A DNA stretch of 45,288 nucleotides, from the NCBI GenBank assembly GCA_963748825.1, contig CAVVKN010000015.1, forward strand, positions 1-45,288. The letters are read 5' to 3'. The DNA comes from Methanotrichaceae archaeon (GTDB lineage: Archaea > Halobacteriota > Methanosarcinia > Methanotrichales > Methanotrichaceae). A program made the position numbers and the translations under genes. The notes beneath the pieces were generated by a model that had not been told where the DNA came from, made no database searches, and saw only the letters and a list, made by a program, of their open reading frames with translations. Shown piece by piece: positions 1 to 45,288 of this stretch; the first letter of the stretch is position 1, and every line of letters starts with the position of its first letter.

Positions 1-2434
1 GGGCTGCCGCCAGCCTCTCCTTAGCTTCGATCTCGCCTGCCACCATCACCCGAATCTTCTGCGCCTCGCTCTCCGCTGCCGCCAGTGTCCTCTTCTCTTT
101 AAACAGAGCCTCATACTCTTGAGGATTGTAGTCGAGATCTCTTTGCGAGACTTGCAGAGCCACCAGGGCCAGGTCGAGCCTTTCTATCTCTTGCTCTTGC
201 CTTTTTCTCCTCTCCGTTAAGGCGGGAATTTGCGCTGCCCTTTCCGAGACTGCGAGAAAACGATCGTGCAGTGGCTTGAGGGTGACCTGACGCTTTCTGG
301 CTTCGAGGTAATCCGATTCTGCGTAGCCCAGGGCCTGCATCTGATTGATGAGCTGTTCCTGTCTCTCCTTTAGAGCAGCCAGTTCCTTTTTCTGCTGGAC
401 AATCTCCACTTCCAAACCGGGCAGATCCTCCAGCCGCTGGGAGAGGCTGGCATATTCTAAAACCAGAGGCACAAGAGCTTTTAGAGCTGCTTCAACCTGG
501 GCCAGCTTGACGGCATCGAAGCTGACCGTTCCCAGGCCTTCGATTCTGGCCGAGATTTCCTTGATCTCAGTTTGTGACTCGTGCATCTGCATGGCCAGAC
601 TCTTCAAATCGGCCTGCAGAGCCGAGCGCCGGCTCTTTTGGGCATTCAACTCGTCGAAGGCCGCTCGCAGATTGCTCCTCGACCTGGTCGCCCCCTCAAT
701 CTTTTCCGTTTGAGCGGCAATCCCGGCAGCAAGCTTTTCCTTCTCCACTTTTGCATACATCGCGGAATTTTCATATTTTTTTATGAGCAGATCGCGCTGT
801 CCCTCTAACGGCTGCTCGCAGGTGGGGCAGAGTCCTTTCGCTCCCAGGGCCATGACCTTCTTTATGGAGCGTTCCGCCTCAGCCAGAGCCAGCTCTTCTA
901 CCCTGTAGCTTCCTCTCAGTTCTGCCAGGATCCGGTTCAGCTCGCTGCCGAGCTTATCGAGGTCCTTATCCTGGCGACGCAACTGCTCCTCCTTCTCCTC
1001 AATTCTCCCCAGGCCTTCCAGCTCTAAGCGTGCTTTTTCCGCCTCATTCTTCAGTCTGGCCAGGCGCTCTTCAATAGCACTCTTTCTGACCAGAAGGCCA
1101 TCCAGATCCTTTTGCAGCTCTCTTTGCCGCATAAGCTCTGCCAGTTCGCTTTTGCACCTCTTTTCTTCATCCTGGCAGGATGCAATCTCCCCCAACCTGG
1201 TCCGGGCTTCGAAAAGGTCATCAATCAGCTTTTTCGTGCGGGAGAGGTTGGCTACGATTGCTTGTTCTCTGACAGCCTCCTCCTTGCGCCGGGCCTGCAT
1301 CTCGCTATGCTTATCCCGGAGACCTTCCAGGGCGAGGAGCTGGGCCTGCAGCTTTGTATGCTCTTCCTCTCTAGGCAAGAGCTCCTCTCGCATAGCGGCA
1401 TCTTTGTCCAGCTCCAGGAGCCTTCTTTGGCTCTCAGCAAGCGCTTTTTTCTCGCCCTGCAAAGCAGCCTCTTGGGCCGCCATGCGGCGGGCAGTCTCCT
1501 CATAGATTTCTCTTTTGGGCAGCAGAATTTCCAGCCGTTCTTTTATGACAGTCAGCCTCTCCAGCATGGGCTGAAGATCTGAGAGCCTTTTCTGGGAGGC
1601 ATCGATCTCAAAGAGCCGCTTTTCCGCAGCCTTGATCGTCTCCTTCAGCTCCCTATCCTGCGCCTCAAGGCTCTTTACCCTCTCCTCTAAAAGGCCATGC
1701 CGGCGCATTTTCTCTGCCATGGCCTCCAGCTCCTGCCGCCTTCTCTCCCCTGCCTCCGCTAGCCTTGCCCGGCTTCCCTCTGCTTCCTCCAGGCCTTTTC
1801 TCTCAGCTGCAATGTCCTGGAAAGCCTTCTCCAGCCGGGCCTTTACGTCTCCGATTTCTGCCAGTGCTCCCGCCAGCCGATTTTTTTGCTCTTCCAGGGA
1901 GGAGCGATCGGATTTGATCAACTCTATGGCATATTCCTTGATGTCTTCCAGGCCCAGGAGCTTGAGCAGATACTCCCTCTTGCCCATCCCCCCCTCTTTG
2001 AGCAGATTGTCCAGATCTTTTTGCCGGGCATAGAAGGTTTTCATAAAGTCCTGATAATTAATCTTTAGAATATCCTCGAGCCTCAGATCCACCTCTTTGC
2101 TACCAGTGGCAATCCTCTGCCCATCCAGCACAAGAAAGGCCTCTGGCGTCAAGCCCTTCCCTTTCATAGCCCGGTAGATGACCAGCTCCTGCTTGCCCAA
2201 GGAGAGTGTCAGGCTGGTCTCCACGGCATCAGATTCTCTGGCTCGTGCATTGCGGATGAAGTCTCTCTTGATGCTCGAAGCCCTGTTTCCGTAAAGGGCC
2301 CAGGCAATGGCCTCCACTATGGTGCTCTTGCCGGATCCGTTGCTGCCCACGATGCCGGTAAGCCCGTCGGAAAACTCCAGCTCGGCGCGGCGAAATTTCT
2401 TGAAGTTTTTCATGACCAGCTTATTAAGATGCAT
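1..2434 (-). CDS. rad50: DNA double-strand break repair Rad50/SMC ATPase (3' part beyond the window edge)
   Basis: Absent from the ORF track because the stop lies outside the window. Manual translation from ATG at 2434 gives MHLNKLVMKNFKKFRRAELEFSDGLTGIVGSNGSGKSTIVEAI (Walker A), then a long coiled coil and a zinc hook CPTCEQP at about 810-830. Overlaps the mre11 stop. Confidence 0.95.
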   Translation of the reverse strand, partial: MHLNKLVMKNFKKFRRAELEFSDGLTGIVGSNGSGKSTIVEAIAWALYGNRASSIKRDFIRNARARESDAVETSLTLSLGKQELVIYRAMKGKGLTPEAFLVLDGQRIATGSKEVDLRLEDILKINYQDFMKTFYARQKDLDNLLKEGGMGKREYLLKLLGLEDIKEYAIELIKSDRSSLEEQKNRLAGALAEIGDVKARLEKAFQDIAAERKGLEEAEGSRARLAEAGERRRQELEAMAEKMRRHGLLEERVKSLEAQDRELKETIKAAEKRLFEIDASQKRLSDLQPMLERLTVIKERLEILLPKREIYEETARRMAAQEAALQGEKKALAESQRRLLELDKDAAMREELLPREEEHTKLQAQLLALEGLRDKHSEMQARRKEEAVREQAIVANLSRTKKLIDDLFEARTRLGEIASCQDEEKRCKSELAELMRQRELQKDLDGLLVRKSAIEERLARLKNEAEKARLELEGLGRIEEKEEQLRRQDKDLDKLGSELNRILAELRGSYRVEELALAEAERSIKKVMALGAKGLCPTCEQPLEGQRDLLIKKYENSAMYAKVEKEKLAAGIAAQTEKIEGATRSRSNLRAAFDELNAQKSRRSALQADLKSLAMQMHESQTEIKEISARIEGLGTVSFDAVKLAQVEAALKALVPLVLEYASLSQRLEDLPGLEVEIVQQKKELAALKERQEQLINQMQALGYAESDYLEARKRQVTLKPLHDRFLAVSERAAQIPALTERRKRQEQEIERLDLALVALQVSQRDLDYNPQEYEALFKEKRTLAAAESEAQKIRVMVAGEIEAKERLAAA

Positions 2435-3566
2435 CCAATGCCTCTTTATGCCTGGCCAGTACGGCCTTCTTCATGATCTCCGATCCATAGACCACTACAT
2501 CATCCTTTATCTTTGGAGGTATCAACTCTTTACAGGATTCTTCCACCATGTAGCCGGAAAACTCCTCGTGCAGCGTTCTCCGGTCAATAGAACGCTCGAA
2601 ATGCTCCTCTTCATCCAAGAACTCCGGCCGGATCTTGAAGTAGAGCGCAGAGGCCCCCAGCCGGGAGAGCCTTCCCTGATCTATGCTCCTGTAAGCTGCC
2701 CGGTTGACGTTTCTAAGACTGATGCGCACCATTCGGTCTCGGATCTCATCTTCATGGCATAGCTCCATCAGGCATTCGGCTATTTCCTCCGAGCGCATAC
2801 CGCTGCAATCTATGGCCGGGTGATCTATCATGTACTTTGGCTTTACCGGCACGCTCTCGGCTCTACCTGTCTCCAGGTCCACCAGGAGCATTCCTTTCTT
2901 ATCCTGGGCCTCGCCGAAGTTGAAGTACTCCACAGAGCCGCTGTACCAGGCGTTCCTGGAAAGCTGTGCCTGTCCATGAAAGTGGCCAAGAGCGATATAG
3001 TCAAAATCGCTTTTGAGGAAGCTGTCCTTCAGCTCATGCTCACCCACGCTCCTCATCTTTCTGTTGGCAAGCGACTCCACCAGGCCGTGCATGACCAGTA
3101 CATCTCTTCCCAGACGCTCTATTCTCTCAAACTCGGCCAGGTAGTCCTGCGGCTCCAGGCAGAAGGGGATGCAGTGAAAATAGTGGTCTCCCACTTCAAT
3201 TCTTTCGTACTTATACCTCTGAGCGATATGCACGCCCCGCAGATCCTCAAAGAGGCGGAAGGGGCTGGTGGAAGAGAAGCTCTTGGGAGCGTCGTGATTG
3301 CCGCTGATTATGATCACAGGTATGTCCTCCTCCATGAGCTTCAAGAGGCCCCTCTGGAAGACCACCAGGGGCTTTATCTTGGGGCGAACGTGATGGAAGA
3401 CATCGCCGGCATGGACAACCGCATCAGGCCGAAGCTCAATGATCTTCTCAATGGCCTTCTCAAAACCGGAGTATACCATCTCTTCTATGCGGTTTCGCCC
3501 ATGCTCATCCAGACGGCTGTAGCTGGAAAATCCCAGGTGCGAATCGGCCAGGTGAATTATCTTCAT
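2424..3566 (-). CDS. mre11: Mre11/SbcD metallophosphoesterase nuclease
   Basis: Motifs DSHLG, GDVFH, GNHD, HG and GHFH; lies between herA and rad50. Confidence 0.95.
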   Translation of the reverse strand: MKIIHLADSHLGFSSYSRLDEHGRNRIEEMVYSGFEKAIEKIIELRPDAVVHAGDVFHHVRPKIKPLVVFQRGLLKLMEEDIPVIIISGNHDAPKSFSSTSPFRLFEDLRGVHIAQRYKYERIEVGDHYFHCIPFCLEPQDYLAEFERIERLGRDVLVMHGLVESLANRKMRSVGEHELKDSFLKSDFDYIALGHFHGQAQLSRNAWYSGSVEYFNFGEAQDKKGMLLVDLETGRAESVPVKPKYMIDHPAIDCSGMRSEEIAECLMELCHEDEIRDRMVRISLRNVNRAAYRSIDQGRLSRLGASALYFKIRPEFLDEEEHFERSIDRRTLHEEFSGYMVEESCKELIPPKIKDDVVVYGSEIMKKAVLARHKEALDAS

Positions 3567-3578
3567 TTGCTAAGCTTC

Positions 3579-5186
3579 CTATTCTAAAAACGGCTTGAAG
3601 CCGCCTCTGGTGATAAGGCTCTCCGGCTTATCTTCCTTCTCCAGGCGGCGCAAGTAATCCTCGTAGCGGTGGATCCTGGCGGGCACTGGGAAGGGGATAT
3701 TCAGAGTGGATACGACGGCTTCACCCTTCTCCAGTGTCTGAATCTCGATGTCCATGGAGGAGAGATCTTGCTTGGCCGACTCTTCCAGTTGCAAGCGGTC
3801 GTTTCTGTCCCCCAGGCCCATGACTACCAGAGTGTTGAACTGGGAGAGAAGCTGCTTGTCTATGAGCTTGGGCTGCTGGGTGATGGCACACAGGCCCACT
3901 CCGAACTTGCGCCCCTCCCGGGCGATGCTCTCGAAGCGCGCCGTGTTGCTGCCTGCGCCTAAAACCCTCTGCGCCTCTTCAATAGTGATGAGGCAGTTCT
4001 TGCGGCTTTCTCCCTCTTGGCCTTCTTTCTCATCCTTTTTGTACTCATCCAGGATATAGCGCGATAGAACGGAGAGCAAGAAGAGCTCGGATCGGTCGCT
4101 CATCCTGGGTATATCCACCAAAACGACCTTTCCTTTCTGCAGATTGGCCAGAATATTGGCCAGGCTGGACCTTTTCCGGATGTACGGATTTCTCTCCAGT
4201 TCGTTTTTAATCCTTCGAACCAAAACCATGACCGTGCTGTCCTTGAAGCCTTCTTGGATCATGCGGGCCATGCCCTCCGGGCTCTTGATCTCCTCCAGCC
4301 AGCTCGCCGGGTCGAAGATCCTGGAAACCGCGTCCAGGGCATCTCTTTGCGGTGGGGACCAATCATAGAGCAGAGCAATATCCTCCGGAAAAATCTCGCT
4401 TTCCGATATGGCCAGCTCCTCCACGCCCGGATCAGAGGCGTTCTGCCTGTTTGTAGAATAGCAGGCGAGCCCCTCCCGGTATTTCTTGAGATGGGTCAGC
4501 CCCTTGATAGGACCCTTGCCTTTTAGATATTCTCCATGAGGATCGACGATGAGAAGCCCGAACTTGGACTCGCCCCGCGCGAACAGTCGCATGCATGAGG
4601 CGGCAAAGACCTTCATGAAGTTGGACTTGCCCATGCCGGTGGTAGCGAAGACGCCCATGTGGTGGTCCATGGCATCGCTGTGCAGGGCCACGGGAATCTC
4701 TTCTACCAGTCGCGAGCCGTTTCTCAGGTAGCCGACCTCGATGTCTCCCATCACCTGGCTTAAAAACTGAAACTCCTCTTTCTCCGCTCGCGTAACGGAC
4801 GCGAACTTGGTGGGCAGCGTCCTGGACTTTTTGAACTCCAGTCTTTTATTTATGCAACCCAAGGGCTGTGCTATGACGCGGTTGAAGATCTGATCATCGT
4901 CGAAGAACTGGACACCTTTCATGGTGGTATCCCAGTGGCCGTCGTAATTGGAGCTGTGCTCTATGTTAAGAACGCGAGCAAGAAACGTCAGGCCCTGATC
5001 TTTGATGGAAAAGATCTGCCCCACTTCTACTCTTTCCTCCTCGGAAAGATCGAAGGGTACAATGAAATGATACTCGGAAACGTTTTTAGAAACGATGCGA
5101 TAAGTTGTATCTCTCCCGTCTATTACTTTTCTGTTCAACAGACTTGCCGCGCTGTTGGGCTGGATCTGCTCCTGCTTTGTGACCAC
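3579..5186 (-). CDS. herA: HerA helicase/ATPase
   Basis: N-terminal HAS-barrel-like region, Walker A ATTGMGKS, DPHGEY, Walker B IEEAQ, REGRKFG and TQQP; canonical operon context. Confidence 0.93.
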   Translation of the reverse strand: MVTKQEQIQPNSAASLLNRKVIDGRDTTYRIVSKNVSEYHFIVPFDLSEEERVEVGQIFSIKDQGLTFLARVLNIEHSSNYDGHWDTTMKGVQFFDDDQIFNRVIAQPLGCINKRLEFKKSRTLPTKFASVTRAEKEEFQFLSQVMGDIEVGYLRNGSRLVEEIPVALHSDAMDHHMGVFATTGMGKSNFMKVFAASCMRLFARGESKFGLLIVDPHGEYLKGKGPIKGLTHLKKYREGLACYSTNRQNASDPGVEELAISESEIFPEDIALLYDWSPPQRDALDAVSRIFDPASWLEEIKSPEGMARMIQEGFKDSTVMVLVRRIKNELERNPYIRKRSSLANILANLQKGKVVLVDIPRMSDRSELFLLSVLSRYILDEYKKDEKEGQEGESRKNCLITIEEAQRVLGAGSNTARFESIAREGRKFGVGLCAITQQPKLIDKQLLSQFNTLVVMGLGDRNDRLQLEESAKQDLSSMDIEIQTLEKGEAVVSTLNIPFPVPARIHRYEDYLRRLEKEDKPESLITRGGFKPFLE

Positions 5187-5222
5187 CTTTTTCTCCCCCT
5201 TTCTCTCCCTCTTTTCTAAATT

Positions 5223-6243
5223 CTAAATTTTGGGATTCATCTCCAGGATGTCGTGGAAGTCCTGCATAAGCATTCTTATCTCCGAATGAGTCATTCCATT
5301 CTCCGAAAGCCGCGCCATTAATCTCTGGCGCACGGCTGCCCCCTCTTGCTCAGTGATCCTGATTTCCCGGTGCGCCCGGAAAAGGGCATGAGGATAGCCC
5401 AGGCACTCAGAGGAGCAGGAGTAAGCGGCCAGCTTTCCCAGAACCGATCCGATTTCGCCCTTGAGATAAGTGGGCGCATCCACCCGGAAGGCGTGCTCGG
5501 ACTGCCCGCAAAAGCGGACGATGTAGGTCTCGCCGTTCCATCTGCCCTGACCCGCATCTACTTTTTTATCCTTCAGGCTGAGATACCAGGCAGCGCCAGG
5601 CAAAAGCAGGCTGCCGGCCATGCCGGTATGCTGCACAAAGGGAAGAGAGATCTCCTCGCCCCAGAAGAGGGAGCTGGACTTGGCCACGGCCAGAAGGGCG
5701 ATGCCCTTTTCCTCCGCCCGGTGCGAAGATAGTGGCAAGAGCGCCCCTCAGGGTTTCAAAGACGTCAAAGCTGCCGTCGTAAAGGATGATATCTCCGGCA
5801 TGGGCTTCTCCCAGGGCATCATTTATTGCCACATACTCCTGCAGCTCCCGATAGTAGCTGGTGAGTCGATCCAGATCCGATTCCTTGAGATCGATTCCTT
5901 TCAGGCCGAAGAATTCCTCCAGATAGGGGTCGAACATATTTTTGCATAACTTCGGATCGGCCAGCAAGACATCGTCAAAGGTTAAAACAGTGCGCCTCCA
6001 ATCTCTTCCCCGGTAGACGGCATAGCCTGCTCGGATCAGGTTCACATTGGCCGTCGACCAATTGCAGATGGAGGCATTGGAGCCGTCCACGGCAAATATC
6101 TCTCCGGCAAAGTCACAGGGCTCGACGAGCACGAAATCGCAGCGTTGCACCCCTGTCTCGGCAAGATATCGGTCGATTCCGTCCAGGGAGATATGATCGC
6201 GGATCATTTCTGCAACAAGGGAAAGGCGGCTCCATTCTTCCAT
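5223..6243 (-). pseudogene. nurA: NurA nuclease, split as assembled by one extra base near 5721 (probably a sequence error)
   Basis: ORF 5566-6243 has AVDGS and YDGS. ORF 5223-5738 has AVAKSS and GYPHALFRAH. The minus strand reads ATC TTC GCA [C] CGG GCG GAG GAA AAG, and removing one base joins the two ORFs. Confidence 0.88.
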
Positions 6244-6365
6244 TCAAAATTATAGTGACAAATGCAAAGTATATACGGATTGCTCCCCATTTAAAATTCA
6301 ACCATTTTCTGCATTTTTCCTGGCAAAGCTTTTTAATCTCATATTTCAATTATTTAGGCGATGAA

Positions 6366-7310
6366 ATGATGAACAATCCGAAGACGGCTGATCAGCAAAA
6401 AGCTGACGCCTTCCTGGAGGAGTTCGTCGGTGAGCTTGGCAAAGCCTACGGCAGCGAGATCGACTTCATTCTGCTCTTCGGAAGCGCAGCCCGGGGCGAG
6501 TTTATCCTGGGAAAGAGCGATGTTGACCTCATAATTCAGGTCAAGAGCGATGCGGTCGTAAGAAATGTGGAACAGTTTGCGAAGCCTCTCTTCTGGCAGT
6601 TGGATGAAAAGCACGGCATGCAGTTTAAAAAGGTGGTCTCCACGGGAGAGGGTGGCAGCCTGCTGGAAGATGCCCTGAAGTTGTTGGAGAAGCAGGCCCG
6701 GCTCTACAAGCCTTTTGAGGTATTCGGGCCGGATGACATCGACTGGAGATCGGGGAAGATACAGAGGCTGGACCTCTTGCCGGGTGCAACCCTTGTCGCC
6801 AGTCAGCTTACTCTGTTCTACAAGATGAAGCGTGAGGGAAAGATCCTCTTTGGCAGGGATGTTCGGCCGGAGATAGAGCCGCGTTTCACCTGGTGGGAGA
6901 AGCTCAAAGCCATCTGGGTGCCGCAGAGCATCGCTTTTGCTTCTGTCATCCTGGCCTTGCTCCTGCCCCAAAAGGCAGTGGGCTACGCGGTCAAGGCCTT
7001 TTTTTACGAGGTGGATTCGGTAAACATCTTTCAGAAAAACATGATTCCTTTCGGCCAGGAAAAGGTGGCGAGCTTTGCCGCGGCCACTAAGTTTCAAGAA
7101 AAGGTGCTGGATGATGTGCGATTTTTCCTGGAGCGCAAGCTGGTGCTCTTAAGTGAGCAGAAGATGCAGTTTGTCCGGGAAGCAGCCCTGGTAAAGAAAC
7201 AGGGATTCAAAGGGAGCAGGTGGGATGCTCTGCAATTTTGCCGGAGGGCTTTTCGGATAATTTGGAGCACGAATACGGCCGTGATAATCAAATCAGGCGG
7301 CAATTTGTGA
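6366..7310 (+). CDS. Nucleotidyltransferase-domain protein (Pol-beta/MNT-like N-terminus, long helical C-terminus)
   Basis: Motif LLFGSAARGE...SDVDLII. Start is more likely ATG 6366/6369 than the track's 6255. Confidence 0.75.
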   Translation: MMNNPKTADQQKADAFLEEFVGELGKAYGSEIDFILLFGSAARGEFILGKSDVDLIIQVKSDAVVRNVEQFAKPLFWQLDEKHGMQFKKVVSTGEGGSLLEDALKLLEKQARLYKPFEVFGPDDIDWRSGKIQRLDLLPGATLVASQLTLFYKMKREGKILFGRDVRPEIEPRFTWWEKLKAIWVPQSIAFASVILALLLPQKAVGYAVKAFFYEVDSVNIFQKNMIPFGQEKVASFAAATKFQEKVLDDVRFFLERKLVLLSEQKMQFVREAALVKKQGFKGSRWDALQFCRRAFRIIWSTNTAVIIKSGGNL

Positions 7311-7347
7311 TAAATAAATTCTATAAATGTATTAGAATGATTGTACC

Positions 7348-8190
7348 TCACTCACTGATTTTCTCGTACACCTTCTCCACCATTGCCATCGGTGACACCG
7401 AGTTCATGAAGAGCCCCAGCTCCTCCGGCCCCAGACCCAGGGCGATGCCCACCAGTTGCGTCACGTAGAGCACTGGAATGCCGATCTTCTCCCCCATTTT
7501 CTGCTCCAGCACCTTTTGCTTGGCATCCAGCATGAGGTGGCAGAGCGGGCATACAGTGACGATGACCTCCGCCCCGGCCTTTTTGGCCTCTGCCAAAATC
7601 TTGAAGGCAATATCGTCTGCCGCCTTTTCCTGGGGCATGAAAATGGGCCCGCCGCAGCAGAAGGTCTTGAGCCGGAAGTCCACCGGCTCCGCCTGCAGCC
7701 TCTTGATCAGCGTCTCCAGGATGGTGGGAAACTCCGGGCTGTAAAGCCCAGCCGGGCGCGTGAGCAGGCAGCCATAGTAGGGGGCGACCAACAGACCATT
7801 GAGAGGCACCACGATACGCTCATCGTTCTCGGCCAAAGCCTCTAAGATGACATCCAGTGCATGCCGGATCTTGGCGCCGCTGTACTTCCTGTCCAGGACG
7901 GCGTTCACCTTTTCCAGGACCTCGGGCTCCTCCAGCCGCTGCGCTGCCGCCCGCAAGTTGCTGTAGCAGATGGAGCAGGCTGTCATGATCTCGAGGTCAG
8001 TCTGGGCCATGTTTCTGGCCGCCAGGCCCGTGGCCACCAGCTCGTTGGAGACATGCGTTGCCCCGCAGCAGTTCCAGTCCTCGAGCTCCTCCAGCTCAAT
8101 TCCCAGAGCCGCGCAGACAGCCCTGGTGGAGGCGTCCATCTCTTTTCCCGTCGATTTGGAAACACAGCCCGGATAGTAAGCCAGCATCAT
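7348..8190 (-). CDS. hdrB: Heterodisulfide reductase subunit B
   Basis: Two CCG domains (YYPGC...WNCCGA...CSIC; YYGC...CCGG...CPLC). Confidence 0.95.
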   Translation of the reverse strand: MMLAYYPGCVSKSTGKEMDASTRAVCAALGIELEELEDWNCCGATHVSNELVATGLAARNMAQTDLEIMTACSICYSNLRAAAQRLEEPEVLEKVNAVLDRKYSGAKIRHALDVILEALAENDERIVVPLNGLLVAPYYGCLLTRPAGLYSPEFPTILETLIKRLQAEPVDFRLKTFCCGGPIFMPQEKAADDIAFKILAEAKKAGAEVIVTVCPLCHLMLDAKQKVLEQKMGEKIGIPVLYVTQLVGIALGLGPEELGLFMNSVSPMAMVEKVYEKISE

Positions 8191-8714
8191 TTTTCCCTCA
8201 GCTCCTCAATGATTCTCTTGACCTCATCCCGGCCTTTGATCTTCTCGATTTCCAGGCCGATCTTGCCCTTGGGCAAAAGTTCCAGTCCCATCTGCATGGA
8301 CTGCACTGCTCCCTGGGGAAAGACGAGCAGGAACTCGCCGGTGAGAGCCAGCTCGGCTATCCGGCCGTAATCTTTGATCTGCTTTAGGAAGAACTCCTCG
8401 TAGTCGGCGTCCTTGCCGCGCTGCCCTTCCCGCTCAGCTATATCTTTTAGAGCCGAGACCACAGCTTTAGGCCGGATGCCCCGCGGGCAGCGCACGGTGC
8501 AGAGAAGACAGGAAGTGCACAGCCATAGAGTCTCATTGTGCAAAGCCTCCTCCTTTTTGCCCTCTAAGCAGAGCTTGATCAACTTTCGGATGCTGGGGTT
8601 CATGAGATGCGCCGTGGGGCAACTGGCGGAGCAGGTGCCGCACTGAATGCATGTCAATACCTCCTGCCCGGCCAGGCGCAGGACCTCTTGCTTGAACTGT
8701 TCATCCCCGACCAT
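8187..8714 (-). CDS. hdrC: Heterodisulfide reductase subunit C
   Basis: CIQCGTCSASCP and WLCTSCLLCTVRCPRG; 4-bp overlap with hdrB. Confidence 0.95.
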   Translation of the reverse strand: MVGDEQFKQEVLRLAGQEVLTCIQCGTCSASCPTAHLMNPSIRKLIKLCLEGKKEEALHNETLWLCTSCLLCTVRCPRGIRPKAVVSALKDIAEREGQRGKDADYEEFFLKQIKDYGRIAELALTGEFLLVFPQGAVQSMQMGLELLPKGKIGLEIEKIKGRDEVKRIIEELREK

Positions 8715-8716
8715 CT

Positions 8717-9790
8717 TTATTTCGCCCCCTCGCTGCTGCCGGTAGTATCCGCTGCTGTAGCCCTTTTCGCTTCATCTTTGTGAAGCCGCTCTACAATCTT
8801 CTTGATGGCCTCTTCGGCAGGCTCCTTCTCCAAAATTTGCCGTATCTTCGGCTTTCTCAGCAGGGGCTCCAGGGGCTTTAGGGCCTCATCCACCAGCCGC
8901 AGCAGCTCGGGATCTATCTTCGGCTTCTCGGGCGCGGGCATAGGCTGGCGCTCTATGTCCGGCGGAGAGACAGCCCCGCTCACATCCGGGCGCAGCCGCT
9001 CCCCGGTCTTTATGGCGGAGATGGCCTGCTTCCACTCCTCTGCCCAGGGAGTCTCCTTTATCTCCGTGTGCCTTACATCGGACCGCTCGACCTGGATGGC
9101 TGAGACGGGACAGGCCTTCTCGCATGCCCCGCAAAAGATGCATTGATCCTTGACCGGCGCCGCTTTGCCGCGCTCGTCCACATACCAGCACTTTGCCGGG
9201 CAGATGTTGAAGCAGGCCAGGCAGCCCAGTGGATCGCAGCGCACCAGGTTCTTTTCGACCAGCTTAATCTCGCCTTCAAAGGGCTTTTTAATGTCCATAG
9301 CCTCGTATGGACAGACCTGAGCGCACCGGCCGCAACCGATGCATAGGTCCTGGTCGATCTCGATCTTGCCTACGAACTCTTTTTCGCCTTCCGGCACTTC
9401 TAAGGGCTCACCCTCTACTTTTATCGCTTCTTCGGGGCAAAGGGGCACGCACAGGCCGCAGTAGTCGCATAGCTCCTCATCCACCAGGAGCTGCTCATAA
9501 GGCACCAGATTGCGGGGATCTTTCTCTTTCTCGCCCTTATCCACCAGCAAGAAGGCCTTGCAAAATTTTGCACACCGGCCGCAAAGATTGCACTTCTCCT
9601 GATCGATTGCGATCTTGCCCTTCATTTCCGGGCGCAGGGGGCCATAGTCTTCGCGAGTTTTATTGAAGGTGACTTTTATGGCCTTTGTGGGGCAGACAGG
9701 CTCGCAGAGCAGGCAGGGCAGGCACTTTTCGTTTGGCGTGGCCTCTGCCAGCAGCCGGGGATATTGCTCCTGTTTAATAAAATCCATCAT
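8717..9790 (-). CDS. Polyferredoxin (FwdF/FmdF-like, C-terminal portion)
   Basis: About six CxxCxxCxxxCP-type 4Fe-4S motifs; inside the hdr operon. Confidence 0.85.
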   Translation of the reverse strand: MMDFIKQEQYPRLLAEATPNEKCLPCLLCEPVCPTKAIKVTFNKTREDYGPLRPEMKGKIAIDQEKCNLCGRCAKFCKAFLLVDKGEKEKDPRNLVPYEQLLVDEELCDYCGLCVPLCPEEAIKVEGEPLEVPEGEKEFVGKIEIDQDLCIGCGRCAQVCPYEAMDIKKPFEGEIKLVEKNLVRCDPLGCLACFNICPAKCWYVDERGKAAPVKDQCIFCGACEKACPVSAIQVERSDVRHTEIKETPWAEEWKQAISAIKTGERLRPDVSGAVSPPDIERQPMPAPEKPKIDPELLRLVDEALKPLEPLLRKPKIRQILEKEPAEEAIKKIVERLHKDEAKRATAADTTGSSEGAK

Positions 9791-10119
9791 GTCTGGGCCT
9801 CTACCGCTTCTGCCGCCTGCGGGGTTGATCTCTTATCTCGTACCGTCATTTTAAAGGCCTTCATGGGACAGAAATTAACGCACATGCCGCAAAAGGCGCA
9901 GGCATCCAGATCGATGAGCACGGGCGGCGCGTCCAGGCCCTTGGCAATCTCCTGCAATGGCCCCTCCTGCAGGGCTTTTTTCGGGCAGAGAGCCACACAG
10001 ATAGAGCAACCGGCGCACTTTTTGTAATCGTAATCGAGGATAATCTCCCTCTCTTTGGTCTTCTGCTTGGCCAGAATGTGAGTGCCTTCTGCATCCATGT
10101 CTTTCTCAATTTCCATCAT
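9787..10119 (-). CDS. 2x[4Fe-4S] ferredoxin (FwdF N-terminus-like)
   Basis: CAGCSICVALCP and CAFCGMCVNFCP; ATGA overlaps on both sides. Confidence 0.85.
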   Translation of the reverse strand: MMEIEKDMDAEGTHILAKQKTKEREIILDYDYKKCAGCSICVALCPKKALQEGPLQEIAKGLDAPPVLIDLDACAFCGMCVNFCPMKAFKMTVRDKRSTPQAAEAVEAQT

Positions 10120-12494
10120 GGAAGTGCAGCCTCCCCATTCTTCTCCTCCGCCCTTTCCTTTTTCAGCTCCGTTCCAATGGGGCCCATGGCCTTCAGCTCG
10201 CCTATGAAATCCCTGAGATCCTTTGCGTAAATCTCACCCTCGCTGGCCGCACACCAGACGATCTTGACTCTTCCCGGATCTAGGCCAATCTTCTCCAGAA
10301 CGCCTTTGAGCACATTCACCCTTTGCAGTGCCTGATAGTTGCCATCCCTGTAGTGGCATTCACCTATGCGACAGCCTGCTACCAGCACTCCATCGGCGCC
10401 TCGCCGCAAGGCTTCCAGGATGAAGCTTGGGTCCACCCGTGCCGAGCACATCACCCGGATGTTGCGAGCGTTGGTCGGGTACTGGATGCGCGAGGTTCCG
10501 GCAAGATCTGCCGCTCCGTAGCTACACCAGTTGCAAAGGAAGGCCACAATGAGGGGAAACTCTCTCTTCTCCTCCGTGGCAGCCCGTACCTGGGCCAGGA
10601 TCTGCTCATCGGAGAAGAAGCGCATGTTGATGGCGTCAACTGGACAGGCGGCGGCACATGAGCCGCAACCTTTGCAGGCCGCCTCGTCCACATAGGCCGG
10701 GCTTTTCACAGCTATCGCTTTCTGGGGACAGACATCGACGCACAGCTTGCATTTGATGCAGAGATCTGGGTCCACATAGGCCGAGGTGGGCTCCAGCTCC
10801 AGCACCCCTTTATGCAGGAGCTTAATGGCTTTGGCTGCCGCAGCACTGCCCTGGGCGATGGAGATGGGAATCTCCTTGGGACCGGAGGCGCAACCGGCGA
10901 TGAAGACTCCGTCGATGTGCGCCTCCACGGGCCTCATCTTGGGATGGGCGATCTCAAAGAACCTGTCCGGCCTTCGGGAGAGGCCGAGCAGATTGCCTAA
11001 AACATCGGCCTTGCTGTCCGGCTCTAATCCTACGGAGAGGACGGCCAGATCATGCTTCACCCTCTTGATCTCGCCGGTCTGCGTGTCCTCAAAGATCAGG
11101 AAGAGTTCGCCGTCCACCTCATCAATGCGGGAGACGCGGGCACGCACAAAGTTGACGCCCAGCTTCTGAGCCCGCACATAGAACTCTTCATATCCTTCTC
11201 CGCAGGCCCTGATGTCGATATAGTAAATGGTGATATCAGTATCTGGATACTTTTCCTTGACCAGTTGCGCATTCTTGAGCGAGGCCATGCAGCAGATGCG
11301 AGAGCAGTAGAGGTTTCCGACCGTCGAGTCGCGCGAGCCGACGCACTGCAGGAAGCCTATTGACTTGGCAATCTTGCCTGTGCTGGGACGCACCACCTCG
11401 CCCTTGGTTGGCCCGGAGGCGTTGAGCATCCTCTCCATCTGCAGGGTGGTGATTACATCCCTGTACCTGCCAAAGCCGTACTCCTCCTTTCGGGTGGCAT
11501 CGAAGGGCTGCCAGCCGGTAGCCACGATGATGGCGCCCACATTCAACTTGAAATCCTGGGGCTCCTGATCCAGCTTGACGGCCTGGGCGGGACAGGCTTC
11601 CACGCAGCGGGCGCAGCCTATACAGGCTTTGGGATCGACGCAGGCTACCAGGGGCACGGCCTGGGGGTAGGGAATGTAAATGGCCTTTCTCTTGCCGATG
11701 CCAAAGTCGTACTCGCTGGGAACCTCCACCGGGCAGACGCCGGCGCACTCGCTGATGCAGCCCTTGCACAGCTTTTCGTCCACATAGCGTGCTTGGCGAA
11801 CGCCGGAGACGGTGAAGTTGCCTATGCTGCCCTCCACGCCCAGTACCTCGGCGTAGGTTATGAGAGTAATATCGGGATGGTTGTAGACCTCGGACATCTT
11901 GGGACCCAGGACGCAAATGGAGCAGTCGTTGGTGGGAAAGACGTCGGTGAGCAGAGCCATGTAGCCGCCGATGGTGGGCCGCCGCTCCACCAGATAAACA
12001 TGCAGCCCCGCATCGGCCATGTCCAGCGCCGCAGCAATGCCGGCCACGCCTCCACCCACGACCAGCACGTCTTTGCTGACGGGTATGCTCTCCGGTTCCA
12101 GCGGCTGTAGCAGCGCCGCTTTGGCCACGGCCATTGCAATGAGGTCTTTGGCCTTCTCTGTGGCCATGGCTGGCTGCTCCATGTGCACCCAGGAGCACTG
12201 CTCCCGGATGTTGGCCATCTCCAGCATGTAAGGATTCAGGCCTGCTTTGGCGATGGCCCGGCGGAAGGTGGGCTCGTGCAGGCGGGGCGAGCAGGCGGCC
12301 ACCACCACGCGATCAAGCTTAAGCTCTGCAATATCTTTCTGGATCTGCTCCTGGCCGATATCGGAGCAGGAGAACTGCAGATCGCGAGCTACGGCCACAT
12401 CGGGAAGCTTCTCGGCAAAGCTCTTCAGCTCCTCCATATTCAAGACGCCTGCGATGTTCAGGCCGCAGTGACAGACGTAAACACCAATGGGCAT
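10116..12494 (-). CDS. hdrA: Heterodisulfide reductase subunit A with fused C-terminal MvhD domain
   Basis: GVYVCHCGLNIAG, NIREQCSWVH, Rossmann GGGVAG, QCVGSRD and CSRICC. The C-terminal IVAFLCNWCSYGAADLAG...RVMCSARVDP...GC..GECHY is MvhD-like. Confidence 0.96.
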   Translation of the reverse strand: MPIGVYVCHCGLNIAGVLNMEELKSFAEKLPDVAVARDLQFSCSDIGQEQIQKDIAELKLDRVVVAACSPRLHEPTFRRAIAKAGLNPYMLEMANIREQCSWVHMEQPAMATEKAKDLIAMAVAKAALLQPLEPESIPVSKDVLVVGGGVAGIAAALDMADAGLHVYLVERRPTIGGYMALLTDVFPTNDCSICVLGPKMSEVYNHPDITLITYAEVLGVEGSIGNFTVSGVRQARYVDEKLCKGCISECAGVCPVEVPSEYDFGIGKRKAIYIPYPQAVPLVACVDPKACIGCARCVEACPAQAVKLDQEPQDFKLNVGAIIVATGWQPFDATRKEEYGFGRYRDVITTLQMERMLNASGPTKGEVVRPSTGKIAKSIGFLQCVGSRDSTVGNLYCSRICCMASLKNAQLVKEKYPDTDITIYYIDIRACGEGYEEFYVRAQKLGVNFVRARVSRIDEVDGELFLIFEDTQTGEIKRVKHDLAVLSVGLEPDSKADVLGNLLGLSRRPDRFFEIAHPKMRPVEAHIDGVFIAGCASGPKEIPISIAQGSAAAAKAIKLLHKGVLELEPTSAYVDPDLCIKCKLCVDVCPQKAIAVKSPAYVDEAACKGCGSCAAACPVDAINMRFFSDEQILAQVRAATEEKREFPLIVAFLCNWCSYGAADLAGTSRIQYPTNARNIRVMCSARVDPSFILEALRRGADGVLVAGCRIGECHYRDGNYQALQRVNVLKGVLEKIGLDPGRVKIVWCAASEGEIYAKDLRDFIGELKAMGPIGTELKKERAEEKNGEAALP

Positions 12495-12660
12495 AATACT
12501 TCAGAGATATGATCGCCTTAAGTCACTTAAAGTTATGCCATTGAGATTGTTACTTATTTTATTTTTTATTTAATAACCGGCTTTAAATGCAAAGCCGAAT
12601 GAGGGAGCTAGAATATTAAAAATCCAAATTTCTATTTATTAAAATTAATAATATTTTCAC

Positions 12661-13464
12661 TTATCTCTGTCCTTCAATTTTCTTCAATACCAGTTCGTGC
12701 CTGGCCTTTGTCGCCTGGAAAAGCTGGTCGAACATGCCAGGTGCCTCGCGCTGGATGACCTTCACTCCCGCCTCCGTGATTCCTCCCTTAGTGGCCACGC
12801 TCTCGATCAGCCCGGCAAAGCTCTCCTCCTCCAGGAGAAAAGCCGTGCCGAGCAGGGTCTGCTTAACCAGGCGTTCCGCCAGTTCAGAATTGATCTCCCG
12901 TCTCTCTGCTGCCAGAACGAACTCACGCATGAGGGCCGCGAAGTAGCCGGGGGCGGAGCTGGTCAGATCAGCCAGCACGGCAAAGTCCTTTTCCTCGACC
13001 TCTACGGCCTGGCCGATGGCATGAAAGAGGCCAATAATGAGCCGCCGGTCTTCCACGGTAGTATTATCCCCGAAAGCGAGCAGAGTCACGCCCTGCAGCT
13101 TTTCAGAGGCCATGCTGGGAAAGGCGCGAGCCAGGCGGGCATGACAGAGTGTACGCATATTTTCTAAAGAGACATCTGCAGCTACAGAGATTACTAGCTT
13201 TTGAGAATTGAGCAGGTATGTCAGTTCGCTTAGGACATCCCTGACCTCCAGGGGCCGAACGCAGATGAAGATCACATCGGAAAGCTCTGCCACGACGCGA
13301 TTGCTCACCGAACGGATTCCGGTAGCCTCTGCCAACCGCTCCACCTTTTCCGGTGTCCGGTTGCTGGCCAGGATCTCCCCAGCCTCGATGGCCTCAGTCT
13401 CCACGAACTTATTGACCAGCATGGTTCCCAGATGGCCGGTACCGATGAATCCGAAAGTAGTCAT
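12661..13464 (-). CDS. proC: Pyrroline-5-carboxylate reductase family protein
   Basis: GFIGTGHLG Rossmann motif; C-terminal VATKGGITEAG (ProC/ComER-type). Confidence 0.8.
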   Translation of the reverse strand: MTTFGFIGTGHLGTMLVNKFVETEAIEAGEILASNRTPEKVERLAEATGIRSVSNRVVAELSDVIFICVRPLEVRDVLSELTYLLNSQKLVISVAADVSLENMRTLCHARLARAFPSMASEKLQGVTLLAFGDNTTVEDRRLIIGLFHAIGQAVEVEEKDFAVLADLTSSAPGYFAALMREFVLAAERREINSELAERLVKQTLLGTAFLLEEESFAGLIESVATKGGITEAGVKVIQREAPGMFDQLFQATKARHELVLKKIEGQR

Positions 13465-13541
13465 TTTGTATTTCTCCGCACGAAGTGAACTGATCTAATG
13501 TCCACCTTCAAAGATCCTGCGGGCATGCGGCTGGCAGGGCC

Positions 13542-13772
13542 TCACTCCCCCAGCCGGAACTCCTGGGGCCATAGCCCCATTTCTTTCTGGCATTCAGGGC
13601 AATCCAAAAAGCGATTTGCGATCATCTCGTCCACCTCAGAGATCCGGACACCAAAGACCTCGGCCAGGATCTCCTTGGCCGTCTGCAGCTCTAAAGCTCT
13701 TCCATCTTTACGGGAAGTGCTCTGCAATGTCGCCCTCTTGCGCGGCCCTAGTAGCTCGAAGACTGCTGCCAT
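13542..13772 (-). CDS. Small hypothetical protein
   Basis: 76-aa ORF with protein-like composition (ELQTAKEILAEVFG...EVDEMI) and an AT-rich upstream region. Confidence 0.5.
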   Translation of the reverse strand: MAAVFELLGPRKRATLQSTSRKDGRALELQTAKEILAEVFGVRISEVDEMIANRFLDCPECQKEMGLWPQEFRLGE

Positions 13773-13949
13773 GATGTGGTAATACTACGTGTAAGTTTAA
13801 GAACTTTTGCCGGAAAAAGATATTCATAAACCATTTTTACATAATAGAAAGTATGAATAAGATACAAATGCGGAAATGATAAAGAGGCAACCATTGAGTG
13901 ATAGTGCAGTGCCGTGTTTGCCTTCAGTCTCGACTTTGAGTTGAGCTAA

Positions 13950-14110
13950 GGGCATAAGCTGCACTTCTGGAGGGAATGACCGGCATGCTTTCCAGGAGCG
14001 CATTCGCTGCATGGCCGTGCCTGAAGATAATGGCGTGACCGCCCCCCGAGTGAGCTTCTGCCTGAGCGCGATACCTTCTGGATGCATCCTGGCCGGAGGT
14101 CGAGCTGGAT
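13950..14110 (-). pseudogene. Decayed tyrosine recombinase/integrase C-terminal fragment
   Basis: Across frames the minus strand reads ...IQKV...VTP / IFRHGHAANALLESMPVI / LQK, resembling the box II motif (TPHxLRHSxAxxxL..G.P...QxQLGH). Lies just downstream of a tRNA 3' end. Boundaries are approximate. Confidence 0.5.
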
Positions 14111-14260
14111 CTTCGCGAGGCATTGCATTTTTTTCTTGCTCCATCCGGCAAGCATCGCAGAAAATTTTATAGAAAATCAACAACTTGTAAGATGCACGCA
14201 ATACTATAATAAAAAATTTCTAAAAATATTGTGCGGGTCACATTTTTATTGATAGAATTA

Positions 14261-14335
14261 TAGCGGGGAGTAGATTTGAACTACTGATCTACGGGTTATG
14301 AGCCCGTCGGGATATCCTGACTACCCTACCCCGCT
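14261..14335 (-). tRNA. Initiator tRNA-Met (CAT), no encoded CCA
   Basis: Reverse complement AGCGGGGTAGGGTAGTCAGGATATCCCGACGGGCTCATAACCCGTAGATCAGTAGTTCAAATCTACTCCCCGCTA. It has an A1-U72 pair, three G-C pairs in the anticodon stem, a CAT anticodon and a TTCAAAT T-loop. Confidence 0.95.
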
Positions 14336-14369
14336 GCATTTGGGATATACTCAATGACTTTACTCTAGC

Positions 14370-14376
14370 TTATAAA
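14370..14376 (-). promoter_or_regulatory. Probable archaeal TATA box for the tRNA
   Basis: TTTATAA on the minus strand about 35-40 bp upstream of the mature tRNA 5' end. Confidence 0.55.
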
Positions 14377-14621
14377 GCTTGCGTACAGAACGGCGCCCTT
14401 CTGGTGAGAAGAAAAAGGGGCATCATGCATTTTTCCAGCAAAATAAGTCCATCCCATGCTAAAATCCACTCATATCACGCCATGATCTTGCCGAGCACGC
14501 TGATCTTCTCGCCGCGCCGCTGGCTGGGGCCGGCTTTTGGAAGCGGGATTTTCCGGGCGCATCTGGGCCTGGTCGCCTACTGTCGCTTACTTAATGTATC
14601 TGAAAGTGCTAGTTCAGCCTT

Positions 14622-15254
14622 ATGTTGCTCCTGGGCGCGGACGAAGCTGGAAAAGGCCCTGTGATCGGCTCCATGTTCGTGGCCGGCCTGGTGATTGAAG
14701 AGGACAAGCTCTTCGACCTGGCGGGTTTTGGGGTCAAGGACTCCAAGCTTCTCACGCCGGCGAAAAGAGAGATACTGGCTAAAAAGATCAACGGGATTGC
14801 CACAGACCAATACATACTGGAGGTCAAGCCCAATGTCATCGATGAGCTTCGACTTGTTATGACCATGAACGATATCATGGTGAGGAGCTTCTCAACGGTT
14901 GTGGCAAGGCTGCACGCCGACCGGGCTATTCTCGATGCCGCCGATGTAAATGCGCAAAGGTTCGCAGATCGAGTTAAGGCCGCAAGCAAGACCACCATGG
15001 ACCTTGTGGCCGAGCACAAAGCCGACCAGCGCCACCACGTCGTCTCGGCTGCTTCCATCCTGGCCAAAGTGCGGCGGGATGCATCCATGCGGGAGCTGGA
15101 AGAGGCCATGCACTGCAAGATTGGCAGCGGCTATCCCCACGATCAGGATACCATAAATTTTTTGAACGAATGGGTAAAGGAAAACCGGCAGCTTCCGCCA
15201 TGCGCCAGGCATAGCTGGGCAACAGCGCAGCGTATAAAAGCTAGTTTTATATAG
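14622..15254 (+). CDS. rnhB: Ribonuclease HII
   Basis: GADEAGKGPVIG, KDSKLL, HKAD, SAASILAKV.RD and GSGYP. Confidence 0.96.
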   Translation: MLLLGADEAGKGPVIGSMFVAGLVIEEDKLFDLAGFGVKDSKLLTPAKREILAKKINGIATDQYILEVKPNVIDELRLVMTMNDIMVRSFSTVVARLHADRAILDAADVNAQRFADRVKAASKTTMDLVAEHKADQRHHVVSAASILAKVRRDASMRELEEAMHCKIGSGYPHDQDTINFLNEWVKENRQLPPCARHSWATAQRIKASFI

Positions 15255-15293
15255 GCTGCCTGAAACAAAGAGGCGCAAAGAAGAAGGGATCTC

Positions 15294-16439
15294 ATGGATA
15301 TAGAGGATACTTTGCTCATGATTCCAGGGCCGGTCAAGGTCGCGCCTCGCGTTCTGCGCGCCCTGTCCAAGCCTATGATCAGCCACCGAAGTGGTGACTT
15401 TAGCACGATTTACAGCGACTGCTGCGGGCTCCTCAAGCAGTTCTTCGAGACCAAGAACGAGATAGTAGTAATGACCGGTAGCGGCACAGTGGGCATGGAC
15501 GCTGCGGTTGCCAGCCTCATCGGCCATGACGATAAGATTGTAACCATATCCAATGGCAAGTTCGGAGAGCGGTTCACCGAGATCGGCGAGAGATATGGCA
15601 AGGCCATTCCCCTAAAGTTCGAATGGGGCACTCCCTTCGACCTGGACAAGGTTGAGGCCGCGCTGGAGCAGGGCGCCAAGGCCGTGGCCATGGTGCATAA
15701 TGAGACCTCGGTGGGCCTCACCAATCCCGCTAAAGAGGTAGGCAAGCTGGCCAAAAAGTACGATGCAGTCTTTATCGTCGACGGCATATCCTCTATTGGC
15801 GGCAACGAGTTTCTCACCGATGAGTGGGGCATTGATATTGCCATCACCGGCTCGCAGAAGGCTCTGGCCGTGCCGCCTGGCCTGGCTGTGGTTTCCACCT
15901 CACCCAGGGCGGAGGAGCGTTTCTTGCCCAAGAGCGCCAGCTACTACTCCGACCTGAAGGCGCACCTGAAAAGCGTGCGAAAGAGCCAGCCCCAGACGCC
16001 CTTTACCCCGGCCGTGTCGCTGTTCTTCGCCATGCAGGAGTCCCTGCACATGGCAGCCGAGGAGGGCTTTGCCGCCCGCCGGGCCAGAACAGCCAAACAG
16101 GCAGAATCTGTCCGCTCCGCAGCCAAGGCGCTGGGAATCGAGCTGTTCCCCCAGGTAAATGAGCACACCCACTACTCCAATACCGTCACCGCCATGAAGA
16201 TGCCCGCGGGCGTCACGGACGACAAGCTGCGCGGCGGCATGAAAAAGCAGGGAGTAATCGTATCCGGCGGCCAGGACCTCATTAAGGGCAAGATCTTTCG
16301 CATCGGCACTATGGGCATGTGCTCTTCGGGCGACATCCTGCGAACCATCCAGACATTGGAGCTGATCCTTGCCAAAGAGGGGAAGATCGCCTCATGCGGC
16401 GCAGGAGTCGAGGCAGCGGCCAAGGTGCTGGAAAGTTGA
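15294..16439 (+). CDS. Class V PLP aminotransferase (serine-pyruvate / archaeal phosphoserine aminotransferase type)
   Basis: LMIPGP, HRS, GSGT, HNETSVG, VDGISS, TGSQKAL..PPG and FRIGTMG. Confidence 0.9.
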   Translation: MDIEDTLLMIPGPVKVAPRVLRALSKPMISHRSGDFSTIYSDCCGLLKQFFETKNEIVVMTGSGTVGMDAAVASLIGHDDKIVTISNGKFGERFTEIGERYGKAIPLKFEWGTPFDLDKVEAALEQGAKAVAMVHNETSVGLTNPAKEVGKLAKKYDAVFIVDGISSIGGNEFLTDEWGIDIAITGSQKALAVPPGLAVVSTSPRAEERFLPKSASYYSDLKAHLKSVRKSQPQTPFTPAVSLFFAMQESLHMAAEEGFAARRARTAKQAESVRSAAKALGIELFPQVNEHTHYSNTVTAMKMPAGVTDDKLRGGMKKQGVIVSGGQDLIKGKIFRIGTMGMCSSGDILRTIQTLELILAKEGKIASCGAGVEAAAKVLES

Positions 16440-16465
16440 TAAGCCTTTAAATTGCAGCTAAATCA

Positions 16466-16480
16466 TTTTTCTTTTTTTTT
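16466..16480 (+). terminator. Oligo-T archaeal terminator after the aminotransferase
   Basis: TTTTTCTTTTTTTTT about 27 bp after the stop codon. Confidence 0.55.
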
Positions 16481-16711
16481 GTGTCAAGAACTGGACATTT
16501 CCTACAGAGGATTAACCAATTTAATCTTTAATATATTTAGTTTAAAGAAAACTATCAATGAGTGAACAATAATGGACTATTATAGATTGAAGTATGCGTT
16601 GAAAATAGCAATTTAAAGAGGGCAAAAAGGCTTTATAAGTAGGTATGCATGCGGTAGAATACATTCTTGATTTCATGGGGGTCGAAGCTGTTGAAGGGAA
16701 TAAGAGCAGAA

Positions 16712-17956
16712 ATGCGCATAAAAGTATCAAATCAATGCTCATCACTATGCAAGAAAGTAGGAAGAGAGCGACTTAATCTCACACTATTGCTATTATTAGT
16801 AAGCATAATTTCTGCTTTATCCCTTGCCGCACCATGTGCGGCCCAGAGCGGCTATGAAATCAGAAGCGCTGTGGTAACTCCGGAATACGGCTATGAGGAT
16901 TTCACCTATTCCGCCCAGGTATGGATGAGCGAGGAGGCGGCCAGCAGAGTAGGCGTCCTTGCCGTCACCAAATTCAGCTTGAAGCTAAATATCTATGACG
17001 ATGGCAAGTTGATCCATTCCGAATCCTCAGACCAAACGGGCATGAGCAAAACCTCTTTCGTCTTCGGGCCCTACAGCTTCAAGGATAGATTCGCCATAGC
17101 TTCTACCAGCAATGCCACGTTTGAATTTGTCTTCTATGCAGGTGGTCAGCAGGTCGCCAAGACCCCTCGAATAAAAGGCCCCATCGTCCAGCCTCCCACA
17201 ATGACCGGTATCCAGTTTGAGAAGAATCCCTATTTCTTCCAGGGAATTGCAGTCTCAGCCGGATTCAAGGATCTGGACGGGCTGAACCCCAAGCCGACAT
17301 GCCATCTGGAGATCACAGGCCCGCTAGGGACGACTGATTCCAGGAGCTGGATAACAGCCGACGTTTCTTGCCAGGCCTCAGGAAAGAGCACATATTCCTG
17401 TACTGTGGCTGAGGATCTATCCAGTTACAGAAATGGTGGAGATTTCACTTTCAAGCTGGTCTACAACAACCTCAAGCTTGACCCCCTGACCTACGGACCC
17501 TACAACGTCTCCCTTCAGCCCTACAATCCCGCTATAGAAAAAGTCACTATTCCTAAGCTGCTGGATTATACCAACTTCACCATTCAGGCTTATGTCAAGG
17601 ACGCTGGGGCCAAGATGGTAGGAGGCACCCCGGATGGCAGCACGGCCAACCTGATAATCAACCATCCCCAAAAAGGCGAGATGGCTTATGCCTCATCTGA
17701 ACCCAAGGTGCAAGGCAGCAGCCTGGTCTACGAGTGGACCAATGATAATATTCCTGCCTTATTCAACCGGAGCGATGTGCAGCTCGCCAAGAATGCGCCC
17801 TTCCAGGCCAAAGTGGTGTACAAGAACGAAAACTGGAATTACCAGGCTGAAAAGTCCAACCTCAGCTTCAAGGTAGTGGAAGAGATTCCAAAACTGGACT
17901 CCAATATCCATCAACCGTTTACGTGCGGGCCGGCGAGAGCACCACTCAGGATATAA
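16712..17956 (+). CDS. Large secreted beta-rich repeat protein, N-terminal part (joins the next ORF)
   Basis: Signal peptide (LTLLLLLVSIISALSLAAPCAA-Q) after ATG 16712, followed by aromatic beta-strand-like domains. Same frame as 17957-20377. Confidence 0.75.
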   Translation: MRIKVSNQCSSLCKKVGRERLNLTLLLLLVSIISALSLAAPCAAQSGYEIRSAVVTPEYGYEDFTYSAQVWMSEEAASRVGVLAVTKFSLKLNIYDDGKLIHSESSDQTGMSKTSFVFGPYSFKDRFAIASTSNATFEFVFYAGGQQVAKTPRIKGPIVQPPTMTGIQFEKNPYFFQGIAVSAGFKDLDGLNPKPTCHLEITGPLGTTDSRSWITADVSCQASGKSTYSCTVAEDLSSYRNGGDFTFKLVYNNLKLDPLTYGPYNVSLQPYNPAIEKVTIPKLLDYTNFTIQAYVKDAGAKMVGGTPDGSTANLIINHPQKGEMAYASSEPKVQGSSLVYEWTNDNIPALFNRSDVQLAKNAPFQAKVVYKNENWNYQAEKSNLSFKVVEEIPKLDSNIHQPFTCGPARAPLRI

Positions 17957-20377
17957 TTGCCACAGTTACCTTCTCCAAAGGCGCTGGGAGATATGAATTT
18001 CATGCTGTCAGGCCCGGATCAGGACCTGAACGTGACGGAGAAGGGAGTGCCTCTGGGCGGTAATAGGTATCAGTACAAGTGGCAGGTTACTTTCGACGAT
18101 CGCCATATCAATAACAACTACACTTTAGCATTATCCTTTGTCCACCCAACGTTGGAAGGCGGCAGGTATGCCTTTGCGGACAAATTCATCAGAGTCTCAC
18201 CGCTTTCCGTGCAGTTTTCCCAGGGCCTTGTGTCCCCAACAACGGGCCTGTGGAATGAAAGCTACACATATTCCCTGAAGATCGATACTACTATCGTCCC
18301 TCTCGATGTCCGGCTCCAGACTTACGAACCCTGCAGCAGCGAATGGACGGATAAAGGTGCAAAGAAAGCGACGGCTGAATCATCATGGATCAACTGGACT
18401 CTTTCGCCCTTCAGCTATGAATGCAAAGAGATGCAGCAGCAGGGAGCCAAGTATCGTTTCAAGGCCAGCTTTGCTGGTAATGATTACATCTCAAAGCCCT
18501 ACGAGGGCCCAACCTTCGAAGGAGGCAAGCCCGTGCTCATCTCCCTGGACAGCGATCCCGTTGTCTATGTCTCTGAGGGCAGCGAATCTTCCAGCAGCAT
18601 TCAGGCTGTAGTGGAATATGGAGCTGGCCAGGGCCAGGCAACTCTCCGGCTGGAGGGGCCGGAAAAGAGCCTTGAGGATACAAGCCGGGGAGTTATTCTG
18701 GGCAGCAATAGATATCGATACGATTGGAGCCTGCCCTTCGAGGAGACAGACATAGGCAAGAGTTTCAATTACACTATCAGCTACAAGCACCCGAGCATTG
18801 CCACAGAGCTGCCGCTGGCTGAAAAAACGATTGCAGTTAAAGCAATATCAATCAACTTTGCCGATGCAACCGTGGCACCAGGCAAAGGCAAATGGAATGA
18901 TACCTATGTTTACTCGGTGCATGCGAGCAGCAGCGTTGAGATGAAGGTGGCACTGGAGGTCTACAATCCCTGCCGCTGGGAGTGGGTGGAGCGAGCCTCC
19001 GGCACGGCTTCGACAGGCGAGAGCCGGGTAAATCTCACGACCCAGCCCTTCCGTTATAAATGCGCCGATGCGGAAGGAAATGAGGCTAGCTACCGTTTTG
19101 TTGCCAGCTTTGCTGGAGAGAGAATTGAATCAAATATCTATTCTGGGCCCATGATCGGAGGAGGAAAACCGGAACTGGTATCGCTGGATTATGCACCGAT
19201 ACTATATGTGACTGAGTACGCCCCGGCCAATCAGGTGGTAAAGGCAATAGTGGACAGTCCTCTGGGGCCAGCTGCTGTGGCCTTGGGCATTAACGGCCCG
19301 GGGATGAACTTCACGCAGATGAACAGAGGTACCTTCCTGGGCGGGCAGAGGTACGCTTACACCTGGTCAATTCCCTTTGGCGTCGATAACGCTGGAAACC
19401 ATACCTTATCGCTGCGCTACCTGCATCCTGATGTCTCAGGTGGCGAGATCTCTTTCCCAGAGAAGAGCATGAGGGTTATGAAAGCAGAAGTAAAATATAA
19501 AGAAGAACAAATTAGATTTGATCAGGCATCTGTTACACCTGCTAACGGCTCGATCTTTACCGGATTTACTTATTGTGTAAATGTGCAGTCCGATCTGAAA
19601 AATTATGACGTGGAGCTTTTCACGCAGGAGCCTGGCTCGACCAAATGGATCTCTCAGGGTACTATTCCCCACAACGGCACATCCGAAGCCCTCTGCTGGC
19701 CGGAGGTTGTGATTGATGGATCGCATTATGGAATGGCAAAGTACAGATTTAGCAGCGGATTGTCAGCCTCGGAAATCTTCGAAGGCCCGAGCATTGAGCC
19801 GGTGAGCTTCATCAACGCCACAATAAGCCCCAGTCATGGGCCTCTTTACATAACTACTCCGCTCCTCGGTGAGATATCCCGGGTATATATGTACACGATT
19901 AATGTGCAGTTCATGAAGCCCCTGGCAGGCAACATGAAAGAGGTCCGGCTGGAGGTCTACGATCCGTCCTCTGAATCATGGCTCTATGCAGGCAGTCAGA
20001 CTTATGATGCCACCAAGACCAAGATTGTATTTAAGGTCAATTTCGCAGGTCTGCCATTCCAGGAGCCCTTCTTGGGAGAGACAAAGTACAGACTGCTGGC
20101 TTCTGGCGAGGATCTGGGTGAGTTTATTGGACCGACCATTGATGTGAATTTGAGAAATGAGCAAGCAATAGCACAGGGCAAGAATTACACCTATCAGCTT
20201 GAGGTGAGGTCAAGTCTGCCCAAGGTCAATGTTGCTCTGGCCTACACCAAGAACAATGTCAATTGGCTGCAAGGAGACAAGAGGACCTATGAATCCTCGA
20301 ACCAGGAATGGAAAGCCCTGAAGTGGGAGAAGTACCCCAAGCACTATGCTTACGAGTTTGAGGTGGATTATGCTTAA
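17957..20377 (+). CDS. Large secreted beta-rich repeat protein, C-terminal part (about 1,220 aa if joined)
   Basis: Alternating repeats of type A (GP...GVxLGxNRYxYxWxxxF...NxTxxxxYxHP) and type B (FxxAxVxPxxGxWNxxYxY...YxPCxxEW...PFxYxC...YRFxASFAG...YxGP). Confidence 0.75.
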   Translation: MPQLPSPKALGDMNFMLSGPDQDLNVTEKGVPLGGNRYQYKWQVTFDDRHINNNYTLALSFVHPTLEGGRYAFADKFIRVSPLSVQFSQGLVSPTTGLWNESYTYSLKIDTTIVPLDVRLQTYEPCSSEWTDKGAKKATAESSWINWTLSPFSYECKEMQQQGAKYRFKASFAGNDYISKPYEGPTFEGGKPVLISLDSDPVVYVSEGSESSSSIQAVVEYGAGQGQATLRLEGPEKSLEDTSRGVILGSNRYRYDWSLPFEETDIGKSFNYTISYKHPSIATELPLAEKTIAVKAISINFADATVAPGKGKWNDTYVYSVHASSSVEMKVALEVYNPCRWEWVERASGTASTGESRVNLTTQPFRYKCADAEGNEASYRFVASFAGERIESNIYSGPMIGGGKPELVSLDYAPILYVTEYAPANQVVKAIVDSPLGPAAVALGINGPGMNFTQMNRGTFLGGQRYAYTWSIPFGVDNAGNHTLSLRYLHPDVSGGEISFPEKSMRVMKAEVKYKEEQIRFDQASVTPANGSIFTGFTYCVNVQSDLKNYDVELFTQEPGSTKWISQGTIPHNGTSEALCWPEVVIDGSHYGMAKYRFSSGLSASEIFEGPSIEPVSFINATISPSHGPLYITTPLLGEISRVYMYTINVQFMKPLAGNMKEVRLEVYDPSSESWLYAGSQTYDATKTKIVFKVNFAGLPFQEPFLGETKYRLLASGEDLGEFIGPTIDVNLRNEQAIAQGKNYTYQLEVRSSLPKVNVALAYTKNNVNWLQGDKRTYESSNQEWKALKWEKYPKHYAYEFEVDYA

Positions 20378-21929
20378 AGGGCTGACTGCTGCTCTCCTGG
20401 CATTGTTGCTCATTGCAGGCATATCTCAAGCGGGAGAGGTTCTGGGCGGAGGCGATTCGAGCGGAGGGGGTGACAGTGGGACTCCTTCCGTCTCATCAGG
20501 TGGTGGCGGAGGCGGCAGCAAGCAGGTCAATATCGATAGTCTGCTAAAAACCATTCAGGATGGAAAGAAGAGCAAGCCTGCCAAGTTCGAGGAACTCCGG
20601 ACCTTATTGTGGAAGGATCCAATCACAAGCGAAGAATACCGAATGCCTACTGTGCTCATGTACTACAACGGAAACAATACCACAGTCAGTCGCAACCAGC
20701 CTCTGGAGATCATAACGGTTGCCACCAATAATAATCCCCTGGAGATGCGCCGCATGCTCGATCTTTATCTGGAGGTAAAGGAGCCTGGTTCGGATAAGTA
20801 CGAGCGCATCAACTCCTGGCCGGAGAAGATTCAGACCAACGAGTATGATGAGAATACCAATACAACCCATAGAATCTGGGGAATGCTGCCCTCCTTTTCC
20901 TACCTCAAGGGTGTGGGTGTAGTAAAGGTGCGGGCAAATGTGAGCGACGGTGTCAATAAATGGAGCACTGTCAGCTACTCCGGAATGAAGCCTCCCTATT
21001 ACGGCGAGTTGGTCTTCAATGTAACCAACAGCCTTCCGGTCATGAGCGACTTCGATGTAATCCCGGGGGGCCTCGTGAGGTATAACGATCCCATCGAGTA
21101 TAAGGCTAGTATTGCTGATGCAGATGGAGATTTGCTCAATGTAACACTGCACATCCTTGATGAGAATGGTGTTGAGCTGAAGAATGAAACACTGAACGTG
21201 AAGCCTGGTGCAGTCAGCTTCAAGGCTAACGAATATGGATTCTTCAAAGAGGCTGATGCAGGCAAGAACTTTACCTACTACTACAGTTATGATGATGGGA
21301 TTGATTTTATCAGCAAAGAACCTGCAGATGCGTTGAACGGACCCAATATCCGGAAAGGTCCAAAGCTCTCCGTGGATAAGCTGGGCTTTTCCTCTACCAG
21401 CGAGAATTACTACTGGTGGGAGAAGTACGGATTCAATCTGAGAGCAAAGAATCTGAACCCTGAAAAGTACGACGTAGCCTTTACTCTGAGCACCAGGACC
21501 GGCAAGAATGAATGGAATACAGTGGAGACGAAGACGGTCAGAATTGGACCAGATCCCGTCGAGGTGACCTTCAATAACACCAAACCTTTCCAGGTTACCG
21601 ACGCGGGCGAGACCTTTTATTACAGAGTTAAGTACTCGGAATATGATCAGAGCGGCAAGGATGCCATGGAGCAGACAGGAACTCACATCAATGCCAAGAT
21701 CGTGCCCTACAGCATCTACAATCCTGTAATGGTCATGAATTTAGTACCAATGCTCATCCTGATATTATTAGGAAGCTTTTTCATGGAAAGAAAGCTCAAA
21801 AAAGGAATTGAGGCTCATGAAAGCGCATTAGGTAAAAACGGGGACAGGAAGAACAATAAACAAGAACGCCGGGGCAAATCAGATGGAAGCTTTGCCGGCA
21901 AAGTTCTCAAAATGCTGAGGAGGGGCTAG
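20370..21929 (+). CDS. Secreted, C-terminally membrane-anchored surface protein
   Basis: GAGGTGG SD before ATG 20370, which overlaps the previous stop. Signal peptide MLKGLTAALLALLLIAGISQA, Gly/Ser linker, Ig-like beta domains, TM segment LVPMLILILLGSFFM and a basic cytoplasmic tail. Confidence 0.8.
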   Translation: MLKGLTAALLALLLIAGISQAGEVLGGGDSSGGGDSGTPSVSSGGGGGGSKQVNIDSLLKTIQDGKKSKPAKFEELRTLLWKDPITSEEYRMPTVLMYYNGNNTTVSRNQPLEIITVATNNNPLEMRRMLDLYLEVKEPGSDKYERINSWPEKIQTNEYDENTNTTHRIWGMLPSFSYLKGVGVVKVRANVSDGVNKWSTVSYSGMKPPYYGELVFNVTNSLPVMSDFDVIPGGLVRYNDPIEYKASIADADGDLLNVTLHILDENGVELKNETLNVKPGAVSFKANEYGFFKEADAGKNFTYYYSYDDGIDFISKEPADALNGPNIRKGPKLSVDKLGFSSTSENYYWWEKYGFNLRAKNLNPEKYDVAFTLSTRTGKNEWNTVETKTVRIGPDPVEVTFNNTKPFQVTDAGETFYYRVKYSEYDQSGKDAMEQTGTHINAKIVPYSIYNPVMVMNLVPMLILILLGSFFMERKLKKGIEAHESALGKNGDRKNNKQERRGKSDGSFAGKVLKMLRRG

Positions 21930-21931
21930 GA

Positions 21932-22576
21932 ATGCCCATAGATATCTCAACTGTAATGAATAGCCTATTTCCCGCAGGCACATTGCTCCTGGCATTATTG
22001 CTGATTTTTGCAGCAATTTTGCACGTCAATAACTTAAATAGGGTCCATAAGCTTATGGCCGTCCTGCAGCATAAAAAGGAAGTCTCTAAGGCAATTTTTT
22101 ACAAAGAGATGACGGTCTCGCAAGGCTCAAACTTCACAGCCCTGGCCCTGGCAGCGTGGATTATGCTCTTTGTAGCCGTTGCTTATCTTTACCTGCTGGT
22201 TCCAACCATCCTTCCCTTCAGCTACATGGATATAGCTGAATTGGCCTCCAGTACCTTGGGATTTGCCATTTTTGGCATTCTTGTGGCCTGTCTTGCGGGG
22301 GCAATATATCTCTTTCTCGACAAGCTTCCCCAAGATCATAGAGATTTAAGGCTAATGGAATTGTATAGCTTTTATTCCATATCCAAAACCATGAAGAAGA
22401 TGATCAGCATGACAGTTATTGCCTTATGCATCTCAGTATTGCTATCAGCCTATATCGGCACAATTTTTCCGGCTCATTCGCAGCCTGCCGAGCTTTTGAG
22501 CCTGATGCTTTTGGTTGTATCGGCCGGCGTACTTGTCATGCCGATTTATAAGGAAGCCTGGGAGGCGAGAAGATGA
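21932..22576 (+). CDS. Polytopic membrane protein (about 5 TM), unknown function
   Basis: Five hydrophobic stretches; 2-bp gap upstream and ATGA overlap downstream. Confidence 0.8.
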   Translation: MPIDISTVMNSLFPAGTLLLALLLIFAAILHVNNLNRVHKLMAVLQHKKEVSKAIFYKEMTVSQGSNFTALALAAWIMLFVAVAYLYLLVPTILPFSYMDIAELASSTLGFAIFGILVACLAGAIYLFLDKLPQDHRDLRLMELYSFYSISKTMKKMISMTVIALCISVLLSAYIGTIFPAHSQPAELLSLMLLVVSAGVLVMPIYKEAWEARR

Positions 22577-24252
22577 GACTGTGCATTGTCGGAATTGGTG
22601 GAGCTGGGGGCAAAATCACCCAGGAGTTTCTAGGAAACGAGGATCTGGATTTTCAGCTTCTCTCCCGCATAACTGATGCGCAATATATCTCTCCCGGCAT
22701 GATACAGGGCATTTGGCTTGAAGCCGATAAGAACGATGCTAAGAACATTCAGCATTTCTTCGGAGATCTGAATGAGGGGTGCTACCCCTGCTTTTACATT
22801 CCACATGATGTTGTAGCCGATGGCTGCGAGGTTCATAGAATAGTCCGGGAAAAATATGGTTACGACGTAAAGAAGCAGGGTTTTGTAAGAGACGCCCAAT
22901 ATCTCAAGGCCATATTTGAAATTTTTGATACGGATAAAGAGATCCAGGTAATCGTAGCCAAGACCATGAATAAAGAGATGATCGAATCGGTGGGAGGAAA
23001 TGGGGCCAATAGCAGCGCATCATTCAGCCAGGCTCCCAATCCAATCTTCGATAGCGCCTGGAATGTCATAAGAAACTTCACAACTCTAGGAGATGGAGAG
23101 TGCGACGGTATCCTCTTTGTGGTATCCTTTGGCGGGGGAACTGGAACCGGATTCATCAATCCGATCATCAATCATATCAGAAATGAAGGCAAGGCGGATT
23201 ACCCTGTTTTTGCCTTGGGCATATTGACTGAATTAGGCGATTACGCCGATAAGGCTCAGTTCTCAAAGGAGGGCAGAAGGAACCTGGCGGCAATAAGCGC
23301 CATTTACGATCTTCTTACTAAAGGCAGTGGAGCCAATGGAGTTATAATCATCGACAATCAGATCCTACTTGATAGATTTGGAAATGATTACCCTTCTGCT
23401 AACAGGTTCATTCATAAGATGATGCAGCCCATGGTGGCGGCGCGAGACTATCCCGATGAGATCCCGCCCAGCCAGGCTATAGCACAGCACTCATCCGGCG
23501 GCCTTTCCAGGCCACCTATATTTGTGCCACTCTTTGCCTCGCTGCCGAGGAGCACCAATCCCGAGGAGGCGCTTATCAAGAAAGCGCTGAGCGAAGAGGG
23601 AAAGCTCTTTGGCTGCTCGCCGGAACATGCGGATTTTGCCTTCGTCTTCTGTCGGGGTTTCATTGATTCCGAGAAGATAAGAGAGATTCTATCCAGGGAG
23701 ACGAGCATTCCGCCGGAAAGGATATGGCCGATGAGGAAGATGGGTGAGGGAAATAATGAGATCTTGATTCTGCTGAGAAATCCCTATGGCGGCGATCCCA
23801 AGGCCTACCTGAAGGAGGGTACGCTGGAAAATAGATTTTGCAAGGTGATCACTATGGCTTTGCAATACATAAGCCAGCATCCTGAAGATCTGTTTTATGA
23901 AGGAAAGCAAGAAGAAAAAAGCAAAAAAGATGGCAAACCGGCAGAGCAGGTCAGGCTGACAGAGGCCTCCAAGGAAGCTCTTAAGATGTTCTTCTTTGGG
24001 CCTGAGGGCATGGGCAAAGACGGTTTTGGCAAGACGAGCGGCTTTGCCTTTGAGCTGAAGGAGGCTAGAAAAAGGTTGAGGGATGGAGAGAAACCATTCT
24101 TCCGCAATCCTTTGAGGATATTCTATAAGGACGTCACGGTTGAGGGAGAAAATAAAAGCAAGGGCACCGAACCGAATAACGATGAGATTGCCAAAGCTGT
24201 TGACAAGAGGATTAAAGAGCTGATCAAACAGGGACTGATAAAGGGATCGTGA
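22573..24252 (+). CDS. Divergent tubulin/FtsZ-superfamily protein (CetZ-like) with insertions and C-terminal extension
   Basis: T1 loop IVGIGGAGGKI, tubulin signature SFGGGTGTG and IIIDN; no recognisable NxDxxD/E T7 loop. Confidence 0.88.
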   Translation: MRLCIVGIGGAGGKITQEFLGNEDLDFQLLSRITDAQYISPGMIQGIWLEADKNDAKNIQHFFGDLNEGCYPCFYIPHDVVADGCEVHRIVREKYGYDVKKQGFVRDAQYLKAIFEIFDTDKEIQVIVAKTMNKEMIESVGGNGANSSASFSQAPNPIFDSAWNVIRNFTTLGDGECDGILFVVSFGGGTGTGFINPIINHIRNEGKADYPVFALGILTELGDYADKAQFSKEGRRNLAAISAIYDLLTKGSGANGVIIIDNQILLDRFGNDYPSANRFIHKMMQPMVAARDYPDEIPPSQAIAQHSSGGLSRPPIFVPLFASLPRSTNPEEALIKKALSEEGKLFGCSPEHADFAFVFCRGFIDSEKIREILSRETSIPPERIWPMRKMGEGNNEILILLRNPYGGDPKAYLKEGTLENRFCKVITMALQYISQHPEDLFYEGKQEEKSKKDGKPAEQVRLTEASKEALKMFFFGPEGMGKDGFGKTSGFAFELKEARKRLRDGEKPFFRNPLRIFYKDVTVEGENKSKGTEPNNDEIAKAVDKRIKELIKQGLIKGS

Positions 24253-24564
24253 GGTATGGCGCACTACGGCGAGGCCGAAGTCGCAAGGAGTTGTCACCGG
24301 TCCGCCCATCATTTCTTCTTTTTTTCGAATATTTTCGCCCAAAAACAATAAATATGATCGTTACATCCTCGTTCATGTTAATGTTTCCATGCGGTGAATG
24401 CAAGTGGCCGATGGCAGGCGCGATTTTCCAGGTATTTTATCGATCTTCCGCCAAATCGAGCCAAACTGAATTCACAATGTCCTTAATGAGTTCTCTGGCT
24501 AGATAATGACAAGCTCTAAATATTTAGCCGATGAAAGAGCAGAAGATATTTCGGGGGTTAAATC

Positions 24565-25146
24565 ATGCAGAGTGAGTTCAAGAATTTCGCATTATTGGTA
24601 TTGGCGGCAATGGCGGCTTTCTCGATGGCAGCATTCGTAATGACAGACACCGCCCTTTGCGAGGATTGGAATAGCTACAGTCCGGAGCATGCCGTTGGCT
24701 CGGGAGATGACGACTGGTGGACGGCATATCCCGATCAGCATGAAAACTCAGGCATGGCGGTCGAACATCTTGACTGGGTTCTGAAAGCTCTCAAGGAGAA
24801 GCCTGTGCTCATCCTGATTCATAGCAGCAACTGCGTACCCTGTCTGATCCAGACGCCAAGAATTAAAGCGGCTGCGGAGAGCTTTAGCGGCGATCTCGAA
24901 TACTACGATATGCTGGCAGAAGGAAGCGGCTATGAAAAGGCAATTGGCGTCCTGGATGTCTATAATCCGGCCGGTGGAGCACAGTATGTTCCAACGACAA
25001 TCTTCATCACCCTCGCAAAGGGCCCGGATGGAACCGTTGATGTAGCCTGGCATAGTGAGATTGATGCCATGAGCCAGGAAAAGATCGATGCTTATGTAAA
25101 GGACTCCATCTACTACTACGAGCAGAATAGAGCTGCATGGATCTGA
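24565..25146 (+). CDS. Exported thioredoxin-fold protein
   Basis: Signal/anchor helix, KPVLILIHSSNCVPC (CxxC) and YVPT cis-Pro motif. Confidence 0.8.
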   Translation: MQSEFKNFALLVLAAMAAFSMAAFVMTDTALCEDWNSYSPEHAVGSGDDDWWTAYPDQHENSGMAVEHLDWVLKALKEKPVLILIHSSNCVPCLIQTPRIKAAAESFSGDLEYYDMLAEGSGYEKAIGVLDVYNPAGGAQYVPTTIFITLAKGPDGTVDVAWHSEIDAMSQEKIDAYVKDSIYYYEQNRAAWI

Positions 25147-26549
25147 GTGTGATATCAATAATTGCCAATACCTACAAAATTAAGCTGCAATCGGCAGCTT
25201 TGATCTTCCTTTTCGTCCTGGCTGCCGTTTCCCTCTTTTCCAGTCCTGTCTTTGCCAGCGACGCCATCCAGGCCCCGCAGTTCACTGCGGTAGGTGTGGA
25301 CGGTAAAAACTTCTCTCTTTCCGACTTTCAGGGCTCGCCCCTTATCTTGCATATCACCAACATCGAGATCCCTTTATGCGTTGAATGCGAAGAGTCCCTG
25401 AAAGGACAGGTAGAGGAGCTGGCAAAACTCAAGACCATGGACCCCGGTGTCCAGATAGCCACATTGAACCTTAGGAAGAATCCCTACTCTCGGGACGGCA
25501 AGTCACTGGCGGAGAAGTGGTGGAAGGTTAATATCACCTGGCCCTGGGCGGAGGATATAGAGCCTTACACTATCGCCAGCAAATACCTCGACTACTGGAA
25601 TGTAAGAGGCGGCTCCTCTAACCCGACACTCCTTCTCATCGACAAAGAGGGCAATATCGCCGGAGTCTATCACGTCTACCGGGTGGGCGAGGGCGTGTTA
25701 GACGGCGTGCAGAGTGCCGAGAAGCTTTACCAGAAGCTGCAAGATGTGGGCGGTTCATCGTGGAAGGGCCTGGAAGGAGAGGTCTTCAGGCAGGAGGTGT
25801 CGGCATTCGGCATGTTCTTGCTGGGCATACTGACATCGCTTGCCCCCTGCTCCATAGCTCTTATGATCGCCGTATTCTCCTATGTCATGACCATAAGGAA
25901 GAAGGATGAATATCTGAGAAAGAGCGTCTCTACCTCACGAGAGGGCTTCATGATAGGCATTGCTTTCACCTTGGGCATGGGCGTCGTCTTCTTTGTGCTG
26001 GGGCTGTTCATCTCTCAGGTGGGCCTGTTCATAAGAGACTCCAGGATCTTCGACCTGATGGCCGGCCTGATCATGATCCTTCTGGGAATCAGCAACATCA
26101 AGCCCCTGGATGAGATCTTAGAGCCCGTGACATCCCTAATTCGGCCCAATCGAGGAGAGTATTGTGAAACTAAGAAGGGCCTGCTGCAAAGGTCGGTGGA
26201 GACCTCCATTGCTCTATTCAAGCACTCCTCCTTCATTGGCGCTTTCACCCTGGGCATCTTCTTTGCCCTGGGCTGGGCACCCTGTGCCCTTTCCATGGTT
26301 TTGCCGGTATTGATCTGGCTGGCCTCGCAAAATATCACCCCCCTGGCAGGAGGCGTGATGCTCTTCATCTTCGGAATCGGGCATGGTGTGCCCATCATTC
26401 CCATTGCTACCTTCTCTCGAGCGGTGGGGGGACGGATCGGAGAGAAATATGTCTCCATTGGGGCCTGGACGACTAAATTCTTCGGGCTGCTGGTGATAGT
26501 GGTGGGTGTGGTTTATGCGGCGAGGTATGCTGGATTCTTGCTGTGGTGA
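25137..26549 (+). CDS. ccdA: Redoxin-domain + CcdA/DsbD-type transmembrane thiol-disulfide transporter fusion
   Basis: N-terminal APQF...FSLSDFQG...CVEC redoxin domain; C-terminal TM domain with LTSLAPC and LGWAPC. Confidence 0.82.
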   Translation: MDLSVISIIANTYKIKLQSAALIFLFVLAAVSLFSSPVFASDAIQAPQFTAVGVDGKNFSLSDFQGSPLILHITNIEIPLCVECEESLKGQVEELAKLKTMDPGVQIATLNLRKNPYSRDGKSLAEKWWKVNITWPWAEDIEPYTIASKYLDYWNVRGGSSNPTLLLIDKEGNIAGVYHVYRVGEGVLDGVQSAEKLYQKLQDVGGSSWKGLEGEVFRQEVSAFGMFLLGILTSLAPCSIALMIAVFSYVMTIRKKDEYLRKSVSTSREGFMIGIAFTLGMGVVFFVLGLFISQVGLFIRDSRIFDLMAGLIMILLGISNIKPLDEILEPVTSLIRPNRGEYCETKKGLLQRSVETSIALFKHSSFIGAFTLGIFFALGWAPCALSMVLPVLIWLASQNITPLAGGVMLFIFGIGHGVPIIPIATFSRAVGGRIGEKYVSIGAWTTKFFGLLVIVVGVVYAARYAGFLLW

Positions 26550-26635
26550 GAAAAAATGTCCTGGCAAATCGGAAGACTGCTTTGCTTTCCGCTCGGGCTT
26601 TAGCGCCCCCTGGATCTTGTAGCATAAGCCATGTT

Positions 26636-26698
26636 GGAAGCTGGCTGGGCCGAAGGCGACGGCAGGGAGCTGCCCGAAGGGCCCGGCCACAGGCATGA
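26636..26698. repeat. 63-bp GC-rich imperfect palindrome, copy 1
   Basis: 51/63 ungapped identity to 27121-27183 (counted by hand); arms TGGCTGGGCC / GGCCCGGCCA. Confidence 0.85.
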
Positions 26699-26705
26699 CG
26701 TGTTC

Positions 26706-27020
26706 CTATTTGCTTTCAGAGCTTCCCGCAACAATGCCCAGGCATCCGCTTGAATGCTGTTCAGCTTCTTTGTGATCGGTACTGTCGCCCTGCTGACATT
26801 GCTCTGAAATCCAACGCAAACAATCCCTTTTGTGATGAGCACCTGCAATAAACGGAAGCGCACCGCAGAACTTACAGGGGTATTTACGACTTAGTTCAGA
26901 TTCATAAGCCATCTGCGATTGATATCTACGACAATCTTCTTTGTGATGTGGCCCCTCTGAGATTGGCCAAACACCACAATACTTGCAAGAGTCATCATAT
27001 TGGAACGGATTCGCCTGCAT
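26706..27020 (-). CDS. Small protein with a duplicated CxxC...HH..C motif (putative metal-binding)
   Basis: CKYCGVWPISEGPHHKEDCRR and CKFCGALPFIAGAHHKRDCLR; more AT-rich than the flanking genes. Confidence 0.7.
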   Translation of the reverse strand: MQANPFQYDDSCKYCGVWPISEGPHHKEDCRRYQSQMAYESELSRKYPCKFCGALPFIAGAHHKRDCLRWISEQCQQGDSTDHKEAEQHSSGCLGIVAGSSESK

Positions 27021-27120
27021 TGAATTTCCTCCGATTGAAGTATTGCAATTTTCTTGATATAGATCTTTCTGTATGCTTAACTGTAGTCGATGGGTTGGTG
27101 AATATCAGATCTGAGAAATG

Positions 27121-27183
27121 GGAAGCCGACCGGGCGGAAGGCGACGGAGAGGGGCCGCCGGAAAGGCCCGGCCACAGGCGTGA
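27121..27183. repeat. 63-bp GC-rich imperfect palindrome, copy 2
   Basis: Direct repeat of 26636-26698; outer arms CCGGGC / GCCCGG, inner arms GGCGAC / GCCGCC. Confidence 0.85.
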
Positions 27184-27254
27184 TCCGCAGAAGAGACCAG
27201 ATAACCAGAGGTCATCCACTGGAAAACGCGAAGATCCGAAAAAAAGTTTTGGGC

Positions 27255-28701
27255 CTACTTCCTTGCCGACATCTCCAGCACCATAGCTGCCTGTGCTCCT
27301 GCCTCCAGAATCTCCAGGTTCTTGGTAATGAGCTTGGGCTTCTTGGCAAAGGTCACACGGAAGGCGTTCCCATAAGCCTCACGGGGCAGGCCCAGCTTTC
27401 CCGCCTGCATCAAGGCCCCGAACATGGCTGTATTGGCCGCTTGATGAGTGCCCTTCTCTGTGGCAATCTCCGTGGCCGGGACGGATATGGCTTTGACGCC
27501 CTCCGGTGCCTGGAACTGTCCGGCTAGAGAATCGTAGAGAATTAGGCCGCCCTTCTTGACGGAAGGCGCGAACTTCTCCAGAGACGGCCGGTTGAAGGCC
27601 ACCAGAACATCGGGATGATCCACCACTGGCGAGCCGATGGGCTTGCCGGAAATGATCACGGAGCAGTTCGAGGTTCCGCCCCTCTGCTCCGGCCCGTAGT
27701 CCGGATAGTAAGACACATAGCGCCCGCAGCCGAAGCCCGCCTGGGCCAGGGCCAGGCCCATGCTCAGCACTCCCTGTCCTCCGAAGCCGGCTATCTTCAC
27801 GCCCTTGGCCTCAAACTCAGGGTCCTCTGTGAACTGTACGCAAATCCCGCTCTCACAGCCGAAGATCTTGTCCAGGGATTCCAGAGAAAAGTCGCTCTCG
27901 GCCCTGGTGACAGCCTCCGCTTCCGTGGATCTGTCCCGGAATCTCTTTAAGGGAAACTCCTTTTCCATCTGCTCATTGATGAACCTGGTAATGGCCTGCA
28001 CATCCATTCTCAGGATCGTAGGACAGGGCGAGAGCAGCTCCACGAAGGCGTAGCCTTTTTTGTCCCTCTGAATCTCCAGAGCCTTCTTGACCGCCCGGCG
28101 CGCTTTTCTGATATGCTCGATGTCCGAGAGCGATGCCCGCTCGATGAATACCGGCGCTTTTAGCGTATCCAGCAGTTCGCAGATGTGAATGGGATAGCCC
28201 TGCTCGCGTGGATCGCGCCCGTTCGGCGTGGTGGCCGTGACCTCTCCAATCAATGTAGTGGGCGCCATCTGGCCCCCCGTCATGCCGTAGACGCTATTGT
28301 TGACGAAGAATACCGCCAGCTTCTCGCCCCGGTTGGCAGCCTGAATGGTCTCGTTCAGGCCAATGGACCCCAGATCGCCGTCTCCCTGATAGGAGATGAC
28401 GACGGCGTTGTCCTCGGCTCGTGGATATGCCTGTGCCTATGGCCGGAGCCCGGCCATGAGCGGCCTGCACATGGCCGCAGTCAAGATAGTAGTAGGTGAA
28501 GACCGCGCAGCCCACGGGACTGATCACGACGCACCTGTCCTGGATGCCAAGGTCCGCCATAGCCTCGCCAATGAGCTTATGCAAAATACCGTGGCCACAG
28601 CCGGGACAGTAATGGGTGGCAGTGGGAGCACCTCCGCCTTTTCTGGGAAACTGGGCATATATGCCAGGATGCCCACCTATCACCTTCTCTTTAGCCGCCA
28701 T
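27255..28701 (-). pseudogene. vorA: 2-oxoacid (ketoisovalerate-type):ferredoxin oxidoreductase beta+gamma fused subunit, split as assembled by one extra base near 28423
   Basis: YCPGCGHG and HGRA in 28294-28701. Removing one base restores [23 protein letters not shown]...[18 protein letters not shown] (TPP motif), continuous with 27255-28283 (gamma domain [15 protein letters not shown]). Confidence 0.85.
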
Positions 28702-28703
28702 TT

Positions 28704-29747
28704 TTAAGCCACCTCCCTGATCTTCTCTAAGATTGAATCCAGCCGGATCAAATTTCCTCCGTAGCGGCAGACCAGCTCTACCGGCCTGCAGCCACAGGCA
28801 AGGCGAATGTCTTCACGCATCTGTCCGTTGCTCATCTCCACGGAGATGAACTTGCAGCCGCGCTCGGCCAGAGCGCGAACGGCCTTTTCCGGGAACGGGA
28901 AGAGCGTGATGGGCCGGAAGAGACCGGCCTTGATGCCCTCCTTTCGGGCAGCATCCACGGCAGACTTCGCAATCCTGCTGCTGATGCCGTAGGAGACCAG
29001 CACAACGGAGGCATCCTCCAGCCGATAGCCCTCCCAGGCTGCCTCGTTCTCGGTTATGCGCTCATACTTCTCTTGCAACTTGTAGTTGTGCCTCTCCATC
29101 TCATCGAAGTTGAGCATGATTGAGGTTACCAGATTTCCTCTGGTCTCGGCCCGACCGGCCACAGCCCAGGTGGTGTCAATGCTGGGCTTTATGGCCTCTT
29201 CTGGAAATTGCAGAGGCTCAACCATATGCCCCAGCACCCCATCTGCCAAAATCACGACGGGATTTCTGTACTTAAAAGCCAGCTCAAAGCCCTTCCTGGT
29301 AAAGTCGCACATCTCCTGCACGCTTGCCGGCGCCAAAACGATGTTGTGATAGCAGCCATGCCCTCCGCCCTTGCATGTCTGATTGTAGTCCGACTGCTCT
29401 GGGCCGATATTGCCCAGACCCGGCCCTGCCCGGCAGATATCGACAATTACGCAGGGAAGCTCTGCTCCGGCAATGTAGCTAATTCCCTCCTGCTTGAGAC
29501 TCATGCCAGGGCCGGAAGAGGCCGCTAGCACGCGGTGTCCGGCAGCCGCCGCCCCGTAGACCATATTGATTGCCGCCTCTTCCGATTCCGCCTGCACGAA
29601 CTTGCGGTCAACCATTGGGAAATAGCGAGAGGCTTCGTGCAATATCTCGCTGGCGGGAGTGATGGGGTAGCCAAAGAAGCAGTCACAGCCTGCATAAAGA
29701 GCCCCCACGACCACGGCGCTGTTTCCAGCTACTAATTGAGACGCCAT
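28704..29747 (-). CDS. vorB: 2-oxoacid (ketoisovalerate-type):ferredoxin oxidoreductase alpha subunit
   Basis: [28 protein letters not shown] and [15 protein letters not shown]. Confidence 0.88.
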
Positions 29748-29749
29748 AT

Positions 29750-31648
29750 TCAGTTCTCCTCTGCTTTCTCTTTCTGGGGCACATGGACCTCAATGGCCAG
29801 CGGCTCAGGACATGTGTAATAGCATGCTGCGCAGCCAATGCAGCCGTCGCCGGAATAGAGCACATAGTGATAGCCTCGGGAATTGAGCTCTTCGCCCATC
29901 TTCAGTACATTCGCTGGGCAAGCCTCAATACACCGCTCGCAGGCTTTGCATTCCAGGGTATTTATGAGTGGATAGGGCTTGTCTTTATCCCTTATCTCCA
30001 CCCGCCGGATCTTTCCGCTTATGGTCTTGGGCAGCTCCTCTACGAACTCGATGATTCTCGGGTACTTGTAGGGTGCAGTGACCTTCTTCACGTGGTCTTG
30101 CAGCTCCTTTTTCAGCTCCTCGGAAGCGGCATATCCTTTGGTCAGGACCACGGTTGCCTTTACCACCTGTCCCCTAATGGTGTCAGGCACTCCGGTAATG
30201 GCCACCTCCATTACAGCAGGATGAGACATGAGGGCGCTTTCCACCTCGAAGGGCCCTACCCGGTAGCCGGAGCTCTTGATCATGTCATCCGTGCGGCCTA
30301 TGAACCAGAAGAATCCGTCCTCGTCTTGCCAGGCAGTGTCTCCGGTATGGTAGTAATCATCATGCCAGGTGCTCTTGGTCTTGTCCGGATCGGAATGGTA
30401 ATCTGTGAAAAGGCCGACGGGCTTTCCCTTGTCCGTCTTGATTACAATTTCGCCCTCTTCGCCCACCTCGCATAATTTGTCGTTCTTGCCCACCAGCACG
30501 ATATCGAATCCCGGTGCAGGCTTTCCCATGGAGCCGGGCTTGGGATTCATCCAGGGATAGTTGGCAATGCAGACCACAGTCTCAGTCTGGCCAAATCCTT
30601 CCATGAGCCGCAGGCCCGTGGTCTCCAGGAAGCTCTCATACACAGATGCATTGAGCGGCTCTCCTGCGGTGACCGCATATTTGAGCTTGGAAAAGTCGTA
30701 CCTGGACATGTCGCTCTTGATCATGAACCTGAAGATGGTCGGCGGAGCGCAGAAGGTGGTCACTCCATACTTGCCCATCTCGTCCATCATCTTTCCTGCG
30801 TCAAATCGATCATAATCGTAGACAAAGACCGCTGAGCCGGCCAGCCATTGGCCATAGATCTTGCCCCAGGCGCACTTGGCCCATCCCGTATCCGCCACGG
30901 TGTAATGAAGCCCATCGTCCTCCACATTCTGCCAGTACTTGGCAGTGAGGATATGGCCCAGGGGATAGGTCTGATCGTGTTTGACTAATTTTGGGTATCC
31001 TGTCGTTCCTGAGGTGAAGTATCCCAGGAGAATGTCCTGATTTTTTGTTGCCTGCTCTCCTGTCGGGCGGGCGAAATTTGCCGAGGCCTCCTCCAGCTCC
31101 TTATTGAAATTGATCCAGCCCTCACGCTTCTGGTCAGCACTTCCTACGAGGGCTTTGACCAGGGAAATATTGCCCAGATCCTTGTGAGCGGCATCAAACT
31201 CTGCAGGCACCCCGTTCTCTGCTATGCAAATGATCATCTTCAGATCGGCCTTCTTAATGCGATAGACGAAGTCCTTGGCCTTGAGCATATGTGTGGAAGG
31301 AATGGAGATGGCCCCTATCTTGTTTAAGCCCACCATGCAGACCCAGAACTCCCAGCGGCTCTTGAGGGTTAGCATGACCGTATCCCCTTTCTGCAGTCCA
31401 TATTTAGAAAAGAGACTGGCGGCCCGATCACTCATGGTCTTCAGGTCTTTGAAGGTGATGATCTTTTCCTCTCCTTGATCATTGCACCAGACCAGGGCGC
31501 GCTTATCAGGATTTTCTGCTGCATAGGCATCAACTACATCGTAAGCAAAATTGAAGTTCTCGGGAACCAGGATCTTCAGATTTTCTTTAAAATCCTCGTA
31601 TGATTTGTAATCGACCCGAGAGACGAACCTGGACAATAATGACGACAT
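29750..31648 (-). CDS. AMP-forming acyl-CoA synthetase fused to a C-terminal 2x[4Fe-4S] ferredoxin (VorC/delta-like)
   Basis: [27 protein letters not shown] and PKTISGKI, then PYPLIN...[12 protein letters not shown]...[14 protein letters not shown]. Confidence 0.88.
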
Positions 31649-31670
31649 TTTTCCTTTCCTCTCTCTTCTC

Positions 31671-32225
31671 CTACATGACCACAGCCAGCAGCTTCACCGG
31701 CTTGTCGTTTAAGGCTTCCATATAGTGATCATAAGACGAATCGAAGAATATGGAGTCTCCAACGTTTAGCACCACATCGTTGTCATGAATAGTGATCTTT
31801 AGTGATCCCTCGAGCACATATTCAAACTCCTGGCCCGGATGACTGTAGAATGATGGGCTGCCTTTCCTGGGATCGATGGTGACTATAAATGGCTCAGCCT
31901 TTTTATGAGCGAACTTTCTGGCCAGGCTCTGGTAGCGGTATTGCTTTCTGCGCTCCACTTCCACCGCCTCGCCCTTTCGAGTAATGGTGAAGATGCTCAT
32001 CTTGGACTCTTCGCCTGTGAGCAGCAGACCTGTATCTACATTGAGTTTTCGTGCAATGCCGATGAGAATGCTGGCCGGAATGTCCAGCTTTCCTTCTTCA
32101 TAGCAGTTGTATGTCACCACAGGCACATTAAGGTGCCCTGCCATCTCTTCGGACGATACCAGATTCAACTCCCTTAGCTCACGAAGACGTGAGCCGATTT
32201 CATCAAGCGTCTCCTTCATGCTCAT
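31671..32225 (-). CDS. XRE-family HTH + cupin transcriptional regulator
   Basis: [13 protein letters not shown]; cupin motif [12 protein letters not shown]...GDSIFFDS...H. Start at 32225 or 32219. Confidence 0.88.
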
Positions 32226-32646
32226 TCCCCAGCACATCCCAGATCGGGGGTCAGTTTAAGACCCGGGCCATAGGCAATGCAGGATTGTGACTGCCTCATA
32301 TGCATATTTTAATCTATCTCTGAAAACGGTTTATTTGAATCATTTCCATTCTTTAGGTCTCATTAGGCGAAGTATTTTGACAAAAAACCTTCATAATTAA
32401 TTATTGAAGATGCACATTCTGAGAAATATGGTAGATAAGTTGATAGACTTGAAGATTTTGCGCAGATGAGCAAATAATATCCATTTAATACATAATTTTT
32501 TGAGGATTCATGAAGTAGCACATTTTTTTTGGCTTCGCGGCAAATCATATAAAATTGGAATCCCACCCCTTTGGGCAGGATGATCGATCTTGAATAGTTG
32601 ATAGAGACTTCTTGGCAGCCAAAGGTATCATTTTAGTCATTTCGTC

Positions 32647-33027
32647 TCAAGCAGTCCAATCATCTTCATCCAGCCAGCTCTGAGATTTCGCTTTGGAACT
32701 TGAAGACACCCTTATTTTAGACTGACTGCTCATTAACTTGGGTGCGGTTCGCCTGCTGATTCTTCCCCGCATCATATTGTAAGCTATCTCGGGATCAATG
32801 TTGTACATTTCCAGGTATGCATCATGGGACAGATGCTCCCCCAGAGCGGAGACATATATCGGTTGACCGGTGACGGGCGTTATCTTGCCTGCAGGCAAAA
32901 TCCATTCGAAGCCTTCGGGAAGAGTACACTGCAGCCATTGTTCATCATCATCCTCGGCAAGAGCTTCCGGGCTGACCAGATTTACGACTCCGCAGCTTTT
33001 ACAGATCATTTTTTTCATACTACTCAC
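32647..33027 (-). CDS. Hypothetical protein (N-terminal CxxC, third Cys downstream)
   Basis: 126-aa ORF in an AT-rich interval, with a GAAGGTGA SD-like sequence at the start. Confidence 0.6.
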   Translation of the reverse strand: MSSMKKMICKSCGVVNLVSPEALAEDDDEQWLQCTLPEGFEWILPAGKITPVTGQPIYVSALGEHLSHDAYLEMYNIDPEIAYNMMRGRISRRTAPKLMSSQSKIRVSSSSKAKSQSWLDEDDWTA

Positions 33028-33293
33028 CTTCAGTTAGATAGCTAAGTCTATAACAATATATATAATTTACTTAACAAATAAATTAATTGAAGCTGCATCA
33101 TTTTTTATATAGGAATACTGATTATTATATTATTGAGCTGAAATGATCGAGAATGCTAAGATCAATTGCCCCCAACATATATGCAGGACTTGCGTCCAAT
33201 ATTATTAGTATGAGATGCACCCATAAATCTTCAATAACAATCATCCTCAGGCCACTACCTGAGGCTGACTTTGCTAAAAGCAGGTGTTTGTAA

Positions 33294-33923
33294 ATGAGAT
33301 CAAAGAATCTACTTCTCGGTTTAGTGGCACTGGCTTGCCTTCTGGTTCAAGCATGTGCGACGGAAGATAGCCAGGAACTGATTGATCAAAATAAAGTGGA
33401 TCAAATGAATACACAGATCCTGGGAGAGAAAAAAACAGATACAGGCAGCTATAAGGGTCAGCCCTGGGCAACCTCATCGCTTAATGATTCCAATCAGAAA
33501 ACAACTTCGGTAGAATCCATATCTGCTGTCCAGGTCACTTCAGGATTAGGCCAGTCATCCAACTACATGGTCAAGACCGATTCCTTCCTTAAGGAGGCAA
33601 CGTACAATGGCTTCTATGTCCTGAGCGTTGCGGAATTCCTTAATAAAACCAGCGCAGATAAGAACTGGGCCATTGTGGACGTCAGGCCGGCACTGCTTTA
33701 CGCTACCGGCCACATTCCGGGAGCGATAAACATCCCCTTGTCAGATCTGATATCTCAGATGGGCATGATTCCCGCCGGCCAGAAGGTTGCCGTCTACTGC
33801 GCGATTGATACCAACGCCGCATTTGCCGTTCAGACGCTGAGGGTCTATGGTGATCGCGATGCATTTGTCCTCTTGGGCGGAATTGTTACCTGGCAGGCGG
33901 CAGGCAAGCCATTAGTCACTTAG
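33294..33923 (+). CDS. Exported rhodanese-like domain protein
   Basis: Signal peptide; IVDVRP...YATGHIPGAINIP, active-site loop YCAIDTN and LLGGI..W. Confidence 0.85.
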   Translation: MRSKNLLLGLVALACLLVQACATEDSQELIDQNKVDQMNTQILGEKKTDTGSYKGQPWATSSLNDSNQKTTSVESISAVQVTSGLGQSSNYMVKTDSFLKEATYNGFYVLSVAEFLNKTSADKNWAIVDVRPALLYATGHIPGAINIPLSDLISQMGMIPAGQKVAVYCAIDTNAAFAVQTLRVYGDRDAFVLLGGIVTWQAAGKPLVT

Positions 33924-34028
33924 GTGGATAAGAGTAATTCTAAAGCATTCCCGGATGATTGGGTTTATCACTCAATAATTTTTTCTCGATCGTAAAAGTT
34001 ATAAACTTTAAAAAATATCTGATTATGT

Positions 34029-35150
34029 ATGAAGGACTTTGCAGGGTCGAGCATTACCTACTACGGTCTGGCTCGCGAAAAATTGATGAGTAGATATCCC
34101 AGGCTGATTAGCGTTCTCGTGATACTGGCTTTGATCTGCATGACCGGCCTGGCCATGTTTCTCATATCCGATCTCGTCTCTTTTGCCTCGAATCCGGATC
34201 ATAAGGGCGTTCTAGTCGGCCTTGATCTCAAGGGCCCGGAAAACGGCATCGTACCCATGACGGACGGTAAGGAGAAGAGCGGAAATATTAGCGCGAATTC
34301 TTCCCAGTCTTTGGAGAACTTGAGCCGTCAAACCAAGGAACAAAACTTTGCCAACCTATCGCAAATGAATGCATCGCTGCCATCCAGTCAGGCTGCAAAA
34401 GGAGTCGTTGCTGCAAGCAAATCATCGAGCAGCAGCTCCGGGAATTCTGTCGATGAAAAGATGGGCAACTCTCCTGCTATAAAACATCATAGTTCATCCT
34501 CGTCGTCTTCCTCCTCGTCGTCTTCTGCAAAGTCGGCAAAAAAAAGCAACGACAAGAACAACCTGACAAATGAGACGGCAAAGATCACTGCGCCAACAAA
34601 TCAATCGATGAACAATTCTCAAGGAAAAGAATCGGTATTTGCAAATGCTACCAGCATTGTGGATCTTCCACCTGTGATTGATGCTGCAAAGAGCCTGACC
34701 GCTAACGACAACAATAGATCCAATGACTCCGTAGTCGAGCCCACCGCGATTCTTGCATCCTTGCCATCAGTTGCCGCCAGCAGTATCATCAATCCAGCCA
34801 GGGACACCTCTGCAAGAGAGCCAGATTCAATAATTAAGTTCAAGACGGTCTCTCCTTCCAGCCAGAAATCTGAACAAGGCCTGAATACGGATAGCGGAAT
34901 AAATACCGATGGTGCGACCGTCTCAGATAATGGTAACAAAGCGCAGAGCTCAAAAGATGCAAAGAAAAAATCCAGCTCAAAGGCCATAGGAAAGAAGAGC
35001 GCTTCTTCGCAAAAGAGCAAAGTGACTGCCTCCAGCCAAACCTATAATGCAGAAAAAGCCAGAGCTAAGCAGATAGCCAATAAAAATCGGATGGCAGAGA
35101 GCCTGAAGAAGAAAGCGGCACAATTAAAGACTAAAGCCGCAAAAAATTAG
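34029..35150 (+). CDS. Membrane-anchored Ser/Lys/Asn-rich low-complexity protein
   Basis: Single N-terminal TM, poly-Ser tracts, many NxS/T sequons and a Lys-rich tail. Start may be the ATG at 34086. Confidence 0.65.
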   Translation: MKDFAGSSITYYGLAREKLMSRYPRLISVLVILALICMTGLAMFLISDLVSFASNPDHKGVLVGLDLKGPENGIVPMTDGKEKSGNISANSSQSLENLSRQTKEQNFANLSQMNASLPSSQAAKGVVAASKSSSSSSGNSVDEKMGNSPAIKHHSSSSSSSSSSSSAKSAKKSNDKNNLTNETAKITAPTNQSMNNSQGKESVFANATSIVDLPPVIDAAKSLTANDNNRSNDSVVEPTAILASLPSVAASSIINPARDTSAREPDSIIKFKTVSPSSQKSEQGLNTDSGINTDGATVSDNGNKAQSSKDAKKKSSSKAIGKKSASSQKSKVTASSQTYNAEKARAKQIANKNRMAESLKKKAAQLKTKAAKN

Positions 35151-35190
35151 CCAAGCGAGATCAATCTCTGCAAAGAATGGATTTCGGCGT

Positions 35191-35658
35191 TTATTGCTTG
35201 GAGATCCTCATGATGCATCCGTCTTCGGTATGCTCTACATCGAGCTTCATCTTCAGGTCAGAGAAGACCTTCTGCCAGTGGCTTTCCACACAGGTCTTGC
35301 AGTGCTCCTTGGCGATCAGGCTGGCCCCCACGCGAGCAAAGGATTTGGCGCCTTCCATCAAGCCGCAACGACTGCGTTTGATCTCCACAAAGCCGTCTTT
35401 CTCCGTAACCTCTACCACGCTTCCGAAGAGGTTCTTGTCGTTAGTTGCCATGGCCAGGGCCACATCTTCAGGCTTCTCCAGGCCCAATTGCTTGAAGGTG
35501 GCCGCCACCTGGTGGGCGCCGATGCCCTGAAACTCGCGCAGACCCTTTTTGCCGAGCTTGCGAGCCACATAGCCGCTGCTGCCGTAGAAGCTGCCCATCC
35601 ACATGGCCACCACACGCTGCTGGATTTGCTCCAGGGGAATATCAGGGATGTCTGTCAT
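35191..35658 (-). CDS. Hypothetical protein, V4R/ATC-hydrolase-like small-ligand-binding fold possible
   Basis: Helical N-terminus followed by a RCGL...HCKTC...GCIM Cys pattern. Confidence 0.6.
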   Translation of the reverse strand: MTDIPDIPLEQIQQRVVAMWMGSFYGSSGYVARKLGKKGLREFQGIGAHQVAATFKQLGLEKPEDVALAMATNDKNLFGSVVEVTEKDGFVEIKRSRCGLMEGAKSFARVGASLIAKEHCKTCVESHWQKVFSDLKMKLDVEHTEDGCIMRISKQ

Positions 35659-35719
35659 GCCATTTTAGCTTCGCAGGAGAGCATTATAATACTTTTGTGT
35701 CCAAATCGAGCCTGGCTTT

Positions 35720-36538
35720 TCAAGTGAGCCCATATTCTACAAGGATTTTATCGAGAAAGGCAGCGATTCCGCCAGGATAATAGATCTCCAGGGCATCAAG
35801 CTCCCCCATGTTCTTGGGATCAAGAGCAAATGACTTAAGGTATTTTTTAAAATCTTCTTTATTCTCTTTGGCCTTGCTATTTGCTCGGATCATGGGAATC
35901 TTCAGCTCTAAGATCTGCTCGGGCAATAGACCGATGCTTTTCACATTTATCTCAACTTCGCTTGTCTTGGTCCGGGATTTTTCGATATCTTCTGCCAGAT
36001 CTCGGGCGAAAAATGCGTTTCTTTGGCTCAGATCGGATAGGCAGAGAATTGTAGTAGGACAATTGCAGCGCTGGCAAAGGTCAGCGATTGCCTCCTGAGA
36101 AGGCCTGCCGTCGACCAAGACCAGTGCTATCCCGTGCATCTCGCAGACCGGGTACAACAGCGGGCTTGCTGCAGACTTATTCAGCCAAACCTCTATGCAC
36201 TTGGTCTCGGCATTGCTTGCTTTCGGCAAGAAGATGTGCTCGCCAGCTATCTCTTCCAGGATGGCATTAGCGGGAATGAATCCAAGTGTTTTTGCTTTGT
36301 TCATCCATTTGGCCAGCTTCTCTCCATCATTCTCGTGATAGGGCCTGGTGATCCGAATCTCACCCACAAATCCTCCACAGATAGGATAGTCAGAGGCAGC
36401 TCTTTGCAGCGCGAAATAGAAGAGCCCTCTCAGCGTGGTCCTTGATCTTCCAGTCTCCAGAACAAAATCATGATAGACCTTTGCTACCCATTTGGACTTT
36501 GTTCTATCCGTCTCAGTGAATGCAAATGCCTCTGTCAT
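35720..36538 (-). CDS. Topo VI-A/Spo11-like WH + Toprim protein with degenerate acidic motifs
   Basis: TTLRGLFY, IEVWLNKS, LCLSDL, IGLLPEQI..L.IP and ELDAL. Confidence 0.6.
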   Translation of the reverse strand: MTEAFAFTETDRTKSKWVAKVYHDFVLETGRSRTTLRGLFYFALQRAASDYPICGGFVGEIRITRPYHENDGEKLAKWMNKAKTLGFIPANAILEEIAGEHIFLPKASNAETKCIEVWLNKSAASPLLYPVCEMHGIALVLVDGRPSQEAIADLCQRCNCPTTILCLSDLSQRNAFFARDLAEDIEKSRTKTSEVEINVKSIGLLPEQILELKIPMIRANSKAKENKEDFKKYLKSFALDPKNMGELDALEIYYPGGIAAFLDKILVEYGLT

Positions 36539-36604
36539 ATCTGTATTTCCCTGTTGAGCCTATGTACTATAGAAACTGGTATTAATGGTAGATCGTTTCG
36601 ATCC

Positions 36605-36982
36605 TTACATCACCTCGATCAAGACGCTTCCCTGGGCGGAGCTGCCGGCCGCATCAGTGACCTTCAAGATGATCACATGGCCGCCTTTGCTCAGCCGGGA
36701 GGGATTTTGCATAAATTTGCGGCTGGTCGAGAGCTCACCGTCGATGTTTGAACTCCAGCGATAGCTGAGCGGTGTCTTGTCTTTGCTGACAACGGCATCA
36801 AAGCTGAAGTCTTTGTTTCCCTGCAAAATCTCTCCCGATTTGGGCGAAATTATGGTCACGGTTAACTTTTCTGGACTTTTCTCCCCAGAATTCGTGTCGC
36901 TCTGGGCAAAGTTATCTTTCTGCTCCAGGCACCCAGCAGAGAAGAGAACAAGACATAATGCAATTAAGAATACCCATTTCAT
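36605..36982 (-). CDS. Lipoprotein with PKD/Ig-like domain
   Basis: Lipobox LFSAGC; VTIISP...YRWSSNIDGEL...GGHVIILKVTD. Confidence 0.75.
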   Translation of the reverse strand: MKWVFLIALCLVLFSAGCLEQKDNFAQSDTNSGEKSPEKLTVTIISPKSGEILQGNKDFSFDAVVSKDKTPLSYRWSSNIDGELSTSRKFMQNPSRLSKGGHVIILKVTDAAGSSAQGSVLIEVM

Positions 36983-37153
36983 GCAGGCTTAGAGAATCTT
37001 CAGGAATATATTTCATTCTCTTGTTTCTAGAAATACTAAAAAACCTTCTTTAAAAAGCAAAGCTAGCTGCTACCAAAAAACTCTAACCGCGCCCTTCAAG
37101 CTTTGCCGCAAGAAAGGCGCAGGAGAATTGCCATTAAATTTGGCGTGTGAGAC

Positions 37154-37789
37154 TTAAGATTGGGCTGCCGGAGCTTCCGGTACTGGAGACGGTGCTGCTG
37201 TTGCCATGGTCGGCTCGGACTTGATCTCTGTCTTGCGCACTTCCACGCGCCTGAGGGGATAGATAGCCTTGGCCTCTTTGTAGATATCCAATGAGATCTT
37301 GCCACCTACAGCTTCCTGGATCAACTGGTTTAAGTCCAGACTCTTCGACCTCTCTAAGACGACCCTCTTGGAGAGCTCTCTGATGCTCTTGACCTGATTG
37401 GCCCGCGCCCTCTTCACTGTGAAGCAGCTGGGCTTGACCCGGACATGGTAGCCGTCCGTGGTGATTACGTCCACAATGGCATCGATTCTTGATGTCCTTC
37501 TCTTGACAAGGGATCGCACATAATCCGTGGTCATCTCATGGCCCAGGAACTTAGTGTATGCCGAATCTCCTGCCACACGATCTACTTTAAACTTGAGCTT
37601 GGTGTTCTGCTTAGAGAAATTGTTGGTGAGGTCTCCCAGGGTGGTCTCGACGATCCTTCCCACGATCCTCTCCGGATCGTTGGCGATCGTCTCGCCAAAG
37701 GGAACTCTGCCGAACATCTCCGGACTTACAACCTTATACCATTGCTTGGCCTTTCTGCTCTCAGCCTTTCTTTGTGATCTTCTTGCCAA
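37154..37789 (-). CDS. rps3ae: 30S ribosomal protein S3Ae (eS1)
   Basis: KQWYKVVSPEMFG, GRIVETTLGDL, DYVRSLVKRRTSRID and IYPLRRVEVRK; TTG start with GAGG SD. Confidence 0.95.
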   Translation of the reverse strand: MARRSQRKAESRKAKQWYKVVSPEMFGRVPFGETIANDPERIVGRIVETTLGDLTNNFSKQNTKLKFKVDRVAGDSAYTKFLGHEMTTDYVRSLVKRRTSRIDAIVDVITTDGYHVRVKPSCFTVKRARANQVKSIRELSKRVVLERSKSLDLNQLIQEAVGGKISLDIYKEAKAIYPLRRVEVRKTEIKSEPTMATAAPSPVPEAPAAQS

Positions 37790-37891
37790 TAAACATCCTC
37801 CGAGGTAATATCAATCCGAACATCGTTCAAGCTCACGGTATTTAAACCGATCGCCCAAAAAAGATGAAATCCGGAAAGGTCTTACAAAAAA

Positions 37892-39487
37892 CTAGTCTGC
37901 CGGCCAGACATAGATGTAAATGTAGTTGGACCAATCATTGCAGTTGTAGCTGAGTATGTGCCAGCCGGGATTATTTCCCTTAAACCAGGTCTGGTACCAT
38001 CCGGTGCTCTTGTAGCCGAAGTTCTTGACCTCGGGGGGGCAATAGTAGCTCGGTCCGCTGCTGCAAGCCGTCCACTCAAAGGACCAATATGCACCCGGCC
38101 GGCTTATTTTGGACCAGAGAGGCAGCCATTCCCCACAGAATACGCCTGCCACAGTTGCCAGCCTTCCCGGGCAGCTCTGGACATAGTACTCATTGCATCT
38201 GCAAGTGGATGGCACGGGATAGACGGCCTGGTAGCTATGCGCAGCGTAGCCGGAAGGCGCTGTAAGACTTGGCGAAGCTGTGCAGGTGGGGCAGCTCCTC
38301 TCATAGGGATAGCTGCTGGAAACACCGCCTGCAATTACTGTGGAGCTTGTACATGTGGTGCAGGTCTCACGAGAAGAGCTTGCCTGGCCGTGGAGACTTG
38401 CTGCACCGGGATAAGAGGCTTGATTCGGATAGCTCATCAAAGCTGGATTTGCTATCGCAGGATTTTCGAGCAGTCCCGTCCCGCTTGATGAAAAGGGATA
38501 ATTGTATCCGCTCTGCGAGGACTGGTCTGTGACCGGCCTGTACAGGTTATAATCAGGCAGAACAATCCTCTCGGCACCTGGATCCGGTGGAATGGGCGCA
38601 TTCAAGGGCAGAGATGATGCGGTCATGCTTGCGGCAGCATTTGAGTAGCCGGAAGGAGCAGACAGGGCAGCACCTCTGGGATACACATAAATGTAGATGT
38701 AGTTGGACCATATGCCGCTGTTGTAGCAGAGGATATGCCATCCAGGGACGTCTCCGCAAAACCAGCCCTTTTTCCAGCCTGTCCCCGTCCAGCCCCACCA
38801 TCGCACCGAGGGAGTGGACCGTCCAGGATACCATTCATAGACAAAGAAGTTGCCGCTTGATTTGATGTCCGCCCAAAGGGGCAGATAGCCGTTGAAGCTG
38901 CATCCTCCTACCGTTTTAAAGCCAGAGGCGGTCTGGACAAAAAATCGGTTGGCTGAAACCACGGAACGAGGATAATACCAGACGCTGGAACCGGGCAGTG
39001 CAGCCTGAACTGAAGACTGCGCGGAGGGCTGCACTGAAGGCTGAACTGTAGACTGCATGGGCGCGGATACTACCTGGGCTGTATTGCCCGGCAATGAGGC
39101 AGACACGAAACCCAAACTCGCATCGGGAGCAAAGCTCTCCATTTGCGGCTGCGAGAGTCCCAGCTCCTCTGCCGTCAATTGCTCTTGCATCGGCCCGCTG
39201 ATCTGGGGGGCCGGGTAAGCGGATTCTTGGCCCAGGGAATAATCCTGGCCCTGCAAAGGATTATTGCCATAAGACGATAATGATGGCTGGTTTATCGATG
39301 CCTGACTTGATTGTCCACTCTCGTAAGGCATGTAAGAATTTGTATCCATGCCTGCCGAAGAGCTTTGCTCCGGCTGAAGAGCAGCAGATGTATCTGATAT
39401 ACCCACATCGCCTACTGCACCTAAGGCGACGTTAATCATGACCAAAAACATGACAGATAACGTAAGATAAAACTTCATACACCCCAC
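37892..39487 (-). CDS. Secreted protein with two copies of a Trp/Tyr-rich domain separated by Ser/Pro/Gln linkers
   Basis: Signal peptide; repeat LPLW...EW...TGW...WF.G..PGWHIL.YN...WSNYIYIYV.P present twice. Confidence 0.75.
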   Translation of the reverse strand: MGCMKFYLTLSVMFLVMINVALGAVGDVGISDTSAALQPEQSSSAGMDTNSYMPYESGQSSQASINQPSLSSYGNNPLQGQDYSLGQESAYPAPQISGPMQEQLTAEELGLSQPQMESFAPDASLGFVSASLPGNTAQVVSAPMQSTVQPSVQPSAQSSVQAALPGSSVWYYPRSVVSANRFFVQTASGFKTVGGCSFNGYLPLWADIKSSGNFFVYEWYPGRSTPSVRWWGWTGTGWKKGWFCGDVPGWHILCYNSGIWSNYIYIYVYPRGAALSAPSGYSNAAASMTASSLPLNAPIPPDPGAERIVLPDYNLYRPVTDQSSQSGYNYPFSSSGTGLLENPAIANPALMSYPNQASYPGAASLHGQASSSRETCTTCTSSTVIAGGVSSSYPYERSCPTCTASPSLTAPSGYAAHSYQAVYPVPSTCRCNEYYVQSCPGRLATVAGVFCGEWLPLWSKISRPGAYWSFEWTACSSGPSYYCPPEVKNFGYKSTGWYQTWFKGNNPGWHILSYNCNDWSNYIYIYVWPAD

Positions 39488-39658
39488 CCCATGGGTTTGC
39501 TTTCTCCGTTCTGTTTAGCGCGCTCTATCTATTTAATACTTGTCTTATGGTTCCGAGATCAGGAAGCCAATTAGTTTATAATAATAATAGTTATACCTCC
39601 AATTTGCCAACAGAAATAGGAGAAAATATTAACTAAAAAATGTTATTGTCCGGGCAAG

Positions 39659-40440
39659 CTATTGACTACTGTCCCGACCCCAGTTGTTTCTCACCATCTC
39701 TGCCAGACGGGGATTGTCAAACTGATTGTAGATATCCAGATCGGTAGTATAACCTATAAAGGGATCTATGATGCCCTTCTCCAGATTCATTATCCAGATC
39801 TGAAGACCTTTATCCTCTGCTGCCTGCCCATTTTCCTGGAAGAACTGCACAAATGGCTCTAAAGTCTCACTACTTGGCACCAGGATAATATAATCGGACC
39901 CAGGCACGGGATTGTAGTTGTTGATATCCAAGGACTTTACGCTGGTGACTACAAACGCCTTTGCGTTCGTTTTTCTGCTGTGAATGTCATCTCTTGCTGG
40001 CTTTGTGCCGAGAGGGTGTACCCGGCGTTATTCATGAAATCCTTCAGTCGATCCTCCAGGCACTGCTTCAGGATGATCTTCAGCTCGGGGAGAGATCGCA
40101 CCAGCTTGCTGTTGGCATTAGCGAAGTCCTGTTTGCTGTATTTCTTGGTGTGCGAAAAATGGAAGATGCGGCCATCAATTTGGGTGTAGGTATCAATCTT
40201 GGGCAGGTTGAAGAATATTGGCTCATTGCTCATGATGCCGGCAAAGATGCCTGGAGCAATTCTCTCTCCCACCATATTAGCCAGCTCTAATCGCTCTTGT
40301 TCGCTTAATTTTGCAGACCGAACAGTGTCGTAGGTGCGAAGGAGAAGCTCACACCTGGCAATGATCTCCCTCTCGCGGAGCAGCTCTCTGAGAGGACCGG
40401 CAATTTTTTCAATCTCTGTCATTATCAGTCCCTTATTCAT
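39659..40440 (-). pseudogene. Hypothetical protein downstream of mptA, split as assembled by a one-base deletion near 39965
   Basis: 39949-40440 ends AEKRTQRRL*. A shifted frame reads AKAFVVTSVKSLDINNY... directly into ORF 39659-39931. Confidence 0.65.
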
Positions 40441-41395
40441 TAATCCCTTTAACGCAGGCTAATTCCGCTCGCAGCTCGCCCATTTTGGCCGTTCTCTCCG
40501 CAAAGGCATTATGCTGGTGAATGCTCTCCTCGTTGATCTGCTTTAAGGTCACTGCGGCATCATCAGGAAGATCGGAAAATGCCTCCACCAGTTTCTGGGC
40601 CATGGTTCGGACGCAATCCTCCACGAACTTTGGGTTACTGTGCGCTTTCCTTACCACCACGGCCTCGTCCGGACGCTTCAACAGCCCAAAGACTCTGGAA
40701 CTCATGGACTCTTCAATGATCTTAATGATCCTATCGATGGAAACGCAGCGCCGGTCATGAACCTCAACGGAGATGCTCCCCCGGCCACGCTGGTTGTGCG
40801 TGGCAATGGGCAGCCGCTCCGAGAGCTCGGCTGCCACCTGCAGAGAGAGCCCTGCTTTGGCCAGTTCCTGGCGAACCTGCTCTTTCATGATCTCCTGGGC
40901 GCAGGGGCATGCAGTCATGCCTAAAACCTCGGCCCCTACCGTCTTTCTCACGTATCCGGTGGGCCCGGCCCTGGCCACTGCCTCGGCAAAGATGTCCACT
41001 ACCTCCTGGCAGTTGACTTTTGTCACAGGCGTCTGTCTGCGCACAATGTACTCGCTTTTCATCTTTACTTCCGCCCGGGAAGCGTACTCATGCCGGGAGA
41101 GAAGTCTCTTGGCAATCTCTCCACAAAGCTCCTCTATCTCATAGACCGGGCGGTTTATGGCCTCTTCTAAAACCTCGTCTATCACCTCAAAGTTGCGGGA
41201 GAGATTGGCCCCTTTGCGGTCAGATGGAAGATCGACAAAGACCTCAAAATTGGAGATGAGAACTACGGGTCTCTCATCATTCCCACGCTCAACTTTCACC
41301 AGCTTTTTAACGCCGGTCACTCCCACTCTGGTTAAATTGAAGGGATAATCAGGCTCGCAAGCTTGAATATCAGGTAGGCTATCCACTAATTTCAC
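40433..41395 (-). CDS. mptA: GTP cyclohydrolase MptA (FolE2 family, methanopterin pathway)
   Basis: [42 protein letters not shown] and [10 protein letters not shown]. Confidence 0.95.
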
Positions 41396-41622
41396 CTTGG
41401 GCTCGATTCCTCATCCTCGTCTTCGAGCGACTCGTCCTCTATCTCGTCAATGCGAGAGATGAGCCTGTCTACTTCCAGCATCATCTCCTCCAGGGTATTG
41501 CTGATCCTCTGGTGGCGCTCATCCGAGATACAAAAAGACCTTTCCAGCTCCGCTAACAGCTCCTCATCACCCATATCGAGCATCTTGCATATCTCTTTCT
41601 CGACATCCTTAGAACCGGGCAT
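41392..41622 (-). CDS. Small acidic coiled-coil hypothetical protein
   Basis: 76 aa; GTGA overlap with the mptA start. Confidence 0.65.
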
Positions 41623-41716
41623 GAGGGTTTATTTAGCACGAACATATTTGAGACTTTGCTCAGCGGTCAGATATATCTATGCGTAGAGCCCAACCTATGT
41701 GAAAGGAGTTCTACTG

Positions 41717-42373
41717 ATGATCAAGCGTTGCCCTCAACACGGTTTTTTCAGGGGAGAGCATTGTGAGTGCGGCTCTGCCGGTCAGCTTCTCTTGGATGAG
41801 ACCAAGACGGAGCAGCTGGGTCGGCTGGTAGCGGGCGGTCTGCGGCATTTTCCCGGTGATCTGGGCCTGGTTATGGACTCCCGCGGTTGGGTTGATCTCA
41901 CCAAGCTCGGCCAGGTGGTCACGAGCAGGCATCGCTGGGCCGGCAAAGAATTGGTGATTGCACTCGTACAATCCGATTCAAAGCAGAGATACGAGATCGT
42001 CGATGATAAAGTCAGAGCCAGATATGGCCATTCCGTAGATGTAGAGCTTGATCACCCGGAAAATAAGCTACCTAAACTCTACTACGGGGCAAGCGAAGAG
42101 GAGGCGGACAGGATCCTGGAGATCGGCATCAAGTCTGCATCGCAAAGGTACGTCCATCTATCCACCACCCCGGAGAAGGCCTGGCATGTGGCGACTTTCC
42201 GCACCGGCAACCCAAGAGTAATCCAGGCGGATGCCGCCGCAGCGCAAGAGTCTGGGGTGAAGATGATGACTGTGAACGACGATATCGTCATCTCGGAGAC
42301 GATTCCGTCCCGTTTTCTTTGCATCCTTGCCGCCAAGGACATTGTCAAACCGGAAAGCCATAAGAATATCTAG
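41717..42373 (+). CDS. kptA: RNA 2'-phosphotransferase (KptA/Tpt1)
   Basis: LRH.P, GWV, KQRYE, RARYGHS and YVHLS; N-terminal Cys/His cluster. ATG 41717 follows an AAGGAG SD. Confidence 0.92.
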   Translation: MIKRCPQHGFFRGEHCECGSAGQLLLDETKTEQLGRLVAGGLRHFPGDLGLVMDSRGWVDLTKLGQVVTSRHRWAGKELVIALVQSDSKQRYEIVDDKVRARYGHSVDVELDHPENKLPKLYYGASEEEADRILEIGIKSASQRYVHLSTTPEKAWHVATFRTGNPRVIQADAAAAQESGVKMMTVNDDIVISETIPSRFLCILAAKDIVKPESHKNI

Positions 42374-42377
42374 AGAT

Positions 42378-42989
42378 CTAGCGGCCGAAGCGTCTCTCCC
42401 TTCGCTGGCAGTCCCGGATGGCACGCAGAAAATCGATCTTTCTCAGCTCCTGCCAGTTGACATCTGTAAAATAAAGCTCTGAATAGGCCGCCTGCCAGAT
42501 CATGAAGTCGCTCAGTCTCTTTCCGCCCGCCCTTATCACCAGATCAGGCTTCTGGGAAAATCGCAGATGCGATTCGATAGTTTTTTCGTCGATCTGCTCG
42601 GGATTCAGATGCCCAGTTTCCACGTCCCGGAGAAGACCTCGGAATGCCTCTGCCACCTCGCGCTTGCCTCCATAGCCCAGAGATATTGCTACCTTGAGCG
42701 GGCCACCGGTGCCAGTTTGCTCTACACCCTCTGCTGTGTGCAAGCTGATTTGGGCGGGAACCGGGGCGAGAACGGATGCAATCTTGCGCTGGAGCATAGG
42801 CGCATCATCATTTACATAGAGCACAAGGGAGGTAAGACCAATGGACAGGCTCCATTCCAGCAGCTGGCAAAGGCGCACCAGACCATCATCGAATAGATCG
42901 CCACAGCTGAGAACAACGGCCACACAGCCGGGCAGATTGCTTTTTGCGATCCGGGATTGCAGGAGATACTCGTAGAGGCGGTAAATCAT
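42378..42989 (-). CDS. cis-prenyltransferase (UppS) family protein, atypical/short type
   Basis: GYGGKREV, PDLVIRAGGKRLSDFMIWQAAYSELYF and RRFGR; lacks the N-terminal DGNRR motif. Confidence 0.85.
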   Translation of the reverse strand: MIYRLYEYLLQSRIAKSNLPGCVAVVLSCGDLFDDGLVRLCQLLEWSLSIGLTSLVLYVNDDAPMLQRKIASVLAPVPAQISLHTAEGVEQTGTGGPLKVAISLGYGGKREVAEAFRGLLRDVETGHLNPEQIDEKTIESHLRFSQKPDLVIRAGGKRLSDFMIWQAAYSELYFTDVNWQELRKIDFLRAIRDCQRRERRFGR

Positions 42990-43054
42990 AGTCGGGTCTT
43001 AACGTATCTTCCATAGGCAAAGTATTTTTGCGATGAAAATTGCCATGTAGTTTC

Positions 43055-44260
43055 ATGGAGCGGGAAGATATCGCCCGGATGGCCATCGGACTGATGGTCC
43101 TGCTGCTGCCTTATGCCGGAGCCTTCACCGTCCTTCCCCTGGCTGTCGTATTCTTCCTGGACCGTGGCTCTCGCCTGCTCTCTGCATCTCTTGTTTTGCT
43201 GCTCATCATGAGGCCGGCGCTTTCCCTCACTGATACCAACCTGCCGCTTTATGTCATCGCCATCTCCTTTGTGGCCTCTACATTTGCCCCTCTCGCCTTC
43301 CGCAAGTTCGATTCCCTGGCGGGCAGCATCATGTATCTGCTCATCAACGTGGGCCTCGGCTATCCCGTCGCGAGCCTGATCTCGGGGGGCAGCCTCTCCT
43401 CAGAGAGGATATTGTTCCTGGTCATCTTGGGGGGGCTGTCCGGCGCCTTTTTGCACCATGCCTCCAAGGAGCGCGACTTCACAGTGCCCTTTGGCACCGC
43501 CATGGTGATGTGGCTTTTTTCCTTCGACTATCCGCTGCCTGAGCTGCAGCGCATTCTGCTCATCTGCATCTTCGCCCTGGTCCTTGGCATCGGTGCTTAC
43601 TTTGCAAAAGCTGCGGACTCAGATGCAGTGCTCAGCGAGACCATAGTCTGCCTGCTGGTGATCCTCTTTGCCGGACTCTCCTGGTTTATCCTGCTGCTCG
43701 CCTTCTATTTGCTGGGCGGTGCTTTTACTCGCTATGGATATTCGCATAAGAATAAATTGGGCATAGCTCAGTCCCATGGAGGCGTGCGCGGCTACAAGAA
43801 CGTCTACAGCAACAGCCTGGTGCCTCTTGCTCTGGCCATCTGCTACGGAGTTTACGACAATGATGTCTTCATCTTTGCCTTCATTGCCTCTGTGGCTACA
43901 GCCAATGGGGATACTCTGGCCAGCGAGATTGGCGAGACCAGCCGCTCCAAACCCCGCATGATAACCACGCTCAAAGAGACGGAGCCGGGCGTGGATGGAG
44001 GCGTAACGCCCTTGGGCGAGGCCGCATCACTTGCCGGAGCCATCATCATCGGCCTTCTGGCCACCGGCATGGGAATGGTGGGCGTTTCTGGCATAGTCGT
44101 CGCTGCCATTGGCGGATTTTTGGGCACGAACTTCGACAGCCTTCTTGGAGCAACGCTGCAAAGCAGGGGCATTTTGAGCAACAATGGTGTGAATCTGGTG
44201 GCAACGGCCTTCGGCGCTCTGGTGGGCGGAGTTCTCTGGTATATCCTGCAAATAACTTGA
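43055..44260 (+). CDS. DUF92 / TMEM19-family membrane protein
   Basis: RGYKNVYSN, ANGDTLASEIG, PGVDGGVT..GE, DSLLGATLQ and NNGVN. ATG 43055 is preferred over the track's 43040. Confidence 0.88.
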   Translation: MEREDIARMAIGLMVLLLPYAGAFTVLPLAVVFFLDRGSRLLSASLVLLLIMRPALSLTDTNLPLYVIAISFVASTFAPLAFRKFDSLAGSIMYLLINVGLGYPVASLISGGSLSSERILFLVILGGLSGAFLHHASKERDFTVPFGTAMVMWLFSFDYPLPELQRILLICIFALVLGIGAYFAKAADSDAVLSETIVCLLVILFAGLSWFILLLAFYLLGGAFTRYGYSHKNKLGIAQSHGGVRGYKNVYSNSLVPLALAICYGVYDNDVFIFAFIASVATANGDTLASEIGETSRSKPRMITTLKETEPGVDGGVTPLGEAASLAGAIIIGLLATGMGMVGVSGIVVAAIGGFLGTNFDSLLGATLQSRGILSNNGVNLVATAFGALVGGVLWYILQIT

Positions 44261-44428
44261 CGAGACCAGTTAAATCATTAAGAGTGGAGGTAAATAATGA
44301 TGAGCGACGTTGGGAGCCAAGATCCCCTGCTATGGTCGCAGGGATAACTGATCATATTTGGACAATTGGCGAGATTATGATGATGTTAGTTGTTCCTGAA
44401 AGCAACAACGCATAATGGGGAGACTACC
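44251..44428 (+). mobile_element. IS1-family-like remnant (transposase C-terminus + right end)
   Basis: Frame from 44251 reads NNLTRPVKSLRVEVNNDERRWEPRSPAMVAGITDHIWTIGEIM...* (stop 44413-44415), then GGGGAGACTACC, whose reverse complement GGTAGTC resembles an IS1-type terminal repeat. Confidence 0.65.
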
Positions 44429-44472
44429 CCATTCTCATGCCGCAGTTTAATGCGAGAATTCGCTATGCAACT

Positions 44473-45288
44473 CTAACCGATATTTTCTTCGATCCCGATC
44501 CCAAATAGATCCTTAACAAACCGATTGCCTGCTTTTTCCAGATCTCCGTCTAAGGGAAAAACAATGCTTTGGATATTGATCTGCCCTACTTTGCCTCTTA
44601 GAACTGTGCCGAACCCCTCCGGATAAATCAAGATCGCCTCTTGGCAGTCCTTAGTTTCCGCATAGGCAGTCACCTGCTGAATATCCGCTGCAGACGGTTG
44701 CTCCGATTTGTACTTTGTGTCCATGACAAAGACACAGCGACCAGTTTTTTCGTTAAATATTGATAAATCGATTTTGAATTTTAGATCCAGATTGGAATCG
44801 ATTATTACCTGTTCTTGTGATTGAATCGAGAATCCTGATGGAAGATGCTCCTTCAGCCATCTGGCTACAAACAGCTCGTAAAGGCGGTACATTTTCACCA
44901 GGAAGGGCATCATTTCGCGGTCTCCCGTCTCGTGGCCCGGGCCCCGGTGCTCAAGAAAGAACCTGCAGAGTGCATGCATGGGCTGGTAGTCCTGGTTTAG
45001 TCGGCTGTAGTGCCTGCCAATGCACTCTTCGGCTTGGCAAGGGCAGAGCTCCACAAAGCCTGCTGTATTTCGGTAGGCTTGCCGCACCAGAGGAAGCGAC
45101 CGCTCTGTGCATAAGCCACTGTGCAGGATTTGCAGCAGCGTCCAGGCTAATATTCGGTTTTCATCCACATCCGGGGTATGCTCCTCGAAGTGGCAGGCAA
45201 TCCTCGTGTCCCAGGGCTTTTGGCAGGCGGCTCGAAGGTCCAGCCGCCCTCGTACAAAAGGAAGCTGTTCTGATCGGTTTTGGTAGGC
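44473..45288 (-). CDS. mcrC: McrC-family restriction endonuclease subunit (5' part beyond the window edge)
   Basis: Open frame to the window end: FVRGRLD...DENRIL...MYRLYELFV...KIDL...MDTKYK...DIQQVTAYA (PD-(D/E)xK, McrC-type). Confidence 0.85.
   Translation of the reverse strand, partial: AYQNRSEQLPFVRGRLDLRAACQKPWDTRIACHFEEHTPDVDENRILAWTLLQILHSGLCTERSLPLVRQAYRNTAGFVELCPCQAEECIGRHYSRLNQDYQPMHALCRFFLEHRGPGHETGDREMMPFLVKMYRLYELFVARWLKEHLPSGFSIQSQEQVIIDSNLDLKFKIDLSIFNEKTGRCVFVMDTKYKSEQPSAADIQQVTAYAETKDCQEAILIYPEGFGTVLRGKVGQINIQSIVFPLDGDLEKAGNRFVKDLFGIGIEENIG

Follow-up and report, generated by a model that had tools for sequence, protein, structure and literature searches.

A candidate trans-membrane module linking surface proteins to a divergent tubulin-like protein in Methanotrichaceae

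Results

A four-gene locus bounded by T-tracts

We analysed a stretch of 45,288 nucleotides from a Methanotrichaceae archaeon, hereafter called the window. Four co-oriented open reading frames, all on the + strand and bounded by T-tracts, are the subject of this work. We refer to these as gA (16712..20377), gB (20346..21929), gC (21932..22576), and gD (22573..24252). Whichever start codon is used for gB (ATG 20346, or the internal ATG 20370 taken in the earlier note), its reading frame overlaps the gA stop codon at 20375-20377. A gap of 2 nt separates gB from gC (21929/21932), and the last 4 nt of gC (22573-22576) are shared with gD. The coordinates of the reading frames hence bear out an earlier note on this DNA, which had described four co-oriented genes with overlapping or 2-bp junctions.

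Candidate transcription signals were identified by reading the + strand. The upstream T-tract (16465..16482) lies behind an aminotransferase gene (15294-16439, stop codon 16437-16439; Pfam Aminotran_5). It is likely an archaeal terminator that sets the operon apart from its upstream neighbours. The downstream T-tract (24312..24326), also picked out in the earlier note, is 60 nt past the gD stop codon and likely terminates the four-gene unit. A TATA-like box with a TTTATAA core (16631..16640) sits approximately 70 nt 5' of the gA ATG and is a candidate promoter for the unit. RNA-library contigs from three studies start at 16681, 16705, and 16718, leaving 16460-16680 uncovered; this is a weak hint of a promoter near 16631-16640. 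In run X1, contigs from RNA libraries of relatives bridge all three gene junctions; in run X2, they bridge two. Note that such contigs may be DNA-derived, that one contig across two genes is no proof of a single transcript, and that cover is absent over parts of the stretch in runs X2, X3, and X5. A scan with bacterial promoter and terminator models, which are not meaningful in an archaeon, returned 11 promoter sites where 11.3 were expected, and so no excess. The sole Rfam match in the window was a tRNA outside the operon.

Surface and membrane proteins encoded by gA, gB, and gC

The gA gene specifies a secreted repeat protein of approximately 1,220 amino acids, with a signal-like N-terminus, three to four repeats of approximately 213 residues, and many N-glycosylation sequons. 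The repeats were missed by BLASTP self-comparison and recovered using Smith-Waterman alignment with shuffles. In the L008 orthologue, this detected three units of approximately 213 residues (z 22-85 against shuffles) and a weaker fourth. Hence, the repeats claimed in the earlier note stand. The single open frame does not; in the assembly, an in-frame TAA (17954-17956) cuts gA into 429 and 806 codons. Compared with all 4 aligned orthologues, gA of the window has one base missing near 17899 and one extra near 17985-17987. Both indels are also absent from an RNA-library contig of one relative. In 10 of the 11 loci examined, gA orthologues are a single frame of 1165-1386 codons, and the eleventh has 672 codons.

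The product of gB is a type-I membrane protein of 527 amino acids, counted from ATG 20346. It combines a signal peptide with a Gly/Ser linker, a helical hairpin, and three FN3/Ig-like beta-sandwich domains, and has a single C-terminal transmembrane helix (residues 461-479) and a basic tail of approximately 48 residues. A type-I protein with a basic inner tail is what the earlier note had claimed. While this is correct for the window, only 8 of 18 aligned orthologues have the tail, which therefore cannot serve as a general anchor. Fold searches with gB produced generic FN3/Ig/CBM beta-sandwich matches only (Z about 10), and the ESM Atlas gave only weak CARDB/Big_13 leads (scores 0.77-0.83). In the accessible text of two papers, the major sheath protein MspA is a 60.9 kDa polypeptide (PMC6242892) with the locus Mthe_1069 (PMC10470525). 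We note that gB might be a candidate for MspA.

The gC product, of 214 amino acids, is a small membrane protein. Five hydrophobic segments were found, in agreement with the five transmembrane segments previously assigned. The N-terminus is probably outside, and the C-terminus inside. The ESM Atlas offered no usable lead for gC.

gD is a divergent member of the tubulin superfamily

The gD gene encodes a divergent tubulin/FtsZ-superfamily protein of 559 amino acids, predicted to bind GTP. The superfamily motifs reported in the earlier note are present, with T1 being GIGGAGG (residues 7-13) and T4 being GGGTGTG (residues 187-193). Across 15 family members, G7, G9, G10, G12, G187, G188, T190, G191, and G193 are invariant, as is the 'DN' of T6. 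The T7 loop is remodelled and has an invariant Tyr293-Pro294 in the same 15 members. In a MAFFT alignment with FtsZ and CetZ of the same genome, T7 of gD lacks the acidic pair conserved in those proteins, a result that depends on the alignment. A further motif, GEKPFF..PLRIF, is conserved at the C-terminus. Pfam Tubulin (PF00091) matches residues 3-266 of gD (E 9.5e-7) with 29.7 bits, below the gathering cut-off of 33; some gD relatives exceed that cut-off, P0131 among them with 36.8 bits. By sequence, gD had no significant match among solved structures (best E 0.32), and an NCBIfam search gave nothing useful for the operon.

The predicted structure of gD (pLDDT 78, pTM 0.80) has the two-domain tubulin fold, with a Rossmann-like GTPase domain, H7, and a C-terminal activation domain. 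The best structural match to this model is CetZ2 (4b45; Z 28.0, rmsd 3.0, 316 residues aligned), followed by CetZ 3zid (Z 27.4), BtubA (25.5), tubulins (about 25), FtsZ (24.1), and TubZ (21-22). All 16 chains with Z of at least 20 belong to the tubulin superfamily, and the first unrelated chain has Z 7.9. Foldseek searches with the model reached beta-tubulins at E about 1e-13.

Logically, gD could be an ordinary CetZ-like filament for shape or division, with the upstream envelope genes merely co-transcribed. The structural ranking is as this would predict. Furthermore, gD shares the 'DNQ' motif with CetZ, and the next matches of the gD family profile are CetZ-like proteins (E 3e-4 in the genome itself, about 1e-11 in others). 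Nevertheless, we regard an ordinary filament as quite unlikely. The same genome already has CetZ, as well as two FtsZ genes, and the acidic pair of T7 is not conserved in gD. In addition, phylogenetic analysis (FastTree, 53 sequences, 334 columns) placed gD in its own clade (support 1.0), apart from all 26 reference sequences of FtsZ and CetZ, which were drawn from 10 genomes. Hence, gD groups with neither canonical FtsZ nor canonical CetZ. The gD clade joins unannotated metagenomic proteins (support 1.0); the long ones next to gD may be FtsZl1-like. A cluster look-up of distant tubulin-like matches gave almost no family names.

The four genes are conserved as a unit

We detected gD in 38 of 41 Methanotrichaceae genomes, and in all but one of the 34 that are of high quality. 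One same-genus genome, 98% complete, had no gD match. In a sample of the phylum, gD occurred in 11 of 12 genomes from its own family and in 1 genome among the other 35 families. The genome of the window has a single copy. The named genomes nearest to it are MAGs that carry the label Methanothrix, which fits the earlier guess of a sheathed filamentous methanogen. A literature search, covering the accessible text of PMC9871819 among others and with subscription journals outside its coverage, found no description of the gD family.

Across 65 gD loci, gC is immediately upstream of gD in 62, and the 3 exceptions have no upstream DNA. The gB gene is present in 60 of these loci, and gA in 54; wherever upstream DNA is available, gB, gC, and gD lie side by side. 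Thus, the grouping first made from one sequence is a conserved unit across genomes. Of 59 loci, 55 retain the 4-nt gC/gD overlap, which also argues against a CetZ-like filament with incidental neighbours.

An alternative account of this conservation is that the neighbourhood has no functional meaning, and that its genes are together by vertical descent in one archaeal family only. Unrelated genes for RNase HII and the aminotransferase, found upstream in 35 of the 65 loci, are syntenic across the family as well. Since the whole neighbourhood is syntenic by descent, synteny within the family is weak evidence when taken alone. Even so, we judge descent as the only explanation to be highly improbable. 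First, one genome of another family has the identical gene order. Second, where second copies occur at other loci, these hold the order too, as seen for loci L038 and L049, both in one genome. Third, pairwise distances across 31 loci correlate at 0.96 for gC and gD, 0.92 for gB and gD, and 0.93 for gB and gC, while the value for the aminotransferase and gD is 0.62. When the aminotransferase is controlled for, the partial correlation with gD is 0.94 for gC and only 0.19 for RNase HII (31 loci). This co-divergence also weighs against the ordinary CetZ-like filament; note that linked genes recombining as a block co-diverge with or without contact between their products.

Fourth, gB, gC, and gD are exchanged as a block while flanking genes are unchanged. 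Briefly, the L070 locus and the window are 93-96% identical in the flanks; the corresponding values are 35% for gB, 31% for gC, and 34% for gD. The genomes with loci L070, L068, and L067 have one copy apiece; the cassette has been replaced at the locus. Breakpoints fall within gA in L070 and within gB in L068.

Rapid evolution and fusions of gD-like domains

The module evolves approximately twice as fast as its surroundings. Mean p-distances are 0.55 for gB, 0.57 for gC, and 0.47 for gD, whereas the flanks have values of 0.22 and 0.27. Across the set of 41 family genomes, identity is 71-97% for CetZ and 38-86% for gD; in the same-genus genome G417, the values are 97% and about 46%. These rates, and the deeply divergent cassette types at one locus among close relatives, speak for another role for the same anatomy. 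The module could be a surface-sensing or conflict device, for sensing viruses or invaders, or for distinguishing self from non-self in a filamentous organism. The gA and gB proteins would then be an exposed, diversifying receptor, with gC and gD relaying inward or acting as a GTP-dependent effector. Conversely, ordinary surface proteins also commonly evolve fast and swap cassettes. Most defence systems are patchy in distribution, whereas this module is near-universal, mostly single-copy, and fixed in position.

Relatives of gD provide a further link to conflict. In six of them, a gD-like domain is at the C-terminus of an NB-ARC or KAP NTPase, with Trypsin_2, CHAT-like, or DUF4062 regions at the N-terminus. 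One such fusion is directly behind a Trypco1 gene (PF19493, E 1e-18), and the fused domains nest in the gD tree at two places or more. These fusions, one of them beside Trypco1, keep the sensing or conflict reading alive. The earlier note had mentioned neither the fusions nor the rapid evolution and cassette swaps of the module. Tubulin homologues, FNIII-repeat proteins, and membrane proteins also occur in published conflict systems, according to the accessible text of PMC7159879. The contigs listed for two fusions, P0213 and P0214, are 33.9 and 42.7 kb long. When the NB-ARC region of P0214 was used to scan metagenome contigs, a single contig of 4.6 kb was recovered.

Searches for signs of defence within the operon were negative. 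Using Pfam, we found no recognisable effector (nuclease, protease, or TIR) in the operon, nor any STAND, KAP, vWA, MoxR, or GAP1-type GTPase. PADLOC-DB 2.0 (library of 2023, E <=0.01) matched no family to gB, gC, gD, an intact gA orthologue, or the downstream 193-aa protein. No gD relative was found in IMG/VR viral contigs. With these observations on either side, we consider a sensing or conflict role possible, though on the improbable side.

gD is predicted to dock on cytoplasmic loops of gC

The earlier note had placed gD and gC in one inside-to-outside assembly. In complex predictions, the pair scored 0.64 (runs 0.68, 0.64, and 0.64), and the best of three controls scored 0.00. When the tool was calibrated, 116 of 157 solved complexes attained this mark, as did 2 of 215 mismatched pairs; these counts are only roughly valid here because the alignments were custom-made. 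The runs share 96% or more of their contacts, and partner pLDDT does not fall below 79. The complex is a prediction, with the confidence of the model.

In the predicted complex, conserved cytoplasmic loops of gC sit on the T7 face of gD. The interface comprises residues 23-43, 290-296, 326, 363-366, and 388-393 of gD, and residues 38-71, 149-159, and 211-214 of gC. It takes in Y293 and P294 of gD, together with G65, S66, N67, F68, and K155, which are among the invariant residues of gC. The two gC loops concerned are basic and bear the invariant QGSNF motif and K155. All lysine and arginine residues in gC loops are in these two, and the outer loops have none.

The contact predicted with gC would occupy the face of gD used for protofilament growth. 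This disfavours an ordinary CetZ-like filament and, with the loss of the T7 acidic pair, leaves the cytoplasmic filament proposed in the earlier note without backing. That the prediction outperformed its controls is also not what descent alone would produce. Taken with the comparative evidence, the controlled complex prediction supports a trans-membrane module.

Discussion

Our preferred explanation, to which we give somewhat better than even chances, is that the four genes encode one trans-membrane module, specific to Methanotrichaceae, in which gD is docked on gC. The gA and gB proteins would form the outer part and associate with gC, a small adaptor with five transmembrane segments. In the cytoplasm, gD would dock through its T7 face (the 'bottom', longitudinal face) and the family-specific insert at 23-43. 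Its site would be both conserved cytoplasmic loops of gC. Translational coupling may provide gC and gD in about equal amounts, and gD probably binds GTP. Together, we infer, gC and gD could work as a GTP-dependent switch docked at the membrane, or as a seed anchored there, and not as a free filament of the CetZ type. In this way surface assembly would be coupled to the cytoplasm, and the module might either position a surface structure or report on one. A role in the sheath, a plug, or an appendage, as suggested in the earlier note, would be speculative.

A more specific proposal is that gD is a tubulin-fold GTP switch that does not form filaments, with its polymerisation face re-used to clamp a gA-gB-gC receptor complex. 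The locus would then be a long-lived polymorphic surface receptor, for virus contact or self/non-self recognition. On at least two occasions, gD would have been copied into NLR-like STAND/KAP immune proteins as an integrated bait. We think this unlikely; if true, it would be an archaeal counterpart to the integrated decoys of plant NLRs.

The trans-membrane module is relevant in several contexts. Methanothrix ranks among the major acetoclastic producers of methane, and little is understood of how it builds itself and divides within the sheath. The module offers a concrete, testable entry point, with defined residues, partners, and alleles, to this sheath-bound growth. For the tubulin field, gD represents a family whose longitudinal face may hold a membrane protein in place of the next subunit. 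In immunity research, the NB-ARC and KAP fusions suggest that archaeal STAND proteins can acquire host cytoskeletal-type domains.

How does the module compare with known systems? FtsZ has dedicated membrane anchors (SepF, FtsA, and ZipA) and a conserved C-terminal peptide. The gD protein is similar in having a conserved C-terminal peptide and a dedicated membrane partner, the latter by prediction. The predicted anchor differs, since it has five transmembrane segments and meets the T7 face and N-terminal insert, not the C-terminal peptide. Searches of Pfam and NCBIfam found no known polytopic anchor family of the gC kind.

By profile search, CetZ is the closest canonical family. Both CetZ (4b45, 3zid) and gD have the two-domain tubulin/FtsZ fold, T1, T4, and the 'DNQ' motif, yet about 20% of structurally aligned residues are identical and the two are separate in the tree. 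Unlike CetZ, gD carries the N-terminal insert at 23-43 along with other inserts, is extended at the C-terminus by approximately 150 residues, and lacks the T7 acidic pair. It also evolves much faster and occupies a fixed operon with membrane and surface protein genes. The accessible text of Brown and Duggin 2023 (PMC9856176) reports no conserved envelope partners for cetZ of Methanosarcinales.

FtsZl1 and FtsZl2 are described, in the portion of Makarova and Koonin 2010 (PMC2875224) available to us, as divergent FtsZ-like GTP-binding domains with a GGGTG(S/T)G loop and inserts between T1 and T4, encoded in operons predicted to act at membranes. The gD protein shares the divergent domain, the retained T4 loop, and the T1-T4 inserts. 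In the same source, FtsZl2 is proteobacterial, and FtsZl1 has about 1,000 residues, a coiled coil, a helical C-domain, and vWA, GTPase, and OmpA gene neighbours. We considered gD as an FtsZl1 and rejected this. It has 559 residues, the alignment of its core with whole tubulins extends to residue 508, and neither gA-gC nor the flanks gave a Pfam match to vWA, GTPase, or OmpA.

Finally, Kaur et al. 2020 (PMC7159879, in its accessible part) note rare FtsZ/tubulin domains in conflict systems, and describe tubulin-containing systems that include membrane proteins and proteins with FNIII repeats. Likeness to STAND/Trypco1 systems is confined to the six fused gD relatives, with their NB-ARC or KAP NTPases and peptidase, CHAT-like, or DUF4062 heads. 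Unlike those systems, the operon of the window is a core set at a fixed locus, with no STAND NTPase or effector domain. Set beside these systems, the module looks like an apparently new kind of cross-membrane link, from a surface protein to a tubulin-like protein.

Layout of the operon

Called as open frames, four genes lie on the + strand: gA (16712-20377), encoding a secreted repeat protein; gB (20346-21929), a single-pass membrane protein; gC (21932-22576), a protein with five transmembrane segments; and gD (22573-24252), a tubulin-like protein. The gA and gB frames overlap, 2 nt separate gB from gC, and gC overlaps gD by 4 nt. This agrees with the co-oriented, tightly joined frames described in an earlier note, which started gB at the internal ATG at 20370. 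The unit is bounded upstream by a T-tract behind an aminotransferase gene (16465-16482) and downstream by another at 24312-24326; only the latter was claimed in the note. A TATA-like box lies near 16631-16640.

The earlier note also read gA as a single open frame. In the window, this frame is broken by an in-frame TAA (17954-17956), and from about 17899 to 17987 another frame carries on the repeat-like reading. Compared with orthologues (4/4 aligned), the window is one base short near 17899 and one base over at 17985-17987. The two changes are 86 nt apart, with the TAA inside the shifted stretch, and both are absent from one relative's contig in an RNA library. Of 11 orthologous loci, 10 have an uninterrupted gA of 1165-1386 codons (the eleventh has 672). 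Either the assembly is at fault here or the gene was disrupted recently.

Searches of Pfam and NCBIfam gave no family for gA, gB or gC. The N-terminus of gA is signal-like, and its orthologue at locus L008 has 19 N-glycosylation sequons and three repeats of ~213 aa, with a fourth that is weaker. The gB model (pLDDT 78.6) runs from a signal peptide through a disordered Gly/Ser linker, a helical hairpin and three beta-sandwich domains to a transmembrane helix and a basic tail. A fold search with this model gives the beta-sandwich domains generic FN3/Ig/PKD/CBM matches (Z ~10). Only 8 of the 18 orthologues aligned have the basic tail, which is found in the window's clade; in the remaining 10 the protein stops a few residues past the membrane.

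Around the operon, a tRNA gene (14261-14335, - strand; Rfam RF00005, 63 bits) lies between pyrroline-5-carboxylate reductase-like and RNase HII genes. An overlapping + strand pair 3' of the downstream T-tract, encoding a 193-aa protein without a family (24565-25146) and a redoxin-DsbD_TM fusion (25137-26549), is kept only in closer Methanothrix relatives. Two - strand genes encode a large HdrA-like flavoprotein fused to MvhD/FlpD and ferredoxin domains (10116-12494) and an AMP-binding enzyme that ends in a 4Fe-4S ferredoxin domain (29750-31648). The latter adjoins pyruvate:ferredoxin oxidoreductase-type subunits.

Contigs from metatranscriptomic libraries of four studies represent relatives 90-97% identical to the stretch. 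In library X1, single contigs bridge gA/gB (18073-21244), gB/gC (21229-22229) and gC/gD (22366-24254); contigs in X2 bridge gA/gB and gB/gC. This is consistent with expression of the four genes as a unit. Note that such libraries may hold DNA, and that a two-gene contig is not proof of a single transcript.

gD is a divergent tubulin-like protein

Pfam Tubulin matches gD residues 3-266 (E 9.5e-7) at 29.7 bits, below the gathering score of 33, and a sequence search of the PDB gave no significant match. The predicted structure (pLDDT 78, pTM 0.80) has the complete two-domain tubulin/FtsZ fold. It aligns best with CetZ2 4b45 (Z 28.0, rmsd 3.0 over 316 residues, 20% identity) and CetZ 3zid (Z 27.4), followed by BtubA (25.5), Asgard and eukaryotic tubulins (~25, with the alignment reaching residue 508), FtsZ (24.1), and TubZ and PhuZ (20-22). 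The first unrelated chain scores 7.9, and Foldseek results were concordant. Among 15 gD members, some only 34% identical, none departs from the glycines of T1 and T4 or from the 'DN' of the T6 region, so gD probably keeps nucleotide binding. In the T7 loop, the acidic pair of FtsZ and CetZ from the same genome has no conserved counterpart; the gD family instead has an invariant Tyr-Pro (293-294).

We also built a FastTree phylogeny of 53 sequences (334 columns), including 26 FtsZ and CetZ references from 10 genomes. In this quick tree of very divergent sequences, which does not fix the exact sister of gD, the gD clade (support 1.0) groups with metagenomic tubulin-like proteins that lack annotation (support 1.0), and all 26 references fall apart from it. 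This shows gD to be neither a canonical FtsZ nor a canonical CetZ. Pfam, the predicted fold and the tree concur with the earlier assignment of gD to the tubulin/FtsZ superfamily as a divergent member. The genome also has two genes for FtsZ and a pair of identical CetZ copies. The latter (100% identity; contig 23, 18402-19505 and 23394-24497) are ~5 kb apart, which points to a recent duplication or to an artefact of the assembly. Three gD relatives (P0099, P0118 and P0128) have an added C-terminal domain of ~90 aa, which opens with a conserved 'WNKIPGE'-like motif and has no match in Pfam.

The four genes form a conserved unit nearly confined to one family

The source genome (2.88 Mb, 25 contigs, 94.9% complete; the window is contig 15) belongs to a family in which gD occurs in 38 of 41 genomes, and in 33 of 34 of high quality. 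Only 90 of 1.84 billion cluster representatives match gD at E <=0.001, and its named near relatives are in MAGs labelled Methanothrix. GTDB species genomes contain 65 gD loci, labelled Methanotrichaceae or more broadly, except for a 3-kb contig labelled Gudongella, which we take to be mis-binned. In a phylum sample of 401 genomes, gD was found in 11 of 12 genomes of its own family, and among the other 35 families a single genome has it; three more matches, near E 1e-11, are CetZ-sized proteins. That single genome, assigned to another family of the phylum, has at locus L075 (genome G039 contig 75, 4444-8994, - strand) the gA-gB-gC-gD order and a gD 32% identical to the window's. Transfer or mis-binning could explain this, as could a module range that extends beyond the family. 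The range of gC is equally narrow (286 proteins, all named ones being Methanothrix or Methanotrichaceae), and gC and gD locus tags are adjacent in five NCBI-annotated MAGs. Several other genomes of the family have two gD copies; in one further member, tandem gD-like matches are found (G413 contig 441, 1433-2692 and 3224-4507).

We surveyed the 65 gD loci using tblastn. gC lies directly 5' of gD in 62, and in the other 3 gD begins at a contig end. Of 59 loci, 55 keep the 4-nt overlap, even where gD identity is as low as 34%. gB was detected in 60 loci, and 54 have the C-terminal portion of gA. Upstream DNA is lacking at 10 of the 11 loci without a gA match; at L040 this DNA is there, yet gA was undetectable by tblastn. 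The synteny on which the earlier proposal depended holds across these loci where upstream DNA is present, L040 excepted for gA, and in one genome outside the family. By our own count, RNase HII and aminotransferase genes are also 5' in 35 of the 65 loci, so synteny alone could reflect descent.

To go further, we compared pairwise distances at 31 loci with all genes. Correlations among gB, gC and gD were 0.92-0.96, and each correlated with the flanks at only 0.62-0.74. Given the aminotransferase, the partial correlation was 0.94 for gC-gD and 0.19 for RNase HII-gD. The module changes at roughly twice the rate of the flanks (mean p-distance 0.47-0.57 versus 0.22-0.27); across the same 41 genomes, identity to the window's copy is 71-97% for CetZ and 38-86% for gD. 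Furthermore, deeply different cassettes occupy the same locus in close relatives. At L070, the flanks are 93-96% and the downstream genes 80-90% identical to the window, while identity drops to 81% and then 59% in gA, and is 35, 31 and 34% in gB, gC and gD. At L068, the cassette type switches inside gB. Each of these two genomes has a single module copy; some others have two, at different loci, with identical gene order. G+C over gB-gD (21000-25000) is 0.45-0.49, compared with 0.52-0.59 in most of the flanking 10 kb, which fits cassette exchange between lineages.

Co-divergence, speed and cassette swaps go beyond what descent explains. That pure descent has kept the four genes together, as the syntenic flanks might suggest, fits the data poorly and is very improbable. 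That gD is an ordinary CetZ-like filament and its neighbours are incidental, a reading that the structural matches would favour, also fits poorly and we think it unlikely. Note that block recombination alone yields co-divergence. These observations argue strongly for a unit, and less strongly for physical contact between its products.

A predicted gC-gD complex

Five segments of gC are hydrophobic. As loops 31-68 and 130-156 hold all of the protein's loop K/R residues, these two are likely cytoplasmic. Invariant residues include a QGSNF motif (64-68) and K155. Complex prediction, using custom alignments of gC and gD and three controls, gave a score of 0.64 (runs 0.68, 0.64 and 0.64) against 0.00 for the best control. 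This passes the tool's mark, which in calibration 116 of 157 solved complexes reached, as did 2 of 215 mismatched pairs; these counts are only a rough guide with custom alignments, and the score itself is model confidence, not a measurement. Contact agreement between runs was at least 96%, and partner pLDDT at least 79. No solved complex like it is known to us, which makes it unlikely that the model reproduced a structure from its training. The pairing of GTPase and membrane protein suggested earlier is, at the level of modelling, supported.

The predicted interface involves gC residues 38-71, 149-159 and 211-214, and gD residues 23-43, 290-296, 326, 363-366 and 388-393. Residues 23-43 are a family-specific insert, poorly ordered in gD folded alone, and 290-296 is the T7 loop, including Tyr293-Pro294. 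The conserved C-terminal motif GEKPFF..PLRIF of gD is outside the interface. If the prediction is right, gC occupies the gD face that the next subunit takes in a tubulin/FtsZ protofilament. Together with translational coupling, by which gC and gD would be made in about equal amounts, this favours a docked complex. The pair may work as a switch docked at the membrane or, at the very most, as a seed anchored there. The cytoplasmic filament of the earlier proposal fares less well, since predicted docking and coupling speak against a free filament.

gD-like domains fused to NTPases

In six gD relatives of 1,017-1,146 aa, a gD-like domain is C-terminal to other NTPases. STAND proteins usually carry sensor repeats at this position. 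P0124 and P0215 have a KAP NTPase. P0213 and P0125 have a CHAT-like head, NB-ARC, an APAF-1-like WHD and an APAF-1 helical domain; Pfam CHAT scored in P0125 only (E 1.6e-4, below cut-off), and the P0213 head is named for its N-terminal resemblance to P0125. Before NB-ARC, P0214 has a Trypsin_2 head and P0130 a DUF4062 head. By sequence reading, the fused copies retain T1, T4 and T7 motifs and differ in the 23-43 insert. In FastTree, read without branch supports, five of the fused domains group together as a clade inside that of Methanothrix gD, and the P0130 domain nests in the Methanocrinis clade, which indicates that the domain was taken from gD at least twice. On one contig (L074), a Trypco1 gene (539-856, E 1e-18) overlaps the start of the Trypsin_2-NB-ARC-tubulin-like fusion. 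The first of two small genes 5' of the fusion (134-469, 111 aa) has no Pfam family. Trypco1 beside such a fusion is a conflict-system signature according to Kaur et al. 2020 (PMC7159879).

These STAND/KAP fusions, with the fast evolution and ancient cassette types of the module, could mean that gA-gD is a sensing or conflict device. The operon, however, has no effector, its genes have no PADLOC match, and no viral relatives of gD were found among IMG/VR viral contigs; we regard this role as rather doubtful. Best supported, and in our view somewhat favoured by the evidence, is a lineage-specific trans-membrane module with the gC-gD complex as its core. For a role of this module in building the envelope speak its near-universal presence in the family, its mostly single copy and its fixed locus.

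Comparison with known systems

The earlier note did not recognise the gene set as a described system. Likewise, the available text of the literature searched, including PMC9856176, PMC9871819 and PMC2875224 and with most subscription journals outside coverage, holds no description of the gD family or gene set. By modelled fold and motifs, we place gD in the already known tubulin/FtsZ superfamily, with CetZ its nearest member, although membership tests put it outside CetZ and also outside FtsZl1. We rate three things as new: the family itself within this superfamily, the conserved set of partner genes, and the use predicted for the T7 face.
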